Origin: Candidatus Magasanikbacteria bacterium RIFOXYC2_FULL_40_16
GTDB taxonomy: Bacteria; Patescibacteriota; Patescibacteriia; Magasanikbacterales; UBA922
Reading direction: 5' to 3'
Assembly: GCA_001783185.1 (NCBI GenBank)
Contig: MFQY01000047.1
Coordinates: 1-52,961 of the forward strand
Length of the DNA stretch: 52,961 bases
In this document: in pieces, positions 1 through 52,961 of the stretch
How positions within the stretch are numbered: the stretch's first letter is position 1
Layout: the number at the start of each line of letters is the position of its first letter
Position numbers and translations under genes: made by a program
The notes under the pieces: model-generated
Databases searched by the model: none
What the model was told of the DNA's origin: nothing
The model's input: only the letters and a program-made list of their open reading frames with translations

Positions 1-7
1 ACGGAAG

Positions 8-62
8 GGTTTAAGGGCACCTTATCCCGACTTAGTCGGGACGACTCCCATCTGGACCACCA
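8..62 (+). other. Family-A hairpin repeat unit fused to a tRNA-like 3' end (ends ACCA); any 5' part lies outside the window
   Basis: GGTTTAAGGGCACCTTATCCCGACTTAGTCGGGAC is followed by GACTCCCATCTGGACCACCA. The latter reads as T-loop 3' half, T-stem, 7-nt acceptor strand, discriminator and CCA. The same repeat unit recurs at about 10636 and 19000, with a TCCCGAT variant at 22681, 24114 and 40559. Confidence 0.3.
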
Positions 63-147
63 ATTAAAAAGGTTTTTACCGCTTTTGTTAGCAGGCTTTT
101 TTTATTTATGATATAATCCAGATATTAATTTATTTAATCAAAATAAT

Positions 148-264
148 ATGAAAAAAGAGAGATCAATCCTCGCTGTGGGGATTTTAGTGGGTTTCATAAG
201 TTTTGCCGCGATAATGTGGGTATTGGTCGTGGCAGGCATCGTCGGATTTGTTTTAAGAGCGTAA
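148..264 (+). CDS. Small hydrophobic peptide (38 aa, one TM segment), hypothetical
   Basis: ATG-to-TAA ORF read from sequence (MKKERSILAVGILVGFISFAAIMWVLVVAGIVGFVLRA), too short for the ORF track. A hairpin terminator follows directly. Confidence 0.35.
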   Translation: MKKERSILAVGILVGFISFAAIMWVLVVAGIVGFVLRA

Positions 265-280
265 GTTTCTAAATAAAAAA

Positions 281-317
281 ATCCCTCCGATATTGTGTTG
301 GAGGGATTTTATTTTTT
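281..317. terminator. Bidirectional intrinsic terminator
   Basis: ATCCCTCC-N11-GGAGGGAT stem flanked by an A-run upstream and a T-run downstream. It lies between convergent ORFs 148..264 (+) and 317..1384 (-). Confidence 0.6.
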
Positions 318-1384
318 TAATTATTCTGTAGTTCGTCTTGATAGTAGTGAGCATATATGGACATCATCGCCATAAACAGAGAAGCGACAATCGGTCCAAT
401 GATAAATCCGGAGATGCCAAATAACACAATTCCGCCAAGGGTTGAGAATAGCACAATCAGCGGGTGTAATTCCGTTCCCTTTCCGACCAATACCGGACGA
501 AGCAAATTATCTATGGTGCTTATCAAGAATGTGCCAACAATAAGTATGACTATTCCTTGCCAAACATTGCCGGTCGCAAGCATTATCATCGCTGTCGGAA
601 ACCAGATTACAAATGAGCCGAGCGCCGGAATCAATGATAGTGTTACCATAATTACTCCCCAAACAAACGCGCCTTTAACACCGGTCGCCCAAAACAATAA
701 ACCGCCCATTGTTCCTTGCAAACCTCCAATAATCAAGGTTGTTTTTAAAGTCGCGATAGCGGTGTTTCTAAATTTTTCATAGAACATCAATTCATATCTG
801 TCTCCAATAGGTGAAATAAAGGAAAAATATTTTGCTATTTTTTTGCCGTCTTTGAAAAAGAAATAAAGCGTGTAAAGCATTATGAAAAGCATGAAGACAA
901 ATTTAACCGAATTTTGAGTGATGTTTTTAATATTTTCAAACACAAACAGACTGATTGTTTTGGCGGCGCTACTGGCGTATTGCGTCCATTGCGCGCTGAC
1001 ATCCTGGATATACGGAGCCAGAGGACTGTTTTCCAGCCAGCTGGTAATTCCTTTGACATTGGTGATGATTGAATCGCCTTGTGAGAAGGAAACATATAAT
1101 TGAACCGATTGCTGAACCAAGAGAACTGATAATAAAAACAATGGCAAGAAAATTATTACAATCACTAATAAAACGCTAATGAGAGAGCTGACTGCCGGAA
1201 TATCAATATATCTATTGATAAATTTGTTAATCGGTTGTAAAAGTATGGCCACCACCGCCGCCCAAAATATGGCGTAAATGAATGGTCTGATTAAATATAG
1301 TAAAACTATAAATAGAATTAGTATAGAGCTGAAAAAAATGACAGTGCGCATTTTTTCAAAACTTAGTTGGTTTTTTGCGTTCAT
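317..1384 (-). CDS. AI-2E family (PerM/UPF0118) membrane transporter
   Basis: 355-aa ORF with multiple TM stretches. The overall pattern, including LRPVLVGKGTELHPLIVLFSTLGG, is typical of AI-2E permeases. Confidence 0.85.
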   Translation of the reverse strand: MNAKNQLSFEKMRTVIFFSSILILFIVLLYLIRPFIYAIFWAAVVAILLQPINKFINRYIDIPAVSSLISVLLVIVIIFLPLFLLSVLLVQQSVQLYVSFSQGDSIITNVKGITSWLENSPLAPYIQDVSAQWTQYASSAAKTISLFVFENIKNITQNSVKFVFMLFIMLYTLYFFFKDGKKIAKYFSFISPIGDRYELMFYEKFRNTAIATLKTTLIIGGLQGTMGGLLFWATGVKGAFVWGVIMVTLSLIPALGSFVIWFPTAMIMLATGNVWQGIVILIVGTFLISTIDNLLRPVLVGKGTELHPLIVLFSTLGGIVLFGISGFIIGPIVASLFMAMMSIYAHYYQDELQNN

Positions 1385-1450
1385 AATTAAAAAGGCTTGA
1401 AAAGCTTGAAAAGCTTGAAAGGCTAAAAAAGCTGAATTTATTATAAAACT

Positions 1451-1480
1451 ATTATATCATTTCGGGGGGGAAAAATACAA
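1451..1480 (-). promoter_or_regulatory. Putative promoter of the AI-2E gene with a C7 tract in the spacer
   Basis: The minus strand reads TTGTAT, an 18-nt spacer containing CCCCCCC, then TATAAT, about 65 nt upstream of the ATG at 1384. Confidence 0.35.
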
Positions 1481-1481
1481 A

Positions 1482-1508
1482 CCCCCCCCCGCTGTACAGC
1501 GGGGGGGG
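1482..1508 (-). terminator. Intrinsic terminator built from homopolymer arms
   Basis: On the minus strand, C8-GCTGTACAGC-G9 is followed by TTTGTATTTTT, directly downstream of the stop of ORF 1529..1849. Confidence 0.55.
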
Positions 1509-1528
1509 TTGTGGAGTTTAGTTTTTTG

Positions 1529-1849
1529 CTAGGCGGCTTCTTCTTCCGCTTTTTTACGTAATTCTTCTATTTTTGCGTCTTCTCTTTGAGCCTCGTCTGC
1601 TTGGCGATCAAATTCCAATGATGATACGCCGGATTCAATGTCTTCATCAGTGAGGTCTTTTAATGTCTCTCCTGATATCATTTCATTATCACCCTTGTCT
1701 GCGCCGTGTGATTCCCCAGCTATTCCTGCGTCTTCTCGTTCAGCGTCTGCTTTTTGGCGATCAAATTCCAATGATGATACGCCGGATTCAATATCCTCAT
1801 TAGTGAGGTCTTTTAATGTCTCTCCTGACATCATTTCTCTTTCTCCCAT
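1529..1849 (-). CDS. Acidic protein made of two near-identical halves, hypothetical
   Basis: 106-aa ORF in which SGETLKDLT[N/D]EDIESGVSSLEFDRQ occurs twice. The underlying about 82-nt DNA segments (1603-1684 and 1756-1837) are nearly identical and offset by 153 nt. Confidence 0.6.
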   Translation of the reverse strand: MGEREMMSGETLKDLTNEDIESGVSSLEFDRQKADAEREDAGIAGESHGADKGDNEMISGETLKDLTDEDIESGVSSLEFDRQADEAQREDAKIEELRKKAEEEAA

Positions 1850-1919
1850 ATAATTTATAATTAAAAATTAGTTTTTAAGCCTCGTAAGCATTGCAAGCCT
1901 CGTAAGCCTTTCAACTATA

Positions 1920-2471
1920 TTAAACCACCTCTTCTTTTTTTGCAAGTTGCCATTTCCCCACCGGCAATGTCCCTAACTTCAGTTTGCCGATTTTTGTCCG
2001 GCGGATTATGGATATATTATAACCCAGTCGTCCAAACATCCGGCGGATTCGGGTTTCTTTCCCTTTTAGGTTTATTGTAATAATCGTCCTCTTTCCTTTA
2101 TTGAATTCTCTTTTTATTTTTATTCCCGGAAAAAATTCGCCATCAATATTCATCCCCGCTTCCAGCACTTTTTTGGCGTCGCGGATAAGCGGACGGCCGA
2201 TTGTCAACTCATATTCGCAATAAAGGCGGGCAAACCAGGCGGATGCGCCTTGGTCATTTGTCAAAATCGCCAACCCTTCAGAGTCTTTGTCCGGCGCGTT
2301 GATAAAATAATCCTTGGCGTTCAAGTCTTTATTATAATTGCCGGCGTAATTTTCTTTTATAATTAAATCAGACACGAGCAAGTTTTGTTCTCCGTCAGTT
2401 GAGACAGAATAATCAACTGGTTTATTCAACGCGATATATATTTTGGGATTTTTTTGCGGTTTAGTCTCCAT
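1920..2471 (-). CDS. Pseudouridine synthase, RsuA/RluB-like catalytic domain (no S4 domain seen)
   Basis: PDKDSEGLAILTND resembles the catalytic-Asp motif. The C-terminal RRTKIGKLKLGTLPVGKWQ resembles the conserved family end. Confidence 0.7.
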   Translation of the reverse strand: METKPQKNPKIYIALNKPVDYSVSTDGEQNLLVSDLIIKENYAGNYNKDLNAKDYFINAPDKDSEGLAILTNDQGASAWFARLYCEYELTIGRPLIRDAKKVLEAGMNIDGEFFPGIKIKREFNKGKRTIITINLKGKETRIRRMFGRLGYNISIIRRTKIGKLKLGTLPVGKWQLAKKEEVV

Positions 2472-2473
2472 AT

Positions 2474-3046
2474 TTATTGTTTAAATTCTTTAGTCTTCAA
2501 CATATAATCAAAGCGGATTATATTGTAAGAAATAAATTCGTTTTCAATCGTGCCATCCAGCGCCATTTGCACCGCTTTTTTGAAAGGGACAAATTTTACA
2601 TCAATAATATGTTCGCCCCGCTCCGGTTGGCGTCCGACGAATTTCAAATCAACCGCGTAATAAATGTAGATATCCCAAAACAGCGTGTTGCTGGGCGATT
2701 TTTTGTGGATTAGTTTTATTTTTTTCGCGGTATAGCCGGCTTCTTCCGCCATTTCGCGCAAGGCGGCTTTGCGGGGCGTGTCGCCCGGTTGATCTACGCG
2801 TCCGCCCGGTAAAAACCAGACATTTTTTTGATAGCCGTGCCGGCGTTCTTTTATCATTAGGATTTCATTTTTCTCGTTAAACGCCAAAACACTGACGCTG
2901 GGCGCGCGTTCGCAATACTCGTAAGTTTCTTTGAAGCCGTCGGGGAAAATCACTTCTCTTTGCTTGATTGAGAAGATTTTTCCTCGGTAGGTATCTTTTA
3001 ATTTTCCAAATTTGGCTTTTTTCATATGGCGTTTATAGAGTATCAT
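2474..3046 (-). CDS. NUDIX hydrolase (ADP-ribose pyrophosphatase-like)
   Basis: Nudix box GGRVDQPGDTPRKAALREMAEEAGY. Confidence 0.85.
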   Translation of the reverse strand: MILYKRHMKKAKFGKLKDTYRGKIFSIKQREVIFPDGFKETYEYCERAPSVSVLAFNEKNEILMIKERRHGYQKNVWFLPGGRVDQPGDTPRKAALREMAEEAGYTAKKIKLIHKKSPSNTLFWDIYIYYAVDLKFVGRQPERGEHIIDVKFVPFKKAVQMALDGTIENEFISYNIIRFDYMLKTKEFKQ

Positions 3047-3061
3047 TTTCGGCGATGTTTT

Positions 3062-4957
3062 TCAACGGTTTATATAATTATAAGAATCGTTTATAAATTC
3101 ATCAAGCTTATTTTTCATATCTTCAAACAGTTCTTTGTTTTCCTCTTTTTCTTTTATATCGTTTTGGAAAAGGGGGTCCTCGGTTAGACTATACAGATAA
3201 TATTTTCCATCGCCGTCAAATTCATATTTCAGCATATAATCATTGAATATCAGGCCTCTTTTTTTGTATTTTTGCCAGTTGGCGTAGTCAACTATTTTGG
3301 CCTTTTTGTAGTTTGTTATGGATAACACTCGATTGTTAAAAATATACAAAGGACTAGTTACGTTTTTGAGGTCTACATCAGCTTCGAGATATATATATTT
3401 TCTTTTGTAATTTTCTATATTATCAATGTCAAAAGCGATTTTTATTGAATCCATAAGCGCATAGTTTCCTTCAGCAGTTTTCTTTTCCGTATTTTCCTTG
3501 ATAAGGTAAAATGGCACGTTAATTACGGTTTTGGCGTCTATATTATTGTGGGAGAAAATATACAGGTCATCGTCAAACAGCCCTTCCCCTTGGTCTGAGG
3601 TAATAATGATTGTAGAGTTTTTTGTAAGTCCCAATTTTTTTAATTTGTCATAAAAATACCGCACCTCATTGTCCGCGTCATGAACGGTCATCATATATAA
3701 ATTACGGATATTGTCGTTAGCTTCTTTTGAAAAACCGGTATAAGTATGGTCTTTGTAATCAAACAACCATGCGTATTTTTCTGTAGTTTCCTTCCTTGAG
3801 TATTTTCTGTAATAGGGGTATTTCGCTTCAAAAGGGATATGGGGACTGCTCAAAGAGACAAAAGCTAATTTCTTCTCCCCTTTGTTTTTATTTAGATAAT
3901 TTAAAGCGGAGTTGATTGTGTTTCGGTTGTTGCTGTTGCTGTCGGATTGATAGTATTCCGGCAGTAAAAGATTGCGGAGCGGTTCGCTGTTTATTATGGA
4001 AAGTAGGATTATATTTTTTTTAATTATATTTGCTCTAAAATTGGTGGCATTGTCAATATATGGGGCATGAATTTTATCAAAGGGTATATTGAAGTTGCTT
4101 CTATTCACAATATCGTCATCCGTATAATCTGTGTGGAGAGAAAGTTTATAGTTTTTTTTGAGCTCATTGACGAATGACAGATCCATTTGGTTATTTAAAA
4201 ACATTGATGTGCCATTGAATTTGTAGGGGTAATCGGTGGAAAAAATTGAGGCCAAGGTCGGGACTGAGGCGGGGAACACGGTGTACATATTTTCCACACT
4301 GACGGAGTTTCGAGTAATTTGGTTTATAAATAAATCATTATTTTCTTCAACAGCATCTTTTCTTAGGGAATCAACCAAAATGTAAATGACAGTCTCGTTA
4401 TTTTCGATTTTGTTTTTTAAAAAAACCGGATTTTGAACAAGGTAAGAGCCGGTGAGGAATAGAAATACGGCAATAAAGGCAAAATAGCGGAAAAGCAAGA
4501 ATAGTTGGGTTAGAAATATCAGAATCAGCAAGGTGTCAATAAATATTTTTATATCAAAAAAAGTGAGCGCGTCTATAATGAATTTACAGGTAAATGATTT
4601 TTCATAAAATACTTGATAAAGAAATGGTTCGGTGATAATTGAACGCGCGAGCAAAAGCGCCATGATTATAAAAAAGATTAAGTTGCCGTTTATTTTTTTA
4701 TTATATTTTTTGTTGAAAAGTTCCGCGGATAAATAACACAAAAATGACAGAAAAAAGAGCAGGGCGTAAAGCAACAGAAGTATTTTTGTAAACACAACGG
4801 ATTCTTCAAAGGTTACCAAAGAAATATCCAGGATTTTAGTCATTTGAGCCAACTGCATTGTTTCGGCATCGGTAAATATATTTACAAAAAAAATAACAAG
4901 CGACACGGCCAGCGCGATAAAAGAAAAAAGTAAGTTTTTGAGAATGATTTTTTTCAT
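3062..4957 (-). CDS. Membrane-anchored alkaline-phosphatase-superfamily enzyme (sulfatase/LtaS/PEA-transferase-like)
   Basis: ORF-track frame 3062..5254 trimmed to MKKIILKN (ATG 4955-4957), which overlaps the upstream stop as ATGA. An N-terminal multi-TM region is followed by VIYILVDSLRKD and ITSDQGE motifs. Confidence 0.75.
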   Translation of the reverse strand: MKKIILKNLLFSFIALAVSLVIFFVNIFTDAETMQLAQMTKILDISLVTFEESVVFTKILLLLYALLFFLSFLCYLSAELFNKKYNKKINGNLIFFIIMALLLARSIITEPFLYQVFYEKSFTCKFIIDALTFFDIKIFIDTLLILIFLTQLFLLFRYFAFIAVFLFLTGSYLVQNPVFLKNKIENNETVIYILVDSLRKDAVEENNDLFINQITRNSVSVENMYTVFPASVPTLASIFSTDYPYKFNGTSMFLNNQMDLSFVNELKKNYKLSLHTDYTDDDIVNRSNFNIPFDKIHAPYIDNATNFRANIIKKNIILLSIINSEPLRNLLLPEYYQSDSNSNNRNTINSALNYLNKNKGEKKLAFVSLSSPHIPFEAKYPYYRKYSRKETTEKYAWLFDYKDHTYTGFSKEANDNIRNLYMMTVHDADNEVRYFYDKLKKLGLTKNSTIIITSDQGEGLFDDDLYIFSHNNIDAKTVINVPFYLIKENTEKKTAEGNYALMDSIKIAFDIDNIENYKRKYIYLEADVDLKNVTSPLYIFNNRVLSITNYKKAKIVDYANWQKYKKRGLIFNDYMLKYEFDGDGKYYLYSLTEDPLFQNDIKEKEENKELFEDMKNKLDEFINDSYNYINR

Positions 4958-5967
4958 TTTAAATATTTTTTTGTGAAATCTGTAAATAAATTTTGCGATA
5001 ATAAAAGCGCAATTGCAAGCGATGCCAGCAGGATGATGGCCAGAGAGTAAGCGGTCCCTGTTTTGTAAATTAAGATAATGAGCAAAGTGGTTTTGAAGAA
5101 TTTTATTATGAAACCGTGCCACAAATACACTGCTAATGAGTTTTTTCCCAAGGATGTAAAATAATTTTTTCCCGCCGGTATGAGTTTGATGGCGGAGATG
5201 CCCAATAATAAAGATCCGGCTATCAGGAATAATCTGTATATGCCGGCATACCACTGCGAGTTGCCTAGAGAATTGTAATTTACAGCTCCATAAAGCCAGC
5301 GGTAATCAATGGATGTATTTGCGTAGAAAAATAATAAAAATCCGGCAATTATAAAAATCGATAAGATTTTATCGCCTTTAAACTTTATGTTTGAAAAAAA
5401 ATTCGGAGTCGCGTAATGTCCTAACAGGAAAATCGGGAAAAATACGACTGTCCTTGATAAGCTGAGGAAATAGCCGTCTATTGGCAGGTAGCCGATTATG
5501 GCGGATAGTAGAATACTGACAGGCAGGATGTATTTTATTTTAAGCGCGTAAGGCAGGATAATTTTCCAGAAGAATAAGCTTAATAGATACCATAAAATCC
5601 AGTAGGGGATGAAAATAAAATTATAGAAGCTAAAATTGTCGGTGATATAAAAATCAAAAAGGGAATATAGTGTCTGGAAAATTATAAGGGGGAGTATAAG
5701 ATTTGCGGTGTATTTCTTTATTTCTTCTTTGGCTATCTCTTTTTTTGAGAATATGCCGGAGATGAAAATAAACATCGGGATGTGGAAGGTGTAAATAAAG
5801 AGGTAGAGAGTTTTGTAATATATATTGTATTCTGTGAAAGGCGCGATGAAATGCCCGAATACGATTAAAAATACCAAAAAAAATTTGGCGTTATATAAAA
5901 GATAATTTTCGTGGGTTTGTTCCGTATTTTTTGGTGGATTTTCCATATTATGAAGTAATTTTATCAT
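4954..5967 (-). CDS. Acyltransferase family 3 (OafA-like) membrane protein
   Basis: 337 aa, polytopic. The N-terminal FLVFLIVFGHF pattern is typical of acyltransferase_3. Confidence 0.8.
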   Translation of the reverse strand: MIKLLHNMENPPKNTEQTHENYLLYNAKFFLVFLIVFGHFIAPFTEYNIYYKTLYLFIYTFHIPMFIFISGIFSKKEIAKEEIKKYTANLILPLIIFQTLYSLFDFYITDNFSFYNFIFIPYWILWYLLSLFFWKIILPYALKIKYILPVSILLSAIIGYLPIDGYFLSLSRTVVFFPIFLLGHYATPNFFSNIKFKGDKILSIFIIAGFLLFFYANTSIDYRWLYGAVNYNSLGNSQWYAGIYRLFLIAGSLLLGISAIKLIPAGKNYFTSLGKNSLAVYLWHGFIIKFFKTTLLIILIYKTGTAYSLAIILLASLAIALLLSQNLFTDFTKKYLK

Positions 5968-5990
5968 TTATATGGATCGGGTTCAATCGT

Positions 5991-7244
5991 TCATCTGATA
6001 TCCAATACGCATAATCCTTCAATATGCGGGGTGCGTGGGAAGAAGTTGTAAAGCTTTAAAAAAGAAACTTTGTATAATTCGCTTAAGTATTTGATATCGC
6101 GCGCTTGGGTGCTCAAATCGCAGGATAAATAAATGACGCGCGGAGGTTTTTGAGAAATAATTCTATCAATAATTTTTTTATCCAAGCCGGCGCGGGGCGG
6201 GTCAACGATAATGGTTTTGTTTTCATCAATCGCTTCAAGCATTTTTTCCGACGGACTGCAGATTGCCTCGCAGTTAGTCAATTTATTCAACAGAATATTG
6301 GTTTTTGTGTATTCCGCCGCTTCCGGGTTGCTTTCTACCAGCAGAACAGATTGGAGTTTTTTTGCCAAAGGGAGGGTAATCGCCCCCGTGCCGGAATAAT
6401 AATCAACCAATGGGGTATTTTTTTCAACAAATCCGGCAATATCTTTGAGCGCGCGTTCAAATACCGGCAAATTGATTTGGAAAAAAGTCTGGATGCCGTG
6501 CTGTATGGCCGTATCCATTATTTTGTCTTCCAAATAATTTTGACCGAGGCTGTAGGTCAGTTCATTATTATTGGCGTTAAAAACTGAAAAACCGATTAGT
6601 TCATCATTGAGAGCGGGGGACAGTTTTTTGCTTAATTTTTGGTTGAGAAATAGTCCGGCGATAACTTGGTCTTGCCGGTTGCATTTGATTATCAGTTTGT
6701 TTAAGACGGATAAAGCTAATTTATTTTCGTTTATAAAATCAATAAGATAGTTGGCGTATTTATTGATAATCGGTCGGGCGAGAACCGAACCGTCAGCCGG
6801 GATTTTGGTTGTTTCCCCTCGATTTAAAAAAGCCAAAGTGATTTGGCCGTCAGGCAATCGGTCAAAATAAAATTCCATTTTATTGCGGTAGCCGAATTGC
6901 GCGTCGTCGGATTCAATTTTGAGTTCATTTTCTTTGATTTCCAGCCCGCCATTTCGCCTGTAGGTTTCCAGCGCGATTTGTTTTTTCCATTCGTTTTCCG
7001 CCGGCCACGATAAAATCTGCCATGGACTGGTGGATAAAAAACTTTGTTCTTGCGGGGCGATTCGGTCGGGGGAAGGGTTGATAATTTTTACAGCCACGGC
7101 CTCGGCAAAATTCTTTTTGTTGATGGTATAATCAACTTCCACATCTTCGCCGGGGAGAGCGTTCCAGACAAAAACCGCTTTGCCGTCAACTCGGGCCAAG
7201 CCTTGTCCCCCGAAAATAAGTTTTTCAATGTGGATTGGAGGCAT
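5991..7244 (-). CDS. RNA (uracil-5-)-methyltransferase, RlmD/TrmA (RumA) family
   Basis: TRAM-like N-terminus (GGQGLARVDGKAVFVWNALPGEDVEV), SAM motifs (YYSGTGAI, VDPPRAGL) and C-terminal FPRTPHIE. Confidence 0.85.
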   Translation of the reverse strand: MPPIHIEKLIFGGQGLARVDGKAVFVWNALPGEDVEVDYTINKKNFAEAVAVKIINPSPDRIAPQEQSFLSTSPWQILSWPAENEWKKQIALETYRRNGGLEIKENELKIESDDAQFGYRNKMEFYFDRLPDGQITLAFLNRGETTKIPADGSVLARPIINKYANYLIDFINENKLALSVLNKLIIKCNRQDQVIAGLFLNQKLSKKLSPALNDELIGFSVFNANNNELTYSLGQNYLEDKIMDTAIQHGIQTFFQINLPVFERALKDIAGFVEKNTPLVDYYSGTGAITLPLAKKLQSVLLVESNPEAAEYTKTNILLNKLTNCEAICSPSEKMLEAIDENKTIIVDPPRAGLDKKIIDRIISQKPPRVIYLSCDLSTQARDIKYLSELYKVSFLKLYNFFPRTPHIEGLCVLDIR

Positions 7245-7285
7245 AATTTATTATATTAGCCGAATAATTATCTTTTTTGCTCATT

Positions 7286-8452
7286 TTATTCAACATACAA
7301 AAGCAGGCTTTTTAAATATTCACCCTCGGGGTGGAAAATATTGATTGGGTGGTCGGGCGCGAGATGATGACGGCCGATAATGCGGACATTTCGTCCGGCT
7401 TCTTGGGCTGCCTGAAAAACAACGGTTTGAAATAATTTTTCATCAACATGATAAGAACAGGAAGAAGTCAGGAGCAGACCGCCGGCCGGTATTTTTTTAA
7501 TCGCCAGCCGGTTTATATCTTTATACCCTCGGCAAGCTTGGACAATATCGGATTTTTTTTTGGCGAATGCCGGCGGGTCAAGAATGATTAAATCATAATT
7601 CAGCGGTTTTTCCCGTAGAAATTCAAAAACATCTTCCGCCAGCCAGCCGTGTTTGTTAATTTTAATTTTGTTCAGCTCGGCGTTTTTTCGCGCCAGATTA
7701 ATTGCGTCTTCGGAAATATCAACCGTGTCTGTTTGCTCCGCTCCACCGGCGATGGCGTAAAGTGAAAAGCCGCCGGTATAACCGAAGCAATTCAACACCT
7801 TTTTATCTTTGGAAATTTCTTGAACCCATTTTCGCATTTCTCGCTGGTCAAGAAAAAACCCCGTCTTTTGTCCGCCTTTGATTGACACGATAAACTTTAT
7901 ATCGTTTTCCAATATTTCCACCTCGTCAATGTCCTCGCCCCATAGCAGACCCTCTTGGTTTTTTAGCCCTTCTTCCCCACGCGAAGGCAGATTTGATTTT
8001 TCATAAATCGTCTTCGGTTTTAAAACGGTTTTGAGATGCTCAACAATCAGCGGTTTTAGTTTTTCAATTCCCAGAGTCGCCACTTGGATTACCGCGACAT
8101 CGTTATATACATCAACAATCAGTCCGGGAATAAAATCGCCCTCGCTGTTTATCAGGCGGTAGGCGTTGGTAGTTTTGCGGTCAATTATTTGTTTGCGAAA
8201 CGCGATGGCTTTATCAATTTTTTGTTTCAGCGCCTCTTCGGCCGGGGTTTTGTTAAAACTCAACATTCGTCCGGAAATTGAAGTTCGGCTGTTGAAATAG
8301 GCATAGCCCAAAAATCCGCCTTTGGAATCCTCCACCGCCATAATATCGCCGTCGGTAAATTTTGGAATATGTTTGATGGCGCCGGAAAAAATCCAGTGAT
8401 GTTTGTTAAGAATGGGCCTTTCTTTGCCCGGTTTTAGAATTACGGATTGCAT
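7286..8452 (-). CDS. RlmI-type SAM-dependent rRNA (cytosine-C5) methyltransferase
   Basis: PUA-like N-terminus, FGYTGGFSLYA and ILDPPAFAKKK. The ORF track begins at a TTG (8527); the first ATG (MQSVILKPG), placed by in-frame arithmetic at 8452, is preferred. Confidence 0.8.
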   Translation of the reverse strand: MQSVILKPGKERPILNKHHWIFSGAIKHIPKFTDGDIMAVEDSKGGFLGYAYFNSRTSISGRMLSFNKTPAEEALKQKIDKAIAFRKQIIDRKTTNAYRLINSEGDFIPGLIVDVYNDVAVIQVATLGIEKLKPLIVEHLKTVLKPKTIYEKSNLPSRGEEGLKNQEGLLWGEDIDEVEILENDIKFIVSIKGGQKTGFFLDQREMRKWVQEISKDKKVLNCFGYTGGFSLYAIAGGAEQTDTVDISEDAINLARKNAELNKIKINKHGWLAEDVFEFLREKPLNYDLIILDPPAFAKKKSDIVQACRGYKDINRLAIKKIPAGGLLLTSSCSYHVDEKLFQTVVFQAAQEAGRNVRIIGRHHLAPDHPINIFHPEGEYLKSLLLYVE

Positions 8453-8592
8453 AATATATATAGTTAAAACAGGTTTTTTAATATGTAAGATATTTTTAAG
8501 CTTACTCTTAAATGAGGATAATTTCAACCCCGCCGGTCTTTACTTCTCCTCTTTTGGCATATACAATATACACTATATATAATTATTTTTTT

Positions 8593-9459
8593 ATGGATCA
8601 ACTATCAATAATGGTCGCCGAACCGTGCGAGGGATTTGAATTATTGGATTCCGGAGACGGAGAAAAACTGGAACGCTATGGGGATTATGTTTTGCGCCGG
8701 CCGGACCCGCAGGCGTTATGGCAAAAAAATTTGCCGGAAAAAGAATGGAGTAAAGCTTCCGCCAGTTTTCGCCGTGACGGCGCCAAAGGGGATTGGATAA
8801 TCAAGCCGGAATTGCCGGAACGCTGGGCGGTGAAGGTTGCCGGGCTGTATTTTTGGATACATCCGTCCACTTTCAAACACACCGGTCTATTTCCGGAGCA
8901 GTCGCCGAATTGGGATTGGACGCGGGCGATTATTAAGAAAGCTAAAAAACCGGTTTCGGTTCTTAATTTGTTTGGTTATACCGGCGGAGCATCGCTCGCT
9001 GCGGCCGAGGCTGGCGCGGAAGTTTGCCATGTGGACGGTTCAAAAGTGGCGATTCGCTGGGGACGGGAGAACGCGGAGAAAAGCGGGTTGGCGGACAAGC
9101 CGATACGCTGGATTTTGGACGACGCGCGCAAATTCATCCAACGGGAAATAAAACGGGGACGCAAATATGATGGGATTATTTTGGATCCGCCGGCATTCGG
9201 GCACGGACCGAATAAGGAATTATGGAAAATTGAAGATGATTTACTGCCGTTGTTGAAAATGTGCCATGAAGTGATGACGCCGGACCCGCTATTTTTCTTG
9301 ATCAATGGCTATGCTTCTGGTTATTCGGCTATTGCTTATGAAAATAATCTCCGCGCGTTGTTTAAAGAAGGAAATTTTGAGCGCGGGGAATTAACTATTA
9401 GGGAATCCAAGTCAGGCAGATTACTGCCTTGCGGTATTTTCGCCAGATGGTCTAAGTGA
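8593..9459 (+). CDS. Class I SAM-dependent methyltransferase (RlmI/RlmK-like catalytic domain, no PUA)
   Basis: LNLFGYTGGASLAAA and GIILDPPAFG. Start set at MDQLSIM (M28 of track ORF 8512..9459), since the preceding 27 codons overlap the divergent gene. Confidence 0.75.
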   Translation: MDQLSIMVAEPCEGFELLDSGDGEKLERYGDYVLRRPDPQALWQKNLPEKEWSKASASFRRDGAKGDWIIKPELPERWAVKVAGLYFWIHPSTFKHTGLFPEQSPNWDWTRAIIKKAKKPVSVLNLFGYTGGASLAAAEAGAEVCHVDGSKVAIRWGRENAEKSGLADKPIRWILDDARKFIQREIKRGRKYDGIILDPPAFGHGPNKELWKIEDDLLPLLKMCHEVMTPDPLFFLINGYASGYSAIAYENNLRALFKEGNFERGELTIRESKSGRLLPCGIFARWSK

Positions 9460-9550
9460 CATGTATTCATGATATACGCGACAATAATGTCATTACACAT
9501 TGACTGGCCGGAGAGTTTTGGGGTGTAGTAAATTTAATAATTTTAAATAT

Positions 9551-9991
9551 ATGCAATTAAATCTAACAAAAGAACAACTTAAAGAAATGATTTTGGCGGC
9601 GATGTTTTATTCGTGGGTTCGTGGCGGTTTGGCTGATGGCAGAGGCGAAGATTTTGAACAATACCACAAGCTGGAAGAGCATCTTTTAAGTGTAGCTAAA
9701 GTGAACGGTTTTAATGATTTGGCAGAAAACTTTCGCGGTAGTTTGTTGCCGTCTGACGAGATGTCGGAACAAGTAGAAGAAATAATGAGCGATTACGATG
9801 ATGATACTTTTTGGCATGAGCTTACTATGCGTCTTGGTAAGCGCGATTTTTGGCGGACAGTTTCCCCGGGAGAAGAGAAAGAGGCGGAAGAGAGGGGTTG
9901 GCTGCCGGAGAGAATACATGAGATATACAAAAAATATGAAGATGAGTTTGATGAATATGATATTGGTAGGCTTAAAATAGTGGAAGATTAA
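9551..9991 (+). CDS. Hypothetical acidic protein
   Basis: Track ORF 9500..9991 starts at a TTG; the first ATG (MQLNLTKEQ) was used. No motif recognised. Confidence 0.5.
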   Translation: MQLNLTKEQLKEMILAAMFYSWVRGGLADGRGEDFEQYHKLEEHLLSVAKVNGFNDLAENFRGSLLPSDEMSEQVEEIMSDYDDDTFWHELTMRLGKRDFWRTVSPGEEKEAEERGWLPERIHEIYKKYEDEFDEYDIGRLKIVED

Positions 9992-10006
9992 AAAAAGATA
10001 AATTTT

Positions 10007-10615
10007 ATGATAGAAATTTTAAAAACAAAAGAACAGTTAAAAAAGGAGTTAAATTCCTTTGTCTGGGAGTTTAAAATTTCAGATAATATAGAATATAATT
10101 TAGATGTACTTTTTAATTTAATTGAGGATAATGATCATGCTAAAGATTACAAAAAACCCATTTCATTAATAGCCGTTTCTATAATTGAAGCCATTATGAT
10201 TGATTTTTTGTATAGATTATATCAAGGCACCAGTCATTTTCCGCAAAAATTAAAAGATAAAGAAACTGTTATAAAGAGCAAATTGACCCAAGAAACTAAG
10301 AAATCTAAATATGTTGACTCAGAAAATAGGGAGTATTGGGTTTGCAGTCTTAAAAATTTTGACTTTATTACAATGATCAAAATTTATCAAGATTTAAAAC
10401 TTTTGGGAGATTATAAACAAAATTATGAATTTCTTATGAACTTAGCGCGTTTTAGAAACAGAATTCATATAAAAAATTATTTTAATAATTTTGAAAAAGA
10501 TGAATCAAAGACATTTTCTGAAAGCAGGGTTGAAAAAATTATTAAAGCCATGGTGTGGTTTTTTGGATATTTTCAAACTCATTATCCGAGACCATGGTCA
10601 ACGGTAGTTTTTTAA
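10007..10615 (+). CDS. Hypothetical protein with HEPN-like R-x5-H motif (LARFRNRIHIKN)
   Basis: 202-aa, very AT-rich ORF. RFRNRIH fits the Rx4-6H / RN..H signature of HEPN ribonuclease domains. Assignment rests on the motif only. Confidence 0.5.
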   Translation: MIEILKTKEQLKKELNSFVWEFKISDNIEYNLDVLFNLIEDNDHAKDYKKPISLIAVSIIEAIMIDFLYRLYQGTSHFPQKLKDKETVIKSKLTQETKKSKYVDSENREYWVCSLKNFDFITMIKIYQDLKLLGDYKQNYEFLMNLARFRNRIHIKNYFNNFEKDESKTFSESRVEKIIKAMVWFFGYFQTHYPRPWSTVVF

Positions 10616-10617
10616 AA

Positions 10618-10692
10618 CGGAGACGAGAGGATTTGTCCCGACTAAGTCGGGATGAGGTACCCTTAAACCTATGGCGGAGACGAGAGGATTTG
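10618..10692. repeat. 18-nt direct repeats (CGGAGACGAGAGGATTTG) flanking a 39-nt family-A hairpin unit
   Basis: The same 18-mer, which is the complement of the tRNA T-loop-to-discriminator segment, occurs at 10618-10635 and 10675-10692. TCCCGACTAAGTCGGGATGAGGTACCCTTAAACC lies between the copies. Confidence 0.6.
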
Positions 10693-10752
10693 AACCTCTG
10701 GTACCCTTTCAGGTACTCCGGTTTTCGAAACCGGTGCATTCGACCACTCCGA
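10672..10752 (-). tRNA. tRNA-Ser(CGA)-like, probable pseudogene or remnant
   Basis: The minus strand shows a D-loop GGAGTGGTCGAA, anticodon arm CCGGT-TTCGAAA-ACCGG (CGA), long variable arm, T-arm AGAGG-TTCAAAT-CCTCT and CGTCTCC-G-CCA. No complementary GGAGACG 5' acceptor strand is present; a CCGAC..GTCGG hairpin sits there instead. Confidence 0.5.
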
Positions 10753-10867
10753 CCGAAGCGTCGGGGGCAATGTTTCCATTAAGCAATTTGTCTAAGTTTC
10801 AGGTTTTATATTTCAGGTTTTGTAATTTTATGATATAATAAAAATAGAGTTTTTTAACCATAATTTT

Positions 10868-11281
10868 ATGTCAATGTTTAAAACTGAAAATGGATTAAAG
10901 GAAATTAACAAAAATACAGACGCTGTCCCTTGGTATTGGGGGAGAAAATTTTGGGGGGTGTTGGTGATTTTGTCTATTTTGCCGAGCCTTTATTATATAT
11001 CACTATTAAATAAATCCTTTTTAAATACAATGGCTAAGTACTTTGAATATATTGCTAGGGGTTTCTACTTAATATTGGAAACAAAATTAAAGTTTGAATT
11101 ACACATAACAGGCAGGACTTCAACTTATTATATTATATTATATTATATTATATTAGGGTTACTTTTATTTTTAACTTTCAGAAAGAAAAAAATAAATATT
11201 ATATTCCTTGGACTATCAATATTTCTGTTAACAATAAGCACCTTGGGTCTAATGGCCGTAATGTTTAGTGTAGGTGATTAA
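10868..11281 (+). CDS. Small polytopic membrane protein (paralog of 46439..46849)
   Basis: 137 aa. VPWYWGRKFWGVLVILSIL aligns with VPWYLGRKFWGGLLSLSIL of the paralog. Its stop overlaps the convergent gene stop (TTAA). Confidence 0.6.
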   Translation: MSMFKTENGLKEINKNTDAVPWYWGRKFWGVLVILSILPSLYYISLLNKSFLNTMAKYFEYIARGFYLILETKLKFELHITGRTSTYYIILYYIILGLLLFLTFRKKKINIIFLGLSIFLLTISTLGLMAVMFSVGD

Positions 11282-14200
11282 TTCTCAACCATTACCTTCA
11301 CATCAAAATCAAACTTCAAAAGTTCAGGCACATAAGTGCTAACTTCATTTTGAAGAGTTCGAGATTCATTTATTTTCTCAATAGGCACGCCAAACTCCAA
11401 ATCAACTGCTTTTAGGCATTGATTATCTAGGCCGCTAATTTCAACATAAGGAGTTTCACCATTTGTAAAACCGGTTGGATTAAACAATTCCACTCCTTCT
11501 TCTGATATATTTTCTATCAAAAATCGCAAATTACCGGCTTTATGCTGGTCTTTTTCTTTTTTTATTTCAATACTTACATTTCTTATTCCAGTTTTTGGAT
11601 CATAATATCTTTTATTTTTTTTGATTTTTATGTTGTCTGTTATATCCCGCCATTTTTCCATGCCAATAGCATAACGGGAAAAATGGTTAGTGTAGAAATT
11701 TACTGTAAGATTAGTCTGGTCAACTATAGAGGGTATTGTTTCCCATACATTTGTAATATCATTATAGTAAAAAGTTGATAAATAATTCTCGTTTATTCCC
11801 AATGCGCTTAATTCATCCGGGTCATAATGAATACTTACTTCCACACCAAAAGTATAATTTTCCAAGCTTGATTCAATATCCCAGAAATGGGGAGAGAAAA
11901 CCATGTCGCTGACATTATTGCCAAAACTGATTATTTCATTATGCAGGTCGACAGCTATTTTGGTTCCCAGTTCAAGAGTTCTGTCAAAAACAAATTTTAC
12001 TCCTTGTTTTAGAAAATTTACTGTTTTTGTTATTTCTGATATGTCTTTTTTACCTACATTATTAATTCCTGCCCATTCTATTGGATTGTAAAATAAATTT
12101 ATTTGATCTCCAAATTCTCCAGTTCTGTAATATGGTCCTTGGGGACCTTTATCCTTAATATTATTAACGCCCCACAAACCCTTATAATTAGTAAGCCATA
12201 GTGGAAAATTATTTTCATCAAATACAAATTTTTCTCGCCAATTTTCTGTATATAAATGATTCCCATTATAAGAGGTTAAATCATTATATAAAAGCAGTAT
12301 TTTATGTTTTCCGCCATCATTGTTGTTTGGATAATTAGCATGTGAACCAAGTGCCACAAAAGAAATGATTTGATCATTATTTTTATTTATTTCATCGCTA
12401 TCCCAACCTCTTCTCACAGAATCATATTGAAATCCTGTTGTAATTGTTCTCCCCTCATTATGATGCGAAGAATAAGCCGCATGCTTTGGTTCTTCCGTGT
12501 CTTTATCTAAAAATATCATCACCACTTCCCAGTCGCCTTCATGATTATTAAGTCCGCCATGATATTTCCAATCATTAAAAGCGTAAAAATACCAATACTG
12601 TAAAACTATAAATTCATGAATGTTGCCCTCTTCATCCGTATATGATTCTTCGCTTTTGTAACCGTAGTAAGTATTTTTTGTTTCTCCATTATTAATTAAT
12701 TCTTGATATTCAGTATTTGCTTTATTTGGATCAGGCTCTTTATCAATTAAGCCTTCACTGAATTGAAGATAATAATTGATTGTGTCTTGTCCGTCCGGCG
12801 TTAAATCCGCCAACACAACCGGAATGGTGATGCTTTCATCTTTAATCAATGAATGAGAACCGTTTAATTGCCAAAGGGATGAATTACTGACAAAAGCTTC
12901 AACATTCATGGGAAAAAACCTTTCGTTTTCATGAAAATACAAAATCGGCTCATATTTTAAAATTAATGGGTCAATTTGGTTTGGTTCATTATTAAGCCAC
13001 GGGTCAAAAGCAACATTGTCTGACACGGCATTGCCTAATCCGCCGGTATTTAGAGAAAGGTGGTATGGCCCGGTTTTGTCGCCCCACCAATTATTTATCG
13101 CGTCAATAACATTGGTTGAATAGTTAAAAATTCCATAATTGGTATGATTAAATATCGAACTATTATGAATAACAGAAACGCCCGCTGTTTGGTAAATGCC
13201 GTAATTTCCGTTTTTAGTTATTTCTGAATTTGTTAAATTTAAATTTCCTCGGTTATTAATCGCTCCATAGCAAGTGTAATTTGGACAATTATATTGAATA
13301 TATCCGCCATATTTTATCACTGCGTTATCAATCTTGGCTGTGGCTCTCGGAATAATTAAAATCCTTCGCCAATCTTTGACCGCGGGCAAAGTCTCGTTTT
13401 CATCCCCATTGGTATCTCCGCCAACCTCATCGTCTTTTAAAGAGGTAAAATATACTTTGTTTTCTTTTGCGCCGTTTATGTTTAAAGCGCCATGCACTTC
13501 CATTTGAGATTGATTATGCGAAAATTTCAATATTGTTCCCGAATCAATCGTTAAAGAACTAAAAGCCGGCACCTGAAGATTTCCCTCTATAATATATGGC
13601 ATATTATCAGAAGTCCAAACAGCCTTTTGGCCCGTGGAGCCGGAAATATGAAAACCTCTTCCGTTTCCACTGACTGAAACATTGTTTGAGTGAGTAAAGT
13701 TCACAGTCGCGCTTACATAAACATCTCTAAAATTATTTTCAAAATTATTATCGTTTAAGCCGAAATTTCCATTGCCTGACATCATAATACTGGTATGGAT
13801 TTGATTGGAAAAAAATGAGTTTGCCACTGATAAATTTCCGCTGTTTACATAGATTCCTTTTTCAGTATTACCGTTAAATTCAGAAAAATATATGTTTGCT
13901 GACCCTTCACTTTGATAGATTCCGTATTTTCCTGTTTGATAAATCTGCGAGTTGGAGAAATCTAAAACACCTTGATTATTTATTGCCCCAAGACAAGCAT
14001 AATTCGGGCAATTAAAAGCGCCCATTCCGCCATAACGAACAATCGTATAATTAAAATTTGCGTTAGCGCCCGGATAAACTATTACTTGCCGCCAATCTTT
14101 GGCCGCGGGCAAAGTTACGCTTCCATCTCCATTGGTATCTCCGCCAACTTCATCGTCTTTATATGAAGTGAAATATACATTATCATCATTTGTTCCATTT

Positions 14201-14463
14201 ACTTGCAGTGTGCCATACACGTCCATTTTAGATTGCGTATGTATGAATTTTACCGCTACTCCAGAGTCAATTGTTAAAACCATACCGGCCGGAATTGATA
14301 ATGTACCGTTTACAACGTAAGGGCTGTTTTCCGCTGTCCAAGTTGTGTTTTCTAAAATAGATCCGGAAACCGCGGTTGAGGCTGATGCTGAAGATGGAAA
14401 TAATGCAATGATTGATATTAAAAATATTCCTAATATGGTTAAGTTATGTATTTTGGTTTTCAT
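11278..14463 (-). CDS. Secreted beta-helix repeat protein with Vps62-like C-terminal region
   Basis: 1061 aa with a signal peptide and two copies of an about 250-aa module (KFxHxQSxMxVxG..NG...VYFTSxKDDEVGGDTNGD..LPAxKDWR..YGG). It then carries DPLILKYEPILYFHENERFFP and HEGDWEVVMIF, typical of Vps62/DUF946. Confidence 0.85.
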   Translation of the reverse strand: MKTKIHNLTILGIFLISIIALFPSSASASTAVSGSILENTTWTAENSPYVVNGTLSIPAGMVLTIDSGVAVKFIHTQSKMDVYGTLQVNGTNDDNVYFTSYKDDEVGGDTNGDGSVTLPAAKDWRQVIVYPGANANFNYTIVRYGGMGAFNCPNYACLGAINNQGVLDFSNSQIYQTGKYGIYQSEGSANIYFSEFNGNTEKGIYVNSGNLSVANSFFSNQIHTSIMMSGNGNFGLNDNNFENNFRDVYVSATVNFTHSNNVSVSGNGRGFHISGSTGQKAVWTSDNMPYIIEGNLQVPAFSSLTIDSGTILKFSHNQSQMEVHGALNINGAKENKVYFTSLKDDEVGGDTNGDENETLPAVKDWRRILIIPRATAKIDNAVIKYGGYIQYNCPNYTCYGAINNRGNLNLTNSEITKNGNYGIYQTAGVSVIHNSSIFNHTNYGIFNYSTNVIDAINNWWGDKTGPYHLSLNTGGLGNAVSDNVAFDPWLNNEPNQIDPLILKYEPILYFHENERFFPMNVEAFVSNSSLWQLNGSHSLIKDESITIPVVLADLTPDGQDTINYYLQFSEGLIDKEPDPNKANTEYQELINNGETKNTYYGYKSEESYTDEEGNIHEFIVLQYWYFYAFNDWKYHGGLNNHEGDWEVVMIFLDKDTEEPKHAAYSSHHNEGRTITTGFQYDSVRRGWDSDEINKNNDQIISFVALGSHANYPNNNDGGKHKILLLYNDLTSYNGNHLYTENWREKFVFDENNFPLWLTNYKGLWGVNNIKDKGPQGPYYRTGEFGDQINLFYNPIEWAGINNVGKKDISEITKTVNFLKQGVKFVFDRTLELGTKIAVDLHNEIISFGNNVSDMVFSPHFWDIESSLENYTFGVEVSIHYDPDELSALGINENYLSTFYYNDITNVWETIPSIVDQTNLTVNFYTNHFSRYAIGMEKWRDITDNIKIKKNKRYYDPKTGIRNVSIEIKKEKDQHKAGNLRFLIENISEEGVELFNPTGFTNGETPYVEISGLDNQCLKAVDLEFGVPIEKINESRTLQNEVSTYVPELLKFDFDVKVMVEN

Positions 14464-14556
14464 GTGAATGATGTTAGGACGGTTAATATATTGATATTCT
14501 TGTTTATTTTTAGTGAAAAGTCAAGGATTAGTAATTTTTCGGCTGAATGTGAAAAT

Positions 14557-14644
<88 letters not shown>

Positions 14645-14700
14645 ATGAATTCATTAAAACATTAAAACAATAAAACAATAAATTTTTTGTTACGGTTGGC

Positions 14701-16131
14701 TTATTCTAATTGATTTTTTTGATTTTGTCCACTATCGGTAATCATCAACGCCGGCAAGAGCCAGAATAAAACCGCCAGGTCGTTTTTTATATACGGCGAA
14801 TCAACAAGGCCGGTTGTAATAATAACAGTCATTGAAGCGAGTAGAAATACCGTCAAACTTATCTCTTTTGTCTTATGTCTTACAGCTTCCATAATTCCGA
14901 CACGAAAAAACCAAACTACCACCCAAGTAAAGCCAAACAAACCAAGCAGGCCGAGATTCACCCACATCGTCAAAAAGATATTATGCGGATGGTGAAAGAC
15001 CTCAATCCATTTATCAATTCTGTATGGATAAATCAATGTTTTATATGACGCCAATCCGGCGCCGGCAATCGGGTTGTCGCTTAAAAATTCCGTTGTTTCC
15101 GCCCACATATTGAGCCGGATTTGTCCGGAACGGTCTTGCATCAGGAGTTCTTGTTTGATTGGTGAAAGGCTGTTGAGGCTTAAAATGCTTACAAAGCTTG
15201 CGAGGCCTAGAATAATTGCCGGCCAACGGGTTTTTTTCCAAAAAATCAGCAATAAACCGATGCCGGCTACGACACCCACCAGCCCGCCGGTTGATTTGGC
15301 GAAAAAAATAGCGAGAGGTGAAGACAGAAGAAATAAGCTACAAGATGTAAGGATGAACCATGCATAATAGTCTTGTCGTTCTTGAGATTGCGACGTCGTC
15401 TTGAGACTCCTCGCAATGACAAAAATTTTATTTTTAATTAAGTATAATGCCAACGGAATAATTGGCGCTAAAAATAGTCCCACTCCGTTGGGAAAACCAT
15501 ACCAACCGGTGACGCGGAAAGTATTTCCATTTTCCCAAAATTTCCACGGCACCATCCAGCCGGTGAAGTGTTGGTAAATCGCCAGCAAACTTGTCGCCAG
15601 ACCGCATAGTACTAGAGCAAACAAGATTTTTTCCACCAAAGACCCCCCCTGTCCTCCTGATAGGGGGAGGGAAATTAAAATAATAAAAAGCAAAACCGGT
15701 TCAATATAAAATGCTTTCCATTCGCCCAGCGCGGCGCGAGTGTCAATCGAAGTGAATATGGATATAGTGGCGGCGGAAAGAAAGAGAGTGATAGCGAGGA
15801 ATAGAGAGGGGTATTTTTTTATTTGGGAGATAAGGGTGGTGATAGGAGATAAGAGATAAGAGATAAATTGTTTATATGTTTGTATGTTTAAATGCTGTGC
15901 CCCGCACCGAGCTCTGCTCTGGTGCTGGGGTTTGTATGTTTTTATTACCCAAGTAATAAAAACCACCCAAATCATTATTTCTAAAAGAGTGCTTGGCAAT
16001 CCGGCAAATTTAAAGCGTATCAAATAACTCGGCAAAAGCAGAAAAATAAAAAATAAGCCCAAATCCAATTTGCGCCAAGTTAAAAAAGTGAAAAACGCGA
16101 TAAATAATCCGATTAAGGCTTGGTCTAGCAT
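14701..16131 (-). CDS. O-antigen ligase/polymerase-like (Wzy_C family) membrane protein
   Basis: 476 aa, polytopic. HHPHNIFLTMWVNLGLLGLFGF matches the O-antigen-ligase signature region. It contains three hydrophilic palindrome-encoded segments (see findings). Confidence 0.8.
   Translation of the reverse strand: MLDQALIGLFIAFFTFLTWRKLDLGLFFIFLLLPSYLIRFKFAGLPSTLLEIMIWVVFITWVIKTYKPQHQSRARCGAQHLNIQTYKQFISYLLSPITTLISQIKKYPSLFLAITLFLSAATISIFTSIDTRAALGEWKAFYIEPVLLFIILISLPLSGGQGGSLVEKILFALVLCGLATSLLAIYQHFTGWMVPWKFWENGNTFRVTGWYGFPNGVGLFLAPIIPLALYLIKNKIFVIARSLKTTSQSQERQDYYAWFILTSCSLFLLSSPLAIFFAKSTGGLVGVVAGIGLLLIFWKKTRWPAIILGLASFVSILSLNSLSPIKQELLMQDRSGQIRLNMWAETTEFLSDNPIAGAGLASYKTLIYPYRIDKWIEVFHHPHNIFLTMWVNLGLLGLFGFTWVVVWFFRVGIMEAVRHKTKEISLTVFLLASMTVIITTGLVDSPYIKNDLAVLFWLLPALMITDSGQNQKNQLE
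15387..15425. repeat. Family-B hairpin repeat lying in frame inside a CDS
   Basis: GATTGCGACGTCGTCTTGAGACTCCTCGCAATGACA also occurs intergenically at about 22436-22475 and, reverse-complemented, at 50498-50535. A diverged copy lies at 19039-19065. Confidence 0.7.
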
Positions 16132-16185
16132 ATAGCTTCATTTTAGCCTTAATTTTCGCTAAGGTCAATTCGTCGGTAATGACAG

Positions 16186-17145
16186 TTATTCTCCCTGATC
16201 CAACGAAATATCCATCGCCAACATTGTTGGTTTATGCACGCGGAAAGTCTCCCCCCGATATCCGCCTTTTTTGCTGGGGAAAGTATATCCTTTGGCCGTC
16301 ACTTCAACCTTATATTCTCCCGGTTCCAGTAAAACATCGTAGTGTCCGTCATCGCGCGCGATTCGGCTTTCTATCAGTTTGCTGTCGGAGGCGCGGAATA
16401 TTCTGACGAGCGCCAATGGTATTGGTTTTTTAGTGGCGTAATCATAAACAAATCCGGGCGACATAGAAGATGATGTCTGGAAAATCGCGCCGGTAATAAT
16501 CAAACCGATGGATAAGAACGCGACAATATCCACGGATAAGTTGTTTAGCGGGGTAATTATTTTTACCCCTTCTCGCAAAATCAAAGCGACCAACATCAGT
16601 CCCAAACCCAGACCGGTCGTGGTGATATAGTTTAACGCCGTTTTTTCTTTACGCATTTGCCAGCCGAGAGAAGCGTAGACCGACAAAACAAACAGCACGG
16701 AAATACTGAAGAAAGCGAATCGCACCCAATTTGATATCCGGCTGAAAATGTCCTGATAAGTTTCATTGGTGTTAACCGTATCAAGCGAGAGAATATAGAT
16801 AAAAATAAAAATAAATATGGCAAAAAAACCGGCGATAAAAATGGTCTTTACCACTTTGTTGTTTTGAAGCAGGCCGAGCTGGTGGCTGGCGTAAGCCGCG
16901 ATGGCGAAAAAGACGCCGGTGTTTCCGAATAGTTTAAGATAATCAATGATGTTCCTTACAAATTGCGGAATATCTAAATAATTTGGGATATAAAATAGCA
17001 GGTTCAAACCGGCGGTAAGGGCGAAAAGCCAACCGATGGCGAGCAGTAGTCGGTCGCGTCCGCGTCGGTGCAAAGTCAGGAAAATTATTATCGCGATCAA
17101 TATATAAAAAGAGTTTTCTAATACGAGCACGAAGTTCTCAGACAT
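16186..17145 (-). CDS. Membrane protein with C-terminal carboxypeptidase-regulatory-like beta-sandwich
   Basis: 319 aa with about 7 TM segments, then RIFRASDSKLIESRIARDDGHYDVLLEPGEYKVEVTAKGYTF (CarboxypepD_reg-like pattern). Confidence 0.65.
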   Translation of the reverse strand: MSENFVLVLENSFYILIAIIIFLTLHRRGRDRLLLAIGWLFALTAGLNLLFYIPNYLDIPQFVRNIIDYLKLFGNTGVFFAIAAYASHQLGLLQNNKVVKTIFIAGFFAIFIFIFIYILSLDTVNTNETYQDIFSRISNWVRFAFFSISVLFVLSVYASLGWQMRKEKTALNYITTTGLGLGLMLVALILREGVKIITPLNNLSVDIVAFLSIGLIITGAIFQTSSSMSPGFVYDYATKKPIPLALVRIFRASDSKLIESRIARDDGHYDVLLEPGEYKVEVTAKGYTFPSKKGGYRGETFRVHKPTMLAMDISLDQGE

Positions 17146-17148
17146 ATT

Positions 17149-18570
17149 TTATTTTTTTAAACTGAGTATTTCTTTTATGGTTTTGATATTCACTCCGCCT
17201 ATCAGCAAAAGAGTAATTCCATACACTATTATACCAGCAAACACCAGTAAAATAACAGAGGCGGAAGGGATTTGTTTTATGACAAAACTCATAATAATAC
17301 TGGCGAGGATTATTTTGAGAACGGTTTTGAAGCGCAGTTTTTCTTTGCTGTAGTATCGGATTGTTAAATACAAAAATATTCCGGCGTACAGTTCGGAAAA
17401 CACACTCATCCAGGCCGCGCCGTATATTCCGTATATGGGAATGAATATCAGGTAGCCAATCAGAGTGATAACCGCGTTGGAAATATAAATCCAAAGGGTT
17501 TGTTTTTGTTTATCAATCGCCACGGCCGTATGGCCGAAAATCGCGCCGAGAAATACTCCAAAAACCGCGATGGCGAGAATTGATAAAATTTTTCCGGATT
17601 CAACAAACTCCGCGCCCGCGACCAGCAGGATTACCTCGTCGGCCAAAGTAATCGCGCCGACCATCATCGGAACCGCGAATAGCATCATAATATCAAAAGA
17701 TTGTTGGAAATGTTTTTTGAATTCTTCTTTTAAATTGCGCGACCAGGCGAAAGCCATCAGCGGAAGCAGAACACCCATAATCATCATGGCGCTTTGAGTG
17801 ATGACATCAAGCACGCGGTAGGCGGCACCGTATATACCGACTTGCGCTTGATCAACAAAGATAGATAATAAAACTAAATCGCCTTTTAGATAAACCACAT
17901 TGAATACAATGGACAGGGCGATCGGCCACATTTTTAGGGCAATATCTTTCCAGATTTCCCAATCAAACGCGAAAGCGATTGGCGTTTCTTTACCGGCTCT
18001 AAGCCAGAGAATAAGAGTGTGGGTCGCGCTGGAGATCATAACGATAGTCATAATCGCCAAAAAAGACATTTCATTTTTAATCGCGAAAAACATACCGGCC
18101 ACCAAGACAATCCGACCGATTACTTCGCTGATGGCCTGAATATGCATTTTCAATTTGGTTTGGTAAAGGCCGACAAAAACTTGGTTGAGAGTAATCGCCA
18201 AAAACGCGAGAGAAGAAATTGCGATAGCGATTTTTATTTGGATTTCATACGGAAAAAACCAAGCGACAAACGGCGCCAAGGAAAAAAACAGCAAGGCGGA
18301 GACAAATCGGAAAGTGAAAAGGTTTTTAAATAATTTTTCCTTGTCCCGGAGCGGTTCGGAAAGCATTTGCGCTGTCACGACAATCATGCCGAAATCAATC
18401 AGTATGCCGGCAAATTGCAAAAACGCCGTGACAGTGATGTACCAGCCGAACTTTTCCTGTCCGAGGTAGCGGGTCATCATTCCCAACGCGACCAAACCCA
18501 ATATAGTAGTGATTATCTTTCCTACTATCTGGACGATTGTGTTGTGAGCGACTTTGCGGTTTAAAGACAT
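17149..18570 (-). CDS. Oligosaccharide/polysaccharide flippase (MOP superfamily, Wzx-like)
   Basis: 473 aa, about 12-14 TM. The N-terminal NTIVQIVGKIITTILGLVALGMMTRYLGQEKFG pattern is typical of Wzx. Confidence 0.85.
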   Translation of the reverse strand: MSLNRKVAHNTIVQIVGKIITTILGLVALGMMTRYLGQEKFGWYITVTAFLQFAGILIDFGMIVVTAQMLSEPLRDKEKLFKNLFTFRFVSALLFFSLAPFVAWFFPYEIQIKIAIAISSLAFLAITLNQVFVGLYQTKLKMHIQAISEVIGRIVLVAGMFFAIKNEMSFLAIMTIVMISSATHTLILWLRAGKETPIAFAFDWEIWKDIALKMWPIALSIVFNVVYLKGDLVLLSIFVDQAQVGIYGAAYRVLDVITQSAMMIMGVLLPLMAFAWSRNLKEEFKKHFQQSFDIMMLFAVPMMVGAITLADEVILLVAGAEFVESGKILSILAIAVFGVFLGAIFGHTAVAIDKQKQTLWIYISNAVITLIGYLIFIPIYGIYGAAWMSVFSELYAGIFLYLTIRYYSKEKLRFKTVLKIILASIIMSFVIKQIPSASVILLVFAGIIVYGITLLLIGGVNIKTIKEILSLKK

Positions 18571-18630
18571 AGTTGAGTGAAGAATTTGGAATATAGAATT
18601 TAGAATTTAGAATTCTTAAAATTAAAATTG

Positions 18631-18936
18631 TTAATAATAGCCGAGGTCTTGATGGGCTGTTGGCTCAGTATTTTTTTCCACACGATTTCCATTGACGAGC
18701 GCATTTACTATATCGGCGCGGTATTCCAGCCTGGCCGGTTGGCCTTTTTCTATTTCGAATTTATCAAGGATTTGCGCGGCGATGGTCTGCGCTTTTTCCG
18801 CGCCTATTTTTTTGACTGTTTTGCCGTATTCTTTTTTAGAATCGGCGTCGGCGATTTTCCAAGCCTCTGTAATCATTTCAGATAGTTTATTTTCATCAAA
18901 TTGTTCAAAAAAATTTTCTGATTCTATTTCTTTCAT
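18631..18936 (-). CDS. Hypothetical small protein
   Basis: 101-aa ORF with composition like its neighbours. No motif recognised. Confidence 0.5.
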   Translation of the reverse strand: MKEIESENFFEQFDENKLSEMITEAWKIADADSKKEYGKTVKKIGAEKAQTIAAQILDKFEIEKGQPARLEYRADIVNALVNGNRVEKNTEPTAHQDLGYY

Positions 18937-18999
18937 ACAAATAACTAAAATTAATATATAAATTTTAAATAAAAGACAGATTTAGTATTAATTCACGAG

Positions 19000-19090
19000 A
19001 TTGTAAGGGTGTACTTATCCCCCGACTCAGTCGGGGGGCGACGTCCTAAAGGCCTCGCAATGACAGAGTAAAAATTCGCGCTAAGTTCAT
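19000..19090 (+). repeat. Composite of a family-A unit and a family-B-like unit
   Basis: TAAGGGTGTACTTATCCCCCGACTCAGTCGGGGGG is followed by CGACGTCCTAAAGGCCTCGCAATGACAGAGTAAAAATTCGCGCTAAG (compare 22441-22497). Confidence 0.6.
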
Positions 19091-19174
19091 ATTTTTATTA
19101 ATTTTATCATTTTTACGGGATAAAATCAATGTGTTTTTCGCAGTTGCGGTTTAGAGTTAAATACGATATAATAA

Positions 19175-21064
19175 ATGATACAAATAGCTATGTTTAATTA
19201 TTTTGAATTAAAATTTTTTCGTGTTTCGGCGCTAAGCGTGATTTTTTTGCTCGGCGCTTTTTTTGTCGCGTTGCCGGCGCTGGCGGCTGACCCCAAACCG
19301 AATATCAGTCATCCGACTATGATGGCAAAATATGTTTCCCAGTCAATTCCCGATCCGATTGAGATAGAAGCGGGCGGACAAAAAACGATTATTTTAAAAT
19401 TTAAAAATGTCGGTACGGAAACTTGGCCGGTGACAGGAAAGGGTTTTATATCCGCTTACACAATGGAACCGAGAGACCGCAATTCCGTTTTTGCCAGTCC
19501 GAATTGGACTAGCGCGAAGCAAACCGGACCGATAAGCAAAGTTGCCAAGCCGGGCGAGACGGCCGATCTGGCGATTGTTTTAAAAGCGCCGGAGAAAACC
19601 GGTGATTATACAGAGGAGTTTTATTTGGCTTCGGAAAATTATTCATGGGTTGCCGGCGGATATTTTTTCTTGAAAATAAAAGTGGTTCCGGCGCAAGAGA
19701 AAACGGCGGAAGTTGAACCTTCTGCTAACGCTCAGGATGAACCGGAGGTATCTTATACCGCGAACAAATTTATTCAAAATAAAAAAAGCGTTGAAGCGGT
19801 TGGTGGAGAACAAATTGCGTTGACTTTGGGTTTTCAAAACATTGGCAAGGAAACATGGAAAAGTTATTCGGTTGTTTCCAATCAACCGACAGCTTTGGCC
19901 GGTGTTTCAGATAGTTTGAGTTTTGCCGACCATGGTTGGAAAAGCGCGTCAATGGTTTTAGAAAAGCAACAGGAAATCGCTCCGGGCGCGATTATTCGCG
20001 AGGATATTTATTTTAGAGCGCCGGCGGAAGAAGGGGAGTATAAGGCTAAATTTTATTTGGCGGTTGAAGGAAAAACTTTATCCGATGTTTACGCTGAAGT
20101 GGAAATTACGGTCACAAGCAACGCGCCGGATCATTATGTTGAGCCGTTCGGCGGAAGCGAAGCAACCGAACCGGTAAGTTTTAAATTGGACAGCGAACCG
20201 CGAATTCGCGTTGGTTTGTGGCAACCACCTAGTTATGTGCAGTTTAGATCGGTTGAGACGGCTTATGATGTTTACGCCGGCATAGAAAAAAAAGGCACAT
20301 TGGGATTAAATAAGTTAGCGGTGCTGATGAGAAAAGACGGACAGTATTATTTCCGGGGCGGGGATTTGGAATTTTATTCTGATGAATATTTGCGATTGTC
20401 GCCGGTGGATAATCCGAGCGCGGTTTTTACTCTTTTGAATTACTCGCGCATGGTGACTTGGAAAGGGCCGAATAATTTCAGTTCTTACCGCGGGGCGATG
20501 GAGTATCGTCTAGGCGAAGTGAAGACAGACGCGATTTGGGTAGTGAATGATTTATTGCTGGAAGATTATATAAAAGGAATCGGTGAAAATGGCAATGTTT
20601 CGCCGGTGGAATATTTGAAAGCGCAAACAGTGGCGCAAAGAAGTTATGCTTATTCCACAATTCAGGCGAATAAGTATGGGATTTTTGATGTGGTGGCAAC
20701 AACCGGCGATCAGCTTTATTTGGGCGTGGAGTGCGAGAGAATAATGTCTAATTTTGTCGCGGCGGCGCAGGCGACGCGCGGATATATGGCGACTTATGAT
20801 AATAATGTAGTGATTACTCCGTATTTTGGGCATGCGGTTTGTCGGACAAAATCATGGACAGAAACATGGGGCGGAACCACCAAGCCGTGGTTGGTGCCGG
20901 TGCAGACGACTTATGATTGTCAGTATTACGGTTCGTTTTTCGGACACGGAGTTGGTATGAGTCAGATGGACGCGTCCCGACGGGCAACAGCCGAGAGTGC
21001 CGGCTGGCAGGATTTGGTAAAATATTATTATACCGGAGTTAAAGTGGAAAAGATTTTTGAATAA
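19175..21064 (+). CDS. SpoIID/LytB-domain protein with two N-terminal Ig-like (NBR1-like) modules
   Basis: Signal peptide (..FFVALPALAADP), two KNVGTETW / QNIGKETW modules, and a C-terminal SpoIID pattern (AQTVAQRSYAY..GDQLYLG..GHGVGMSQ). An alternative start is the ATG at 19190. Confidence 0.85.
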   Translation: MIQIAMFNYFELKFFRVSALSVIFLLGAFFVALPALAADPKPNISHPTMMAKYVSQSIPDPIEIEAGGQKTIILKFKNVGTETWPVTGKGFISAYTMEPRDRNSVFASPNWTSAKQTGPISKVAKPGETADLAIVLKAPEKTGDYTEEFYLASENYSWVAGGYFFLKIKVVPAQEKTAEVEPSANAQDEPEVSYTANKFIQNKKSVEAVGGEQIALTLGFQNIGKETWKSYSVVSNQPTALAGVSDSLSFADHGWKSASMVLEKQQEIAPGAIIREDIYFRAPAEEGEYKAKFYLAVEGKTLSDVYAEVEITVTSNAPDHYVEPFGGSEATEPVSFKLDSEPRIRVGLWQPPSYVQFRSVETAYDVYAGIEKKGTLGLNKLAVLMRKDGQYYFRGGDLEFYSDEYLRLSPVDNPSAVFTLLNYSRMVTWKGPNNFSSYRGAMEYRLGEVKTDAIWVVNDLLLEDYIKGIGENGNVSPVEYLKAQTVAQRSYAYSTIQANKYGIFDVVATTGDQLYLGVECERIMSNFVAAAQATRGYMATYDNNVVITPYFGHAVCRTKSWTETWGGTTKPWLVPVQTTYDCQYYGSFFGHGVGMSQMDASRRATAESAGWQDLVKYYYTGVKVEKIFE

Positions 21065-21076
21065 ATTTAAATTTTA

Positions 21077-21108
21077 AAAGCCCACGAATAGTGGGCTTTT
21101 TTATTTTT
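21077..21108. terminator. Bidirectional intrinsic terminator
   Basis: AAAAGCCCAC-GAATA-GTGGGCTTTT plus a T-run, between the convergent SpoIID gene and recA. Confidence 0.6.
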
Positions 21109-22166
21109 TATTCCACGGTTTCTTCTTCATTCGGCATCGGCGGTTCTTCATCTAAAACCTCGCCTCGTTTAACCGCTTCCCATATTTTTCCGGAAATCTC
21201 TTTCATCAATTTTGGATTTTCTCTTAAAAATTGTTTGGCTTTTTCACGGCCCACACCCAGTTTTTCTTCGCCGTAGGTATAGCTATTGCCGGATTTAGCG
21301 ATTACTTTGTGTTCCACGCCCATATCCAATAAATCGCCGGAAACGGAGATACCTTCATTATACATAATATCAAATTCAGTCGTGCGGAACGGCGCCGCCA
21401 CTTTATTTTTTACCACTTTTACCTTTACGCGGTTGCCGATAATTTTTTCGCCTTGTTTTATTTGCGCGCTGCGGCGGACTTCAATGCGGACCGAACAATA
21501 AAACTTCAACGCGTTTCCACCAGGGGTGGTTTCAGGATTGCCGAAGAACACGCCGATCTTGTGGCGGATTTGATTGATAAAAATAACTACGGTTTTGCTT
21601 TTGCTGACAACGCCGGTTAATTTGCGAAGCGCTTGCGACATCAATCTGGCTTGTAAGCCCATATGCGAGTCACCCATATCGCCTTCAATTTCCGCTTTTG
21701 GCACCAATGCCGCCACCGAGTCAACTACGACTACGTCAACCGAATTGGAGCGAACCAATGTTTCCAGAATTTCCAAGGCTTGTTCACCTGTATCAGGTTG
21801 GGAAATAAAAAGGTTATCAACATCAACGCCGATTTTGCGCGCGTAATCAGGGTCAAGCGCGTGTTCCGCGTCAATGAAAGCGGCAATTCCGCCCAGTTTT
21901 TGCACTTCGGATATGATATGTTGCGCTAAAGTGGTCTTACCGCTGGCTTCCGGCCCGAAGATTTCAATAATGCGTCCGCGTGGCACTCCGCCCACGCCCA
22001 AAGCGATATCAAGCGAAATGGAGCCGGTGGAAACAGCGTCCACTTCCATGGCTCTGGCTTCGCCGAATTTCATAATGGCGTTTTCGCCGTATCTTTCCTT
22101 GATTTGGTCAATCGCGTTTTGCGCGGCTTTGAATTTTTCATTTGCGACAGAGCTGTTTTTTGCCAT
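21108..22166 (-). CDS. recA: Recombinase RecA
   Basis: Walker [10 protein letters not shown] and RecA core throughout. Start set at MAKNSS, because the upstream ATG (22184) lies inside a family-C repeat. Confidence 0.95.
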
Positions 22167-22180
22167 ACATTTAAAATTTG

Positions 22181-22720
22181 TCATCCTGAATCCCCGTTTT
22201 CACGAGGACAGGCTCTGTGAGCCCGACGCAGGAGGGCGAGCATGTGAGGAAACCCGCCGATTTAATAATTTAAGACTTTAACTCGTAGCGAGTTTATGTA
22301 AATTCTTAACTAAATTTAACTAAAAAATAAACTTTATTTATGTCTGTCATTACGAGCCCCGACTAGGTTGGAGTGTAGTCTCGATTTCGCCTCAGCGAAA
22401 TCGAGATAATCTCGTAAATTTAAGCTTAAACCAACGGGATTGCGACGTCGTCTTGAGACTCCTCGGTTGACAGAGTAAAAACTCGCTATGAGTTCCTTGT
22501 GTGAATAAGATACTCTTTTTAAAAAAGGGTGTCAACCCCGTCACCATTCTGAAAATGTGCATAAATTACCGAAGCATAAAGACGAAGTCGCCTCACGGCT
22601 TTGTCTTTGTATTATCCATAAATTGTGCCAGAAAGGTGACGGGGTCAAATTATTATGAGTAACTCGTAATCCGTAATCCGTCCCGATGTAAAATCGGGAT
22701 AAGTGTTCCCTTATAACTAG
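22181..22720. repeat. Dense array of unrelated hairpin repeat modules (families A, B, C, D and others)
   Basis: It contains TGTCATCCTGAATCCCCGTTTTCACGAGGACAGG, TCTCGATTTCGC-CTCA-GCGAAATCGAGA and GGGATTGCGACGTCGTCTTGAGACTCCTCGG. It also contains a 109-nt element with 10-bp perfect terminal inverted repeats (22536-22644), TAACTCGTAATCCGTAATCCG, and TCCCGATGTAAAATCGGGATAAGTGTTCCCTTAT. Confidence 0.65.
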
Positions 22721-22786
22721 TAATTGATTCAGATTAAGTTTGGAATAAGGGACCCTTGTAAAAGATTGGGGATATTGTATTTGTGT

Positions 22787-22816
22787 TTGACAGTATAGTG
22801 TGTTTATCACTACAAT
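22787..22816 (+). promoter_or_regulatory. Sigma70-like promoter of the thioredoxin-like cassette
   Basis: TTGACA, 18-nt spacer, TACAAT. A strong SD (AAGGAGGAGGG) lies before the ATG at 22856. Confidence 0.45.
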
Positions 22817-22855
22817 AGATAGTGCTGTTAATCTTTATGAACAAGGAGGAGGGAG

Positions 22856-23263
22856 ATGAGATTTTTCAAAATTTTTGTTCTTCTAACTTTTTTTACCGCC
22901 TGCGCCGGACGGCAGAACAAATACACTTGGCCTGAAGAAAAGGAGAAGCATCAGCTTTCTGAAGTTGTAGTGAAGATGAGGGAGTGCGGTTTCAGTCAAG
23001 TTGTGATTTTTATCACGACCGACTGGTGTCCGCCATGCAGGAAAGTGAAAGAGTACTGGAAAGCCAGAACGTCTCCGGTTCCGTTTTACGTGGTGGACAG
23101 TTTTTCCCTGACTGTTCAAGAGAGATATGTCCTCGTTTTGATGGATGTACCCAACAAGGTACCGGTCTGCATCATTATCAACGGCGATAAACATGATATC
23201 GGCGTCGGATACAATATGTGTGCCGAAGGCCTTGAGGTCAAATTGCGGAAATTGAAACGATGA
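22856..23263 (+). CDS. Thioredoxin-fold lipoprotein (CxxC)
   Basis: Lipobox-like LLTFFTAC and the WCPPC redox motif. The gene is visibly G+C-richer than its flanks. Confidence 0.7.
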   Translation: MRFFKIFVLLTFFTACAGRQNKYTWPEEKEKHQLSEVVVKMRECGFSQVVIFITTDWCPPCRKVKEYWKARTSPVPFYVVDSFSLTVQERYVLVLMDVPNKVPVCIIINGDKHDIGVGYNMCAEGLEVKLRKLKR

Positions 23264-23291
23264 GCAGTGGCCGTCTTTGACGGCCAAAAAA

Positions 23292-23333
23292 AGCGCCCGC
23301 TCAGAATCTTGAGCGGGCGCTGTTTCTTTTTTT
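23292..23333. terminator. Bidirectional intrinsic terminator
   Basis: AGCGCCCGCTCA-GAATCT-TGAGCGGGCGCT with an A-run upstream and a T-run downstream. A second small hairpin (GGCCGTC-TTTG-ACGGCC) lies at 23268-23286. Confidence 0.65.
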
Positions 23334-23341
23334 AATAATAA

Positions 23342-24007
23342 TTATTCCGCCGGTTTGTAGATTACATAGCGAACCAGTTCCGTGGTTTTTCCGTGTTTTT
23401 TCTTGGCGGTGATGTTGATGGTGTTCACACCCGGAGAAAGCGTAATAGTCTCTTCAAATTGCCCGTCGCCTTTGCTGGAGATTTCCAGTCCATTTATGGA
23501 AATTTTTGATTCCTGATTGGTTTGCCCGCGTATTACCAGTTCATAATTAGTGGTGACCAGGCCGTTTTCTGGAGAAAATAAAATAAGCTCCGGCGGTTTG
23601 AGCAGAGTTTGTATTTGCCAGCCGATATAGCCGACAAGCGTGAACACGATAACCAGTATAAAAGCCAGCCGTAAAAAAGAAGGCAGGTTTTGGAATTTTT
23701 TCTTATGAAGTTCGTTGCTTATTTGAATTTCTTTTTTGGTTCCGCCGGTTTCCTCATCGTTGAATTGGCTCAAAATTTCTTCAACCGGCAAGTTTAAAAT
23801 TTCCGCGTATTTTTTCAGGAAGTTTTTTTGATAAATTATGGCGTAAGGGATATCATCAAATTGGCATTCTTCAAGCGCGATTAAGTGGCGTTTGCTTATT
23901 TTCGTTTGTTTGGAAAGTTCATCAAGACTGACAAAGGATTTTTGCCTCGCCTCTTTAAGCCTTGCACAAACCCTTTTGCCGGCGGAGATTTTTTTCTTTT
24001 CAAACAT
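23342..24007 (-). CDS. RodZ-like protein (N-terminal HTH, single TM, C-terminal beta domain)
   Basis: XRE-type HTH (LDELSKQTKISKRHLIALEE), a TM segment (LAFILVIVFTLVGYIGW) and an extracytoplasmic domain. Confidence 0.6.
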   Translation of the reverse strand: MFEKKKISAGKRVCARLKEARQKSFVSLDELSKQTKISKRHLIALEECQFDDIPYAIIYQKNFLKKYAEILNLPVEEILSQFNDEETGGTKKEIQISNELHKKKFQNLPSFLRLAFILVIVFTLVGYIGWQIQTLLKPPELILFSPENGLVTTNYELVIRGQTNQESKISINGLEISSKGDGQFEETITLSPGVNTINITAKKKHGKTTELVRYVIYKPAE

Positions 24008-24046
24008 ACTTGAAATTTCTATTGGATCAATTAGAAATTAGGTTAA

Positions 24047-26602
24047 TTAGGTCAATTTTTCTTCATCTTCTTCCGTTTCAGCTTTTTCTTTCCCGACACT
24101 GGTCGGGATTTCGTCCCGATGTAAAATCGGGATAAGTGTTTCCTTATCTGTGGACTCAACAACTTCTTCTGATACGGTTTCGTCCGCATCTTCTTCTATC
24201 TCTTCCCCTTTATCCTCTTCTTCGCTAGTAGCCGGGATGACGGTTTCCTCATCTTTCCCGACATTGGTCGGGATTTCGTCTTCGGGTTCAACATCAACGT
24301 CATCGCTGTATTCTTCCACATCCACTTCTTCGCCTAGGTCGTAAATTAAAGATTTTTTACCGTGCATTGATTCGGTCATTTTCATATGCGCTTCGGCATT
24401 AAGTTCTTCTTCGGTAATCAATATCTCTCTTGGTTTGGCTCCGTCCGCAGGGCCGATAATGCCGGCTTCTTCAAGTTCATCAAGAATACGGGCGGCGCGC
24501 GCGTAGCCGATTTTTAATTTTCTTTGTAAATATGAAGCGCTGGCTTTTCCGGCTTGCACCACCAATCTTTTTGATTCTTCAAAAAATTTGTCGCTATCAT
24601 CGTCTGAGCCGTCAAACACATTAATGGCGCTACCGGATTCATTTTGCTTTAAGATTTTTTCGTCATATTCAACATATTCGCCTTTTTGCAGATATTTTAC
24701 GACATTTTTTAAATCATCTTCCGACAAAAACGCGCCCTGAATACGAACCGGCTTTGACAGTTCATTATTTAAGTAAAGCATATCTCCGCGACCAAGTAAT
24801 TTTTCCGCGCCGGATGTGTCAAGAATTGTTCTTGAGTCTATTATTGACGGGAGGGAGAAGGCGATACGACCGGGGATGTTTGCTTTCATCAGTCCGGTGA
24901 TTACATCCACGCTTGGACGCTGGGTCGCGAGAACAAGGTGGATTCCGACCGCGCGCGCCATTTGCGCCAGTCTAATAATCCCCGCTTCTATTTCACCGGC
25001 GGCGGTCGCCATCAAATCGGCCAGTTCATCCACGACAAAAACCAAGTGGGGGATTTTATCGTTTGGGTGTTTGCTGTTGTATGAATCCAAATCACGACTT
25101 TTGTCCTGCGATAGAATTTCAAATCGGCGGTCCATTTCCGCAGTGGTCCATTTGAGCGCTTTGATGGTGTCGGCGGTGTTGGTGATAACCGGAGTCAGCA
25201 AGTGAGGGATGCCGTTATATAACGTCAATTCCACTCGTTTGGGGTCAACCATAAATATACGGAGCGTTTCGGCGGTATTTTGATATAAAAGGCTGGTCAA
25301 AATCGTGTTTACGCAAACGGTTTTTCCACTGCCGGTGGAGCCGGCGATTAACAAATGAGGCATACGAGGCAGATCGGCAAACCAAACTTTTCCGGCGACA
25401 TCTTTGCCGAGGGCAACCATCATATTGTGTTTTCTGTTTCTGTATTCGTCGCTTTCAAATAATTCTTTGAAAGTGATGATGGCGGTTTTTTCGTTCGGTA
25501 CTTCAATCCCGACCAAAGATTTGCCCGGAATCGGCGCTTCAATTCTGATTGGGTGGGCGGCCAGGGCGAGAGACAAATCGTTTGATAAAGCAATGATGCG
25601 GGACAGCTTCATACCCTTCTTCGGTTTGAGAGTGTAGCGGGTGACAGTCGGTCCAACGCTGGATTCTCCCATATCAACATCAATGCCAAATTCTTGCAGG
25701 GTTTCTCTGATTATTTCAGTATTGGCTTTTATGTCCCCACTGGTTGGTTTACTTCTTTTGCTGGTAAGCAAATCCAATTTTGGAGTCGGCTTAATCACGG
25801 TTTTTTGTGGCCAGGCTTTTTCCAATCCGAGTGTTTTTCCCGGTTTTAAATCCAACAGATTGCCATTTTCAAATTTTTTGGCGTCGTCTTCGTCATCATC
25901 ATCTCCGCCGATTTTTCGGCTGGTAATTTTTAGGCGATAGTCTTCGTCATCATCTTCAGATTCATTTTCTTCATCGGTTTTTTCTTCTTCGCCGTCTTCA
26001 TAATCATCGTCAGGTTGTTCGTCGGGCGCGTTTTTGTCTTTTTTAGAAACTTCGTTGATTATTTTTATCGCGCTTTTTCCGAAGACGCCAAAACTGGAAA
26101 ATATTTTTTTATTTATCACGAGCAGGTGCACAATCAAAGTGTTGAACATCAAAAGAAGCGATACCATTGCCATCGCCGTCAAAACAACCCAGGCCGCGAT
26201 TGAACCTAAATAAGTTTTTATCGGCCAGGCTGTCATCCCGAACACTCCGCCCCCATGGCCGAGAATCGCCTGCGCCCACATATTGGCCGGGGTGAAACCC
26301 ATATGGAATAATCCGGACATACTCAAGAAAAAAAGCGCGGCGCCGATTCCATGAGTGGGTTTGTAATTGTAGTCGCTGTCTTTAATTAAAAACCAGGCGA
26401 TGACAAGAATTACGAACGGAACGGCGTATCTGATTGAGCCGAATAAAAAACTTAATACCCCTTTGTTTAAGATGTAGCCGAGCGGGCCGGCTTGATCAAA
26501 AAAACTTAAAATTATTATTATTGCCACCACCGCCAAAACTATGGCTATGATTCCTTTGGAAAGGATGGGGTCAAATGACGGTTGTCTGCTTCTTCTGCCC
26601 AT
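24047..26602 (-). CDS. ftsK: DNA translocase FtsK/SpoIIIE with an extra acidic C-terminal tail
   Basis: N-terminal TM domain, acidic linker, Walker A GSTGSGKTV, Walker B VVDELADL and gamma winged helix (SYLQRKLKIGYARAARILDELEEAGIIGP). About 120 further residues follow. Confidence 0.92.
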   Translation of the reverse strand: MGRRSRQPSFDPILSKGIIAIVLAVVAIIIILSFFDQAGPLGYILNKGVLSFLFGSIRYAVPFVILVIAWFLIKDSDYNYKPTHGIGAALFFLSMSGLFHMGFTPANMWAQAILGHGGGVFGMTAWPIKTYLGSIAAWVVLTAMAMVSLLLMFNTLIVHLLVINKKIFSSFGVFGKSAIKIINEVSKKDKNAPDEQPDDDYEDGEEEKTDEENESEDDDEDYRLKITSRKIGGDDDDEDDAKKFENGNLLDLKPGKTLGLEKAWPQKTVIKPTPKLDLLTSKRSKPTSGDIKANTEIIRETLQEFGIDVDMGESSVGPTVTRYTLKPKKGMKLSRIIALSNDLSLALAAHPIRIEAPIPGKSLVGIEVPNEKTAIITFKELFESDEYRNRKHNMMVALGKDVAGKVWFADLPRMPHLLIAGSTGSGKTVCVNTILTSLLYQNTAETLRIFMVDPKRVELTLYNGIPHLLTPVITNTADTIKALKWTTAEMDRRFEILSQDKSRDLDSYNSKHPNDKIPHLVFVVDELADLMATAAGEIEAGIIRLAQMARAVGIHLVLATQRPSVDVITGLMKANIPGRIAFSLPSIIDSRTILDTSGAEKLLGRGDMLYLNNELSKPVRIQGAFLSEDDLKNVVKYLQKGEYVEYDEKILKQNESGSAINVFDGSDDDSDKFFEESKRLVVQAGKASASYLQRKLKIGYARAARILDELEEAGIIGPADGAKPREILITEEELNAEAHMKMTESMHGKKSLIYDLGEEVDVEEYSDDVDVEPEDEIPTNVGKDEETVIPATSEEEDKGEEIEEDADETVSEEVVESTDKETLIPILHRDEIPTSVGKEKAETEEDEEKLT
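24091..24147. repeat. Family-A hairpin units lying inside the ftsK 3' coding tail
   Basis: TCCCGACACTGGTCGGGA (24091-24108) and TCCCGATGTAAAATCGGGATAAGTGTTTCCTTAT (24114-24147). A further TCCCGACATTGGTCGGGA lies at 24256-24273. Confidence 0.7.
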
Positions 26603-26676
26603 ATATATTTTGAATTATAAAACAAAAAACAGCGATTTCTTTTTCATAACAGGTATTTTATCACTTATTTAACATA

Positions 26677-26705
26677 TTGACAAAGCCTGATAAATATGAT
26701 ATGGT
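26677..26705 (+). promoter_or_regulatory. Sigma70-like promoter (extended -10) of a G+C-rich mini-cassette
   Basis: TTGACA, 17-nt spacer ending TGA, then TATGGT. SD AGGAGG lies 7 nt before the ATG at 26745. Confidence 0.45.
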
Positions 26706-26744
26706 TGTTTGTCCGAATATCAACCAACCACTAGGAGGCAGACA

Positions 26745-27011
26745 ATGAGCAAGGACGGATTTCAGGGGATCAAGCCGGATGGAATCAAGATCAGATTTGT
26801 TGTCATCAACAACGACGACGACGAGAGGAATGTGATTCTGGAGGAGACGGCGTCTATCACCCAACTCGTTCGGTTGGGCGAGGAAGTGAACATCTACCTG
26901 TCCAATGGGATGAGTCTGATGTGGACGTCCGGTGAGGGCTGGACTGCCTACGCGGAATACTCGCACAAGCTGGAGTTCCTCCACGACGTGGAGGTGTACG
27001 CGGTCAGCTAG
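26745..27011 (+). CDS. Hypothetical 88-aa protein (G+C-rich cassette)
   Basis: Track ORF 26709..27011 trimmed to MSKDGFQG, which sits behind a strong SD. It has its own promoter and terminator. Confidence 0.55.
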   Translation: MSKDGFQGIKPDGIKIRFVVINNDDDERNVILEETASITQLVRLGEEVNIYLSNGMSLMWTSGEGWTAYAEYSHKLEFLHDVEVYAVS

Positions 27012-27029
27012 ACCGTTTCGGATACGACA

Positions 27030-27070
27030 AGAGGCCCGAGGATCGCGAGATCCGAGGGCCTCTCTTTTTT
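27030..27070 (+). terminator. Intrinsic terminator
   Basis: AGAGGCCCGAGGATC-GCGA-GATCCGAGGGCCTCT followed by TTTTTT. Confidence 0.65.
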
Positions 27071-27683
27071 ATTCATTTTTTTTATCAGCCATTATTTCTT
27101 CAATAGCCTCCAGCATCTCATCAAAATTTGAGACTATTTTATGCGGATTGCCTTTTTCTAGCCGTTCTCTATCGTGAAATCCGAAATCAACCGCGATAGA
27201 TTTAACACCGGCCTTATGGCCTTCCAAAATATCCCCCAATGTATCGGTGATAAATACGCAATCATCATTTTTTAAATTATGTTTTTCAAATAATTGTTCA
27301 AATTTTTTAACCTTGGAGGTGTGAGTTTCAAACCCGAAGATATCTTTGAAGATATGAGTGGACTCGCTTTTTTGGAAATAAGCGTTTAGGGTTTTTTCCT
27401 GATTGGAGGTAATGATAAATAGAGAATATTTTTCGGTTAATTTTTCCAAAAATATTTTTGTTTCAGCTTTGAGCTCCAGGGAGCCGAACACCTCGTCTTG
27501 CATTTCAAAAAAAATTTTGGAATTTTCTTCATCGATTTCTGCTCTCTCATAAATATTGCCATTGAAAAAATTTTTGTATTCTTCTCGGCTTAATTCTTTT
27601 CCAAAAATCCGGGTGCTTGTTTCATAGGCCAATTCAAAAGTATCGTGGATTACACCGTCAAAATCAAAAATAATCGCGTTCAT
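27069..27683 (-). CDS. HAD-superfamily hydrolase (phosphatase)
   Basis: Motif I IIFDFDGVIHDT, plus ITSN and ITDTLGDI motifs. Confidence 0.85.
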   Translation of the reverse strand: MNAIIFDFDGVIHDTFELAYETSTRIFGKELSREEYKNFFNGNIYERAEIDEENSKIFFEMQDEVFGSLELKAETKIFLEKLTEKYSLFIITSNQEKTLNAYFQKSESTHIFKDIFGFETHTSKVKKFEQLFEKHNLKNDDCVFITDTLGDILEGHKAGVKSIAVDFGFHDRERLEKGNPHKIVSNFDEMLEAIEEIMADKKNE

Positions 27684-27767
27684 AATATCAATTAATCATA
27701 AAAGTTTCGTAAAGATTATTTTACTATATCGCGCGGTAATAATCAAGGATAAAAATTAAATAAAAAT

Positions 27768-28114
27768 AAAGCTACCCCGACCAAGTCGGGGTAGCTTTTA
27801 AAAGAATACCTAGTCGGCGCAATTGCAGTTGATTCTTTTTAGGGAACAACTATTTATGCGTCGTGTAATATCCTCCCCCGCTATTGCGGAGTAATATTGT
27901 AAAAATGCCTTTACACATTCTTTCCGACAAATCGGAAAGGTAGCCGTGAAAGGAAGAATATATGTGAAGTTCATATATATACTTCCGGTCACGCGCATTA
28001 TCCATAGGCACCCGTTGTGAATCTTTCGGCGATCAGTATCTAGGCCATTACATTCCATTCAGAGATGCCATTCGGATAACAATAAATCATACCATATTTG
28101 TATGAGTTTGTCAA
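27768..28114 (-). ncRNA. Orphan promoter-to-terminator unit (about 310 nt): candidate structured ncRNA or Cys-rich small protein
   Basis: On the minus strand, TTGACA-17-TATGAT (28114-28086) is followed by several hairpins. The unit ends at the terminator AAAGCTACCCCGAC-TTGG-GTCGGGGTAGCTTT (27799-27768). The only long ORF (27810..28058, 82 aa, 7 Cys) lacks an SD. Confidence 0.3.
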
Positions 28115-28135
28115 GTGGTAAAGGTGGATAAAAGA

Positions 28136-28175
28136 AAAAACCGGCGGAACGCGAAACGCGTTGCCACCGGTGTGG
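28136..28175 (-). terminator. Intrinsic terminator of 28204..28773
   Basis: The minus strand reads ACCGGTGGCAACGCG-TTTC-GCGTTCCGCCGGT followed by TTTTTT. Confidence 0.55.
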
Positions 28176-28203
28176 GTGAAAATAAGGCATTTTTTGGCTT
28201 AGT

Positions 28204-28773
28204 TTAGTGTTTTTTGCCAAAAGCGCCCAATTCCGTCCCGTCCGGCAGGATTTTGAACTGCCTTCCATTTTTGACCACCGTCGCTACATCAAGGTAGAAC
28301 TCGGCGGCCAGGTCAAAACTGTCGCGCGGACCGTGCGCCGGCTCCCCATTGGGGAGGATGTAGTAGTAGACCTCGTCCGTTCTTATCGGCGCCAACCCGG
28401 AGGAAAAATCCCCCGCGTAATCAAATCTGTACAGATACGCCGGCCTGCCGTCCCGGTCAATGTGGAAGCAGTTGCGGTCGTTATCCATCACGACCGACAG
28501 GAACAAATCTTCTTCCACAATCGTGAACATCTTCACCGTCAGGTAGCGTTCGGCGTAAGCCGGCGAACCATCCGGTTTGATATGGAAGAAGTTGTCTTGG
28601 TCGTCAACAACAACCGCCCGTCCGAAGGAAAAATCCTCCACCATCTTGTATCTCTGGGAGTAGGCGGGCAATCCCGTATCCGCAAATACGTGGAACAGTC
28701 CACCTACATCTAGCGCTTGTTTGAAGCCTTCGGCTTCGTTGCTTATGATCTCTATTCTTGCCGGCTTCATCAT
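28204..28773 (-). CDS. WG-repeat-like protein (about 45-aa repeats), G+C-rich cassette
   Basis: 189 aa with repeated F.(G)xA.V.......F.I..DG.PAY..R(Y/F) units resembling WG/KWG repeats (W replaced by F/Y). SD GGAGGG lies before the ATG. Confidence 0.6.
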   Translation of the reverse strand: MMKPARIEIISNEAEGFKQALDVGGLFHVFADTGLPAYSQRYKMVEDFSFGRAVVVDDQDNFFHIKPDGSPAYAERYLTVKMFTIVEEDLFLSVVMDNDRNCFHIDRDGRPAYLYRFDYAGDFSSGLAPIRTDEVYYYILPNGEPAHGPRDSFDLAAEFYLDVATVVKNGRQFKILPDGTELGAFGKKH

Positions 28774-28816
28774 CTGACCCTCCGTTGTTTACAGTTGTTT
28801 TTGAAACGGATAGCGG

Positions 28817-28845
28817 ACTATAACATATCTTTTTATTTTTGTAAA
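28817..28845 (-). promoter_or_regulatory. Sigma70-like promoter (extended -10)
   Basis: Minus strand TTTACA, 17-nt spacer, TGTTATAGT, about 40 nt upstream of the ATG at 28773. Confidence 0.45.
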
Positions 28846-29388
28846 GGCAAAAAAGCAACCTTTTTGGGTTATTTTTGTCTGTATACTATATATATTGTGG
28901 ATAAGTTTTGGGTCAAAAACCATCAATTTTGCCATAAATTAGCTAAGGTTAGCTAAAAATATCGATTTCTTGACATAATAAATCCACTATGTTCTATTTG
29001 ACAAATATATTTTTTTCCTGTATGCTTATGAACATTGGCATGCGGATTGTCAAGTTAGTGTAAATTTCAGCTTAATTAACTGAATTTGCGCCAACCTGAC
29101 AGTTCATATAAAAAACGCGGCCTTGTCTTCCAGATCTGCTCCCAACTTCGGCAGTCGTGTCCTTACACGGAGAGAAGAGAGACATGGGCAATAAGTCAAC
29201 TGCTCGTTACCGGATTCCGGGACAGAGCGGCCCTGTAAAAACAGGGAATTGCTATAACCCATGCCATACGCGAATTATACAAAATCGGAACAATAATAAA
29301 CGACTTTTCAAAAAGCCGATTTTTTTGTCGCGAAAATTTTTAATCAATTTAATTACTTTTAATTTTTAAATTTTTAATTTTATTTATT

Positions 29389-32300
29389 ATGCCGGTATAC
29401 AAACGCCAACCAACGAAAGAGACCGAGAGAAAATTCTTCACGGATATTCGCGACAGAATACCTTTGCCTGATTTAATTGAAGTGCAAAAGGAATCTTATA
29501 AATGGTTTTTTGAAGATGGAATGAAGGAACTGTTTGAAGAAGTTTCTCCGATAACCGATTTTACGGGAAGAGACTTGGAATTATATTTTGAAGACTATTA
29601 TATAGATGAGCCGAAATTTGATGAGGTTACCTGCCGTGAAAAAAATATCACTTTTGAAGCGCCTCTTCGCGTTGTCACCAGACTGGTCAATAAACGCACC
29701 GGCAAAGAAGATAAACAGGAAATATATCTTGGCGATATTCCGGTGATGACTGACAGGGGAACTTTTGTCGTGAACGGAATTGAACGTGTGGTTGTTTCTC
29801 AACTTATCAGAAGCCCGGGCGCGTTTTTTACCGCGGAAACGGTTCGCGGACGCAGATTTTATGGCGGAAAAGTTATTCCGAACCGTGGAGCTTGGATTGA
29901 AGTGGAGACCGACCAAAATAATGTAATTTGGATTAAGGTTGACAGAAAAAGAAAAGTGGCGGCTACTTCTCTTTTACGCGCGTTTGGTATGGGAGGCGAT
30001 GAAGAAATTTTGAAAGCGTTTGTTGACGTGGATATTCATCCGAATATTAAATATATTGAAAATACTTTACAGAAAGATGTTGCTTCCAATGAAGATGAAG
30101 GTTTGATTGAAGTTTACAAAAGAATTCGTCCGGGCGATTTGGCCACGGCTGATAATGCCAGGGGTTTGATACACGCGATGTTTTTTAATTTTGACCGTTA
30201 TGATTTGGGAAAAGTCGGCGTATATAAATTTAACACCAAATTTAACCTCGCGCTGGATAAAAGCAAATTTGATTCCAAAGAAGAAAGAGTTTTGTCCCCG
30301 GAAAAATTGGTGCAAGTTTTGAAAGAAGTCGTTCGTTTGAATGTCAGCCAGGAAGAACCGGATGATATTGACCATTTGGGAAACCGCCGTGTCCGTTCCG
30401 TCGGTGAATTGGTGCAAAACCGATTCCGCGTCGGCATGGCCAGAATGGAACGCATCGTCAAAGACAGAATGAGCACTTATGAAATTGAAAGCCTAAATCC
30501 TAATAAACTTATAAACGCCAGACCGGTAATTGGCGCGGTGCGCGAGTTTTTTATGAGCTCTCAACTTTCACAGTTCATGGATCAGATTAATCCGTTAGCT
30601 GAATTGGAACACAAACGTCGTATCAGCGCGCTTGGTCCGGGCGGTTTATCCCGCGATCGAGCCGGGTTTGAGGTTCGCGATGTGCACACGACTCACTATG
30701 GAAGAATTTGTCCGATTGCCACTCCGGAAGGACCGAACATCGGTCTTGTTGGCCATTTGTCCAGCTTTGCCAAGGTCAACAGTTTTGGATTTTTGGAAAC
30801 TCCATATCGCAAAGTGGTTCATGATGTGCCGAATGAAGCCAGATTTACCAAAGGCGAAATCGCCCGCGAAACCGTAAAAGGCGTTGTTGATGCCGGCGAA
30901 AAAATTACTCCGGAAATCGCCAAAAAACTTGAAGATAAAAAAGATTTAAAAACAGTCGCTGTCAAACCGCGCGCCACCAATGAAATTACTTATTTGAATT
31001 CATTTGATGAAGAGCGCGTCATTACCGCCAGCGCCACCACGTCGATGGATGACGATGGATTTTTAATGGTGGAAAGAACTCCGGCTCGCGTTGAAGGGGA
31101 GCCGAGTATTATTGAAACCGAAAAAATTGATTATCTTGATGTTTCTTCCAATCAGATTTTAAGCGTAGCAACAAGTTTAATTCCGTTTTTGGAACATGAT
31201 GATGCCACCCGCGCTTTGATGGGAACAAATATGCAGAGACAGGCCGTGCCTTGTATTAAACCGGATTCGCCGATTGTCGGCACCGGCATTGAAGGGAAAG
31301 CCGCGCAAAATAGCGGACACGCGATTTTGGCGAAGAGAGACGGCAAGGTGACAGCGGTAGACGGAAATAAAATTGAAATAACTTCTCACGGAAAAACCGA
31401 TGTATACAGAATGAACAAATTTATTCGCTCCAATGCTTCCAGTTCGATCAACCAAAGGCCGATTGTCAATTTGGATGATACGGTAAAGAAAGGCGATGTT
31501 TTGTGCGATGGTCCGTCAATTCAAAATGGCGAGTTGGCGTTGGGACAAAATGTTTTGGTCGCGTATATGGTATGGGACGGATATAATTATGAAGATGCGA
31601 TTATCCTTTCTGAAAGATTGGTTCAAAATGACCGTTATACTTCAGTTCATATTGAAGACTATTCAACCGATGTGCGCGAAACAAAACTCGGTTCGGAAGT
31701 GGTCACATCCGATATTCCGAATGTGTCTGAAGAAAAATTAAAAAATCTTGATTCTGAAGGTGTGGTTCGTGTCGGCGCCGAAGTTCACTCCGGCGATATT
31801 CTTGTTGGTAAAATCACACCAAAAGGCGAGACTGAACTTACATCCGAAGAAAGATTACTCCGCGCGATTTTCGGAGAAAAAGCTCGAGATGTCCGCGATT
31901 CTTCACTTTATCTTGAACATGGCGAACAAGGAAAAGTTATTAACATAGAAACATTTTCAACTGACAAGGGGGATAAATTACAGCCCGGAGTAATGAAACA
32001 GGTACAAATAACGGTGGCTGATCTCCGCAAGGTGCAAGTCGGCGATAAGATGGCCGGACGCCATGGCAACAAGGGTGTTATTTCCAGAGTTGTGCCGGTT
32101 GAAGATATGCCGTTTTTGGAAGATGGCACTCCGGTAGATGTAATTCTTTCTCCGCTTGGCGTTGTTTCTCGTATGAACTTGGGACAATTGCTTGAGACTC
32201 ATTTGGGATTGGCAGCCAACGCGCTTGGCTATAAAGTGGCGACTCCGGTATTAAACGGATTGACAGAAGACCAAATCAAAGGAGAATTGGTAAAAGCCGG

Positions 32301-32817
32301 TATGCCGACAGACGGTAAATTACAATTATATGACGGAAGAACCGGCGTGGCTTTTGATAATAAAACAACGGTCGGTTATAACTACATACTTAAACTTAAT
32401 CACATGGTTGAGGATAAAATCCACCAGAGATCAATCGGCTCATATAGTTTGATTACACAGCAGCCTCTCGGTGGTAAGGCGCAATTTGGCGGACAGAGAT
32501 TTGGAGAAATGGAAGTTTGGGCGTTGGAAGCTTATGGAGCGGCGCACACTTTGCAGGAAATTTTGACGATTAAATCCGATGATGTCCCGGGCAGAAGCAA
32601 AGCTTATGAAGCAATTATAAAAGGCGAGAAAATTACAAAGGTCAACTTGCCTGAATCATTTAATGTCCTTGTCCGCGAACTTAAAGGTTTGTGTTTGGAT
32701 GTAAAGTTATTGTCAAAACTTGATAATGGCACTTACGCGCCAACTGAAGAATTGAGAGCCGCCAGACAAAAGGAAAGAGACGCGCGCGAAGCGGAAGAAG
32801 GAACTTTGGGAGAATAA
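29389..32817 (+). CDS. rpoB: DNA-directed RNA polymerase subunit beta
   Basis: 1142 aa with GNRRVRSVGEL, EGPNIGL, NMQRQAVP, GRHGNKGV and KSDDVPGRSK. Confidence 0.97.
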   Translation: MPVYKRQPTKETERKFFTDIRDRIPLPDLIEVQKESYKWFFEDGMKELFEEVSPITDFTGRDLELYFEDYYIDEPKFDEVTCREKNITFEAPLRVVTRLVNKRTGKEDKQEIYLGDIPVMTDRGTFVVNGIERVVVSQLIRSPGAFFTAETVRGRRFYGGKVIPNRGAWIEVETDQNNVIWIKVDRKRKVAATSLLRAFGMGGDEEILKAFVDVDIHPNIKYIENTLQKDVASNEDEGLIEVYKRIRPGDLATADNARGLIHAMFFNFDRYDLGKVGVYKFNTKFNLALDKSKFDSKEERVLSPEKLVQVLKEVVRLNVSQEEPDDIDHLGNRRVRSVGELVQNRFRVGMARMERIVKDRMSTYEIESLNPNKLINARPVIGAVREFFMSSQLSQFMDQINPLAELEHKRRISALGPGGLSRDRAGFEVRDVHTTHYGRICPIATPEGPNIGLVGHLSSFAKVNSFGFLETPYRKVVHDVPNEARFTKGEIARETVKGVVDAGEKITPEIAKKLEDKKDLKTVAVKPRATNEITYLNSFDEERVITASATTSMDDDGFLMVERTPARVEGEPSIIETEKIDYLDVSSNQILSVATSLIPFLEHDDATRALMGTNMQRQAVPCIKPDSPIVGTGIEGKAAQNSGHAILAKRDGKVTAVDGNKIEITSHGKTDVYRMNKFIRSNASSSINQRPIVNLDDTVKKGDVLCDGPSIQNGELALGQNVLVAYMVWDGYNYEDAIILSERLVQNDRYTSVHIEDYSTDVRETKLGSEVVTSDIPNVSEEKLKNLDSEGVVRVGAEVHSGDILVGKITPKGETELTSEERLLRAIFGEKARDVRDSSLYLEHGEQGKVINIETFSTDKGDKLQPGVMKQVQITVADLRKVQVGDKMAGRHGNKGVISRVVPVEDMPFLEDGTPVDVILSPLGVVSRMNLGQLLETHLGLAANALGYKVATPVLNGLTEDQIKGELVKAGMPTDGKLQLYDGRTGVAFDNKTTVGYNYILKLNHMVEDKIHQRSIGSYSLITQQPLGGKAQFGGQRFGEMEVWALEAYGAAHTLQEILTIKSDDVPGRSKAYEAIIKGEKITKVNLPESFNVLVRELKGLCLDVKLLSKLDNGTYAPTEELRAARQKERDAREAEEGTLGE

Positions 32818-32844
32818 ATAATCAAATAATCTAACTATATATAT

Positions 32845-35800
32845 ATGTCTCACGAATCACCACATTTAATAGATTTTGATGCTTTGGCTCTTCAGGTTGC
32901 TTCACCGGAAGTAATTCGCGGTTGGTCAAAAGGTTTGGTCTCAAAACCGGAAACAATCAATTACCGCACGCAAAAACCTGAAAAAGGCGGTTTGTTCGCC
33001 GAGGAAATCTTTGGGCCGACCAAAGATTGGGAATGTTTCTGTGGAAAATACAAAAAAATTCGTTATAAAGGAATAATTTGCGACAAGTGCGGGGTTGAAG
33101 TCACCCATTCGCTTGTTCGCCGTGAACGTATGGGTCATATTGACCTGTCCACCGCGGTTTCCCACATCTGGTTTCTCCGTTCCATTCCGTCAAAAATCGG
33201 TTTAGTTTTAGATGTGCCGATGCACTCTTTGGAAAAAGTTATTTATTTCGCTTCGTTTATCATCACCAAAGTTGATGAAAATTTAAGAACCGAAACACAT
33301 GAAGCGTTGAAAGAGGAATTCAAATCAAAGAGAAAGCAGATTGAAAAAGAAACCAAGAGAAAGTTGGAAACGGTTGGAGGCAAAGAAAAAGAAATGAAGA
33401 GCATTGTTAAAGAGGGTGATGAAAAAATATCCAATCTTGAAGAAGAGTTTAAGAGGGTGGAGAGTGATTTGAAAGAAATGAAGCCGTTGACGATTTTGTC
33501 CGAGAATCAATATCAGGAATTGGCGCTCCGCTTCGGCCATTTATTTGAGGCCGGCATCGGCGCCGAGGCGATAAAATCGTTATTGGAAAAAATTAATTTG
33601 GAAAAAACCATTGAAGCTCTTACTGAAGAAATTAAAAACAGCAAAGGCGCGAAATGCGAAAGACTTATTAGGCGCGCCAAATTGTTAAAGAGCTTTTATA
33701 AAAACAATATCAAACCGGAATGGATGATTTTGGATGTTATTCCGGTAATTCCTCCGGATTTGCGTCCAATGGTCGCTTTGGACGGAGGGCGTTTCGCAAC
33801 TTCCGACTTGAACGATTTATACCGAAGAGTAATCAACAGAAATAATCGTTTGAAGAGGCTGTTGGATTTGAACGCGCCGGAAGTTATTTGCCGAAATGAA
33901 AAAAGAATGTTGCAAGAAGCGGTTGACGCGTTGATTGATAATAACGCGCGCGCTTCAAAAACCGTGACCGCGTCCACCGGACAAAAGAGACAACTTCGCT
34001 CGCTCGCTGATATCTTAAAAGGCAAGCAAGGCCGTTTCCGCCAAAACTTATTGGGTAAGCGCGTGGATTATTCCGGCCGTTCCGTAATCGTGGTCGGTCC
34101 GAAATTGAATATTGATGAATGCGGTTTGCCGAAAAGAATGGCGCTTGAATTGTTCAAGCCGTTTGTGATGAGTGAAATTATCAAACGCGAATACGCTTAC
34201 AATGTCAGAAGCGCTTCCAGATTTATTGAAACTAACGCGCCGGAAGTTTGGGATATTTTGGAAGAAGTTACCAAAAAAACCAGAGTGCTTTTAAACCGCG
34301 CTCCGACTTTGCATCGTTTGGGTATTCAGTCTTTCCGTCCGTTATTGGTGGAAGGCAAGGCCATCCGTTTGCATCCGTTGGTCTGTCCGGCGTTTAATGC
34401 CGACTTTGACGGCGACCAAATGGCGGTCCACGTCCCTTTGACTGAAGAAGCGCGTTGGGAAGCGGAAAATTTGATGGCATCAGAGAAAAATATTTTGAAG
34501 CCGGCAACAGGTTCTCCGGTGACGACTCCGCAACAGGATATCGCGCTTGGTTGTTATTATTTGACCAAATACAGAGAAGACGACACCAAAGAAGTTAAGA
34601 AATTTTTCTCCGATATCCGCGAAGCGACCTTCGCCTACAAGAGCCGTTTGATTACTTTGAAAGAAAGAATCAAAGTCCGCTTTGATGATTTGAGCAAATT
34701 TCCGGAAGGAACCGGCCCGATGATTGAAACTTCAATCGGCCGAATTTTCTTCAATGAAATTTTGCCAGACAAACTTCCTTACTATAACGAAACAGTTACC
34801 AAAAAACATTTGGGCAACATCATTCAATTTTTGCTTGAGTTGTATGGACAGGAAAAGACCGCCTATGTGCTTGATGATATGAAAAGTTTAGGGTTTAAGT
34901 ATGTAACGACTTCAGGTTATTCACTGGGTATGGAAGATTTTGGAAGCATCCCGGAAAAAGCGGCTATCTTGAAAGACGGCGATGAACAGATTTTGATGGT
35001 GGAACAACAGTATCAAGAAGGTTTGTTGACTGATTCGGAAAGACACTCTAAGGTTATGGAAATCTGGACCGGGGTTAAAGATAAAGTAGTATCCCACAAT
35101 AAAGAAGGTTTGGATAAAGACGGGTCCGTATTCGCGATGATTGATTCCGGCGCCCGCGGTTCTTGGGGTCAGTTGGGACAGGTTATTGGTATGAAAGGCT
35201 TGGTAGCTTCTCCATCCGGTGATATTATTGAACTTCCGGTAAAAGGAAACTTTAAAGAAGGCTTTGATGTTTTGGAATTCTTTATCTCCTCTCATGGTAC
35301 CAGAAAAGGTTTGTCCGATACCGCTTTACGCACGGCCAACGCCGGTTATCTAACCCGCCGTTTGGTTGATGTGGCGCAAGATGTGGTGGTGTTGGAAGAT
35401 GATTGCGGAGATGTTGACGGCGAAATATTCACCAAAGAACAATCCGAACAGATGGGACAAAAATTATCACAAAGAGTAATCGGCCGGTTTGTTTTGGCTC
35501 CGGTTAAAGACGGCAAGAGGACGATTGTTAAAGAAGGCGAAGTGGTGACGGAAGAAGCCGCGCGTCAAATTGACCAGGCCGGCATTGAACAAATTCACGT
35601 TCGGTCTGTTTTGCAGTGCAAATTGCCAAAGGGCGTTTGCGTGAAATGCTACGGATTTGATTTGAGCAATAATAAAGTAGTGAAAAAAGGCACTGCGGTC
35701 GGTATTATTGCCGCGCAGTCAATCGGCGAACCGGGCACCCAGCTTACAATGAGAACCTTCCACTTGGGCGGTGTTGCCGGAGGCGGAGATATCACGCAAG

Positions 35801-36741
35801 GTTTACCTCGTGTTGAAGAATTGTTTGAAGCGCGCGCTCCAAAAAGAAAAGCGGTTTTAGCTGAACATAATGGCACGATTCAAATAGAAAACGCCGATGG
35901 CAAAGTTATTACCAGCCCGACAGGAAGAAAGATTTTTGAAGGTAGACGCGGACAGAAAATCATTAAACTTACTTATGACGGCAGTGATGAAATGGCGGTA
36001 AAATTTTTGAAGTCAGATGATTTGCAGGTTGCTGATGGGCAAGAAGTAAAAGAAGGCACAGTTTTGTTTGTTAGAGGCAGTTCGGGCGAGGAAGTGAAAG
36101 CTAAACACAACGGTATAGTCTTGATTGATAAAAATAAAGTGTTGCTTACTTTTGAAGGCAGTCATGTGAAAGAATATATCATCCCGATGGGATATAAGTT
36201 GTGGGTGAAAGACGGCGATGAAGTGAAGAAGGGCGATCAGTTGACTGAAGGCAGTGTTGATTTGCACGAATTGCATGAATTGAAAGGACGCGATGCGGTG
36301 CAAAGATATATTTTGACCGAGATTCAGGAAATTTACGCTTCGCAAGGCCAGAGGTTGAATGACAAACACGTGGAAATTATTATCAAACAAATGTTTAGTC
36401 GTGTTTACATTGAAGATCCGGGAGAAACTGATTTATTGCCGGGCGAAACAGTGGAAAAAGCGCAATGGCTGATTGCTAATCATCAATATAGAAAAGATTC
36501 AATCGCAAGATCAAAAGCGCGCGAATTATTCCTCGGCATCAGCAAGGTTTCATTATCAACACAAAGCTTTTTGTCAGCGGCTTCTTTCCAGGAGACTGCT
36601 CGTGTATTGATTAACGCCGCCATCAACGGAAAGATAGACCATTTGGAAGGCTTGAAAGAAAATGTTATCATCGGTCGTTTGATTCCGGTTGGAACCGGTT
36701 TTGGCGACAAAGAATTGAAAATAGATGAAGAAAGCAAATAG
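32845..36741 (+). CDS. rpoC: DNA-directed RNA polymerase subunit beta'
   Basis: 1298 aa with a zinc motif (CFCGKYKKIRYKGIICDKCGVEV), catalytic NADFDGDQMAVH and trigger-loop region. Confidence 0.97.
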   Translation: MSHESPHLIDFDALALQVASPEVIRGWSKGLVSKPETINYRTQKPEKGGLFAEEIFGPTKDWECFCGKYKKIRYKGIICDKCGVEVTHSLVRRERMGHIDLSTAVSHIWFLRSIPSKIGLVLDVPMHSLEKVIYFASFIITKVDENLRTETHEALKEEFKSKRKQIEKETKRKLETVGGKEKEMKSIVKEGDEKISNLEEEFKRVESDLKEMKPLTILSENQYQELALRFGHLFEAGIGAEAIKSLLEKINLEKTIEALTEEIKNSKGAKCERLIRRAKLLKSFYKNNIKPEWMILDVIPVIPPDLRPMVALDGGRFATSDLNDLYRRVINRNNRLKRLLDLNAPEVICRNEKRMLQEAVDALIDNNARASKTVTASTGQKRQLRSLADILKGKQGRFRQNLLGKRVDYSGRSVIVVGPKLNIDECGLPKRMALELFKPFVMSEIIKREYAYNVRSASRFIETNAPEVWDILEEVTKKTRVLLNRAPTLHRLGIQSFRPLLVEGKAIRLHPLVCPAFNADFDGDQMAVHVPLTEEARWEAENLMASEKNILKPATGSPVTTPQQDIALGCYYLTKYREDDTKEVKKFFSDIREATFAYKSRLITLKERIKVRFDDLSKFPEGTGPMIETSIGRIFFNEILPDKLPYYNETVTKKHLGNIIQFLLELYGQEKTAYVLDDMKSLGFKYVTTSGYSLGMEDFGSIPEKAAILKDGDEQILMVEQQYQEGLLTDSERHSKVMEIWTGVKDKVVSHNKEGLDKDGSVFAMIDSGARGSWGQLGQVIGMKGLVASPSGDIIELPVKGNFKEGFDVLEFFISSHGTRKGLSDTALRTANAGYLTRRLVDVAQDVVVLEDDCGDVDGEIFTKEQSEQMGQKLSQRVIGRFVLAPVKDGKRTIVKEGEVVTEEAARQIDQAGIEQIHVRSVLQCKLPKGVCVKCYGFDLSNNKVVKKGTAVGIIAAQSIGEPGTQLTMRTFHLGGVAGGGDITQGLPRVEELFEARAPKRKAVLAEHNGTIQIENADGKVITSPTGRKIFEGRRGQKIIKLTYDGSDEMAVKFLKSDDLQVADGQEVKEGTVLFVRGSSGEEVKAKHNGIVLIDKNKVLLTFEGSHVKEYIIPMGYKLWVKDGDEVKKGDQLTEGSVDLHELHELKGRDAVQRYILTEIQEIYASQGQRLNDKHVEIIIKQMFSRVYIEDPGETDLLPGETVEKAQWLIANHQYRKDSIARSKARELFLGISKVSLSTQSFLSAASFQETARVLINAAINGKIDHLEGLKENVIIGRLIPVGTGFGDKELKIDEESK

Positions 36742-36742
36742 G

Positions 36743-36777
36743 CCGTAACTCGTAAACCGTAATCCGTAACTCGTAAA
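36743..36777. repeat. Family-D short word repeat (TAACTCGT / AAACCGT / AATCCGT)
   Basis: CCGTAACTCGTAAACCGTAATCCGTAACTCGTAAAG lies directly after the rpoC stop. The same words recur at 22667-22680 and 40544-40664. Confidence 0.6.
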
Positions 36778-36789
36778 GTGAAAGAATAA

Positions 36790-36822
36790 AAAATTCCCCT
36801 GATTATTTCAGGGGAATTTTTT
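36790..36822 (+). terminator. Intrinsic terminator after rpoC
   Basis: AAAATTCCCCTGA-TTATTT-CAGGGGAATTTT plus a T-run. Confidence 0.65.
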
Positions 36823-36881
36823 GTGGACTTTTTTTAAAAACAAAATTTGGCTGATTTTAGCCATAAATTGGCTTTTTGCTA

Positions 36882-36910
36882 TTGACAAATTCAGAATTTT
36901 ATGTTATAGT
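36882..36910 (+). promoter_or_regulatory. Sigma70-like promoter (extended -10) of the DGR target gene
   Basis: TTGACA, 17-nt spacer, TGTTATAGT, about 165 nt upstream of the ATG at 37075. Confidence 0.5.
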
Positions 36911-37074
36911 AAGCTATTCTTTTAAAGCGTGGAAGGTTTGTAAAATCATATTGGTTGGAGTATTTATGTCGCTTAAATTAGGACATATAAATACTCTCCT
37001 CAATTTTGAGAGAGTCCCGGGCCTCGGGCAGGGGCAAAATACTTTTTGGGCTTTCAGCCCAATAGGAGACAGAG

Positions 37075-37665
37075 ATGGCAAAATATGATGGCTGGACATA
37101 TGGTGAGACCGAGGCGCTTCTCAACATCATCGGAGGCGCGGATGTCGCGCGCAAGGTGCTCCGAGGCGAGAGCAAACTGACTGTTGTGGAGATCGTTCCA
37201 CAACCCCTCCTGACTTTGGCTGGAACCGTCAAGGTTCAACCGGTGAATAAGCTCGGGGTGAACGAGTTTTTCAACGAGAATAACTCGTCGGTGAGAATCT
37301 CCTATGTCGGAGACAACTTCAAGGAGTGGTTCTACGGAAAGGAAGAGGAACAACCGAACGCGAACGAAACCGTCTTGCGTTATCACACGCTCAATCGGCG
37401 TTCGGTGGACGGTCCCATCATCAAGGAACTGGGTGGCGAGGACAAGGTCAAGGTTACTCTCTCCCATGTTGCTGCCCTTATGTTGGAACAGTCCAATGGC
37501 GAGCGGGGTGCGCTCCTGACCAATAGCTACGCGGACATCTTCTATGTTCACGACGTCGCGGTGAACGTGTACTGGCTCGGCTTCGGCTGGTACGTGGTCG
37601 CCTACTCGGTCGGGGATCCGGGTGGGTGGAACGCTGGCGGCCGGGTGTTCTCCTGCGATTCATAA
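37075..37665 (+). CDS. DGR variable (target) protein, C-terminal C-type-lectin-like variable region
   Basis: 196 aa with no signal peptide. The last about 36 codons (..AVNVYWLGFGWYVVAYSVGDPGGWNAGGRVFSCDS) contain the VR. The gene is G+C-rich relative to its flanks. Confidence 0.85.
   Translation: MAKYDGWTYGETEALLNIIGGADVARKVLRGESKLTVVEIVPQPLLTLAGTVKVQPVNKLGVNEFFNENNSSVRISYVGDNFKEWFYGKEEEQPNANETVLRYHTLNRRSVDGPIIKELGGEDKVKVTLSHVAALMLEQSNGERGALLTNSYADIFYVHDVAVNVYWLGFGWYVVAYSVGDPGGWNAGGRVFSCDS
37557..37656 (+). repeat. DGR variable repeat (VR)
   Basis: Gap-free 100-nt match to 38024-38123 with 17 mismatches, all at TR adenines. Coordinates anchored on ORF-track codon arithmetic. Confidence 0.88.
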
Positions 37666-37715
37666 CTTAGGTTCTTGGGCATTTTGCCCTTGACCCTTTG
37701 GCTCTTTGTTACTTT

Positions 37716-37761
37716 GGCCCCCAGAATTTTTTTTCGGAAAAATCTGGGGGCCTGTTTTTTT
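37716..37761 (+). terminator. Intrinsic terminator after the target gene
   Basis: GGCCCCCAGAATTTTTT..AAAAATCTGGGGGCC followed by TGTTTTTTT. Confidence 0.6.
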
Positions 37762-38023
37762 GTGAAAAAATTTATGTTATACTGTTTCGGTAGCCACACA
37801 TTGCTCGGCGGCCACGGCTTCCGTGAGATGGCTTCAGAAAATTTTTTTCGAGAGTCGCGTTGGGTATGCCTCGCGCGAGTGTGTAAAATTTTTTTTTTCA
37901 AAAACAAGAATCGGCGCGAAAAATTAGGGGACTTTTTATGTCCCGAATGATATTCAATCCGAGGAGAATTCCAAGGATAGTGTTTAAAGATGATTTTTCG
38001 CGCGAGAACATTCTCGTGTTGCG

Positions 38024-38123
38024 CGCGGTGAACGTGAACTGGAACGGCAACGGCTGGAACGTGAACGCCAACTCGGTCGAGAATCCGAATGAGTGGAACG
38101 CTGACAACCGGGTGTTCTCCTGC
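38024..38123 (+). repeat. DGR template repeat (TR), non-coding
   Basis: In the VR frame it reads AVNVNWNGNGWNVNANSVENPNEWNADNRVFSC (AAC/AAT-rich) and has 25 adenines. A possible extended -10 promoter (TGTTATACT, about 37775-37783) lies upstream. Confidence 0.88.
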
Positions 38124-38141
38124 CACTGTTGTTTTCTCCCG

Positions 38142-38517
38142 TTATTTAGCGGGAGTTTTGCTCAAAAGGCCTTTCCTCCACCCGCCCAACATGCGGCCGA
38201 TTTCATCCAGCTTTTGCGATAGAGTTATATATTTATCTTTGGGTATAAGTTTGTTTTCCCATGCTAGTTGAAAAAAGAATTTTAAGATATCCATTCGTGA
38301 GATGGTTTTTCCAAGCAGAATTATTTTTTGTTCAGGAGGCAAATAAGCGGCCGTGAAAGTTAATTCCAGTATATCCAAGAAGGTTTGTTCTATTTTTTGG
38401 CCTAAGCCAAAGCGCTCTGTCTTTGGCAAGTTTTTATGAAGCGCGAGCCAGAATTGGTATACTTCTTTTTCCTTTGTAATTACCGTTGGTAGCTGGGGGG
38501 GGGGTTAATTGATTCAT
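38142..38517 (-). CDS. avd: Avd-like accessory protein (four-helix bundle / 23S rRNA IVS protein family), reading frame broken at a C10 tract
   Basis: Track ORF 38142..38429 (..LPKTERFGLGQKIEQTFLDILEL...KYITLSQKLDEIGRMLGGWRKGLLSKTPAK) matches the family. Conserved N-terminal residues (EKEVYQFWLALHKN) continue upstream in the same frame to a TAA at the C10 run (38495-38504). The only ATG (38515-38517) is in another frame. Confidence 0.7.
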
Positions 38518-38524
38518 AATATAT

Positions 38525-39646
38525 ATGAAGGTTAAATTGTTTGATACTTTTAATGATATTGTTAGTATAAAAAATTTGATGGGCGCTTGGAGGGATCTCT
38601 TGAAAGGGAAACAAAATAAAAAGGACATCCAATTTTTCTCCCTCCATTTAATGGATAATATCTTAGCTCTTCATTATGATTTAGTAAACAGAACTTATCA
38701 ACATGGTGGTTATGCCAGTTTTTATATAAATGACCCAAAACGGAGGCACATCCATAAAGCGGATGTCAGGGATAGATTACTGCATCACGCCGTTTACAGA
38801 ATTTTATATCCGTTTTTTGACAAAACATTTATATCGGATTCGTTTTCGTGTCGAAACGGCAAGGGTACGCATAGGGCGGTTAATCAGTTTAGAAAAATGA
38901 CCTGCCGGGCAAGCAAAAATAACACAGCCACTGGTTGGGTTTTGAAATGCGATATTAAAAAGTTTTTCGCGAGTATTGACCATAAGGTTTTAATAAACAT
39001 ACTTAATGAATATATACAGGATAAAGATATTATGTTGTTGCTTGAGAATATTGTTGAAAGTTATATGACTGTTTGTCATTCTCGCCCTGTATCACCATTC
39101 TGTCATTCCCGCGAAGGCAGGAATCCAGTTCACGGGATAAACTCCGGCGGGAATCCAGATGATTGGCGGCTGGATCCCCGTTTTCACGGGGATGACAGCA
39201 TTGATGTTGGCTTGCCGCTTGGCAATTTAACTTCCCAGCTTTTTGCCAATGTTTATATGAATGTTTTTGACCAATGGGTTAAACACTTCTTAAAAGCAAG
39301 ATATTATATCAGATATGCCGACGATTTTGTTTTTCTTTCGCCCGACAGGCAATGGCTGGAAGATATTATCCCCAAGATACAAAAATTTTTATCGGAAAGA
39401 TTAAAATTGACTTTGCATCCAAATAAATTATTTTTGAAAACAATTTATTCAGGCATGGATTTCCTTGGTTGGATAAATTTTCCCGGCCATAGGATACTGC
39501 GCCGTACAACCAAGCGCCGGATGTTGGCCAAAATCAAAAATAATCCAACGCCCGAGGCATTGCAGTCATATCTTGGTTTATTAAAACATGGCAACACACA
39601 CAAAATAAAACAGGAGCTTTTGGGGCAGTATTGGTTGTGGCAGTGA
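38525..39646 (+). CDS. DGR-type reverse transcriptase
   Basis: 373 aa with RT motifs (LLHHAVYRILYP, KCDIKKFFASIDH, YIRYADDFVFLS) and the DGR-diagnostic GLPLGNLTSQLFANVYMN. Confidence 0.9.
   Translation: MKVKLFDTFNDIVSIKNLMGAWRDLLKGKQNKKDIQFFSLHLMDNILALHYDLVNRTYQHGGYASFYINDPKRRHIHKADVRDRLLHHAVYRILYPFFDKTFISDSFSCRNGKGTHRAVNQFRKMTCRASKNNTATGWVLKCDIKKFFASIDHKVLINILNEYIQDKDIMLLLENIVESYMTVCHSRPVSPFCHSREGRNPVHGINSGGNPDDWRLDPRFHGDDSIDVGLPLGNLTSQLFANVYMNVFDQWVKHFLKARYYIRYADDFVFLSPDRQWLEDIIPKIQKFLSERLKLTLHPNKLFLKTIYSGMDFLGWINFPGHRILRRTTKRRMLAKIKNNPTPEALQSYLGLLKHGNTHKIKQELLGQYWLWQ
39068..39202 (+). repeat. Family-C hairpin repeats inserted in frame in the RT gene (about 45 codons)
   Basis: TGTCATTCCCGCGAAGGCAGGAATCCAG and GGATCCCCGTTTTCACGGGGATGACA match intergenic copies at 50540, 51518 and 22181. 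They encode TVCHSRPVSPFCHSREGRNPVHGINSGGNPDDWRLDPRFHGDDSI between RT motif 2 and the LGNLTSQ motif. Confidence 0.65.
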
Positions 39647-39805
39647 GTTAATATTGTGGTTTTAATAGTGATGAAGCTATTTGATCTTTAACTGTTTTTA
39701 TGTTTAAATTATGGCATAAACATGCCAATCAATTATTAAACACATTCGCATTATTCGCGTAATTAGCATATAATTCGCGTATTCGTGTTATATTTAAATA
39801 TTTTT

Positions 39806-40537
39806 ATGTCCGGTCATTCAAAATGGGCTAATATACAGCAAAAAAAGGGGAAAATGGACAGCGCGCGCAGCGGTTTGTTCACTAAATTAAGCAAAGGAAT
39901 AACCATTGCCGCCCGAGGCGGAGGCGATCCGGAAATGAATTTTTCTTTGCGTTTAGCGATAGAAAAAGCCAAAGGCGCCAATATGCCTAAAGATAATATT
40001 GAACGCGCCGTTAAGCGCGGAACCGGCGAGTCGGGCGAAGGCGCGGTTTTGGAAGAAATATTGTATGAGGGTTTCGGGCCGGGCGGAACGGCTTTTTTAA
40101 TTGAAACGGTTACAGATAATAAGAACAGAACAGCGTCTGAAATCAAACATGCTTTTCTTCAGTTTGGCGGTTCCATGGGCGGGCCGGGAAGCGTGAAGTG
40201 GCAATTTAAACGGATGGGTGTTATCCGTTTAAATAAAGAACAATTAGCAATTAACAATGAACAATCGGCTAATTTTGAATTGGAATTGATTGAGGCCGGA
40301 GCGGATGATATTGTTGATAATGAGTACGGTATGGAAATTCATTGTCCGATTGAAAAATTGCAAGCGGTTTTGGGAGCGGTGAATAAGCGCGAATTGACGC
40401 CGGAGAGTTCGGGATTGGAATGGGTGGCGAAAGAAAATATTTCTTTGAAAGAAGGCGAATCAGCTACTGTGAATAAATTATACGAAATACTGGATGAGTT
40501 GGATGATGTGGAAGCGGTCTACACTAATGAGGCGTAA
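39806..40537 (+). CDS. YebC/PmpR-family transcriptional regulator
   Basis: MSGHSKWANIQQKKGK..., conserved throughout. Track ORF 39785 trimmed to this ATG. Confidence 0.9.
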   Translation: MSGHSKWANIQQKKGKMDSARSGLFTKLSKGITIAARGGGDPEMNFSLRLAIEKAKGANMPKDNIERAVKRGTGESGEGAVLEEILYEGFGPGGTAFLIETVTDNKNRTASEIKHAFLQFGGSMGGPGSVKWQFKRMGVIRLNKEQLAINNEQSANFELELIEAGADDIVDNEYGMEIHCPIEKLQAVLGAVNKRELTPESSGLEWVAKENISLKEGESATVNKLYEILDELDDVEAVYTNEA

Positions 40538-40543
40538 AATTAA

Positions 40544-40664
40544 GTAACTCGTAAACCGTCCCGATGTGAAATCGGGATAAGTGTTCCCTTATAATCCGTA
40601 ACTCGTACAGTCCCGACATAGTCGGGACAAAATTACGAGTTACGAGTTACTAGTTACGGATTAC
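40544..40664. repeat. Composite D-A-D-A-D repeat block forming a long imperfect palindrome
   Basis: GTAACTCGTAAACCG, TCCCGATGTGAAATCGGGATAAGTGTTCCCTTAT, AATCCGTAACTCGTACAG, TCCCGACATAGTCGGGA and AATTACGAGTTACGAGTTACTAGTTACGGATTAC. Confidence 0.65.
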
Positions 40665-40701
40665 TATTATTGTTTGGAATAAAGATATTTGTGATAAATT
40701 T

Positions 40702-41220
40702 ATGTTTGATAAGTCGGATAAGACAAGAATACTCGGCATTGACCCCGGTTTCGGCCGGGTCGGTTGGGGAGTGGTAGAAAAAATCAAAGGCGATTGGAAG
40801 CATGTCGCGCATGGCTGTATTGAGACCGACAAAAAACTGATTTTTATTGACCGGCTTGTTCAGATACAGTTGGAATTGAATAAAATAATAAGAAAATATA
40901 ATCCTAACCGGTCCGCGGTTGAGGATTTGTTTTTTTATAAGAATGTTAAAACCGCGATTCAGGTCGGGCAGGCGAGAGGCGTGATTTTGCTGACTTTAAA
41001 ACAGGCTGGCTTGCCGGTGGACGAGTACACCCCGTTGCAGGTAAAACAGTCCATTACCGGTTATGGCCGGGCGGAAAAAGGCCAGATTCAGAAATTAATT
41101 CAAATGCATTTACAAATGAAAGATAAAATAAAGCAGGATGACGCGGCCGACGCATTAGCTGTGGCTCTGACCGGCGGATACTCGCTGGCGTTTAAAACTA
41201 AAACCAAATTGGCAGAGTGA
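40702..41220 (+). CDS. ruvC: Crossover junction endodeoxyribonuclease RuvC
   Basis: ILGIDPGFGRVGWGVV and DAADALAVAL motifs, 172 aa. Confidence 0.92.
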   Translation: MFDKSDKTRILGIDPGFGRVGWGVVEKIKGDWKHVAHGCIETDKKLIFIDRLVQIQLELNKIIRKYNPNRSAVEDLFFYKNVKTAIQVGQARGVILLTLKQAGLPVDEYTPLQVKQSITGYGRAEKGQIQKLIQMHLQMKDKIKQDDAADALAVALTGGYSLAFKTKTKLAE

Positions 41221-41301
41221 TTTTAACTATGTGTATATACTTGACTTTTCGCTTAAAATCGGCAAGAATACAAGTATATTAACTTATTTAATCTTCCATA
41301 T

Positions 41302-44300
41302 ATGCGCGTCCAAACATATAAAATACCGGGGTTGGCGGTTGTTTTGTTTGTATTTTTATCATTTTTACCTTTTCCGGCCAAGGCGGCCACAACAATTTCA
41401 GGTATTATTTCTACTGACACTGTCTGGACAGCGGCCAACAGCCCATATATAGTCAACGGCACTTTAACCATTCCAACTGGTATTACATTAATTATAGAGC
41501 AGGGTGTAGTGGTTAAATTTATTCATTTACAATCTAAAATGAATGTGTATGGCGCGATGCAAGTAAATGGAACAAATGATAATAAAGTATACTTTACTTC
41601 ATATAAAGATGATGAAGTCGGAGGCGACACCAATGCTGATGGAAGCGCTTCTTTACCTCTTCCAAAAGATTGGCGGCAAGTAATTATCTATCCGGGGGCT
41701 AACGTAAATTTTAATTATTCGATTATTCGTTACGGAGGAAACACCGCTTCTGTTTGTCCGGATTATACTTGTTCTGGGGCACTAAACAATAAAGGAAATC
41801 TTGATTTTTCAAATTCACAAATTTATCAAACAGACAAATATGGTATTTACCAAAGCGAAGGATTAACTACCGCTGACGCGGCTGTGTTTGATGGCCAATC
41901 GCAAGCCGGAATTTATGTAAGTAGCGGTAGTCTATCAGTATCTGGCTCTACTTTTTCAAACCAGGATCACACTGGTATTATTATGTTAGGCGATTCCAAT
42001 TTTGATTTGAATAACAATATTTTCCAAAACAATTTAAGAGATGTGTATATAGATGCGAGAGTTAATTTTACTCATTCAAATAATAACTCACAAGGCGGTA
42101 CTTTAGCCGGTTTTAACATAGGGGGAATATCTAGAATAAATTCAGTTTGGGAATCAGATAATATGCCGTATATTGTTAATGGGAATCTCATTGTGCAGGA
42201 GGATAGCGCGCTCACAATTAATTCCGGAGTAATAATAAAATTTGCGCATAACCAATCATACTTAGACGTGCGTGGTATTTTGAGTGTGAACGGCGAAGAA
42301 GAAAAAAAGGTATATTTTACTTCTTTAAAAGATGACGAAGCCGGCGGGGACACAAATGGAGATGGAAACATAACACTGCCCGCCGAAAAAGATTGGCGAA
42401 GAATTTTAGTAAATCCTGGCGCTATAGCCAACATTAATAACGCCATAATAAGATATGGCGGATATATTCAATTTAATTGTCCTTACTACACTTGCTACGG
42501 AGCAGTTAATAATAGAGGCAATCTTAATCTCATAAATTCAGAAATAACTAAAAATGGAAATTACGGTATTTACCAAACTGACGGCATTTCGATTATTGAT
42601 ACATCTTCTATATCAGAACACTCCAGAGGAATTTATGTTACGACCGAGAGTGATAACCTAACAATTCACAACAGCTCAATATTCAATAACACCGGCTACG
42701 GCATTTTGAATTATTCTTCCAATACTGTTGACGCCACGCGCAATTGGTGGGGCGATCCGACCGGACCGTATCATTATGCTTTAAACACCGGCGGATTAGG
42801 CAACGCGGTATCGGATGGCGTTAATTTTAGTCCATGGTTGAATTATGATCCGTCGGTTGAACAAATGCCCACAATAGAAAATCTTGAGCAGTTTAGATTG
42901 ATTGAAGAAGTTGAATTGACAGAAGGAGAATCAACGGCAAATAATGTTATTATCTTGAAAGCATTATTGACTGATCCAAATGAAGATATGGTAAAAATGC
43001 AAGTAGAGCTAAAAAAATACAGCCAAAATTTTGATGGACAAAATCTATTGGAAACGGAATTAGTGCCTTCAGGAACAATCACGATGGTCACCTTTACCGG
43101 CCTCGTAGAAGAAAGTTATAAATGGAGAGCGCGAACAATGAATGAAAATGGCTTCACTTCTGAATGGCAGGAATTTGGCGCGCAAGGCAATGTTGACTTT
43201 TCTATTGTCCCCTTGGGTCAGGCCGCGGCTGATTTGGCTAAAAAACTTGCAAATCATCCGGAAGCATATTTATGGGGTGGTAAAGGGTGGAGTTTTAATC
43301 AGCAAGAATTTATTTCAGCTTCTGTTATTTTATCCGGGTATGATTATTGGAATCCAGATTTACAGGGGTACGATACAGGAATAGGTTTGGATTGTTCTGG
43401 TTTAGTTGTGTGGTCTTTTGATAGATCAAATAATCCGTTTTTAAGTCGTTATAATAATGTAATTTTAGCAGAAGGTTCGAATTCTCAATATCATGATAAT
43501 TCTGAGGCAATAAATGAATCAGATTTACAGAGTGGGGATCTATTATTTTTTGGTTATTACGATCAAAATAAAAATGTAACTACCACCACCCATGTAGCCA
43601 TGTATGTTGGTAATAATGGGAGTTATGATGTCGTACATGCATCCTCCCCACAATTAGGCATACGAACTGCCTGGAAAGATTCTTTAAAAACAGAAGGGAA
43701 TTTTTTGAAAACTTTCGGATTTAGACGTATTATTTTAAATACCGAGTTAAGTCTTATAAAAGGTTATATACAAGTTGGTTCACCCGTAGACCTAGTAGTT
43801 AGAGATCCCAATGATTTTATCATAAGTCAAGAATTATATACACAAAGTGATTCAGAATATTCACATGAAATACTTGGGGAACTATATTATGCTAATGATG
43901 GAATGGGTAGCGATGGACGTCCTAAAGACATGGTTTATTGGACGAAAAATAAAGTTGGAAATTTTAATATACAAGTTATTCCTGAATCAGATATCTTACT
44001 AACAGATACATATAGTTTAGAATTCCACGCAGGTGATCAAGTAATTATGTTGGCAAAAGATCTGCCAATATCAGAGATACCGGAAAAAGGGTATGGTGTA
44101 TCGGTTTCAGATATGGGTGTAATTGAAGAATTCTTACCAGTAGATATCAATATTAAACCAGAAAGTGAAGATAATACCATAAATTTAGGATCAAATGGTT
44201 CGGTCTCTGTTGCGATATTTGGTTCGGATATGCTTAATGTTAGAGATATTGATTGGGGCAGTGTGCGACTTGCAAGCGCTTCTATTAAATTAAAAGGTAA

Positions 44301-44478
44301 TGGTGACGCGATAATAAAATATGAAGATTTGAATGGTGATGGTTATGATGATGTAATAATACATATTTTGACGGATGCTTTTCAATTAACAGAAAATGAT
44401 GTTAAAGCATATTTAGAGGGTCAGTTGATAAATGGTAACTTAATCAAAGGATCAGATTTAATACATGTGGTCCCTTAA
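41302..44478 (+). CDS. Secreted beta-helix repeat protein with NlpC/P60 peptidase domain and dockerin-like C-terminus
   Basis: 1058 aa with a signal peptide. The N-terminal about 514 aa are paralogous to 11278..14463. It then has GLDCSGLVVWSF..THVAMYVG..VVHASS (Cys/His NlpC/P60 pattern) and EDLNGDGYDDVII near the end. Confidence 0.85.
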   Translation: MRVQTYKIPGLAVVLFVFLSFLPFPAKAATTISGIISTDTVWTAANSPYIVNGTLTIPTGITLIIEQGVVVKFIHLQSKMNVYGAMQVNGTNDNKVYFTSYKDDEVGGDTNADGSASLPLPKDWRQVIIYPGANVNFNYSIIRYGGNTASVCPDYTCSGALNNKGNLDFSNSQIYQTDKYGIYQSEGLTTADAAVFDGQSQAGIYVSSGSLSVSGSTFSNQDHTGIIMLGDSNFDLNNNIFQNNLRDVYIDARVNFTHSNNNSQGGTLAGFNIGGISRINSVWESDNMPYIVNGNLIVQEDSALTINSGVIIKFAHNQSYLDVRGILSVNGEEEKKVYFTSLKDDEAGGDTNGDGNITLPAEKDWRRILVNPGAIANINNAIIRYGGYIQFNCPYYTCYGAVNNRGNLNLINSEITKNGNYGIYQTDGISIIDTSSISEHSRGIYVTTESDNLTIHNSSIFNNTGYGILNYSSNTVDATRNWWGDPTGPYHYALNTGGLGNAVSDGVNFSPWLNYDPSVEQMPTIENLEQFRLIEEVELTEGESTANNVIILKALLTDPNEDMVKMQVELKKYSQNFDGQNLLETELVPSGTITMVTFTGLVEESYKWRARTMNENGFTSEWQEFGAQGNVDFSIVPLGQAAADLAKKLANHPEAYLWGGKGWSFNQQEFISASVILSGYDYWNPDLQGYDTGIGLDCSGLVVWSFDRSNNPFLSRYNNVILAEGSNSQYHDNSEAINESDLQSGDLLFFGYYDQNKNVTTTTHVAMYVGNNGSYDVVHASSPQLGIRTAWKDSLKTEGNFLKTFGFRRIILNTELSLIKGYIQVGSPVDLVVRDPNDFIISQELYTQSDSEYSHEILGELYYANDGMGSDGRPKDMVYWTKNKVGNFNIQVIPESDILLTDTYSLEFHAGDQVIMLAKDLPISEIPEKGYGVSVSDMGVIEEFLPVDINIKPESEDNTINLGSNGSVSVAIFGSDMLNVRDIDWGSVRLASASIKLKGNGDAIIKYEDLNGDGYDDVIIHILTDAFQLTENDVKAYLEGQLINGNLIKGSDLIHVVP

Positions 44479-44509
44479 ACATAATTTGATATTATGCTAA
44501 AATATATAT

Positions 44510-45115
44510 ATGAAAAAACAACATAGCATAGTATCAATATTTATCTTAATAATTATAGTATTACTATCAGTAGTGGCAGCTTCCATTTTTGTATACTCAA
44601 AAATAAAACCAAATACCAAAACAACCGAGACAGAACAAAAACCAGAAAAAGAAGATAGTATGGAAGAGCAAATGGTGAGTACTATTATTGAAGGCGAAGA
44701 ATATAATACTTACAGAAATGAAGAGTATGGATTTGAATTTCAGTTTCCAAAAGACTGGTCGATAAAGGAGGAAGTTAGTGGAAATTATTATAGTAAAATT
44801 ACTGTATTTTCATCCCCAGGCACTATAGCAAGTACACTTAGCCCAGCCATACTGGTTAATGTTGTATTGCCAGAATTTGCTGATAATACATTTAATTCAT
44901 TAAATAAGATAAGTTCTAGTATCGAAGTTGATGGGGTGAAAGGAATCAAATATGAATATGAATATGGAGGGGTGCCTGAAATAGCAACAGTAGTATCACT
45001 TAGTAAGTACAAAATAATTTTAGGAACTATAGGTGTTAGGACTATAAATAATAAATTAGATTTTCATGAAAAAGAATATTACAATTTTTTGAATTCTTTT
45101 AAATTTTTAAGATGA
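44510..45115 (+). CDS. N-terminally anchored small protein, tandem paralog 1
   Basis: 201 aa with one TM segment, then EGEEYNTYRNEEYGFEFQFPKDWSIKEE..SFKFL. Confidence 0.7.
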   Translation: MKKQHSIVSIFILIIIVLLSVVAASIFVYSKIKPNTKTTETEQKPEKEDSMEEQMVSTIIEGEEYNTYRNEEYGFEFQFPKDWSIKEEVSGNYYSKITVFSSPGTIASTLSPAILVNVVLPEFADNTFNSLNKISSSIEVDGVKGIKYEYEYGGVPEIATVVSLSKYKIILGTIGVRTINNKLDFHEKEYYNFLNSFKFLR

Positions 45116-45663
45116 AAAAGAGAGATAGTATAATAACCATCTTCATTCTAACAACGGTCATCTTACTTGTAATTGTATTTGCTTGTCTTTTTGTATTTTA
45201 CAAAATTAAACCAGGGTTACAAAAATTACAAATAACACAAGAAGAAATTAAAAAACAAAACAATATTACTGAGGGAACTGAATTTAATACTTACCGTAAT
45301 GAAGAATTCGGGTTTGAATTTAATTTTCCAAAAGATTGGAAAATTAGAGAAAATGCCTTCGGTAGTGCTGTAAGTAAATTCAATTTAGTCATAGAACCAA
45401 CTAACATTAAATATCTACCACACCCAATAAGAATCAACATTCTGCCAAATGACTGGATAGAAAAAGTAACCAAAGATATGATTGAATCGGATAGATTATC
45501 AGTGGATGGAGTTAGTGGAGTCAAATATAAAGAATTGGACATGGGGCTACCACAGATAGAATATATATTTCCTTTAGGTGATAATAAAATTGTCATAGGA
45601 GGGAAGGAACAATATGAGGCTACACTAAATGAAGTTTTATCAACATTCAAATTTCTAAAATAG
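45112..45663 (+). CDS. N-terminally anchored small protein, tandem paralog 2
   Basis: 183 aa sharing the EGTEFNTYRNEEFGFEFNFPKDWKIREN core. ATGA overlap with paralog 1. Confidence 0.7.
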   Translation: MKKRDSIITIFILTTVILLVIVFACLFVFYKIKPGLQKLQITQEEIKKQNNITEGTEFNTYRNEEFGFEFNFPKDWKIRENAFGSAVSKFNLVIEPTNIKYLPHPIRINILPNDWIEKVTKDMIESDRLSVDGVSGVKYKELDMGLPQIEYIFPLGDNKIVIGGKEQYEATLNEVLSTFKFLK

Positions 45664-45664
45664 A

Positions 45665-46240
45665 ATGAAAAAAAACATAATAACAATATACGTCATAATT
45701 TTTATTGTTCTACTTACAGTTGTAGGTGCCTCTCTTTTTGTATTCTCTACAATTAAACCAAAACAAAAAATAATAAATTCAAATAATGGTGAACAAAAAA
45801 CTCAAATCGTGGAAACTAAAGGGACAAAACTACGGGGTGTTATTATTGAAGGAACTGAATTTAATACTTACCGTAATGAGGAATTCGGGTTTGAATTTAA
45901 GTTTCTAAGAGACTGGAAGTTAGAAGAAAATTCCTTTGGTAGTTATTACAGTAAATTTAACATAGTATTATCACCATCTACAGGGCAAAAAGTTTTGTTC
46001 CCAATTTTGATCAATGTTGTCTTGCCTGAATTTGCTGATCGTAGTTTTAATTCTGTAGAAAAAATTACTTCTGAAATAATAGTAGACGGTATAAGTGGAA
46101 TAAAACATGAGTATGAATTTGAGGGATTTTCAGAAACTGCTATTATATTACCACTTGGAGAATATAAGATAATTTTGGGTATTAACATTTACGAAAATGG
46201 GTACAATGATTTTCTTAAAACGTTCAAGTTCCTAAAATAG
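45665..46240 (+). CDS. N-terminally anchored small protein, tandem paralog 3
   Basis: 191 aa with EGTEFNTYRNEEFGFEFKFLRDWKLEEN..TFKFLK. Confidence 0.7.
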   Translation: MKKNIITIYVIIFIVLLTVVGASLFVFSTIKPKQKIINSNNGEQKTQIVETKGTKLRGVIIEGTEFNTYRNEEFGFEFKFLRDWKLEENSFGSYYSKFNIVLSPSTGQKVLFPILINVVLPEFADRSFNSVEKITSEIIVDGISGIKHEYEFEGFSETAIILPLGEYKIILGINIYENGYNDFLKTFKFLK

Positions 46241-46241
46241 A

Positions 46242-46442
46242 ATGAAAAAACAAAATAGCGTAATAACAATATTCATCTTAATTATTGTAGTATTACTATC
46301 AATAGTGGCAGCTTCCATTTTTGTATACTAAAAAATAAAACCAAATACCAGAATAATTGAATCTCTTCAAAATGATGTTAGCACTTATGTGCCTGAACTT
46401 TTGAAGTTTGATTTTGATGTGAGAGTATTGGGTGAAAATTAA
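46242..46442 (+). pseudogene. Chimeric pseudogene: 5' end of a fourth anchored paralog fused to the last about 23 codons of a beta-helix/Vps62-type gene
   Basis: A single frame reads MKKQNSVITIFILIIVVLLSIVAASIFVY*KIKPNTRIIESLQNDVSTYVPELLKFDFDVRVLGEN*. The N-part matches 44510.. and the C-part matches the end of 11278..14463 (NEVSTYVPELLKFDFDVKVMVEN). Confidence 0.65.
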
Positions 46443-46849
46443 TAACCCATTGTAAAGAGAATATTAAATAAACCATCCGTGCTTATTTTTGCAATAGCTA
46501 TTATTAAAATTGGAAATATAATATTTACTTTTTTTCTTCTGAAAGTCAAAAATAAAAGAAGAATTAAAATTACATAATATAATAAAAACATATATATATT
46601 TTTATAAATCAGGTTAGTACTTAAATTAAAATGCAATTCTGATTTTAATATAAAGTAAAACCCACTAGCAAGATAATTAAAATAATCAAATATTTTTTTT
46701 AAAATAGATCCGTCTAATTGTGAAAATATATATATACTTTTCAAAATAGACAGGCTAAGCAATCCTCCCCAAAATTTTCTTCCTAAATACCAAGGTACTA
46801 TTTCATTATTTGATTTTTTGTTTTGTTCTTCTTTTTTAAGTAAGTCCAT
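46439..46849 (-). CDS. Small polytopic membrane protein (paralog of 10868..11281)
   Basis: Start set at MDLLKKEE by alignment with the paralog. It has the same TTAA convergent stop overlap as at 11278-11281. Confidence 0.6.
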   Translation of the reverse strand: MDLLKKEEQNKKSNNEIVPWYLGRKFWGGLLSLSILKSIYIFSQLDGSILKKIFDYFNYLASGFYFILKSELHFNLSTNLIYKNIYMFLLYYVILILLLFLTFRRKKVNIIFPILIIAIAKISTDGLFNILFTMGY

Positions 46850-46920
46850 ATAGCCGTATTGAAAAAATAATACTAAATTTAGTATAGCACAAGTATATAT
46901 TGAAATTGAAATACATACTG

Positions 46921-46949
46921 TTGACAACCTAATGCGCTTATGCTATACT
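46921..46949 (+). promoter_or_regulatory. Sigma70-like promoter (extended -10) of rpsO
   Basis: TTGACA, 17-nt spacer ending TGC, then TATACT. An about 100-nt hairpin-rich leader follows. Confidence 0.5.
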
Positions 46950-47050
46950 AAACCCATTAAAAATTCCCGATTAAATCGGGATTCGGACCATGAAAGCCCT
47001 GAAAAGGGATAACATGCTAGGCATAGGCCCGATAATAAATATTGGCATGT

Positions 47051-47395
47051 ATGTTAGATAAACAAAAAAAACAGAAGCTTATCAAAAAGTTTCAAACCCA
47101 CGCTGACGATACCGGTTCAAGCGAAGTCCAAATAGCGATTTTATCGGCGGAAATAGACGAGTTGGTGGAGCATTTGAAACAAAACCCGAAGGATCACTCT
47201 TCACGAAGAGGCCTTTTGAAAAAAGTCGGAGAAAGAAGAAGATTATTGAGGTTCTTGAAGAAAGAAAACCTTAAATCTCATGAAGACTTGGTAAAAAAGC
47301 TTAAACTTAAGCAGTCAAAAGTTTTAGACAATCCTCAAGATGAAATTGATATTGAAGAGGATAAAGATGAACAAGATGATCAAATTGAAAAGTAA
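47051..47395 (+). CDS. rpsO: 30S ribosomal protein S15 with acidic C-terminal extension
   Basis: TGSSEVQIAILSAEIDELVEHLKQNPKDHSSRRGLLKKVGERRRLLRFLKK is the S15 core, followed by about 25 extra acidic residues. First ATG used (the track starts at a TTG). Confidence 0.9.
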   Translation: MLDKQKKQKLIKKFQTHADDTGSSEVQIAILSAEIDELVEHLKQNPKDHSSRRGLLKKVGERRRLLRFLKKENLKSHEDLVKKLKLKQSKVLDNPQDEIDIEEDKDEQDDQIEK

Positions 47396-47984
47396 AACAA
47401 ACAATCCTATCATACACCCCCACCAAAGAGTTGGGGTGTTTATAGATGTGCAGAATTTGTATTATAGCGCCAAGAATCTATACAGAAAGAAAGTTAATTT
47501 TGGCAATATTTTGAAGGAAGCGGTGGCCGGACGCCAACTGATTCGCGCGATTGCTTATGTGGTCAGAACCGAATCAAAAGAAGAGACCCCGTTTTTTGAC
47601 GCGTTGTATAATTTAGGCATAGAAACGAGAGAAAAAGATTTGCAGATTTTTTATTCAGGATTGAAAAAAGCGGATTGGGATGTCGGTCTCGCGGTTGACG
47701 CAATCAGGCTGGCGCCGAGTTTGGACGCGGTAGTGATTGTGTCGGGCGATGGCGATTATTTGCCGTTGATTGAGTATTTGCAAAAAAGTTCCGGCAAGCA
47801 TGTGGAAGTGGCCGCGTTCGGCGAAACATCTTCCTCAAAATTATTGGATGCCGCGGACAGTTTTATTGATTTGAGTGAAGATAAAGAAAAATTCTTGATT
47901 CCGGATAGAACCCAGATGGAAAGAAGATTGCCGAGTGGAAATTTTAATAAAATAAAAAATAATAAAAAAAGAATAAGTAAATAA
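47367..47984 (+). CDS. NYN-domain (LabA/DUF88-like) protein
   Basis: RVGVFIDVQNLYYSAKN and VIVSGDGDYLPLIEYLQ. The start is ambiguous (ATGs at 47340, 47367, 47376) and overlaps the rpsO 3' end. Confidence 0.8.
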   Translation: MNKMIKLKSKTNNPIIHPHQRVGVFIDVQNLYYSAKNLYRKKVNFGNILKEAVAGRQLIRAIAYVVRTESKEETPFFDALYNLGIETREKDLQIFYSGLKKADWDVGLAVDAIRLAPSLDAVVIVSGDGDYLPLIEYLQKSSGKHVEVAAFGETSSSKLLDAADSFIDLSEDKEKFLIPDRTQMERRLPSGNFNKIKNNKKRISK

Positions 47985-48114
47985 TTTCCGCCAGAGGCGG
48001 ATCAGCCTTTGGCTGAAATTTTAATTTATAAGGATTGGTCCGGAGACACCTAGGTTTGCGCGCGATTATCGCGCTATGCAGATCTATAGTATCTGGATCA
48101 ATCCAACAAAATAT

Positions 48115-50343
48115 ATGTTGGATATCAAAAATTGGTCCATCGAATGGGGTGGACGAACATTGTCTGTTGAGACAGGCAGATTTGCATTGCAAGCCGATGC
48201 AAGTTGTACAGTACGCTATGGCGATACTGTTATTATGGCTACCGTGACACAGAGCAAAAATGTCAGAGAAGGGATAGACTTTTTCCCTTTAATGGTTGAT
48301 TTTGAGGAAAAGCTTTATGCCGCCGGCAAGATAAAAGGCTCCCGTTTTATAAAACGCGAGGGGCGTCCGTCTGATGAAGCGATATTATCCGGACGAGTTA
48401 TTGACCGCGCTATCCGCCCTCTTTTTGACGAGAGAGTCAGGAATGAAGTGCAGGTTGTGGTTACTTCGCTTTCGGTTGATGGCAAGAACGACGCGACTAT
48501 CACCGGTCTTATTGCCGCCAGTTGCGCGATTAATATGTCGTCATTGCCTTGGAACGGCCCGATCGGCGCCGCCAGAATCGGACGCGTTAACGGCGAATTG
48601 GTTTTAAATATAACCGCCGACAAGATTCACACGGAAAGCGACCTTGATTTGGTTGTTTCCGGCACTCCGGAAAAATTGATTATGGTGGAATCGGGCGCGA
48701 AGGAAGTCAAGGAAGATGATATGTTTGAAGCGATTAAATGGGGTTGTGAGCAGTTAAAACCGGTGCTTGATTTGATTGAAAAAGTGCGCGCCGAGGCTGG
48801 TAAAGAAAAAATGGCTTTACCCGCGTCTTTTGATGACCCGGAAAATCCGGCGGAAAAAGTGAAAAAGGCGACGCAAGAATTTGTTGCCGGTGTGGCCGAT
48901 TCAATGATTTTCAATTCCGTGAAAATAAGCAGGAAAGAAAGAAATGTGATGATTGACGGAATTAAGGAAGCGTTGAAAGCTCATTTGACGGAAAAAGGTT
49001 TTGCGGAAGACGCGCAAGGTCCGGGCTTGGAAAACTTGAAGGAATATATTGCCAATGAAATCACCAAAAGAATTTTGGATAAAGATCAGAGATTGGACGG
49101 CAGAAAAATAACCGAAATCCGCGAATTGCAAACTGCGATTGATTTGCTTCCCCGCACTCACGGTTCAGCGATGTTTATGCGCGGAGACACGCAAGTGTTG
49201 TCAATCGTGACGTTGGGTTCTCCGGGCGATGTGCAGACTTTGGAAACAATGGAAGAAGAAGGCACTAAACGCTATATGCATCATTACAATGACGCGCCAT
49301 ACGCTTACGGCGAAACCGGAATGATGCGTGGTCCGGGTCGTCGCGCGATTGGACACGGCGCTCTTGCCGAGCGCGCGCTTGAGCCGGTATTGCCGGAAGT
49401 GGCGCAATTCCCATACACGATGCGCGTGGTTTCAGAAGTTTTGGGATCAAACGGGTCAAGTTCAATGGCTTCAACTTGCGGTTCAAGTATGTCTTTGATG
49501 GCGGCTGGCGTGCCGATTAAAAAACCGGTGGCTGGAATCGCTATGGGTTTGGCGTCAAACGAAGCCGGAGATTGGAAAGTATTAACTGACTTACAGGATA
49601 TTGAAGACGGCAAAGGCGGAATGGACTTTAAGATTGCCGGCACTCGCGATGGCATCACCGCCATACAAATGGATACCAAAACAAAAGGTTTGAGTTGGGA
49701 TTTGGTAAAACAAACAATCAAACAATCTTACGAAGCCCGTCTTGAAGTTTTGTCAGCGATGGAAAAATCAATCAGCCAGCCAAAACCGGAATTATCAGAA
49801 TTTGCTCCTCGCATTGAAACCATTATGATTGATCCGGACAAGATTCGCGATGTTATCGGTCCGGGCGGAAAGATTATTAATAAAATTATTGACGAAACCG
49901 GCGTGCAAATTGATATTGAACAAGACGGCCGGGTGATGATTACTTCTGTGCAAGGCGAAGGTATGACCAGAGCCAAGAAAATGATTGAAGATTTGGTTAA
50001 AGAAGTTGAGCCGGGCGAAGAGTATGACGGCAAAGTCGTCCGTTTGGAAGATTTTGGCGCGTTTGTTCAGCTTTTGCCGGGCAAAGACGGCTTGGTTCAT
50101 GTCAGCGAAATCGCTTGGGAAAGAGTGGATAAACCGGGTAATGTTTTGAGCATCGGCGATACGGTTAGAGTAGTGGTCAAAGAAATTGATAATTTGGGCA
50201 GAGTTAATCTTTCAATGAAAGCGCTTAAACCAAAGCCGGAAGGTTGGACTCCTCCACCGCCAAGAACAGGCGGATTTGACCGGGACAGAGGAGGAGACAG
50301 AAACAGAAAACCGGGCGGTTTTAGGAAACCGTTTAAGAGGTAA
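48115..50343 (+). CDS. pnp: Polyribonucleotide nucleotidyltransferase (PNPase) with Arg/Gly-rich tail
   Basis: Two RNase PH domains, KH (IRDVIGPGGKIINKI) and S1 (GKVVRLEDFGAFVQLLPGKDGLVHVSE). Start set at MLDIKNWSIEWGGR. Confidence 0.95.
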   Translation: MLDIKNWSIEWGGRTLSVETGRFALQADASCTVRYGDTVIMATVTQSKNVREGIDFFPLMVDFEEKLYAAGKIKGSRFIKREGRPSDEAILSGRVIDRAIRPLFDERVRNEVQVVVTSLSVDGKNDATITGLIAASCAINMSSLPWNGPIGAARIGRVNGELVLNITADKIHTESDLDLVVSGTPEKLIMVESGAKEVKEDDMFEAIKWGCEQLKPVLDLIEKVRAEAGKEKMALPASFDDPENPAEKVKKATQEFVAGVADSMIFNSVKISRKERNVMIDGIKEALKAHLTEKGFAEDAQGPGLENLKEYIANEITKRILDKDQRLDGRKITEIRELQTAIDLLPRTHGSAMFMRGDTQVLSIVTLGSPGDVQTLETMEEEGTKRYMHHYNDAPYAYGETGMMRGPGRRAIGHGALAERALEPVLPEVAQFPYTMRVVSEVLGSNGSSSMASTCGSSMSLMAAGVPIKKPVAGIAMGLASNEAGDWKVLTDLQDIEDGKGGMDFKIAGTRDGITAIQMDTKTKGLSWDLVKQTIKQSYEARLEVLSAMEKSISQPKPELSEFAPRIETIMIDPDKIRDVIGPGGKIINKIIDETGVQIDIEQDGRVMITSVQGEGMTRAKKMIEDLVKEVEPGEEYDGKVVRLEDFGAFVQLLPGKDGLVHVSEIAWERVDKPGNVLSIGDTVRVVVKEIDNLGRVNLSMKALKPKPEGWTPPPPRTGGFDRDRGGDRNRKPGGFRKPFKR

Positions 50344-50387
50344 TTGTTAGGTTGTAGGTTGTAGCTTGTAGCTTTGTAGCTTGTAGG
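50344..50387. repeat. Short tandem word repeat (TTGTAGG/TTGTAGC)
   Basis: TTGTTAGGTTGTAGGTTGTAGCTTGTAGCTTTGTAGCTTGTAGG lies directly after the pnp stop. Confidence 0.6.
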
Positions 50388-50443
50388 AAATAAGAGAGAA
50401 GATGTGAGACGGAAGAGATAGACAAAAGACTTAAGACATAAGA

Positions 50444-50490
50444 AAAACTCCCCCGATTTAGTCGGGGGAGTTTTGGTTTTTATTTTTTTG
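50444..50490 (+). terminator. Intrinsic terminator after pnp
   Basis: AAAACTCCCCCGA-TTTA-GTCGGGGGAGTTTT plus T-runs. Confidence 0.65.
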
Positions 50491-50497
50491 TTGTTTT

Positions 50498-50622
50498 TGT
50501 CATTGCGAGGAGTCCCAAGACGACGTCGCAATCCCGTCTTGTCATTCCCGTGAAAGCGGGAATCCAGTAATTTAAAATCTAATGCCTAAAACCTAATCCC
50601 TAAATAATCTAAATAAGTCATT
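50498..50622. repeat. Family-B unit followed by the left copy of an about 84-bp direct repeat (family-C hairpin plus CCTAA word tail)
   Basis: TGTCATTGCGAGGAGTCCCAAGACGACGTCGCAATCCC is followed by TTGTCATTCCCGTGAAAGCGGGAATCCAGTAATTTAAAATCTAATGCCTAAAACCTAATCCCTAAATAATCTAAATAAGTCATT (50539-50622). Confidence 0.65.
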
Positions 50623-50749
50623 ATATAAATGTTATTTTACCTTGACAAAAGCAATAAAATATGCTACCGTTTTGTCAAATCGACTGTGGAAAGGGATTGT
50701 GCCCAGTAAGCCAACCTGATTCCCGGCGACAGACAGAAGGAGAAAAGCG

Positions 50750-51463
50750 ATGTCGGTTAACCTATATCTCAGTGAAAAAGTCCGAGAACTTCCCGGTTTC
50801 GAGAGTAAGCCTTACAGCGATGGCTCCGGCGATGAGATGAGGATCAAAGGAATGCGGTTGCAAGGAGACAAAGGACGTTTCTATCTCTATTGGGACATGA
50901 GTGATTCCCTCTCGGATGAACTCAAGGACTTGGTGGAGGAGATTTCATGCTACGAGACGATTCCTCAGATGGGATACCGAGAATCCGGTATCTATCGGCA
51001 CGGAAGCGCGGAGTGCGAACTCATCCCTGAAGATCAGGGAAACAGCAAGCGCCAAAAGTTGGTGTATAGACTCAAGATCACCGCGAGCAAACTGGAAGAT
51101 GTCAGGGAAATTCTCCACAAGGTGAAGACCGGGGCGATTCGTCCCGAGGAAAGCTACGAGTGTCGCCAAAGCGGCAAAGATCGTTCGGAGCTTGAAAGAG
51201 AGCTCTCTCATACTAAAGAGATGCGGGATTCGGCGTTGCAGGTGGTCAAAGATCTTATGAATGAATTGGAATCGGTGAACCATGACTTCTCCCGTTTCAC
51301 CGATGATTATGTTGAGTTGCAAAAAAAGATCACCCGTATGTACAATTTCGCTGGTGACTTGCTTGGCCGTCAAGACGGCAAAAAAAAGGCCTTCCGTTGG
51401 CCGTTCGTGAGTCGACTGGGTGTGGTAGATAAGATGCTCCGTGCCCTTGATGGCAAAGAGTAA
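50750..51463 (+). CDS. Hypothetical 237-aa protein (G+C-rich cassette, coiled-coil-like C-terminal half)
   Basis: ORF preceded by AAGGAGAAAAGCG-ATG. Composition differs from the flanks. No motif recognised. Confidence 0.6.
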   Translation: MSVNLYLSEKVRELPGFESKPYSDGSGDEMRIKGMRLQGDKGRFYLYWDMSDSLSDELKDLVEEISCYETIPQMGYRESGIYRHGSAECELIPEDQGNSKRQKLVYRLKITASKLEDVREILHKVKTGAIRPEESYECRQSGKDRSELERELSHTKEMRDSALQVVKDLMNELESVNHDFSRFTDDYVELQKKITRMYNFAGDLLGRQDGKKKAFRWPFVSRLGVVDKMLRALDGKE

Positions 51464-51465
51464 TC

Positions 51466-51517
51466 AACCCCGTACTAGACAAGCCCTGTGCCTGTTTGGA
51501 CGGGGTTTTGTTTTTTT
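51466..51517 (+). terminator. Intrinsic terminator
   Basis: AACCCCGT...ACGGGGTT stem followed by TTGTTTTTTT. Confidence 0.5.
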
Positions 51518-51599
51518 GTCATTCCCGTGACTACGGGAATCCAGTAATTTAAAACCTAATGCCTAAAACCTAATCCCTAAATAATCTAAATAAGTCATT
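51516..51599. repeat. Right copy of the about 84-bp direct repeat
   Basis: TTGTCATTCCCGTGACTACGGGAATCCAGTAATTTAAAACCTAATGCCTAAAACCTAATCCCTAAATAATCTAAATAAGTCATT is near-identical to 50539-50622. Confidence 0.65.
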
Positions 51600-51685
51600 T
51601 GACATAGGGCTGGATTTATGGTTAAGTATGCGAACAAACGGTCATTATTTATACAAATAATTTTATAAATTTTAACTTTAACTCT

Positions 51686-52961
51686 ATGCGCAAATCGCGT
51701 TTGGGCCGGATTGCTTCTTCCTGCGGGGGCTTTTTTAGGCGTTTTTTAATCGTCGCAGTGGTTTTAAATATGTCTTTTGGTGGGTTGTTTGGCGCGGTAG
51801 TAACAGTCAAAGCTGCCGGAGCGCCGGTGCCTTTTAGCGAGAATTTTGGTATAGACACAACAGGTACCAATAATGTGCCAAATTGGAGCGAAGATGATGG
51901 AGACGGTGCAGGTACTAAAGTCATAGTTTCTAATAATGGAAGTGACAATAATGGTGAGAGCCCTGATGGTGGCAGATTTGTTGTGGTGGATGGTGATGGC
52001 GGTTGGATTTGTAGAGAAATTGATGCTTCAGATTACCACTCGTTGGAGATGTCATATTATTGGCGTGGCGATAAAGATGCTAATAATAGTAATGACGATG
52101 GAGTTATTGAATATAAAAAAAGTGGTAATTGTAATGATTCTTCCGGTTGGACATTTCTTAGGAACCACGGTTTAAAAGATACTTATTTACACTGGTCTCA
52201 TCAGTTAAATTTTTCTATTTCTGAATTGGATGGGAGTTCTTTCTTTTTGAGATTTAGAGCGGATTCAAACAATGATAAGGAAGAGTTCAGAGTTGATGGA
52301 ATAAGTATCACCGGAATTGAGGACGATACCATTCCTCCGGTTATTGAACCAATGTCGGATTATCATGATGAAGCTTTAACTCCAACCGGACAAGCTGTGA
52401 CGTATCTTTATCCAACCGCCAATGATAATGTTGACCCGACAGTTGAAGTGACTTGCGAACCGGCAACCGGTTCAGATTTTCCAATGGGGCCAACCGTAGT
52501 AACTTGTAATGCTACCGATAGCGCCGGCAATCACGCAATACCTACCACTTTTAATATAATTGTTGAAGATACCACTCCTCCGGAATTTATTTGGGATGAA
52601 ATCAATCCGGTGGAATTGGTTGTGGGCGATAGTTTTGATCCGACAGAAGGTGTCAGCGCGGTTGATAATATAGATGGGCCGGTTATTATTGAGATCAGCG
52701 GAACTGTTAATAATATGGTTCCTGAAACTTATTATATTGTTTATACCGCAATTGATAATGCCGAGAACGAAGCGCAACTTATCCGCACCGTTATGGTTTC
52801 AGATGTCAACGCGCCGGTAATTAATTCGATTGCCGACATAACCGTAGAAGCGGAAGGTCCGGACGGGGTAGTAGTTGATTATGGAATTATCACCGCTACT
52901 GATGATGTAGATGGAGATATGGATGCGACTTGCGATCCGGTATCAGGTTCTCTTTTCCCGA
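51686..52961 (+). CDS. Secreted surface protein with HYR/Ig-like repeats (partial, runs off the window)
   Basis: Read from sequence; absent from the ORF track because no stop is reached. MRKSRLGRIASS..signal/TM..AAGAPVPF, then repeated D..PP.I......(E/V)A..P.G..V.Y....A.D..D......C.P.SGS.FP.G.T.V.C.A.D..GN units typical of HYR domains. No stop through 52961. Confidence 0.8.
   Translation, partial: MRKSRLGRIASSCGGFFRRFLIVAVVLNMSFGGLFGAVVTVKAAGAPVPFSENFGIDTTGTNNVPNWSEDDGDGAGTKVIVSNNGSDNNGESPDGGRFVVVDGDGGWICREIDASDYHSLEMSYYWRGDKDANNSNDDGVIEYKKSGNCNDSSGWTFLRNHGLKDTYLHWSHQLNFSISELDGSSFFLRFRADSNNDKEEFRVDGISITGIEDDTIPPVIEPMSDYHDEALTPTGQAVTYLYPTANDNVDPTVEVTCEPATGSDFPMGPTVVTCNATDSAGNHAIPTTFNIIVEDTTPPEFIWDEINPVELVVGDSFDPTEGVSAVDNIDGPVIIEISGTVNNMVPETYYIVYTAIDNAENEAQLIRTVMVSDVNAPVINSIADITVEAEGPDGVVVDYGIITATDDVDGDMDATCDPVSGSLFP

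Follow-up and report, generated by a model that had tools for sequence, protein, structure and literature searches.

The Wzy_C/WaaL-type gene at 14701..16131 (-) of the window, the whole 52,961-nt stretch of Candidatus Magasanikbacteria DNA that was analysed, very probably harbours small hairpin repeats that settled in frame in cytoplasmic loops of its product as near-neutral passengers. A sequence-only reading of the window had described three hydrophilic segments encoded by palindromic DNA, all keeping the frame, and had placed further copies of the unit in the first segment between genes near 22436 and 50498. These observations were borne out. Hairpins are found at segments 1 and 3 and a CCCCCT..AGGGGG sequence is present at segment 2, the reading frame is open over 476 aa, the two intergenic copies were located, and the coordinates that had been given were right to within a few bases. 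The proposed explanation is that several GC-rich hairpin families (25-64 nt), together with short word repeats, would multiply mainly between genes, and that copies would now and then land in coding sequence. The surviving copies would be those that have a length divisible by three, are free of stop codons in the frame that is read, and lie at a structurally permissive site. In a Wzy_C/WaaL-type ligase the permissive sites would be the short cytoplasmic inter-helix loops, across the membrane from the conserved catalytic loops of the periplasmic side. Copying would be carried out by an enzyme acting in trans or by a replication/recombination process. Judged from the open frame, the inserts would be translated as an extra hydrophilic, partly disordered loop, and we infer that they are neutral or nearly so and are not functional modules.

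The product of the host gene belongs to the Wzy_C / WaaL family by domain and by fold. The intact 476-aa ORF matches Pfam Wzy_C (PF04932) with an E-value of 7e-21 and 75.1 bits, compared with a gathering cut-off of 31.7. The protein has 498 homologs, and the best of them are Candidatus Magasanikbacteria (Patescibacteria/CPR) proteins of the O-antigen-ligase family. The closest homologs are 68% identical, the typical homolog is ~434 aa long, and the window protein exceeds its orthologs by ~40 residues; the ortholog alignment shows that all family-invariant residues are retained. A sequence-profile search of the PDB with the protein gave no match, and a Foldseek fold search of the PDB gave WaaL as the sole significant match (7tpg_B, E 9e-5, probability 1.00, TM 0.54/0.62). 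The AlphaFold model of the protein was made from a 28-sequence alignment and has a pTM of 0.86. The protein and WaaL (PDB 7TPG) have in common the Wzy_C domain, a multi-helix fold, and a large periplasmic loop bearing invariant His residues, which is placed here by the model; however, the two are only 12% identical and the CPR host has no outer membrane. The ligase role is a prediction, for which the one indication from gene context is the Polysacc_synt flippase-like gene that neighbours the ligase gene on its upstream side, a gene order that is the same in the two closest relatives, L001 and L002. The source genome (G000) is a 970-kb MAG of 65 contigs with a GC content of 40.6% and a completeness of 86%. 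A tRNA gene (14560-14644, (-)) lies directly downstream of the ligase gene and was the single match in an Rfam scan of the window at gathering thresholds. A promoter/terminator scan gave no signal at segments 1, 2, and 3.

At the nucleotide level the ligase gene is a mosaic when 14701-16131 is aligned with L002:2302-3696 and L001:6001-7377. Its identity to L002 is 90-100% in alignment columns 101-230 and 331-390, including ~150 nt without any difference, and the first 60 codons are 58-67% identical to L002 and 78-88% identical to L001. The genes that flank it are just 70-78% identical to L002. The pattern resembles patchwise recombination or gene conversion between lineages, the breakpoints being close to the variable loops.

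The membrane topology was predicted from the AlphaFold model and the positive-inside rule. Helices were counted outward from the conserved loop 318-384, which contains the invariant FHHPHN sequence and which, from what is known of WaaL, we take to be periplasmic. Segments 3, 2, and 1 are hosted by loop A (67-105), loop B (155-164), and loop C (245-248 plus helix extensions), respectively. All three loops are predicted to be cytoplasmic and to lie opposite the conserved periplasmic catalytic face, and the K/R excess agrees with this placement, loop A having 7 K/R against 0 D/E and loop C 5 against 2. The model features pLDDT values below 50 at residues 68-81 and 159-162. Segment 1 falls within loop C, which joins TM7 to TM8, and in the model it extends the helical hairpin that these two helices form.

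Segment 1 (15386..15421, (-)) is an exact 36-nt (12-codon) family-B hairpin unit, GATTGCGACGTCGTCTTGAGACTCCTCGCAATGACA, which is read as VIARSLKTTSQS at aa 238-249 (V238-S249). None of 200 shuffles is as stable as its hairpin (z = -3.3). Repeat searches located two further copies on the (+) strand of the window, both of them intergenic by our own gene calls. The copy at 50498..50533 has 1 mismatch, adjoins a second hairpin module, and is a 36-mer match of a kind that occurs in 0 of 100 shuffles; the copy at 22438..22465, in the upstream spacer of recA, is truncated and matches at 28/28 nt. Genome-wide, family B has 17 copies within 6 mismatches and 11 within 3 mismatches, and 5 copies are identical, including the copy in the ligase gene. 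Not one of the 106 other genomes from the GTDB family of the source genome, 2 of which belong to its genus, has a copy of the unit within 3 mismatches. The presence of identical copies in the source genome and of none in the 106 family genomes indicates that family B is young and that the insertion of segment 1 is recent; segment 1 is probably a fresh insertion of a family-B unit. The diverged family-B copies feature 3 base pairs that are changed on both sides, and the covariation score is attained by 0 of 500 shuffles. The wider set of TTGCGA..TCGCAA hairpins, to which family B belongs, numbers 44 in the genome, and 37 of these are intergenic, in a genome that is ~17% non-coding. An AATGACA tail is common to the TCGCAA and CGGGAA hairpin families, where it is 2-4 times commoner than control hexamers. 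Separately, a conserved tail, (T/A)TGACAGAGTAAAAACTCGCTATGAGTT, comes after many intergenic family-B copies (22463-22495; C13:9398, C43:5628, C37:688); it resembles a -35/-10 pair, but its spacer is just 14 nt.

Segment 2 (15631..15669, (-)) is a decayed CCCCC..GGGGG hairpin with its core at 15645-15667, and it is read as LPLSGGQGGSLVE at aa 155-167. Taken alone, its CCCCCT..AGGGGG is no stabler than dinucleotide shuffles (z = +0.8 and -1.2). The segment has a 17-nt exact match to an intergenic repeat, C54:5522-5538 (E 0.002), and resembles the CTCCCCCTGATAGGGGGAG copies at C10, which is intergenic, and at C40, which lies within a gene. Hairpins of the type CCCCC(N3-22)GGGGG number 100 in the source genome, 89 of them intergenic, compared with 9 for the mirror form GGGGG..CCCCC. 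This asymmetry is independent of strand, which indicates specific element families and not a general preference for GC hairpins. In the codon alignment, segment 2 is common at the DNA level to the window gene, L001, and L002 only. L002 retains the intact hairpin CTCCCCCTATCAGGGGGA, and the window gene has a G -> A change there. We read segment 2 as a probable older insertion in the common ancestor of the window lineage, L001, and L002 that is now decaying. The ortholog P0015 has an unrelated hairpin at the same loop.

Segment 3 (15875..15938, (-)) is a 64-nt element with a GC-rich hairpin core, CCCCGCACCGAGCTCTGCTCTGGTGCTGGGG, at 15897-15931, and it is read as PQHQSRARCGAQHL. The core has a z of -5.4 and 0 of 200 shuffles are as stable. 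Over its 64 nt the element has 87.5% identity to C62:1246-1309, and it belongs to a family with ~6 copies in the genome by BLAST. Four further copies have compensatory stems, in which GCACC/GGTGC becomes GTACC/GGTAC and GAGC/GCTC becomes AAGC/GCTT. The hairpin is flanked by a AAACATACAAA direct repeat that has a similar form around the C62 copy, and this repeat may be part of the element itself. Tandem Repeats Finder located two word repeats in the same loop, both on the (-) strand: an 8-nt word (TGTTTATA x3.2) at 15869..15894, which is read as NIQTYKQ, and a 7-nt word (GATAAGA x3.7, 94% matches) at 15841..15866, which is read as FISYLLS. The 8-nt repeat was not found in the orthologs; at the site of the 7-nt repeat, other word repeats are present in L001 and L002. 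The insert in loop A is composite, comprising a hairpin and non-palindromic 7- and 8-nt word repeats, which together amount to ~27 extra codons, and loop A is 33 aa in the window protein, compared with a median of 6 and a next longest of 23 among 74 orthologs.

These word repeats bear on the possibility that the segments originated in place, where slippage and template switching would make word repeats and palindromes locally in low-constraint AT-rich loops, with no arriving element. The 7- and 8-nt repeats in loop A and the differing ones in L001 and L002 look like slippage products, the hairpin of segment 2 does not stand out statistically, and no transposase was found. The Y1/RAYT transposase (PF01797) gave 0 matches in the 86%-complete genome in a search to which control genomes responded, no TnpB or DDE_Tnp_1 transposases were found in the genome, and a single rve-type gene (C15) has no unit matches nearby and no link to the units. 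An origin in place is nevertheless unlikely as an account of the segments, since segment 1 is identical to four distant copies, segment 3 shares its 64 nt with the C62 copy at the identity given above, and segment 2 shares its 17 exact nucleotides with an intergenic repeat. Independent local origin cannot account for such identity between distant copies, and local origin may hold for the word repeats only.

A census of the source genome combined self-BLAST with rough gene calls from codon usage (848 genes, 83% coding), and the split between coding and intergenic copies depends on these calls. Repeat intervals with at least 4 copies number 522, of which 382 are intergenic, 76 are at gene edges, and 64 are inside genes. 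Relative to a block-shuffled control, perfect hairpins with stems of at least 7 bp are enriched 9-fold in intergenic DNA and 1.8-fold within genes. Hairpin copies are also found in frame in three hosts that were confirmed by Pfam: TsaD (C61:21752-21791), the N-terminus of MnmA (C5:14295-14323), and a Mur ligase (C29:8097-8221), where a diverged family-B unit is read as SVIPRSLKATSES and is followed by a second repeat. The family-B unit in the Mur ligase is read in the same frame as that in the ligase gene. Family B has ~2 bona fide coding copies, both read as VI[AP]RSLK[TA]TS[QE]S, and 5 of the 6 frames of the unit are open. Elsewhere in the window, a 16-copy repeat at 24111-24147 lies close to the C-terminal end of the 851-aa gene 24047-26602 (-) and is read as DKETLIPILHRDE; this is probably the ftsK case mentioned in the sequence-only reading.

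Orthologs were compared in an alignment of 28 sequences and in an alignment of 74 sequences built from DNA loci, and segments 1 and 3 are present in none of the orthologs of either. The suggestions that the segments are lineage-specific insertions, that they lie in loops, and that repeat elements insert into or are tolerated by coding sequence all agree with the present results: segment 2 is restricted to the two closest relatives, no distant ortholog in the 28- and 74-sequence alignments conserves the segments, the confident WaaL-like model places them at loops with low pLDDT stretches, and most copies of the dispersed families lie between genes, a minority being in frame in coding sequence. 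In the window protein loop C has 28 aa, compared with an ortholog median of 17. Among the 74 orthologs, long indels are confined to loops A-D and the termini, and the periplasmic loops are gap-free except for one 3-residue indel. Loops A-D are K/R-rich and, by helix parity from the HHPHN loop of the model, would all be cytoplasmic. The most stable 42-nt window falls within lineage-specific insert residues in 9 of the 74 genes, compared with an expected 0.86 (P = 3e-7). The hairpins of the orthologs vary in sequence and in loop, and most orthologs have none. L014 features TTCCCCCCCTTATAAGGGGGGGAA in loop B, and hairpins of the CCCAAGGC.GA.CCGCCTTGGG type are found in loop B of L012 and in loop D of L031 and L027. 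Close to its C-terminus (L002:3600-3696), L002 has a 12-codon hairpin insert of its own (SSPLERGSREGV, TCCCCCTTAGAAAGGGGGA), which is without a counterpart in the window gene. The CCAAGGCGGAYCCGCCTTGG hairpin family is dispersed in 45 of the 106 related genomes, where it reaches ~24 copies per genome, and G000 has none. The differences between the hairpins of the orthologs indicate that each genome's own families strike the same permissive loops of the Wzy_C protein. Exact 27- and 29-mers from the ligase gene had no match in two metagenome scans.

The recurrence of inserts in the same loops of orthologs, the position of each insert after a membrane helix, and the compensatory changes that keep the stems paired in diverged copies could also be explained if the hairpins were functional elements, kept to pause translation after a membrane helix, to stabilise the mRNA, or to bind a protein, with the added peptide a by-product or a useful cytoplasmic loop. 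This is very unlikely. The inserts vary in sequence, family, and loop between orthologs, most of which are without them, segment 2 is decaying in G000, and family B is limited to one genome. Additionally, a hairpin that serves only the copying of the element itself would lead one to expect compensatory change just as much. Least probable of all, and scarcely credible, is a pseudogene, a pair of genes, or a misjoined contig marked by the repeats, to which ~90 nt of loop A that resemble a typical intergenic spacer of G000, the low codon-usage score of the ligase gene (19.6), and the 65-contig state of the MAG could be said to point. The 476 codons are open and in the same frame on either side of each insert, and by our estimate a random insert of ~100 nt would be in frame and stop-free in ~3% of cases. 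The protein retains every family-invariant residue, its model is confident, and the gene order with the flippase-like gene matches that in L001 and L002; a pseudogene or split gene is rejected on these grounds. An assembly artefact is rejected since each unit is shorter than a sequencing read and cannot cause a misjoin.

The settling of hairpin repeats in frame as near-neutral passengers has its closest known parallel in the Rickettsia palindromic elements (RPE), although the comparison is one of behaviour and not of sequence, the host phylum here being Patescibacteria/CPR (Magasanikbacteria). According to the MITE review PMC10969869, RPE (Ogata et al. 2000, 2002) are palindromic repeats of ~100-150 bp that are found between genes and in frame in housekeeping genes and that encode conserved peptide modules. 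The two systems share dispersed hairpin repeats that are intergenic and also in frame in unrelated, intact housekeeping genes, and a small, reduced host genome. In both, the insert would add a peptide at a loop compatible with the fold, the loop being taken here from the model and translation from the open frame. In contrast to RPE, the units here are 25-64 nt long (12 codons for family B), which is 3-5 times smaller, and belong to many unrelated hairpin families mixed with short word repeats.

REP, REPIN, and BIME sequences are imperfect palindromes of 20-40 nt that occur in tens of copies, are overwhelmingly extragenic, and are mobilised by RAYT (Y1 HUH) transposases; in REPs a foot, GTAG or CGTC, adjoins the hairpin. 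To our knowledge, classical REPs have no in-frame coding copies. The units resemble REP/REPIN sequences in being short, many-copied, mostly extragenic palindromes whose stem pairing is kept by compensatory change, and possibly in the short flank common to different hairpins, which is AATGACA here and GTAG or CGTC in REPs. However, no Y1 transposase was detected in the 86%-complete genome, a GTAG foot is absent, and CGTC is found inside the unit and not at the foot. MITEs with in-frame fusions are described in PMC10969869, where the examples are intragenic ERIC and Anabaena MITEs. The units are likewise small, non-autonomous repeats that are tolerated inside ORFs; unlike MITEs, they have no terminal inverted repeats other than the hairpin, no parent IS whose ends match theirs, and no target-site duplication demonstrable with closest relatives that are 68% identical. 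The units depart on a defining feature both from the REP/RAYT system and from MITEs. Literature searches for in-frame palindromic repeats in CPR found no description.

A wider proposal, which is possible and on the whole doubtful, is that the units represent a hitherto undescribed class of ultra-small mobile DNA in CPR, composed of a variable hairpin and a short fixed tail (25-36 nt) and copied by an enzyme or process other than the known Y1, TnpB, and DDE transposases. This class would regularly supply essential proteins with new cytoplasmic loop sequence, with the same loops of a protein family hit independently across many lineages.

The in-frame hairpin units mean that RPE-like behaviour, in which ribosomes would translate selfish hairpin DNA as part of a protein, is not confined to Rickettsia. 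It would also operate in the ultra-small genomes of CPR, where the units are far smaller and no transposase is recognisable. For the Wzy_C family, the ortholog series constitutes a natural map of the insertion-tolerant loops in a WaaL-type ligase, all of which are cytoplasmic in the model. For CPR proteins in general, hairpin-derived peptides such as VIARSLKTTSQS, PLSGG, and PKADPP would inflate loop lengths and create spurious small ORFs, and they can mislead both alignment and annotation.

Follow-up and report, generated by a model that had tools for sequence, protein, structure and literature searches.

A complete CPR-type diversity-generating retroelement in a Candidatus Magasanikbacteria genome and the homopolymer tract of its avd gene

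The region spanning positions 36880-39650 of the window, as the whole 52,961-nt stretch of DNA analysed here is called, is read as a complete chromosomal diversity-generating retroelement (DGR) that a Candidatus Magasanikbacteria genome carries and that belongs to the CPR (Patescibacteria) clade; the probability attached to this reading is about 0.93. Its elements follow the order target gene with variable repeat (VR), template repeat (TR), avd on the opposite strand, and reverse transcriptase (RT) (Table 1). The source is a MAG from Rifle groundwater, and near-identical contigs are available from other samples. A DGR had already been proposed in a first-pass annotation, and an adenine-specific TR/VR pair at the 3′ end of an ORF, a DGR RT and an Avd homologue were all found; the call is a confirmation, and as CPR-type DGRs go the element is standard rather than unusual.

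Table 1. Features of the DGR region (window coordinates)
Feature	Position	Strand	Remarks
Putative target gene promoter (TTGACA-17-TATAGT with TG)	36882..36910	+	Promoter-like site; consensus scan, 11/12 matches
DGR target gene	37075..37665	+	196-aa protein OGH89435.1, annotated 'hypothetical'; ORF, exact database match
VR	37557..37656	+	Target residues 162-194; 100 nt, ungapped against TR
Octamer array	37664..37718	+	About seven CTTGG/CTTTG-type units of ~8 nt directly 3′ of VR; includes hairpin 37677-37689
Intrinsic terminator of target gene	37716..37761	+	10+6 bp hairpin and T run; end of portable target module
Putative extended -10 promoter for TR RNA (TGTTATACT)	37775..37783	+	TGnTATACT/TGnTATAAT kept at same place in relatives
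Structured leader RNA 5′ of TR	37790..38007	+	3′ domain 37909-38007, a 12-bp closing helix around two hairpins
TR	38024..38123	+	25 adenines; nine AAC and two AAT codons
Hairpin CTCCCG-N8-CGGGAG and TTTT	38136..38159	+	12 nt past TR; terminator scan; conserved in relatives
avd accessory gene	38142..38517	-	Pfam bAvd; leader and body in different frames
Homopolymer tract	38495..38504	-	C10 on avd strand, G10 on + strand; puts avd start out of frame
DGR RT	38525..39646	+	373 aa; Pfam RVT_1 E 3.7e-21
RT insertion	39065..39208	+	In-frame, ~42 aa, palindromic MITE-like repeat; loop just ahead of GLPLGNLTSQ; gap in bRT alignment

Adenine-specific variation and current activity

The VR forms the last 100 nt ahead of the final two codons of its gene and corresponds to the TR at an offset of 467 nt, leaving a gap of 367 nt where about 370 nt had been estimated. 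Exact ungapped comparison gives 83 identities in 100 positions and 17 mismatches, and all 17 fall on TR adenines (17 of the 25; A>G nine, A>T seven, A>C one), as had been claimed; every C, G and T of the TR is identical in the VR, and neither indels nor non-adenine mismatches are present. The probability that 17 random mismatches would all fall on the 25 adenines is 1.6e-13 (hypergeometric). All variable sites occupy codon position 1 or 2 of CDS 37075-37665, and the translations quoted in the first-pass annotation are correct. Extending the alignment by one or two bases on either side brings immediate non-adenine mismatches, and the boundaries are therefore as given; the homology ends in the GC-rich CCGGGTGTTCTCCTGC, beyond which the flanks are fully divergent. 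Homology of the TR with other VR copies reaches out to 38015. A pattern with N at each TR adenine matches only the VR and the TR in the window (none expected from shuffles), and the scan of the whole window thus gave no second VR.

The RT begins 401 nt after the TR, the distance originally noted, and its assignment to the DGR type is borne out by its best PDB relative, the Bordetella phage bRT (8ub7, E 3.6e-40, matched in two pieces, with group II intron and retron RTs at 1e-15) and by the motifs LGNLTSQ and YADD read directly from the sequence. At least 7967 homologues are found at E <= 1e-60. The repeat-derived insertion is carried by all copies of the RT from the window species, and its repeat core occurs again at window positions 50540-50568 and, inverted, within the RTs of two other contigs (L010 and L052); among relatives the length of this loop ranges from 6 to ~110 aa.

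Evidence for diversification comes from contigs that are otherwise almost the same as the window. Two of these, L091 and L092, are 99.8-99.9% identical to it and carry 1-3 SNPs across the remaining ~5 kb outside the VR, yet their VRs differ from that of the window at 10 and 4 positions, none of which lies outside the TR-adenine sites. The contig L007 shows 17 VR differences from the window, again all at such sites, and in L004 19 of 19 mismatches to the TR are at adenines; altogether about six or seven further independently found VR copies, L004-L009 among them, differ from the window TR only at adenines. A search pattern anchored solely on the 3′ 46 nt retrieved five metagenome contigs; their 5′ 54 nt, which are thereby free of search bias, show only A-site differences. 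The paralogue P0016, which is identical in three MAGs, has no hairpin and carries 14 adenine and 14 non-adenine mismatches; it is a decayed paralogue and serves as a natural control for the active copies. Since the VRs of near-identical contigs differ only at TR-adenine sites, the element appears to be active now, a conclusion drawn from differences between assembled contigs of different samples; the earlier statement that it has been active is supported as well, and more strongly than could be known from the window. As judged by these comparisons, the window TR also fits remote copies of the target.

That the repeats arose by ordinary duplication of part of a gene, or resemble each other by chance, with mismatches landing on adenines by luck, has nothing in its favour except that the TR copies a coding segment without being coding itself, and its probability is negligible: the adenine-only pattern (p ~1.6e-13) recurs in the further VR copies and in 62 of 69 relatives, where the pair directly follows the leader RNA element, and an RT and an avd gene adjoin the repeats. 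This reading is refuted by the adenine-only mismatches together with the unanchored 54-nt test and the VR differences among near-identical contigs. It is also very improbable that the element is a fossil, once active and now dead, whose TR/VR differences are historical. The avd leader and body are out of frame in 6/6 assemblies and the RT carries a 42-aa insertion; both count against activity, as either could inactivate the element. Set against this, contigs with an identical RT and an identical G10 carry different VRs whose differences are confined to TR-adenine sites, and RT loop length varies in many relatives that have adenine-only TR/VR pairs. The Avd body and the RT ORF are moreover intact here and in ~75 relatives, most with the same frame break, which fits a conserved design rather than decay.

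A further alternative concerns only the arrangement of the locus. The junction between the rpoC-linked target and the cassette might be an assembly chimera, in which case the VR next to the cassette would come from a different paralogous target, and the copy beside rpoC would be targeted remotely (in trans). Two contigs (L007 and L098) do show the rpoC-linked target followed by a variant terminator and unrelated genes (a 329-aa gene, a T2SS ATPase), paralogous targets share ~300 identical nt (37414-37720) that could mislead assemblers, and many cassette contigs start within the VR or the target gene. Nonetheless, two independent assemblies made with different assemblers (the window and L099) agree on the arrangement in the window, and paralogue B has ftsH and SLFN-rpsB as its neighbours instead of the cassette. 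A chimera is considered unlikely, if less so than a fossil, and a VR lies 367 nt upstream of the TR either way (L090-L092, L099). Paralogue B had itself been considered as the cassette-adjacent copy and was rejected, as SLFN/AlbA_2-rpsB-tsf comes after it.

The target module and the template RNA

The target belongs to a family of 3303 clusters at 50% identity, as counted by exhaustive profile search; an earlier impression of a rare family, based on 29 matches in a word-indexed search, was wrong. No Pfam domain was detected in the protein or in 101 family members, no membrane segment is predicted in it (maximum KD19 hydropathy 1.29), and the PDB gave no sequence match, even with a profile at E <= 10. 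An AF2 model built from 128 sequences has a pLDDT of 88.7, and Foldseek searches of the PDB and BFVD with this model returned no match at E <= 1e-3 (best E 0.31, TM 0.31); it supersedes an earlier model (29 sequences, pLDDT 64.6) whose Foldseek matches were meaningless. The model does not match the C-type lectin or FGE-sulfatase-like fold of the Mtd, TvpA and AvpA type, although it could represent a very remote C-type lectin variant. Because the family comprises thousands of clusters without annotation, and the confident model has no structural relatives, it is put forward as a possible third type of variable scaffold in DGRs, alongside the C-type lectin and Ig folds.

The promoter-like site of the target gene comes after the rpoC terminator (36786-36824). 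At its other end the module is closed by a terminator of -15 kcal/mol (z = -5.0), variants of which carry compensatory changes (CCCCCAG/CTGGGGG versus CCCTTAG/CTAGGGG), and homology among target loci ends at 37757-37760. Between VR and terminator the first-pass annotation had pointed to a small GGGC-ATTTT-GCCC hairpin about 20 nt after the VR as a possible recognition element. This hairpin is present, 21 nt past the VR, but it is part of the larger octamer array and by itself weak (-4.8 kcal/mol, z = -2.1), and its support is modest: hairpins at this site occur in 37 of 62 relatives, against 21 expected, and differ in sequence among them. The array is the stronger post-VR signal. Every actively diversified copy of the target module carries it unchanged (100% identity), although the coding parts of these copies are only 77-83% identical, and across relatives its motifs number 4.1 per 70 nt versus 0.6 in shuffles, with a spacing mode of 7-8 nt. 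It is a candidate target-recognition element.

The RNA leader 5′ of the TR is structured and conserved. RNAalifold of seven relatives shows compensatory changes in 25 of 46 pairs, and a covariance model of the leader (R1) matches 70 of 80 relatives, once in each locus and on the plus strand. Pairing holds in 97.6% of cells, where slid controls reach 33-50%, and covariation is seen at 20 of 22 pairs. A search of the whole window, leader included, with Rfam 15 at the gathering threshold gave no match, and within 37650-38600 no RT-associated Rfam family matched at E <= 1, the only hits being two weak unrelated ones. On the 3′ side of the TR, a search of eight relatives for a Bordetella-like spacer structure found the hairpin at 38136-38159 (-6.2 kcal/mol, z = -4.3; 3/7 pairs covary) as the sole conserved structure. 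It may terminate the TR RNA or, alternatively, be a stem-loop to which Avd binds.

The avd tract and a possible gate on hypermutation

Avd is present in ~74% of DGRs and essential in BPP-1. The avd gene of the window had been overlooked in the first-pass annotation; it is encoded on the minus strand, in the interval from TR to RT, and its reading frame is interrupted: a leader ATG at 38517-38515 is followed by the C10 tract and an Avd body open from 38501 to the stop at 38144-38142. The annotated 95-aa ORF matches Pfam bAvd at E 3.5e-12 over profile positions 21-106, and removal of one C improves this to 4.2e-14 with coverage 6-106. The frame is restored by a +1 shift or by nine C's, and the predicted junction peptide of the +1 shift reads MNQLTPPQLPTV... 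A divergent avd directly upstream of the RT is found in 75 of 80 relatives.

The tract is a widespread feature. A run of C7-C13 stands at the 5′ end of avd in ~80% of 80 related cassettes, where the reading frame is usually broken. Related loci totalling 822 kb contain 67 G/C runs that reach 8 nt, and 64 of these fall at this position of avd (p ~1e-94). Tract lengths range from 7 to 13 across relatives and all three frames occur, yet not equally: among 49 tract-bearing loci, 27 need a +1 shift (p 0.0014), 12 need -1 and in 10 the frame is intact. Of the tract-less loci, 7/9 have a leader in frame with Avd (binomial p ~0.008), versus 10/49 with a tract (Fisher p 0.0016). In three lineages, two of them among the tract-less loci, a (CA)n repeat takes the place of the tract, and this suggests that selection has favoured slippage and not some RNA element that requires G.

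Within species the length appears constant. The tract is G10 in 6/6 independent assemblies of the window species, while three further assemblies break at it, and G9 in 5/5 and 7/7 assemblies of two others, so that no variation was seen at consensus level in 18/18 assemblies of three species, all of which need the +1 shift. These unbiased cases are the window RT, P0158 and P0074; P0048 and P0104 were left out, as their RT ORF call runs through the tract and makes the look-up circular. As in phase-variable genes, a repeat inside the coding region sets the frame, the C10 lying between the leader ATG and the Avd body, but the length polymorphism of such genes within a population was not seen in the 18 consensus assemblies, and the three breaks at the tract are only suggestive. 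With regard to programmed +1 frameshifting, CCC-C runs are ideal for tRNA-Pro slippage, and there is no conserved stop after the tract.

A tentative reading, held at somewhat under even odds, is that hypermutation by CPR DGRs is gated by a slippery avd tract and works with a template RNA structured 5′ of the TR and ending in a single hairpin 3′ of it, an octamer target mark and a huge target family of unmatched fold. With the same reserve, the tract, set between the Avd body and a short leader antisense to and overlapping the start of the RT, would keep avd out of frame in most genomes, with Avd made only through DNA slippage, transcriptional slippage or +1 ribosomal frameshifting. If true, this would place a stochastic on/off switch or a low-level throttle on a targeted mutator.

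The tract may instead have nothing to do with switching expression, being an artefact of assembly or sequencing, part of the 5′ leader in the RT mRNA read from the opposite strand, or a sequence past which Avd translation starts; this is a serious minority possibility. The leader peptide MxQLNFH corresponds exactly, in antisense, to MKIQLxH at the conserved N-terminus of the RT, so that its conservation could be a by-product, the tract length is constant within three species (18/18 assemblies), Pfam bAvd coverage begins only past the tract, and in some loci (for example L118) a TTG stands shortly beyond it. An artefact is difficult to reconcile with a length that recurs in each species across 5 to 7 independent assemblies, which argues against random error, and the concentration of 64 of 67 long G/C runs at a single site, the in-frame leaders of 7/9 loci without a tract versus 10/49 with one, and the (CA)n replacement in three lineages likewise speak against this alternative. 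As for a downstream start, no canonical start codon lies between the tract and body residue 30 in the window.

The mechanism that we infer begins with a non-coding RNA of ~370 nt, which conservation and covariation suggest would run from the extended -10 promoter near 37775 through the structured leader and the TR to the 3′ hairpin and U run. Misincorporation opposite template adenines by RT and Avd is established for the Bordetella phage DGR; here RT with Avd would likewise copy the TR into cDNA, as the adenine-only mismatch pattern indicates. The cDNA then replaces the VR at the 3′ end of the target, as the population variation shows, and recodes up to 14 codons, which the AF2 model places in a beta-hairpin and the C-terminal strand. 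The invariant 60 nt past the VR, with the CTTGG-like octamer array and small hairpin, probably mark DNA as a target, and with such a mark 3′ of the VR the same TR could diversify copies of the target module elsewhere in the genome. Full-length Avd would arise only if C10 is slipped, by a change of DNA length, RNA polymerase slippage or a +1 ribosomal shift, and mutagenesis is therefore probably rare or gated. Where the TR RNA starts and ends, how priming occurs and what the octamer array does are likewise matters that we infer.

Comparison with known systems

The Bordetella phage BPP-1 DGR (mtd-avd-TR-brt) shares with the window element adenine-specific mutagenesis of a C-terminal VR, a homologous RT (E 3.6e-40), an Avd homologue, and a GC-rich 3′ end of the VR/TR homology followed by a hairpin. 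In BPP-1 an Avd-binding stem-loop lies directly after the TR (bioRxiv 10.1101/2023.10.23.563531), and the window has a stem-loop at the same place. The two differ in that the window avd is inverted and stands between TR and RT, and in that BPP-1 needs a 140-nt spacer 3′ of the TR, where the window DGR has one conserved hairpin, its large structure lying 5′ of the TR. The target in the window is not a phage tail fibre, its model is unlike C-type lectin folds, and the host is cellular, not a phage.

Structured non-coding RNA physically tied to a DGR RT and TR is also known from the RT-associated motifs RT-1 to RT-19 (Weinberg et al. 2017), of which RT-10 is the TR-RT spacer of BPP-1 (PMC5737381). 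RT-10 lies between TR and RT, whereas the leader motif of the window is upstream of the TR and has no Rfam match; it bears on the question of what takes over from the Bordetella spacer, at the RNA level, in elements with an inverted avd.

With poly-G/C phase-variable genes (Campylobacter, Neisseria, Helicobacter, Bordetella) avd shares an 8-13 nt G/C run near the coding 5′ end, of a length that differs among lineages and sets the frame, with a dinucleotide repeat instead in three avd lineages. It differs from them in showing no within-species length variation (18/18 assemblies, at consensus level), in encoding a cofactor of a mutagenic RT and not a surface structure, and in the bias of its frames (55% need +1, 20% are in frame), which also fits frameshifting or slippage during expression. 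The avd tract bears on how cells limit the cost of a targeted mutator.

The CPR bacteria are the richest known hosts of DGRs, which were reportedly first surveyed in them by Paul et al. in 2017, and the window MAG belongs to the data set in which CPR DGRs were surveyed. Wu et al. 2018 (PMC5758913) assign 90% of the DGRs of CPR bacteria to the B3 architecture, TR-(avd)-RT, and DGR clade 2 of Roux et al. 2021 includes those of CPR/Patescibacteria (PMC8144416). In the CPR DGR literature searched, no avd homopolymer tract, 5′ structured leader, octamer array 3′ of the VR or RT-loop insertion was found, nor, in the literature searched, a large target family with a confident model lacking a C-type-lectin or other structural match. 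The locus offers a clean case with natural controls, namely an active cassette-adjacent copy, active remote copies and a decayed paralogue, and its invariant octamer array bears on the recognition of remote targets. With the B3/clade 2 DGRs of the CPR it shares host group, a Rifle groundwater MAG as source, a gene order with avd on the opposite strand, a small target without recognisable domain or membrane segment, an AAC-rich TR and a chromosomal position among housekeeping genes; there is no essential difference, and the window DGR is a member of this group.

Repeat pair, activity and class of the cassette

An ungapped exhaustive scan of 37500-37700 against 37950-38180 yielded a single outstanding diagonal, at an offset of 467, along which the template repeat (TR) and variable repeat (VR) differ at 17 of 100 nt with no indels. 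All 17 mismatches (A>G 9, A>T 7, A>C 1) fall on the 25 TR adenines, for which the chance probability is 1.6e-13, and all lie at codon position 1 or 2 of the target gene; similarity is lost one base past either edge. A pattern with N at the TR adenines matches the window twice, at the TR and VR only, where no match is expected. The first-pass annotation had described a gapless, adenine-only pair and proposed an exact pairwise alignment; that alignment has now been run and the description is exact. The homology of the TR to other VR copies extends over 109 nt (38015-38123), relative to which the VR of the window lacks 15 nt at the 5′ edge.

Exactly the same reverse transcriptase (RT) is encoded by 12 contigs of other assemblies. 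One of the near-identical contigs (L091) matches the window at 99.8% identity across 5 kb, and 10 of its 11 differences are in the VR, all 10 at TR-A sites; in another (L092) 4 of 7 differences are in the VR (4/4 at TR-A sites), and a contig with rpoC and the target (L007), 99.2% identical over 4 kb, has 17 VR differences, 17 of them at such sites. These comparisons bear out the earlier statement that the element has been active, and at the contig level the variation is the outcome that the read mapping suggested in the first-pass annotation would yield. For a search-unbiased test, the pattern used to scan a metagenome collection was limited to the last 46 nt (3′ side) of the repeat, its A sites being set to N. 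Within the un-anchored 5′ 54 nt the five contigs found differ from the TR at adenines alone; A-site differences total 14-17 in each copy, and one contig (L006) has in addition a G>T within the anchored 3′ end. A copy from another sample (L004) has 19 of 19 mismatches to the TR at A, and a homologous protein (P0002), 93% identical to the target of the window, has differences confined to the VR in the alignment.

A protein of a Rifle groundwater MAG (Candidatus Magasanikbacteria, RIFOXYC2_FULL_40), OGH89435.1, matches the target protein at 100% identity, and the cassette is flanked by rpoB/rpoC on one side and yebC/ruvC on the other. The RT (Pfam RVT_1, 3.7e-21; motifs LGNLTSQ and YADD) has as its closest solved relative the Bordetella phage DGR enzyme bRT (8ub7, E 3.6e-40), with retron and group II intron RTs well behind. 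A bAvd homologue (Pfam PF22296, 3.5e-12), overlooked in the earlier annotation, is encoded on the opposite strand in the TR-RT interval.

The DGRs of CPR bacteria form clade 2 of Roux et al., the targets of which mostly lack recognisable domains (PMC8144416). Related loci in GTDB genomes, 80 in all and with an RT identity of 51-64%, place avd directly upstream of the RT and divergent from it in 75 cases, and this arrangement, together with the clade 2 traits, makes the DGR of the window an ordinary member of a known clade. It is a typical active CPR-type DGR, whether new or already catalogued; the DGR reading was a real finding, correctly interpreted, and the interest lies in clade-wide features met along the way, chiefly a frame-breaking homopolymer in avd. 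Three closely related cassettes (L058, L063 and L085) have a second, unrelated target/VR family, with the TR translation ...FFVANVYLNSDGRLNVNVNKFDNDNVWNAENRNRIVVPKL.

Features of the cassette and contexts of the target copies
Feature	Position	Strand	Remarks
Target CDS	37075-37665	+	
VR	37557-37656	+	
Octamer array	37664-37718		~7 units of ~8 nt, CTTGG/CTTTG/CTCGG type; small hairpin embedded; invariant in active copies, other sequences in relatives
Terminator	37716-37761		-15 kcal/mol, z = -5; compensatory variants
Extended -10 box, TGTTATACT	37775-37783		conserved, 3′ of terminator
TR	38024-38123	+	
avd	38142-38517	-	bAvd ORF 38142-38429
C10 tract	38495-38504	-	in avd; G10 on + strand
RT	38525-39646	+	
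RT insertion, residues 181-228	39065-39208	+	in-frame, palindromic repeat sequence, loop before GLPLGNLTSQ
Target B			ftsH-target B-SLFN/AlbA_2-rpsB-tsf (L125, L008)
Target C			dsbA-target C-SLFN-rpsB (L004, L009)
fusA-downstream copy			P0016; L001-L003

Target copies and the RT insertion

A module made up of the target gene's 3′ two-thirds, the VR, a 60-nt flank and the terminator hairpin recurs in other genomic contexts, its homology always stopping at window 37757-37760. Copies of targets B and C are diversified only at TR-A sites. In the copy downstream of fusA, which does not differ among three MAGs, mismatches to the TR number 14 at A and 14 at other bases, and the GGGC...GCCC hairpin has been lost from the 3′ flank; this copy is a natural decayed control. 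This paralogue lies at 6527-7231 of L001 (MFQS01000017.1, same species), and beside it, at 7458-8027, is a 189-aa gene that has only an N-terminal MxKYDxxTxxETxALLNxIGG module in common with the target. When window 37721-37760 is set against L007 and L098, the rpoC-target junction is seen to continue in two ways, into the cassette and then yebC in the window and the assembly L099, and into a variant terminator, a gene for a 329-aa membrane-like protein and a T2SS ATPase in L007 and L098. As the target paralogues share about 300 identical nt, strain heterogeneity (rearrangement between paralogues) or chimeric assembly is possible. In each case (L090-L092 and L099) a VR sits 367 nt upstream of the TR.

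The target protein has no Pfam, PDB-sequence or profile match, and its family comprises 3303 clusters at 50% identity with E <= 1e-3 (645 at E <= 1e-30), including a 926-aa member (P0165) with five tandem copies of the target domain. The N-terminal 40 residues form a separate module common to unrelated small proteins (P0028, P0029 and the product of L001 7458-8027). An AF2 model (128-sequence alignment; pLDDT 88.7, pTM 0.78) predicts a helical hairpin at the N terminus (residues 9-29) and then an alpha/beta domain, with the VR on a beta-hairpin (161-167/172-178) and the last strand (190-194) and the variable residues alternating along the strands. Foldseek searches of PDB and BFVD returned nothing at E <= 1e-3 (best E 0.31, TM 0.31), so a C-type lectin fold is not supported. 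No hydrophobic segment was found, so the protein may be cytoplasmic or secreted and soluble. The target gene (37000-37750) has 53-55% G+C, as against about 31-44% in flanking intergenic DNA, avd and RT; A-avoidance outside the variable codons and transfer are both possibilities here.

The insertion in the RT is fixed in this species, and its repeat core is found also at window 50540-50568, and two related cassettes (L010 and L052) carry it in inverted orientation in this RT loop. The VR varies among contigs with this RT, which argues that the insertion is tolerated. The length of this loop ranges from 6 to ~110 aa among relatives, and it is a hot spot for the in-frame insertion of palindromic MITE-like repeats (L010 2095-2122, L052 1848-1876, L043), the same repeat being present in both orientations in different RTs and translated, for example, as LDSRFRGND or SREGRNPV.

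The homopolymer tract in avd

The reading frame of the Avd body stays open between 38501 and 38145, where the first in-frame start is a TTG that would cost 29 residues, most of helix 1 included. The ATG at 38517 (MNQLTPP...) runs into the C10 tract in a frame that requires a +1 shift; with one C deleted, a 124-aa protein results with a better Pfam bAvd match (profile positions 6-106 versus 21-106). The tract is G10 in 6/6 independent assemblies; two further contigs begin at the tract and a third has a scaffold gap there. Elsewhere in the window, long G/C runs are limited to C9 at 1482 and G8 at 1501, which are close together (1482-1508) and could pair as a hairpin.

The 80 related loci (822 kb) contain 67 G/C runs that reach 8 nt or more, and 64 of these are at the position of the avd tract (p ~1e-94). 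In about 80% of the related CPR DGRs a conserved C7-C13 tract separates avd leader and Avd body, and in some 80% of these loci it puts the two out of frame; three lineages have (CA)n in its place. The 49 tract loci with a recognisable leader comprise 10 in frame, 27 that need +1 and 12 that need -1; of nine loci without a tract seven are in frame, and the two exceptions carry (CA)n at the same spot (Fisher p 0.0016 versus tract loci). Avd bodies are intact throughout the relatives, and tract length is constant within species (G10 in 6/6, G9 in 5/5 and G9 in 7/7 assemblies), all three species needing +1. The relatives also have a conserved 21-nt divergent overlap in which the RT start, ATGAAAATTCAATTGAGTCAT (MKIQLSH), and the avd leader, ATGACTCAATTGAATTTTCAT (MTQLNFH), are antisense to each other. 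The overlap is centred on CAATTG (for example L081 6001-6021 and L113 1201-1221; RT MKIQLxH, leader MxQLNFH) and is lost in the window, where RT codon 7 reads GAT and the ATG of avd is shifted to 38517. Two cassettes with 95% identical RTs (L055 and L058) have divergent avd genes, with similarity breaking at the tract.

The tract could be a contingency locus in which the OFF state is dominant, or a slippage site, either transcriptional or, on CCC-C, for +1 slippage of the ribosome. It could also belong to the 5′ leader of the RT, in which case Avd would start after the tract; this is the less interesting option. To our knowledge Avd has been tested only in the DGR of BPP-1, where it is essential; as the VR is diversifying in uniformly G10 populations, some full-length Avd is probably made. 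A literature search, Paul et al. 2017 lying outside it, found no link of DGR avd genes to homopolymers.

Non-coding sequences and the template RNA

Over the 60 nt that follow the target stop codon (37657-37716) the active copies all agree at 100% identity, whereas identity between their coding parts is just 77-83%. In 46 related VR flanks, the window's own included, CTTGG-like motifs number 4.1 per 70 nt versus 0.6 in shuffles, with a spacing mode of 7-8 nt. Simple hairpins are found 3′ of the VR in 37 of 62 flanks versus 21 expected, with differing sequences (for example GGGAC-ACTT-GTCCC and GTCCC-CTT-GGGAC). The GGGC-ATTTT-GCCC hairpin proposed earlier for target recognition is present after the VR, yet it is weak alone (z = -2.1), and we infer that the octamer array is the better candidate for this role.

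Between the -10 box and the TR lies a leader of ~230 nt, ending just 5′ of the TR, which is a conserved structured RNA (37790-38007) with 46 predicted pairs, 25 with compensatory changes (RNAalifold, seven relatives). A covariance model of its 3′ domain (37909-38007, 22 pairs) matched 70 of the 80 relatives, exactly once at each locus and on the strand of the RT; in that alignment, which is model-fitted, 97.6% of cells pair versus 33-50% with slid partners, a large margin, and 20 of 22 pairs have double changes (410 cells). The leader has no match in Rfam 15, nor among the RT-associated motifs that Weinberg et al. described (PMC5737381). On the 3′ side of the TR there is one conserved hairpin only (38136-38155), followed by TTTT, and no further conserved structure was detected downstream of it in the antisense-avd region. 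In the Bordetella phage, cDNA synthesis needs a structured 140-nt spacer that follows the TR on its 3′ side and opens with a stem-loop bound by Avd (bioRxiv 10.1101/2023.10.23.563531). The template RNA of CPR DGRs thus appears to be organised differently from that of Bordetella, with mostly 5′ structure and a 3′ terminal hairpin in place of a structured spacer 3′ of the TR.

Follow-up and report, generated by a model that had tools for sequence, protein, structure and literature searches.

A length-variable repeat within the reverse-strand avd gene as a possible switch of targeted hypermutation in CPR DGRs

A DGR cassette with a reverse-strand avd gene

The window analyzed here, the whole stretch of 52,961 nt on contig MFQY01000047.1 of Candidatus Magasanikbacteria bacterium RIFOXYC2_FULL_40_16 (GCA_001783185.1), contains a DGR cassette in the order target gene with variable repeat (VR, + strand), template repeat (TR, + strand), avd (− strand), and reverse transcriptase (RT, + strand). 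The target gene (37075..37665, + strand) is an ORF of 196 aa that matches no Pfam or NCBIfam family and carries the VR at its 3' end (37557..37656, + strand, offset from the TR by 467 nt in the alignment and located within the last 110 nt of the ORF). It is followed by a long inverted repeat, GGCCCCCAGA...TCTGGGGGCC, and a T-run (37716..37752, + strand), which were read directly from the sequence and probably form the terminator of the target gene; our hairpin scan, which had a loop limit of 8 nt, did not report this element. The comparison of the TR (38024..38123, + strand) with the VR covered 103 nt (38024-38126), of which 26 are adenines, and all 19 mismatches between TR and VR in the last 103 compared columns are located at these adenines. 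VR substitutions between assemblies from the same population also fall only at TR-adenine positions (10 in L002, 4 in L003, and 2 in L196), while assembly L195 also has insertions in the VR. This restriction of the substitutions to TR adenines indicates that the DGR is active in this population, with A-directed diversification apparently ongoing. By analogy with characterized DGRs, the putative route in this cassette would be RT- and Avd-dependent, template-primed cDNA synthesis and retrohoming.

The RT gene (38525..39646, + strand) encodes a protein of 373 aa with the motifs LPLGNLTSQ and YADD and a match to RVT_1 (E=3.7e-21). Both LPLGNLTSQ and RYADDFVF are invariant in RT alignment A2, as is characteristic of DGR-type RTs with a motif 4 ending in SQ and a YxDD box, and thousands of DGR-type RT relatives were found in CPR bacteria. 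Between motifs 3 and 4, the RT of the window contains an in-frame palindromic repeat element (39074..39201, + strand) with inverted repeat arms of 32 nt, which most relatives in the same alignment lack and of which a second copy lies at 50542-50567.

As the original prediction had stated, avd lies antisense between TR and RT: an Avd-coding frame is found on the minus strand there, its stop codon (38142-38144) is located 18 nt past the TR end, and the start regions of the two genes diverge, with a minus-strand ATG (CAT on the + strand, 38515-38517) 7 nt from the RT ATG (38525). This arrangement had been regarded as unusual, but it is Architecture B3, 'TR-(avd)-RT', which makes up 90% of the CPR DGR set of Wu et al. 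2018 (NAR 46:11, PMC5758913). TR, reversed avd, and RT follow each other here in exactly the same order and orientation, with the target gene and VR upstream, and the host group matches as well, the nearest RTs being named Magasanikbacteria, Falkowbacteria, and Parcubacteria. Our own survey of related loci found avd reversed in 150 of the 151 loci fetched with a detectable avd, and the VR(+) upstream of TR(+) and avd(−) in 95/99 relatives, which lowers the novelty of the inverted avd but not its reality. The reversed avd is thus the normal, catalogued layout for this bacterial group, and the new point is a repeat of varying length inside avd. The CPR and DPANN DGRs reportedly described by Paul et al. 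2017 also count among the closest known systems. No mention of this repeat tract, of the scatter of reading frames, or of the hairpin after the TR was found in the DGR literature covered here, which includes Wu et al. 2018 and leaves Paul et al. 2017 outside its scope.

The cassette differs from the BPP-1 DGR (Architecture B1), in which mtd with the VR, avd, TR, a spacer, and brt share one strand and avd lies upstream of the TR, whereas avd of the window is encoded on the opposite strand downstream of the TR and is broken by the repeat tract. Both systems transfer information from TR to VR in an A-specific manner and pair Avd with an RT; in both, the target gene carries the VR at its 3' end, and TR and VR share an identical, GC-rich segment at their own 3' ends.

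The repeat tract in avd and its length variation

The original prediction had taken avd as an intact ORF at 38142..38517, but this interval spans 376 nt and is not divisible by three. While the ATG at 38515-38517 is correctly placed relative to the RT ATG, it is out of phase with the Avd body: the frame from ATG 38517, MNQLTPPPATNG..., runs for 27 codons before a stop. The Avd body frame (38142..38504, − strand), which ends at the stop codon 38142-38144 and encodes the Avd four-helix domain, begins at a run of cytosines. This homopolymer tract (38495..38504; G10 on the + strand, C10 in the avd sense) sets the frame and is located 20 nt upstream of the RT ATG. Just upstream of the run, a TAA (38505-38507) closes the body frame, which contains no ATG, GTG, or TTG before TTG 38429, approximately 25 residues inside the Avd domain. 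The Pfam bAvd match begins 11 residues after the first C-run codon and thus upstream of this first in-frame start. Since the ATG frame stops after 27 codons and the body frame lacks a start codon, avd is not an intact ORF in this allele, although its domain is present. The body frame scores 53.5 bits against Pfam bAvd (cut-off 40) and 73.5 bits against NCBIfam DivGenRetAVD (E=1.4e-20, slightly below the cut-off of 80); it reaches 155 bits against a profile of the clade and has no lesion besides the frame break. A PDB sequence search with Avd returned no match. An internal start further downstream was ruled out as the origin of Avd, with many loci having no possible start codon (ATG, GTG, or TTG) upstream of the domain's midpoint, and the G-run was rejected as a Shine-Dalgarno sequence of the RT for being too distant (13-25 nt).

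As in phase-variable genes, the repeat is located between a start codon and the body of the protein, and its length shifts the frame. The short leader ATGAATCAATTAA (MNQL.., 38505..38517, − strand) requires C9 or C12 to be in phase with the Avd body, and the closest relative with an identical leader (L094) has C9 and an intact Avd of 124 aa. A long alternative leader (MEGEKLDV..., 38505..38647, − strand, ATG 38645-38647), part of a 55-aa ORF (38480..38647) and antisense to RT codons 1-41, is in phase only at C11. A fusion of this long leader with Avd (168 aa, protein P0123) is present in 10 contigs carrying G11, a complete ORF that may encode a functional Avd.

A simple repeat occurs at the same avd site in 124 related loci, of which 117 have poly-C (C6-C14, mode 10), four (CT)n, two (CA)n, and one (GA)n. 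G/C runs of at least 8 nt are found 133 times in the 738,562 nt of 160 loci, which amounts to approximately one per locus, and the per-locus tables place this run at the avd site. An in-frame ATG is present in only 28 of the 124 repeat loci, significantly below one third (binomial p=0.01), compared to all seven loci without a repeat (Fisher p ~6e-5, calculated from 28/124 vs. 7/7). The loci with dinucleotide repeats, a type that is not prone to homopolymer sequencing error, are in frame in two of seven cases. Relative to the Avd body, the leader is in frame 0, 1, or 2 in 29, 39, and 55 loci, respectively (n=123), so that 29 need no shift, 39 need −1, and 55 need +1, unlike a programmed ribosomal frameshift with one conserved direction. 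The in-frame deficit and the excess of the frame needing +1 are not predicted by a purely neutral switch. Some of the source MAGs have low coverage (single-digit in several contigs) or are possibly long-read assemblies, and a few frame calls may be wrong for this reason.

The repeat has thus been kept at an orthologous site, in four repeat types and with a mix of on and off states, as expected of a phase-variable gene. Conservation of the leader peptide 'M.QLNFH' was ruled out as evidence for translation, since the opposite strand encodes the conserved RT N-terminus MKIQLxH, and the stop codon test was for this reason limited to the intergenic part of the leader. Within this part, the leader ORF from ATG to repeat is stop-free in 79/79 loci, including 62/62 off loci, whereas the other two frames contain stops in 24/79 and 58/79. 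On and off loci are equal in the detectability of TR and VR, in mismatch numbers, and in the fraction of non-A mismatches, indicating from sequence comparison that the off loci are not decaying.

Length polymorphism of the tract was observed directly among near-identical genomes, another feature of phase-variable genes. In the lineage of the window, five informative assemblies and the window have G10 and eight assemblies have G11, and in L197-L201 the difference between G10 and G11 is the only one across 1.1-2.5 kb. Five more lineages are polymorphic: L109/L111 with C8/C9, L130/L145 with C9/C8, and L139/L140/L142 with C9/C10/C9, all with 400-nt flanks that are 100% identical or nearly so, as well as L105/L106 with C10/C9, and the P0035 locus, where G11 vs. 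G10 is the sole difference in 2444 nt. The tract is invariant in three lineages with 4-6 assemblies each (P0030, P0114, and the G10 set of the window). An exact-pattern scan of the metagenome_contigs collection, which lacks these contigs, for the flanks of the window's tract separated by a gap of variable length gave 0 matches. For the RT protein P0004, the ORF call spans the G-run, so that only one tract length is retrievable and the contig look-up is uninformative on polymorphism. Two contigs (L005 and L008) end at the tract and a scaffold gap adjoins it in a third (L007), which is suggestive only as a sign of switching within populations. The G10 assemblies L002 and L003, nominally off, carry VR variants compared to the window, implying either that these lineages switched on and back or that Avd is made despite the frame break.

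The hairpin downstream of the TR and candidate promoters

A terminator-like hairpin, CTCCCGTTATTTAGCGGGAG followed by TTTT (38136..38159, stem-loop 38136-38155, + strand), is located 12 nt past the TR and has the avd stop codon in its loop. A hairpin with a T-run after the TR is also found in 79 of 92 related loci, compared to 55 of 920 random windows (6%) and 9/92 on the minus strand (10%). This GC-rich stem-loop with an immediate T-run corresponds to an intrinsic (Rho-independent) terminator and is strand-specific, with termination itself being predicted. When the TR plus the downstream 150 nt was folded, as the original prediction had suggested, the hairpin was kept in both the MFE and the centroid fold; the folding z-scores (−0.87 for this segment and −1.94 for the putative full TR RNA) are uninformative beyond the kept hairpin. 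RNAalifold called no structure for 44 MAFFT-aligned hairpins, whose 5' arms are out of register in the alignment, and the stem diversity, counted on hairpins found by complementarity, does not constitute an independent test of covariation. An Rfam scan of 36500-40000 returned only a sub-threshold, chance-level match (ncr1575, 34 bits, gathering score 60), and thus no known RNA family lies over the TR region.

The TR RNA probably ends at this hairpin, before avd, which would remove the conflict arising from a TR-RT co-transcript antisense to avd. With the hairpin and T-run directly past the TR in most relatives, such a co-transcript is not the likeliest arrangement, and in place of the suggested antisense control of avd, we find the regulatory oddity in the repeat tract between the ATG and the avd body. 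We agree that the avd promoter would have to lie inside the RT gene, where a Sigma-70-like match on the minus strand (TTGATA-17-CATAAT, 38673..38701, matching 10/12 consensus positions) represents a candidate for it. We also agree that the DGR RNA is organized differently from that of the Bordetella phage prototype. In BPP-1, the DGR RNA requires ~300 nt of sense avd RNA preceding the TR and almost the entire 144-nt spacer (Sp) that follows it, with Avd binding to Sp 4-30 and priming from Sp A56 (Handa et al. 2018, PMC6182149). In contrast, the RNA upstream of the TR is intergenic in the window, and the TR is followed by a 20-nt hairpin and a U-run and then by antisense avd.

A possible switch of targeted hypermutation

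Starting from the anatomy, repeat conservation, frame scatter, length polymorphism, VR diversification, and hairpin conservation observed here, we consider it fairly probable that a slippage-prone repeat in avd gates Avd, and hence mutagenesis, in an active B3-type CPR DGR. Slipped-strand changes in tract length would shift the Avd body among three phases, joining it to the short leader with ATG 38517 at C9 or C12 and to the long leader with ATG 38647 at C11, and leaving it without a start codon, and thus off, at C10, the allele of the window. The need for Avd in this system is extrapolated from a distant DGR, the Bordetella phage prototype, in which cDNA synthesis requires both Avd and the RT (Handa et al. 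2018, PMC6182149). By this analogy, the tract could serve as a heritable stochastic gate on mutagenic retrohoming, whereby most cells would hold their current VR and a minority would diversify. The TR is probably transcribed as a short RNA of its own, ending at the hairpin and U-run 12 nt past the TR with no antisense run through avd, and RT and avd would then be expressed from the short divergent stretch in which the repeat lies. The switch appears to act at the DNA level rather than, or besides, slippage of RNA polymerase or the ribosome, and reversible high-frequency switching within clones is a putative element of it.

The most serious competing explanation, which we regard as rather unlikely, is that the tract acts at the RNA or ribosome level: through polymerase slippage, or +1/−1 movement of tRNA-Pro on CCC_CCC_C, a small fraction of Avd would always be made whatever the genomic tract length, and the tract would keep Avd and mutagenesis low. 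When tRNA-Pro modification or EF-P is limiting, CCC-C is known to be prone to +1 shifts, and constant low-level production would fit the VR differences at TR-adenine sites among assemblies that are all nominally off, the absence of decay of the leader ORF or the TR/VR pair in off loci, the predominance of the frame needing +1, and the under-representation of in-frame alleles. Yet loci needing −1 and loci needing +1 are both common, so that no single programmed shift fits, and poly-C is replaced in some loci by CT, CA, or GA dinucleotide repeats, which are classic substrates of DNA slippage but poor ribosomal slip sites. Polymerase slippage is, furthermore, best documented on A/T runs and not on C/G runs, and the length polymorphism is seen directly in the DNA. 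Such leaky expression is compatible with a DNA-level switch and does not exclude it.

The G-run could alternatively act on the + strand, as a cis-element for RT expression or as part of a divergent promoter, with the effect on the avd frame as a by-product and Avd either dispensable or made from internal starts. This possibility, which we consider improbable, draws on the fairly constant distance of 13-25 nt (mode 19-20) between the run and the RT ATG downstream of it, on the 'TTA' or 'TAG' that often follows the run on the + strand, on ~25/117 loci in which the RT frame extends from an upstream ATG through the run without a stop, and on the L105/L106 pair, in which the RT and avd frames toggle together. 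The composition and polarity of the repeat vary at this site, however, with G, AG, TG, and TC units on the + strand, pointing to 'repeat-ness' rather than to a specific motif, and no convincing −35/−10 pair flanks the run in the window. The invariably in-frame avd of repeat-less loci and the many loci lacking an internal start before the middle of the Avd domain also speak against it, as does the stop-free leader ORF, which shows that translation through the tract is under selection.

That the frame breaks reflect mistakes in sequencing or assembling a difficult homopolymer, with avd in fact always intact, is very improbable. Some platforms are error-prone on poly-G, coverage is in the single digits for several contigs, contigs end at the run, and L085 is an obvious poly-G/N artefact, but 96 of 124 loci would have to be wrong, G10 and G11 recur in five and eight independent assemblies of this locus, respectively, the same frame scatter is found in loci with dinucleotide repeats, and the seven repeat-less loci are never out of frame. 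Least credible of all is a decaying avd pseudogene in a DGR that is no longer functional or uses another factor. The window allele indeed lacks an intact ORF, and the window, which holds one avd and one RT in a search of its whole length, contains no second avd, but the VR has diversified at TR-adenine sites between contemporary assemblies, the Avd body is otherwise free of lesions, the sister allele G11 and C9 relatives have complete ORFs, and the same 'lesion' is found at one site in >90 species.

A repeat that gates Avd would have known counterparts in the phase-variable contingency genes with simple repeats, such as the poly-G/C tracts of Campylobacter, Neisseria, and Helicobacter (e.g. 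PMC6321876, PMC5084427). In both cases, the 5' part of the coding sequence contains a homopolymeric G/C tract of 8-12 nt or a dinucleotide repeat, its length varies between otherwise identical genomes, and relatives show a mix of on and off among three phases. Known contingency genes mostly encode surface structures, restriction-modification systems, or their regulators in host-associated pathogens, whereas in the groundwater CPR bacteria considered here the gated gene encodes an accessory factor for targeted hypermutation, its repeat occupies one orthologous site in >100 species, and the switching is predicted. Repeats in control regions, such as (TA)n between hifA and hifB of Haemophilus influenzae or poly-C in the Bordetella fim promoters, act on promoter spacing. 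As in control regions of the hifA/hifB type, a single repeat between divergent genes could affect both, but the tract described here is part of the avd reading frame and precedes the RT ATG by 20 nt, and a promoter role is only putative.

Little is known, to our knowledge, about the control of DGR activity, above all in uncultured CPR bacteria, where DGRs are most abundant. The tract also has practical consequences, as gene callers mis-annotate avd at this site (95, 124, or 163-168 aa for one gene) and truncate the RT to 331 aa, so that functional Avd may be under-counted in surveys. The conserved unit of TR, hairpin, and U-run represents a minimal candidate DGR RNA for the B3 class and could serve compact tools for DGR mutagenesis. 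The idea of a switch could be tested with existing metagenome reads by comparing tract length with the turnover of VR haplotypes. Without restraint, mutagenic retrohoming would repeatedly ruin a variable protein that is already well adapted, and a heritable, reversible, repeat-based gate on Avd would, if true, explain how organisms with tiny genomes balance exploration and retention. On a wider scale, we see evenly balanced prospects for a CPR-wide second-order switch, in which the repeat in avd, conserved at one site in >100 species and in some lineages also part of the RT frame, stochastically toggles targeted hypermutation, locks in a useful VR, and later allows diversification to resume. 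If so, contingency loci and DGRs, two classic bacterial 'evolvability' devices, would be joined in one cassette, making the repeat a phase-variable controller of a mutator.

Layout of the retroelement in the window and its relatives

The diversity-generating retroelement (DGR) is complete and comprises a target ORF (37075-37665, + strand) with the variable repeat (VR, 37557-37656, +) at its 3' end, and a template repeat (TR, 38024-38123, +) to which the VR aligns with an offset of 467 nt. Over the 103 nt compared, the two differ at 19 positions, each of them a TR adenine. The reverse transcriptase gene (RT, 38525-39646, +; RVT_1, E=3.7e-21) encodes the LPLGNLTSQ and YADD motifs. An Avd domain encoded on the minus strand between TR and RT scores 53.5 bits against Pfam bAvd (cut-off 40) and 73.5 bits against NCBIfam DivGenRetAVD (E=1.4e-20, cut-off 80). 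The original prediction described this geometry correctly, with avd antisense between TR and RT, its stop codon (38142-38144, -) 18 nt past the TR end, and its ATG (38515-38517, -) 7 nt from the RT ATG. The avd gene it proposed (38142..38517) is not an ORF, as its 376 nt are not a multiple of three. The frame from the ATG at 38517 reads MNQLTPPPATNG... and meets a stop after 27 codons; a C10 run (G10 on the + strand, 38495-38504) follows immediately on a TAA that closes the frame of the Avd body, and in the window allele this frame contains no start codon before a TTG about 25 residues inside the domain. These two frames join only at C9 or C12.

An in-frame insertion of about 45 aa (39074-39201) separates motifs 3 and 4 of the RT. 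This palindromic, GC-rich repeat element has inverted arms of 32 nt, and we take it to resemble the in-frame palindromic elements of Rickettsia. The intergenic region that follows a PNPase-like gene contains a related copy (50542-50567), and several relatives have other insertions at the same RT loop, some with similar peptide remnants (..LDPRFHGDD..). Upstream of the DGR, between rpoC and the target gene (36787-36904, -), a weak Rfam match to the Bacillus sRNA ncr1575 (34.4 bits vs. a gathering score of 60, E=0.015) is probably due to chance.

Relatives gathered via the RT, almost all of them CPR/Patescibacteria, comprised 80 loci in species-representative genomes and 80 in metagenomes; a profile built from Avd sequences detected avd in 151 of these loci. 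In 150 of the 151, avd is opposite in strand to RT and immediately upstream of it, and the order VR(+), TR(+), avd(-), RT(+) was found in 95 of the 99 loci with a detectable TR/VR pair, with a median of 17 nt from the TR end to the avd stop. Exactly this layout has been described as Architecture B3, 'TR-(avd)-RT' (Wu et al. 2018, PMC5758913). Thus, the arrangement first regarded as unusual is the norm of the clade and falls under the prediction's own proviso of an already common described class.

Twelve nucleotides after the TR, a terminator-like hairpin (CTCCCGTTATTTAGCGGGAG followed by TTTT; 38136-38159, +) holds the avd stop codon in its loop. A perfect stem of at least 6 bp followed by a T-run within about 60 nt after the TR is present in 79 of 92 relatives, compared with 55 of 920 windows drawn at random from these loci and with 9 of 92 when the minus strand of the segment is examined, and the stem sequence varies between loci with pairing kept. 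Most simply, these sequences suggest a separate short RNA for the TR, with predicted termination at the hairpin. RT would then be expressed separately, and the antisense conflict with avd that had been expected from a TR-RT co-transcript would disappear. Such a candidate TR RNA, ending at a hairpin and U-run, would be sharply unlike the Bordetella phage DGR RNA, which depends on about 300 nt of sense avd RNA upstream and on almost the whole of a 144-nt downstream spacer, the site of Avd binding and of priming (at Sp A56; Handa et al. 2018, PMC6182149). The expectation that each promoter lies inside the opposite gene may hold in part: a promoter-like minus-strand match inside RT (38701..38673) is a candidate for avd, and no convincing promoter was found for RT. 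By eye, the VR-TR spacer contains a possible extended -10 promoter, TGtTATACT (37760-37790), about 240 nt upstream of the TR; its use would give a TR RNA of about 370 nt ending at the hairpin. The same spacer contains a T10 run (37889-37898), and a spurious 174-aa ORF antisense to it is often called in the window's close counterparts (contigs L001-L008 and L194-L201).

A simple repeat at one site in avd

Almost every relative's avd carries a poly-C tract at one place, just before Avd helix 1, a feature absent from the original prediction. With duplicates removed, 124 loci have a repeat at this site: 117 poly-C (C6-C14, mode C10), four (CT)n, two (CA)n, and one (GA)n. Across the 738,562 nt of the 160 loci there are 133 G/C runs of at least 8; 127 loci have at least one, only four have more than one, and the per-locus tables place the run at the avd repeat site. 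Besides the avd tract, the window's only runs of this length are the C9 and G8 of a homopolymer cluster at 1464-1508 (G7 ... C9-GCTGTACAGC-G8), a strong hairpin between the minus-strand ORFs 317..1384 and 1529..1849 that is probably a terminator, since a T-rich stretch follows it on the minus strand. One locus (L085), with a G51 run and N's just upstream (avd sense) of a C17 tract, almost certainly an assembly or scaffolding artefact, was left out of the counts.

An ATG in frame with the Avd body is found in only 28 of the 124 repeat loci vs. all seven repeat-less loci (L034, L035, L055, L061, L075, L116, and L121; Fisher p ~6e-5 by our own arithmetic). Relative to the nearest open upstream ATG, 29, 39, and 55 loci are in frames 0, 1, and 2, respectively, calls that depend on the leader ATG chosen where several exist. 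A downstream internal start cannot explain the out-of-frame loci and was rejected, because many of them have no ATG, GTG, or TTG from the upstream stop to mid-domain. Conservation of the leader peptide (M.QLNFH) was likewise rejected as evidence, being the antisense of the conserved RT N-terminus MKIQLxH. The leader was therefore assessed for stop codons in its intergenic part, from the RT ATG to the repeat (median 6 codons): its frame is stop-free in 79 of 79 loci, including all 62 out-of-frame ones, and the other two frames contain stops in 24 and 58 of the 79. Thus, even loci with an out-of-phase body retain an open leader up to the repeat.

Variation of tract length and VR on near-identical backgrounds

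The window's RT recurs in further assemblies of its Rifle-type groundwater population; the five informative ones carry G10. Looking up the exact sequence of the 95-aa Avd call brought up a 90% cluster with a 168-aa form (MEGEKLDV...ESINPPPQLPTV...), whose contigs all carry G11 (eight listed out of ten). L197-L201 match the window over 1.1-2.5 kb except for the extra G. With G11, an ATG at 38647 comes into frame with the Avd body and provides a long leader, antisense to codons 1-41 of RT. Among relatives that share the short leader exactly, the closest (L094, ATGAATCAATTAA) has C9 and encodes an intact 124-aa Avd. All three phases are found in nature: C9 with the short leader, C10 with no start (window), and C11 with the long leader. 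Automatic gene calls are unstable at this locus, avd being called as 95, 124, 163, or 168 aa in L001-L008 and L194-L201, and the RT call being cut to 331 aa in G11 contigs, which avoids overlap with the long avd call. Tract differences of +/-1 with identical or near-identical flanks occur in five other lineages (L109/L111, L130/L145, L139/L140/L142, L105/L106, and the locus of protein P0035), and eight lineages compared show none.

In independent assemblies, two contigs (L005 and L008) start exactly at the G-run (window 38495 onward), a scaffold (L007) has an N gap beside it, and sample ERZ27254852 yielded both a G11 contig (L198) and a second one starting at the run (L008). These breaks hint at within-sample heterogeneity, which, like switching rates, is read from consensus assemblies, some from MAGs of low coverage and some possibly long-read. 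Contigs L001-L003 start inside the VR.

Among assemblies at least 99.9% identical elsewhere, the VR carries substitutions relative to the window only at TR-adenine positions (10 sites in L002, 4 in L003, and 2 in L196), which rules out a dead relic: the DGR is active in the window's population. The original prediction had considered a relic avd with another copy elsewhere; the window contains no second avd or RT, and its VR is diversified. Compared with window 37203-37660, the VR of L195 has insertions in addition to adenine-site substitutions. In L194, 32 substitutions in 37215-37413 set apart the 5' part of the target gene within an otherwise nearly identical locus, suggesting allelic exchange or a second target-gene variant. 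Lineages now at G10 have diversified. This implies switching in both directions between phases, or else production of some Avd across the frame break.

Possible roles of the repeat

The anatomy is firm; the mechanisms given below for the tract are hypotheses. We consider it reasonably likely that the slippage-prone repeat gates Avd: changes in its length would place the Avd body in or out of frame and, if Avd is needed here as extrapolated from a distant system, would gate mutagenic retrohoming as a heritable, stochastic switch. The main alternative, unlikely but compatible with such a switch, is a throttle: RNA polymerase or tRNA-Pro would slip on the run and so provide a small, steady supply of in-frame Avd. 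The under-representation of in-frame alleles, the excess of +1-requiring alleles, and the VR diversity among G10 assemblies fit this idea, but as a sole mechanism it is at odds with both shift directions being common and with dinucleotide repeats standing in for poly-C.

It is less likely still that the run is a + strand cis-element for RT, as its position 13-25 nt upstream of the RT ATG could suggest. In a minority of loci, the RT reads through the run. In a sub-clade (L169-L178, the lineage of protein P0004; P0060, P0068, and P0089 in RT alignment A2; and L105/L106), MKIQL is replaced by SKIQL and similar, so that the customary RT ATG is missing; the one ATG present is upstream of the G-run, and the called ORF crosses the repeat as GGG codons. 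Both genes toggle together between L105 (G10) and L106 (G9): one of the two lengths leaves the RT frame and the avd frame open, and the other closes them. In L169-L178, inspection by eye suggests TGA in place of the conserved Trp codon in helix 1 of Avd (..CYLLW..), which could be a nonsense mutation or a recoding issue; on the opposite strand, these bases form the ATG of the extended RT ORF (annotated RT start, locus position 901). Assembly error and pseudogenization of avd are also less likely explanations of the frame breaks: dinucleotide-repeat loci, free of homopolymer sequencing error, are in frame in only two of seven cases, and the 'off' state is not decay, with TR/VR pairs detectable in 66% of in-frame and 69% of out-of-frame loci and no difference in mismatch number or non-adenine mismatch fraction.

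The layout is already known, and the full-text literature searched, with Paul et al. 2017 outside its scope, does not link Avd or DGRs to homopolymers, simple repeats, or phase variation. We therefore rate as new the combination of a B3 DGR with what would be a repeat-driven contingency switch, each of a known kind.

Follow-up and report, generated by a model that had tools for sequence, protein, structure and literature searches.

Simple-sequence repeat (SSR) contingency loci, such as the poly-G/C tracts of Campylobacter jejuni, Neisseria and Haemophilus, are well-described cases in which a short repeat decides whether a gene is read in frame. Here we describe a C tract at the 5' end of avd, the gene of the accessory variability determinant, in a diversity-generating retroelement (DGR) of the Patescibacteria, which resembles these loci in several respects: it is a G/C run of 8–13 nt near the 5' end of an open reading frame (ORF), changes by one base shift the frame, its length differs between near-identical strains, alternative repeat types occupy homologous sites, and repeat-free 'locked' alleles exist. 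By contrast, the known contingency loci belong to host-adapted pathogens and concern surface antigens or methyltransferases, whereas the present one is found in free-living or episymbiotic groundwater Patescibacteria and concerns a component of targeted mutagenesis. Moreover, unlike SSR contingency loci, the putative avd switch keeps a single position in many candidate phyla.

Other described systems share individual aspects of this arrangement. Phasevarions, which are based on phase-variable mod methyltransferases, and reversible mutator switches, which are based on tandem repeats in mutL, likewise place many phenotypes or the supply of mutations under the control of a stochastic repeat. However, they act on genome-wide methylation or on the genome-wide mutation rate, whereas avd would act on the site-specific adenine mutagenesis of a single target by reverse transcription. 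Furthermore, in cases of programmed +1 ribosomal frameshifting or transcriptional slippage (prfB, dnaX, IS elements and Shigella mxiE), a slippery homopolymer likewise separates the start codon from a functional domain in another frame. These sites conserve phase and direction, whereas the avd tract is found in all three phases and varies in length at the DNA level.

The genetic architecture in which the tract is found is a common one. Type B3, TR-(avd)-RT, makes up 90% of the CPR DGR set (Wu et al. 2018, PMC5758913), and the locus described here has the same order and orientation: target gene with variable repeat (VR), template repeat (TR), reverse-strand avd and reverse transcriptase (RT) gene. 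A repeat tract in avd, out-of-frame avd genes and overlapping 'mirror' starts are not mentioned in that survey (Wu et al. 2018, PMC5758913), and in a literature search, which is incomplete for CPR DGRs, we found no earlier account in which homopolymers, slippage or phase variation are connected with DGRs or Avd. The B3 architecture and SSR phase variation are known, and what would be new is a contingency switch on a hypermutation machine, conserved across Patescibacteria. To our knowledge, the regulation of DGR hypermutation is largely unknown, and a machine that keeps rewriting a ligand-binding protein must be able to halt when it has arrived at a useful variant. If our reading is true, a heritable and reversible repeat switch on Avd would provide this stop without a transcription factor, a solution that suits very small genomes, and phase variation and retroelement mutagenesis would be coupled in a hierarchy.

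The stretch of DNA that we analysed (52,961 nt; the window) comes from a Candidatus Magasanikbacteria MAG of a groundwater series and contains a complete DGR with target gene and VR, TR, minus-strand avd and RT gene. The target gene (37075–37665, plus strand) encodes a protein of 196 aa with no Pfam match and carries the VR (37557–37656, plus strand) at its 3' end, where it ends 9 nt before the stop codon. The TR (38024–38123, plus strand) is 83% identical to the VR, and 17 of the 17 mismatches in this 100-nt pair fall on TR adenines. The RT gene (38525–39646, plus strand) matches PF00078 (E = 3.7e-21), and the motif GLPLGNLTSQ in its product aligns with homologues, of which 7,967 were found at E <= 1e-60, many of them from CPR MAGs; the protein is identical to OGH83182.1, OGH86655.1 and OGH89438.1. 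The avd and RT genes are arranged head-to-head, with their start codons 7 bp apart. Directly after the TR, an 8-bp hairpin (38136–38155) overlaps the avd stop codon and may act as a terminator. Another hairpin, GC-rich, with a stem of 15 bp and a T-rich stretch behind it, is located at 37716–37752, about 50 nt past the VR and the stop codon of the target gene; it is either terminator-like or an element of the cruciform type that has been reported downstream of some VRs.

This DGR has been active recently in the population to which the window belongs. At least six VR alleles are found among near-identical contigs, in those with a G10 tract and those with a G11 tract alike: one allele is common to the window, L052 and L053, and L054, L055, L061, L062 and L063 each have an allele of their own. 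These alleles differ from the TR only at TR adenines, except for one T position that is common to all full-length VRs. In the Bordetella phage system, Avd is described as essential, and its binding to RT as required for retrohoming (PMC5758913); by analogy, we assume that Avd binds RT and serves cDNA synthesis here as well. Given this role of Avd and the diversified VR, Avd function must have been available recently in these lineages.

The avd gene of the window is nevertheless interrupted at its 5' end. A run of ten cytosines on the minus strand (38504–38495; G10 on the plus strand) lies between an ATG at 38517 and the Avd frame, at avd codons 5–8; this poly-C tract, which we regard as a hypermutable repeat, is C10 here and C11 in sister assemblies. 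On the plus strand, the RT ATG follows 20 nt downstream of the end of the G10. The tract is the longest G/C homopolymer of the window, which has a GC content of 40%; a G10 is expected 0.04 times per dinucleotide-preserving shuffle and was present in 3 of 100 shuffles.

The minus strand is laid out as ATG (38517–38515) AAT CAA TTA A-C10-AGC TAC CAA CGG... and can be read in two ways. From the ATG, it reads ATG AAT CAA TTA ACC CCC CCC CCA GCT... (MNQLTPPPATNG...), and this frame ends at a stop codon at 38436–38434. The Avd frame starts behind a TAA directly 5' of the tract (38507–38505), continues with CCC CCC CCC and CAG CTA CCA ACG GTA ATT ACA... (PPPQLPTVITKEKEVYQFW...) and ends with the stop codon at 38144–38142; the Avd domain within it (38142–38495, minus strand; QLPTVITKEKEVYQFW...TPAK plus stop) is intact and bAvd-like. 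Because the TAA closes the Avd frame at C10, this tract length leaves it without a canonical start at the tract, and because ATG, GTG and TTG are absent from the frame between the TAA and a TTG at 38429, its first canonical start, gene callers report only a 95-aa fragment. A preliminary description of this stretch had noted that the Avd frame lacks an ATG, that it meets a TAA directly 5' of the C10 run (minus strand, 38495–38504) and that the ATG at 38515–38517 enters the run in another frame, and all of this we could confirm. It was mistaken in taking this ATG as the only one that reads into the run; two further ATGs, at 38626–38628 and 38645–38647 on the minus strand, also open into the tract.

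The avd ORF thus contains a simple-sequence repeat whose length sets the reading frame. The likely avd start codon at 38515–38517 (MNQLTPP...) joins the frame of the Avd domain only at C9 or C12: removal of one C (C9) would give an Avd of 124 aa, and addition of two (C12) one of 125 aa. The upstream ATG at 38626–38628 shares its frame, and an ORF of 161 or 162 aa would be expected from it at C9 or C12, respectively. The far-upstream ATG at 38645–38647 (MEGEKLDV...) joins the Avd frame at C11 (or C8/C14), where it yields a 168-aa ORF; this ORF and a 163-aa version from a TTG are both called as bAvd in G11 assemblies. As judged from these frames, the window allele, C10 without a canonical start, is nominally OFF, C9 and C12 are the predicted ON lengths via ATG 38517, and the C11 of the sister assemblies may be a long ON form that uses the far-upstream ATG. 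A non-slippery version of the avd C tract would read CCACCGCCT.

The protein that results from the repair of the frame has the properties of an Avd. It matches Pfam PF22296 (bAvd) with 53.4 bits (cutoff 40) over residues 15–116 and profile positions 6–106 of 107, in agreement with the earlier suggestion that C9 would fuse the two frames into an Avd of normal size, and the Avd domain matches the family HMM with E = 1e-51. With 124 aa and a pI of 9.70, the C9 product fits the small basic Avd proteins (about 120–130 aa), for which a mean pI of 9.5 +/- 0.7 has been reported (Wu et al., PMC5758913). A single-sequence AlphaFold model features four main helices, at a low pLDDT of 55. A PDB search with the single Avd sequence gave no match. 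With the family profile, an alignment over the full length of 4dwl_A, the solved four-helix bundle of Bordetella phage Avd (4DWL), was obtained at a weak E = 0.89.

Close relatives of the window are informative with regard to the start codon. The Avd of L069 (protein P0129), which falls into one cluster of at least 90% identity with that of the window, is an intact 124-aa protein that reads MNQLTPPPQPAVITKEKE... in frame. Its tract is also C10, and there is one base fewer after the tract. As L069 uses the same MNQLTPPP start in frame, it supports ATG 38517 as a real start. In another relative, L070, the tract is C10 and out of frame, like that of the window.

We consider it likely that the C10 run is a selected hypermutable SSR, which gates Avd and thereby mutagenic retrohoming. 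Slipped-strand mispairing during replication would alter the tract by one base, and a change by one base would bring the putative four-helix domain of Avd into or out of frame with a start codon. With Avd out of frame, TR-to-VR mutagenesis would stop and the current variant of the target protein would be fixed; with Avd in frame, diversification would resume. In this manner, a population could hedge its bets, some cells diversifying while others keep a fixed variant. We infer that the frame state controls the level of Avd protein and, through it, retrohoming. Switching of the tract is presumably reversible and frequent, as is indirectly supported by the recurrence of tract lengths on several haplotypes (see below), and the repeat at the junction is probably adaptive.

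Evidence that the tract varies in length comes from near-identical genomes. An exact look-up of the RT protein retrieved 17 contigs (L052–L068) from NCBI, JGI, ENA and Logan assemblies, some of which are possibly re-assemblies of the same reads, so that the number of independent samples would be lower than 17. The tract is G10 with both flanks intact in the window and in six other contigs (L052–L056 and L058), and G11 with identical flanks in eight (L061–L068); L059 has a G10 beside a scaffold N gap, and L057 and L060 begin at the tract. The extra G is the sole difference between L066 (G11) and the window over 2,853 bp, and L063 (G11) has two further differences, both of them in the VR. The SNP haplotypes at 39811, at 40324/40327/40358 and at 40892 are each seen with G10 and with G11; therefore, the tract has either changed repeatedly or recombined. 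As a control, a T10 run at 37889–37898, 600 bp away, is T10 in 11 of 11 contigs, and nearby runs of T8, T7, T7 and A7 are invariant as well: the G tract alone varies.

These contigs also bear on the trivial explanation, namely that the true gene is intact and only seems to be broken because the homopolymer was misread in sequencing or misassembled. G/C homopolymers of at least 10 nt are indeed error-prone, and the tract marks the beginning of two of the contigs and adjoins an N gap in one scaffold. However, the same G10 is found in six other contigs with both flanks and G11 in eight, identical pipelines yield G10 from some samples and G11 from others, and five A/T runs of 7–10 nt nearby, including the T10, do not vary. 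In addition, the C9 or C12 product is absent from a collection of 15 billion proteins, and in the family survey described below, all 19 repeat-free loci are in frame. We hence reject the consensus error that the preliminary description had named as an alternative, and consider it very improbable.

Exact look-up in the same collection of 15 billion proteins likewise returned none of the C8 and C14 products of this strain. Two scans of a metagenome contig collection that does not include these samples, one with a variable tract and one with a fixed 35-mer flank, gave no match to the locus. It counts against a switch that the majority alleles in the strain are C10 and C11 only, yet the VR is diversified. 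RNA slippage or a +1 shift on CCC-C may render some OFF states leaky, which would help to explain VR diversification in lineages that are now at C10. We also observed that the near-identical contigs often end in the VR or TR (L054, L055, L063–L065 and L068) or break at the G tract, as would be expected if assembly was disrupted by heterogeneity of the population at the two sites.

Variation of this kind is not restricted to one species. In a second one, whose RT is 57% identical to that of the window, the tract is G10 in L170 and L171 and G11 in L172, while the alignment shows 0 mismatches over 2,176 bp. A third species has G10 in L174 and GGAGGGGGG in L173, two contigs that are 99.9% identical. 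In a fourth, the tract is G9 in all six contigs shown, without variation. The repeat length thus varies between near-identical genomes in three species, in that of the window beyond the control sites, and does not in one. For P0004 and P0060, the RT ORFs run through the tract, and an exact-protein look-up accordingly returns one tract length only. The length polymorphism between near-clonal genomes in three species supports the phase-variable switch that the preliminary description had put forward; what it had not foreseen are the occurrence of the repeat throughout the family, the third frame at C11 and the absence of its predicted ON length for the strain, C9, from public data.

The repeat is also found in most related loci. 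GTDB species representatives were searched with Avd and, in a less biased manner, with RT, which gave 131 loci; a family Avd HMM located a divergent avd in 99 head-to-head loci, of which 75 form the RT-anchored set. A tract of C6–C13 is found directly 5' of the Avd domain in 65 of these 75 CPR loci, with C10 as the mode (C6, C7, C12 and C13 in one locus each, C8 in 8, C9 in 17, C10 in 27 and C11 in 9); a few of the family loci come from low-coverage or nanopore MAGs, in which homopolymer lengths are unreliable. When three loci with (CA)n (L101, L110 and L147) are included, 68 of the 75 loci have a repeat at the same site, and two loci of the Avd-anchored set (L015 and L016) have (CT)n. Some of the loci with dinucleotide repeats at the poly-C site are in frame and some are out of frame.

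Long G/C runs are otherwise rare in these regions. In 425,684 bp from 80 loci, 66 G/C runs of at least 8 nt occur, in 64 loci, and 63 junction tracts are that long; therefore, long G/C runs are essentially confined to the avd/RT junction. An in-frame ATG is present in 25 of 80 repeat-bearing loci, compared with 19 of 19 repeat-free ones (Fisher p = 1.3e-8).

Two other accounts of the tract were considered and rejected. One is that a PPP peptide motif is conserved: AT-rich genomes employ pure CCC codons here, and where (CT)n or (CA)n takes the place of the tract, a different peptide is encoded, which rules against such a motif. The other is a start downstream of the tract as a general rule: 27 of the 65 tract-bearing loci of the RT set, as well as the window, have no ATG, GTG or TTG before the conserved helix 1. 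In 13 loci with only a downstream TTG, GTG or ATG, such a start could be used.

The phase of the tract was determined relative to the upstream ATG that is open into it, in 71 loci with C8 or longer. The Avd domain is in frame in 20 loci, one base would have to be deleted in 31 and one inserted in 17; two loci have no ATG open into the tract, and one has ATGs in both out-of-frame phases. An ATG open into the tract is thus retained in 69 of 71 loci. The phases (20/31/17) are compatible with a uniform distribution (chi-square p = 0.09), with no conserved phase or direction of shift, and such near-uniformity would also be expected of an unconstrained tract.

These phases are relevant to another possible explanation, recoding at the level of RNA or the ribosome, in which slippage of the polymerase or a +1 shift of tRNA-Pro on CCC-C would provide a low, constitutive supply of Avd and changes in DNA length would be incidental. 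CCC-C is a textbook sequence for +1 slippage of tRNA-Pro, and transcription tends to slip on long homopolymers. Purifying selection is seen although about 70% of the loci are out of frame, the largest class (31 of 68), which includes the window, needs exactly a +1 shift, and VRs are diversified in lineages that are now at C10. Programmed frameshift sites normally conserve their direction, however, whereas here the phase is not fixed: no shift is needed in 20 loci, and 17 would require one in the opposite direction. Furthermore, the (CT)n and (CA)n repeats that replace the tract in some loci are not known as ribosomal slip sites, and the change of length in the DNA is directly observed. While recoding is compatible with a switch, the phases and the occurrence of dinucleotide repeats speak against recoding alone, and we regard it as an unlikely explanation of the tract.

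Whatever the phase of the tract, Avd is under purifying selection. The median HMM score is 140.7 bits in OFF loci and 129.1 bits in ON loci (p = 0.30), the Avd domain is covered in full in 50 of 51 OFF loci, and the median dN/dS of Avd is 0.144 for 100 OFF-OFF pairs compared with 0.137 for ON-ON pairs. This makes it extremely unlikely that the DGR is dead and avd a pseudogene in decay, a reading for which the lack of a canonical start at C10 and a 42-aa insertion from a palindromic repeat in the RT could be cited. Against it, the VR is diversified at TR-adenine positions only, the Avd frame is intact, with a family dN/dS of about 0.14 in out-of-frame loci, and avd has no further disabling mutations. 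The simple pseudogene, which had also been raised at the outset, is rejected on these grounds.

The RT insertion itself deserves a brief description. It is an in-frame insertion of about 42 aa (..VCHSRPVSPFCHSREGRNPVHGINSGGNPDDWRLDPRFHGDDSIDV..; 39097–39201 in the window) just before GLPLGNLTSQ, built of a palindromic repeat element with 32-nt arms that are 78% complementary. It is missing, wholly or mostly, from seven close homologues, and a second, diverged copy of the element is found 11 kb off, at 50541–50565. Since the VR still diversifies, the insertion is tolerated.

The start codons on the two strands are closely interlocked. In most cases, the ATG that opens into the tract is of a 'mirror' type and corresponds to the reverse complement of RT codon 7 (CAT). 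The mirror starts are also seen from the other side, the RT ATG being the reverse complement of avd codon 7, with an antisense overlap of 21 nt (L001, L009, L013, L072–L150). In the window, the 'mirror' codon is ATC (38543–38545, minus strand), opposite Asp7 of the RT, and lies in the C11 frame.

The same region contains a candidate promoter for avd. TTGATA and CATAAT, with a spacing of 17 nt, form a consensus match on the minus strand (38673–38701) inside the 5' coding region of RT, and this site would place all three ATGs on the avd transcript. Across the 99 loci, promoter-like hexamers on the avd strand cluster 166–210 nt upstream of the Avd domain, at RT codons ~45–60; 63 of 100 matches fall in this cluster, and 76 of the 99 loci have at least one. 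The clustered hexamers could represent an embedded avd promoter or simply result from the conservation of RT codons (HYDLVNRTYQ).

Lastly, the tract might have been selected for a role on the RT-sense strand, as a G run in the RT 5' UTR, as a spacer in the DGR RNA or in promoter spacing, with its effect on avd being secondary. It lies between divergent starts and is followed in most loci, after a few tens of nt, by the RT start, and a transcript from TR to RT must cross it. But in other loci the site holds (CT)n, (CA)n or, in 19 loci with intact DGRs, no repeat at all, so that no common RNA motif is conserved; no plus-strand promoter-like site was found across the tract; and Avd production in the loci without an in-frame start would be left unexplained. 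We deem such a role on the RT side quite improbable.

Returning to a switch on Avd, its extension from this locus to the whole group is a broader claim, towards which we lean only slightly: most Patescibacteria/CPR DGRs would carry an ancient, selected C(n)/(CT)n/(CA)n switch at the head-to-head avd/RT junction that randomly toggles hypermutation between exploring and freezing target variants. With its position 20 nt upstream of the RT start, the tract may also tune avd and RT simultaneously. If so, many 'inactive' or 'avd-less' DGRs and many truncated avd annotations would be phase-OFF states.

The tract also distorts public annotations of avd and RT (38142–38429 and 38525–39646 in the window; proteins P0121, P0125–P0127 and P0003). 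Avd is called as a protein of 95 aa at C10 or of 163/168 aa at C11, and RT is called from Met43 where it overlaps with the long Avd ORF, or gains an upstream extension across the poly-G, which results in GGG... N-termini. CPR avd genes are thus systematically mis-called, and surveys of avd presence or of DGR 'activity' should weigh the phase of the tract. Conversely, tract length in metagenomic reads could report the ON/OFF state in situ, and tract design could be used to gate engineered DGR-based systems for continuous evolution.

Apart from the DGR, the window contains a cluster of shorter G/C runs (G7, C9 and G8) at 1464–1510, in which a strong hairpin is formed by C9-GCTGTACAGC-G8. This hairpin is followed by TTTGTATTTTT on the minus strand and is located downstream of an ORF at 1529–1849 (minus strand), and it looks like an intrinsic terminator with homopolymer arms. 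Tandem repeats of 'GCTTGAAAA' are found just upstream of the cluster, at about 1398–1421.

What the first reader, a model, noticed from the sequence alone, without database searches (positions are those of the whole stretch)
39068..39202. DGR reverse transcriptase carries an in-frame 45-codon insertion built from intergenic hairpin repeats
Between RT motif 2 (KCDIKKFFASIDH...VESY) and the DGR-diagnostic GLPLGNLTSQ motif lies about 135 nt. It consists of palindromic units (TGTCATTCCCGCGAAGGCAGGAATCCAG; GGATCCCCGTTTTCACGGGGATGACA) that match non-coding copies at about 50540, 51518 and 22181. The insertion keeps the frame and introduces no stop. The VR shows extensive A-mutagenesis. So either the RT tolerates a repeat-encoded loop in its fingers region, or diversification predates the insertion.
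Basis: partly seen in the sequence, partly recalled or inferred. Interest (0 to 1): 0.65.

Follow-up and report, generated by a model that had tools for sequence, protein, structure and literature searches.

The report
Hairpin repeats translated inside DGR RT
A reverse transcriptase that diversifies a target gene in an uncultured groundwater bacterium carries about 45 extra codons of selfish hairpin-repeat DNA in one surface loop, still appears to work, and about a third of its relatives have hairpin DNA at the same spot.

Summary
The DGR reverse transcriptase gene (38525-39646, +) contains a GC-rich, in-frame, stop-free block (39074-39197, TGTCAT...ATGACA). It is built from two full and two partial copies of a 27-28 nt hairpin unit that also lies between genes at 50540, 51517 and, in part, 22190.

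The nearest relatives (71-74% identical) lack it and read SF-ET/PV-GLPLGN, so the window has 46 extra codons. AlphaFold2 gives a confident RT core (TM 0.87 to Bordetella bRT 8UB7) and an unstructured loop for the insert.

The RT appears active with the insert. At least 17 independent assemblies carry an RT gene identical at every base, insert included, yet their variable regions differ at 21 positions, all of them template-repeat adenines.

The site is a within-gene hotspot. Of 200 related RTs from candidate phyla radiation (CPR) bacteria, 72 carry insertions of 4 aa or more at this junction, against 3 or fewer at any other position. The inserts belong to several unrelated hairpin families and use different reading frames.

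The unit fits the Neisseria dRS3 pattern (ATTCCC-N8-GGGAAT). The phenomenon resembles Rickettsia palindromic elements.

I read it as selfish palindromic DNA tolerated in a permissive loop. Targeting of the site, or a function for the hairpin, is not excluded.

The parts
38525..39646 (+). DGR reverse transcriptase gene (373 aa) carrying the insertion
   Evidence: Pfam RVT_1. Best solved relative is bRT 8ub7. AF2 model has mean pLDDT 89.5 and TM 0.87 to 8ub7_A. It carries the LGNLTSQ motif.
39074..39197 (+). Repeat-derived insert, bounded by TGTCAT...ATGACA.
   Evidence: Absent from the nearest relatives L098 and L100. GC 0.57. DNA fold z = -3.1. pLDDT is below 50 for residues 189-209, with almost no regular secondary structure across 181-227 (only two short helical turns near 214-220).
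39101..39128 (+). Hairpin unit A1, TGTCATTCCCGCGAAGGCAGGAATCCAG (dRS3-like, ATTCCC-N8-AGGAAT)
39170..39197 (-). Hairpin unit A2, the same family inverted (CTGGATCCCCGTTTTCACGGGGATGACA on the + strand)
39074..39085 (+). Partial unit (TGTCATTCTCGC), the left half of the family
   Evidence: Read from the sequence.
39144..39158 (+). Partial unit (CCGGCGGGAATCCAG), the right half of the family
   Evidence: Read from the sequence.
50540..50567 (+). Non-coding copy of unit A. It matches ATTCCC-N8-GGGAAT exactly and sits after a terminator-like hairpin and a hairpin of another family.
51517..51544 (+). Non-coding copy of unit A, part of an 84-nt direct repeat with 50539-50622
22190..22208 (+). Partial non-coding copy of unit A2 (18 of 19 bases)
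37557..37656 (+). Variable repeat (VR) at the 3' end of the target gene 37075-37665
   Evidence: 17 mismatches to the TR, all at TR adenines. The VR differs between assemblies at 21 positions, all TR adenines.
38024..38123 (+). Template repeat (TR)
38142..38429 (-). avd accessory gene, on the opposite strand. Its true start is probably further upstream, near the polyG tract at 38497-38505.
   Evidence: Pfam bAvd; translations

Best explanation
A cluster of small palindromic repeat units has landed in the reverse transcriptase gene of an active diversity-generating retroelement. The units are GTCATTCCCGnGAAAGCGGGAATCCAG, the pattern called dRS3 in Neisseria. The arrangement is two full units in inverted orientation plus two partial units.

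The site is the loop that joins the second RT3a helix to the strand carrying motif 4 (GLPLGNLTSQ). Five of the six reading frames of the unit are open, and the block keeps the frame, so it is translated into about 45 hydrophilic, Gly/Pro/Asp/Arg-rich residues. These are predicted to form an unstructured loop outside the polymerase core. The enzyme still works.

The insert is best seen as selfish or passenger DNA, of the kind known from Rickettsia palindromic elements. It survives because this junction tolerates extra length. The same junction has been hit repeatedly, by several hairpin families, in related CPR (candidate phyla radiation) RTs.

Shown: the insertion status, the repeat identity, the intact frame, the hotspot, and ongoing adenine-specific VR diversification in a population that uniformly carries the insert.

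Inferred: surface exposure and disorder, neutrality, and the way the units move.
For: Insertion status: nearest relatives (P0003, P0006, P0011, P0016, P0036, P0040; 71-74% identical) have a 2-residue loop where the window has 48. At DNA level the block is a clean gap in L098 and L100.

Repeat identity: copies at 50540, 51517 and 22190. The same unit pair occurs between genes in L071 and inside the RT in L024, L089 and L103. Window units are 93-96% identical to those of L024 and L071, against 63-75% for RT flanks. The unit fits ATTCCC-N8-GGGAAT (PMC1797815). Its translations are the familiar spurious peptides LDSRLRGND, CHSREGGNP and VIPAKAGIQ found in Neisseria and Rickettsiaceae short ORFs.

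Tolerance: the AF2 core is confident (pLDDT above 90, TM 0.87 to 8ub7_A), while residues 189-209 score below 50. The RT gene has zero nucleotide differences across L001-L017, yet there are at least 6 VR versions differing at 21 positions, all TR adenines. L003 has a different cDNA integration boundary. Adenine-biased TR/VR pairs occur in 10 of 15 insert-bearing loci and 49 of 67 insert-free loci.

Hotspot: 72 of 200 RTs have an insert of 4 aa or more at model position 185, against 3 or fewer at any other position. Every expanded loop examined encodes a strong hairpin. Distant DGR RT clades carry a native, conserved segment of about 23 aa at the same junction, so its length varies naturally.
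Against: No biochemical test of this RT exists. A second RT elsewhere in the genome could in principle drive the VR changes; only 53 kb was seen.

Surface exposure rests on low pLDDT, not on coordinates docked to the bRT-Avd-RNA complex. In that complex the RT is almost entirely enveloped by RNA, so a 45-residue loop might interfere with or contact RNA.

The concentration of hairpins at a single junction is stronger than tolerance alone obviously predicts. A second length-variable region (model positions 295-306) carries few inserts in the 200-RT set (5 sequences); their hairpin content was not tested.

Most homologues' inserts have no second copy within 10 kb on either side, so mobility is shown only for some families.
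Confidence: 0.8

Rival explanations
1. The hairpins are there for a reason, or are aimed there. Either the junction is a preferred landing site for hairpin elements, for example because they insert next to existing palindromes. Or a DNA/RNA hairpin at this point of the RT gene is selected, for example to modulate RT expression or to act as a dRS3-like recombination site that promotes exchange of RT segments.
For: 72 of 200 RTs carry hairpin-encoding inserts at one junction, from several unrelated families. Loops often hold more than one family, such as P0005, P0009, P0015 and the window. Between genes, units also pile up next to other hairpins (50444-50567). The conserved LPLGN codons just downstream form a mini-palindrome (39212-39225). 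The mosaic contig L101 has 350 nt identical to the window, centred on the insert, inside a backbone about 70% identical.
Against: The distance from element end to GLPLGN varies between 5 and 11 nt, and the reading frame varies too, so there is no single integration point. The mini-palindrome is not significantly commoner in insert-bearing genes: 10 of 15 against 30 of 66. The nearest relatives manage with a 2-residue loop. L101 has 1.25x coverage and may be a chimeric assembly. With one uniform hairpin criterion, RT genes are not clearly richer in hairpins than other genes.
Confidence: 0.12
2. The insertion killed the RT, and the adenine-specific VR differences are fossils from before it.
For: The insert ends about 3-4 residues before G229 of motif 4, whose L232/G233/Q238 correspond to the bRT residues I181/G182/Q187 that contact template and dNTP.
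Against: All assemblies share the insert and are about 99.8-100% identical outside the VR and part of the target gene in L002. Their VRs nevertheless differ at 21 TR-adenine positions, so the changes are younger than the insertion. The ORF is intact with zero substitutions in 17 assemblies. All insert-bearing RTs in the genome scan are in frame.
Confidence: 0.05
3. The segment is a native, lineage-specific RT subdomain rather than an insertion of repeats.
For: Other DGR RT clades do have a native conserved extension at this junction. Several relatives show similar CHSxxGNP...LDSRxxGND peptides.
Against: It is absent from the closest relatives. It is a GC spike. It matches non-coding repeats in the same window and in other genomes far better than the RT flanks match. 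Different reading frames of the same DNA unit are used in different RTs. pLDDT is low.
Confidence: 0.02
4. It is an assembly artefact that spliced repeat DNA into the gene.
For: Repeats commonly cause misassembly, and many contigs here break at the VR/TR.
Against: The identical sequence appears in at least 17 contigs from different samples and sources, whose contig names show several different naming formats and hence probably different assembly pipelines.
Confidence: 0.01

Closest known systems
Rickettsia palindromic elements (RPEs; Ogata et al. 2000, 2002, as summarised in PMC10969869)
   Same: Short palindromic repeats inserted in frame into otherwise conserved genes. They are translated, absent from orthologues, and thought to sit where the fold tolerates them.
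   Different: The sequence family differs and the units are shorter (27-28 nt, clustered into about 124 nt, against about 150 bp). The host phylum is CPR/Patescibacteria. Many independent hits fall at one junction of one protein family, which I have not seen described for RPEs (own knowledge).
Neisseria dRS3 repeats and neisserial intergenic mosaic elements (NIMEs)
   Same: The unit fits the dRS3 consensus ATTCCC-N8-GGGAAT (PMC1797815). The extended 27-nt unit gives the same spurious peptides as Neisseria short ORFs. Units flank AT-richer spacers, as at 50539-50622 and 51516-51599.
   Different: dRS3/NIME elements are described as intergenic arrays in Neisseria. Here the units are inside a coding sequence in a CPR bacterium. 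No dRS3-specific recombinase or prophage was looked for or seen.
REP/BIME elements and bacterial MITEs
   Same: GC-rich hairpins in multiple copies, clustered next to terminators and to each other. The composite has terminal inverted repeats, TGTCAT...ATGACA.
   Different: No GTAG or CGTC tag (read directly from the unit sequence; the tags are named in the abstract of PMC3733652). No clear target-site duplication. No RAYT or other transposase identified. The location is coding.
Bordetella phage BPP-1 DGR reverse transcriptase bRT (PDB 8UB7)
   Same: Same fold (TM 0.87), the same diagnostic motif 4 (I/LGxxxSQ), an Avd partner, and adenine-specific TR-to-VR mutagenesis.
   Different: bRT has no such loop: about 16 residues where the window RT has about 62. 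Here avd is on the opposite strand, between the TR and the RT.

Membership tests
Diversity-generating retroelement (DGR) | Reverse transcriptase of the DGR clade with the I/LGxxxSQ motif 4 | tested here: met
   LGNLTSQ at residues 232-238. Best PDB relative is bRT 8ub7, by sequence E 3.6e-40 and by fold TM 0.87.
Diversity-generating retroelement (DGR) | TR/VR near-repeat whose mismatches fall at TR adenines | tested here: met
   17 of 17 mismatches are at TR adenines. 21 of 21 positions that vary between assemblies are TR adenines.
Diversity-generating retroelement (DGR) | Accessory variability determinant (Avd) | tested here: met
   Pfam bAvd, E 3.5e-12 and 9.7e-14 for the longer ORF in L002. 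The start codon in the window's G8 allele is uncertain.
Diversity-generating retroelement (DGR) | Catalytically active RT | tested here: inconclusive
Population VR diversity with an invariant, intact RT gene argues for activity. A trans-acting second RT is not excluded.
Protein-coding palindromic elements (RPE-like) | Repeat with further copies elsewhere in the genome | tested here: met
   Copies at 50540, 51517 and 22190.
Protein-coding palindromic elements (RPE-like) | Palindromic or hairpin-forming | tested here: met
   Each unit is a stem-loop and the two full units are inverted relative to each other. DNA fold z = -3.1; the RNA-parameter fold gives -54.5 kcal/mol.
Protein-coding palindromic elements (RPE-like) | In-frame, stop-free insertion in a conserved gene, absent from orthologues | tested here: met
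Protein-coding palindromic elements (RPE-like) | Insert lies on the protein surface, compatible with the fold | tested here: inconclusive
   AF2 shows a confident core and a low-confidence coil for residues 181-225. No coordinates were available to place the loop on the bRT-Avd-RNA complex.
Protein-coding palindromic elements (RPE-like) | Sequence homology to the Rickettsia RPE families | not tested
   No RPE sequences were compared. The unit matches the dRS3 pattern instead.
Neisseria dRS3/NIME | 20-bp inverted repeat ATTCCC-N8-GGGAAT | tested here: met
   50543-50562 and 51520-51539 fit exactly. The RT copy at 39104-39123 has one arm mismatch (AGGAAT). Unit A2 is the variant ATCCCC-N8-GGGGAT.
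Neisseria dRS3/NIME | Arrays of dRS3 units separated by RS spacers in intergenic regions | tested here: inconclusive
   There is an 84-nt repeat made of a unit plus a 56-nt AT-rich tail that ends in GTCATT. No long arrays occur in this window.
Neisseria dRS3/NIME | Association with a dRS3-targeting recombinase or filamentous prophage | not tested
   Not searched for.
MITE | Terminal inverted repeats and target-site duplication | tested here: inconclusive
   Terminal inverted repeats are present (TGTCAT...ATGACA, 28-nt arms). No target-site duplication can be called, because the nearest empty sites are only about 72% identical.
Intron or intein (removed after transcription or translation) | Known self-splicing RNA structure, or intein splice-junction residues | tested here: not met
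   No Rfam match in the insert at E up to 1. At 45 residues it is far too short for an intein, and the C-terminal junction (SID|V) lacks His-Asn followed by Cys/Ser/Thr (sequence). All sampled inserts keep the frame.

The most novel reading that the evidence does not exclude
The RT3a-motif 4 junction of CPR (candidate phyla radiation) DGR reverse transcriptases is not merely permissive. Either it is a preferred landing pad for hairpin elements, or a hairpin there is selected. Possible roles are dRS3-like recombination sites that shuffle RT gene segments between DGRs, as the L101 mosaic would suggest if it is real, or a structure that tunes RT expression. More broadly, in-frame 'protein-coding palindromes' may be a common and so far undescribed feature of CPR proteomes: Fpg and GT4 examples were seen in passing.
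Probability: 0.12. Interest if true: 0.75.

Novelty: new variant of a known kind. Interest (0 to 1): 0.5.

Why it matters
It is a natural experiment. A DGR reverse transcriptase accepts about 45 unrelated residues a few positions upstream of the motif that contacts template and nucleotide, and keeps diversifying its target. That marks a permissive site in a compact RT, which could be useful for tagging or fusing domains in DGR-based mutagenesis tools.

It also extends the Rickettsia 'selfish DNA in proteins' phenomenon to CPR bacteria and to a dRS3-like repeat family that is shared with Neisseria and Rickettsiaceae. And it shows an unusually sharp within-gene hotspot: 36% of 200 relatives hit at one junction. 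That raises the question of whether selection or targeting shapes where such elements survive.

Tried and rejected
Intron or other known RNA: the Rfam scan of 36700-39900 found nothing in the insert.

Intein: too short, and it lacks the junction residues.

Allele without the insert: all five members of the 90% cluster and all 17 contigs carry it.

Same peptide inside other protein families: the profile search (A4) returned only short unannotated ORFs. It failed to return the known RT cases, so it says nothing about other families.

Second copies of homologues' inserts within 10 kb on either side: found for only 1 of 13. Mobility of those families is therefore unproven.

RT genes as a genome-wide hotspot: with one simple hairpin criterion, 5 of 81 RT genes scored against at most 41 hairpins in roughly 1,100 other genes (a rough estimate from about 1.25 Mb scanned). 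This is not clearly different, and the criterion misses compound hairpins.

LPLGN mini-palindrome as a seed for insertion: 10 of 15 against 30 of 66, not significant.

P0004 locus as a second test of activity: the three assemblies are identical over 21 kb, and only 13 of 20 TR/VR mismatches are at adenines. Uninformative.

P0013/L101 mosaic as evidence of recombination: coverage is 1.25x, so a chimeric assembly is equally likely.

Residue-level placement of the loop on 8UB7: the tools return no coordinates.

Full report
1. What is at the coordinates

The window carries a complete DGR immediately downstream of rpoB and rpoC. Its parts are:
- a target gene at 37075-37665 (+), with the variable repeat at 37557-37656;
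- the template repeat at 38024-38123;
- an avd gene on the opposite strand at 38142-38429 (Pfam bAvd);
- the reverse transcriptase gene at 38525-39646 (Pfam RVT_1).

The best solved relative of the RT is Bordetella bRT (8ub7, E 3.6e-40). The HMMER alignment stops at query 165/bRT 160 and resumes at query 227/bRT 176, leaving about 46 extra residues in the query. The extra part is MTVCHSRPVSPFCHSREGRNPVHGINSGGNPDDWRLDPRFHGDDSIDV. It lies between the second helix that follows the catalytic-Asp motif KCDIKKFF (motif 3 plus the RT3a helices) and GLPLGNLTSQ (motif 4). That is a labelling slip only.

2. The repeat claim holds

Unit A1 (39101-39128, TGTCATTCCCGCGAAGGCAGGAATCCAG) matches 50540-50567 with 3 mismatches and 51517-51545 at 83%. 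Unit A2 (39170-39197) is the same family inverted. Shuffled sequence gives no such matches. The copy near 22181 is partial (22190-22208, 18 of 19 bases).

Two partial units, at 39074-39085 and 39144-39158, complete a block that begins TGTCAT and ends ATGACA. The block has GC 0.57 against 0.27-0.40 for the rest of the gene. As single-stranded DNA it folds better than all 200 shuffles (z = -3.1). It is in frame and has no stop. Rfam finds nothing in it.

3. It is an insertion

I aligned 119 homologues (56-76% identical; those named by their sources are Magasanikbacteria, Falkowbacteria and other Patescibacteria). The usual loop between 'ESFxT' and 'GLPLGN' is 2-8 residues.

In a neighbour-joining tree built with the loop masked, the window RT groups with P0003, P0011, P0006, P0016, P0036 and P0040. 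All of these have a 2-residue loop. At DNA level, L098 (P0003) and L100 (P0006) read AGTTTC-CCGGTT-GGT and AGTTTT-GAAACT-GGC, where the window has 46 additional codons.

4. Does the RT still work?

The same RT protein is present in many public assemblies. I retrieved 17 contigs (L001-L017) from ENA, JGI, NCBI (GCA_001784365.1) and Logan.
- Over 38525-39646 there is not one nucleotide difference, and no allele lacks the insert.
- By contrast the VR exists in at least six versions.
- Every VR-TR mismatch in every version is at a TR adenine: 17 of 17, 11 of 11, 16 of 16, 13 of 13, 6 of 6 and 1 of 1.
- The 21 positions that vary between assemblies are all TR adenines.
- L003 also has 15 extra bases at the 5' edge of the VR that match the TR, which indicates a different cDNA integration boundary.

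All these genomes share the insert and are otherwise about 99.8-100% identical. The VR changes are therefore younger than the insertion. This is the strongest available evidence that the insert-bearing enzyme is active. The remaining loophole is a second RT elsewhere in the genome.

Among 82 loci in total (81 genome-scan and window loci, plus L103), adenine-biased TR/VR pairs accompany 10 of 15 insert-bearing RTs and 49 of 67 insert-free ones.

5. Structure

AlphaFold2 run with the 120-sequence alignment gives mean pLDDT 89.5. The core scores above 90, with TM 0.87 and rmsd 3.2 A to 8ub7_A. Residues 181-225 are mostly coil with low confidence, below 50 for residues 189-209. The peptide is 76% polar, charged, Gly or Pro.

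The insert ends about 3-4 residues before G229. L232, G233 and Q238 correspond to bRT I181, G182 and Q187, which contact the template base and incoming dNTP (10.1101/2023.10.23.563531). That paper also reports that bRT is almost entirely enveloped by spacer RNA. Whether the loop clashes with RNA could not be tested without coordinates.

6. A within-gene hotspot

I combined the 120 aligned RT proteins (the window's plus its 119 homologues) with 80 RT loci from species-representative genomes and mapped insertions on a profile HMM. Of the 200 RTs, 72 have an insertion of 4 residues or more at model position 185, and 57 have one of 10 or more. No other position exceeds 3.

The inserts translate several unrelated repeat families:
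- CHSxxGNP...LDSRxxGND and VIPAxAGIQ, which are two reading frames of unit A;
- IASS...APRNDK;
- LSPKGRGD;
- HPYPSLERRGY;
- PPLTPPxGGGE;
- EILRxxQNDK.

There are also unique perfect palindromes. Every expanded loop examined at DNA level is a strong hairpin. Carriers of unit A are scattered through the tree among insert-free relatives.

The window's units are 93-96% identical to those in the L024 RT and to an intergenic pair in L071 (a Staskawiczbacteria genome). The RT flanks are only 63-75% identical. These are therefore repeated, fairly recent insertions rather than an inherited segment.

In more distant DGR RT clades (36-45% identical) the same junction holds a native, conserved extension of about 23 residues (...P.HKSLF). 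The junction is thus naturally variable in length.

7. Is the RT special in the genome?

Probably not as a gene. A uniform scan for GC-rich hairpins found them inside other real genes. One is an Fpg glycosylase in L083, whose N-terminal domain is about 60 residues longer than the Pfam profile and contains PPQAWGG...SPLARGERG. Another is a GT4 glycosyltransferase in L067. By that criterion RT genes are not clearly enriched. In this window, however, the RT insert is the only GC-rich hairpin inside a long ORF. What stands out is the concentration at one junction within the RT.

8. What the unit is

It fits the Neisseria dRS3 consensus ATTCCC-N8-GGGAAT (PMC1797815). A profile of the insert peptides retrieves only short unannotated ORFs from Neisseria, Rickettsiaceae and others, which carry LDSRLRGND, CHSREGGNP, MPAKAGIQ and SFPRKRES. 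These are translations of intergenic copies.

The closest described phenomenon is the Rickettsia palindromic element: palindromic repeats inserted in frame in unrelated genes (review PMC10969869). I found no paper describing such inserts in CPR proteins or in DGR RTs. The searches cover open-access text only.

9. Mechanism and rivals

Most likely (0.8): selfish palindromic units landed in a permissive loop, are translated, and are tolerated.

Not excluded (0.12): the junction is targeted, or a hairpin there is useful. Two quick tests did not support this. The mini-palindrome encoded by LPLGN (39212-39225) is not significantly commoner in insert-bearing genes. Element-to-motif distances and reading frames vary.

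The 'dead RT', 'native domain' and 'artefact' readings are each contradicted by several lines of evidence (sections 3 and 4).

10. Verdict

The finding is a new variant of a known kind: RPE-like coding palindromes, here dRS3-like units in a CPR DGR RT with a sharp recurrent hotspot. Interest is moderate.

Noticed in passing
window 38497-38505: A homopolymeric G tract between avd and the RT gene is G8 in the window, L001, L010-L015 and L017, and G9 in L002-L009. It lies in the N-terminal PPP codons of avd on the minus strand. G9 opens a 163-168 aa ORF that matches Pfam bAvd positions 6-106. G8 leaves a stop just upstream and only a TTG start (95 aa, profile positions 21-106). This may be a slipped-strand on/off switch for Avd, or it may be sequencing noise.
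   Followed up: partly
window 50539-50622 and 51516-51599: An 84-nt direct repeat (95% identical), made of hairpin unit A plus a 56-nt AT-rich tail ending in GTCATT, brackets an ORF at 50750-51463 (237 aa, no Pfam family). It looks like a dRS3-RS arrangement or a small cassette.
   Followed up: partly
L003 556-570 (the 15 extra bases sit just upstream of window 37557): One assembly has 15 extra bases at the 5' edge of the VR that match the TR. This points to a different boundary of cDNA integration in that lineage.
   Followed up: partly
window 38071 (L005, L009): Two assemblies carry an A-to-C change inside the template repeat itself.
   Followed up: no
L101 (P0013), corresponding to window 38930-39280: A mosaic RT gene: about 350 nt, including the whole insert, are 100% identical to the window, while both flanks are about 70% identical. 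Contig coverage is 1.25x. It is either recombination between divergent RT genes or a chimeric assembly.
   Followed up: partly
L083 6837-7862; L067 3732-4898: Other CPR genes carry in-frame hairpin-derived segments. An Fpg glycosylase has about 60 extra residues in its N-terminal domain (PPQAWGG...SPLARGERG). A GT4 glycosyltransferase holds three GC-rich hairpins. Coding palindromes may be widespread in CPR proteomes.
   Followed up: partly
RT profile positions 219-222 (window residues about 257-260) and 164-166: A minor second insertion spot in related RTs also holds repeat-like peptides (PYPPLLGERQREG, DCPFAKGQSLA). L084 has a second hairpin insert (PSSSPPYQGGER) between the RT3a helices.
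   Followed up: no
window 38142-38429 (-): avd lies on the strand opposite to the target, TR and RT, between the TR and the RT. The same layout is seen in L100, L102-L104 and in the gene table of the P0006 contig for which no DNA was held. The RNA downstream of the TR would then be antisense to avd, unlike the Bordetella arrangement.
   Followed up: no
window 15386-15425, 22434-22465, 50494-50537; 22666-22732, 24099-24165, 40544-40610; 8-48, 10629-10669: At least three further intergenic hairpin families are present: GTCATTGCGAGGAGTCCCAAGACGACGTCGCAATC, GTCCCGATGTAAAATCGGGAT and GTCCCGACTAAGTCGGGA. They often sit next to terminators or to one another.
   Followed up: no
window 13152-14405 vs 41360-42613; 44510-46356: Long inverted repeats (74-75% complementary) link two large beta-helix/NlpC-P60-type surface protein genes. 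Downstream of the second gene there is a tandem series of paralogous units about 580 nt long.
   Followed up: no
L002 894-1104 (window 37215-37413): The N-terminal half of the DGR target gene differs at 32 positions, not adenine-specific, in one assembly that is otherwise near-identical. This suggests a recombined target allele.
   Followed up: no
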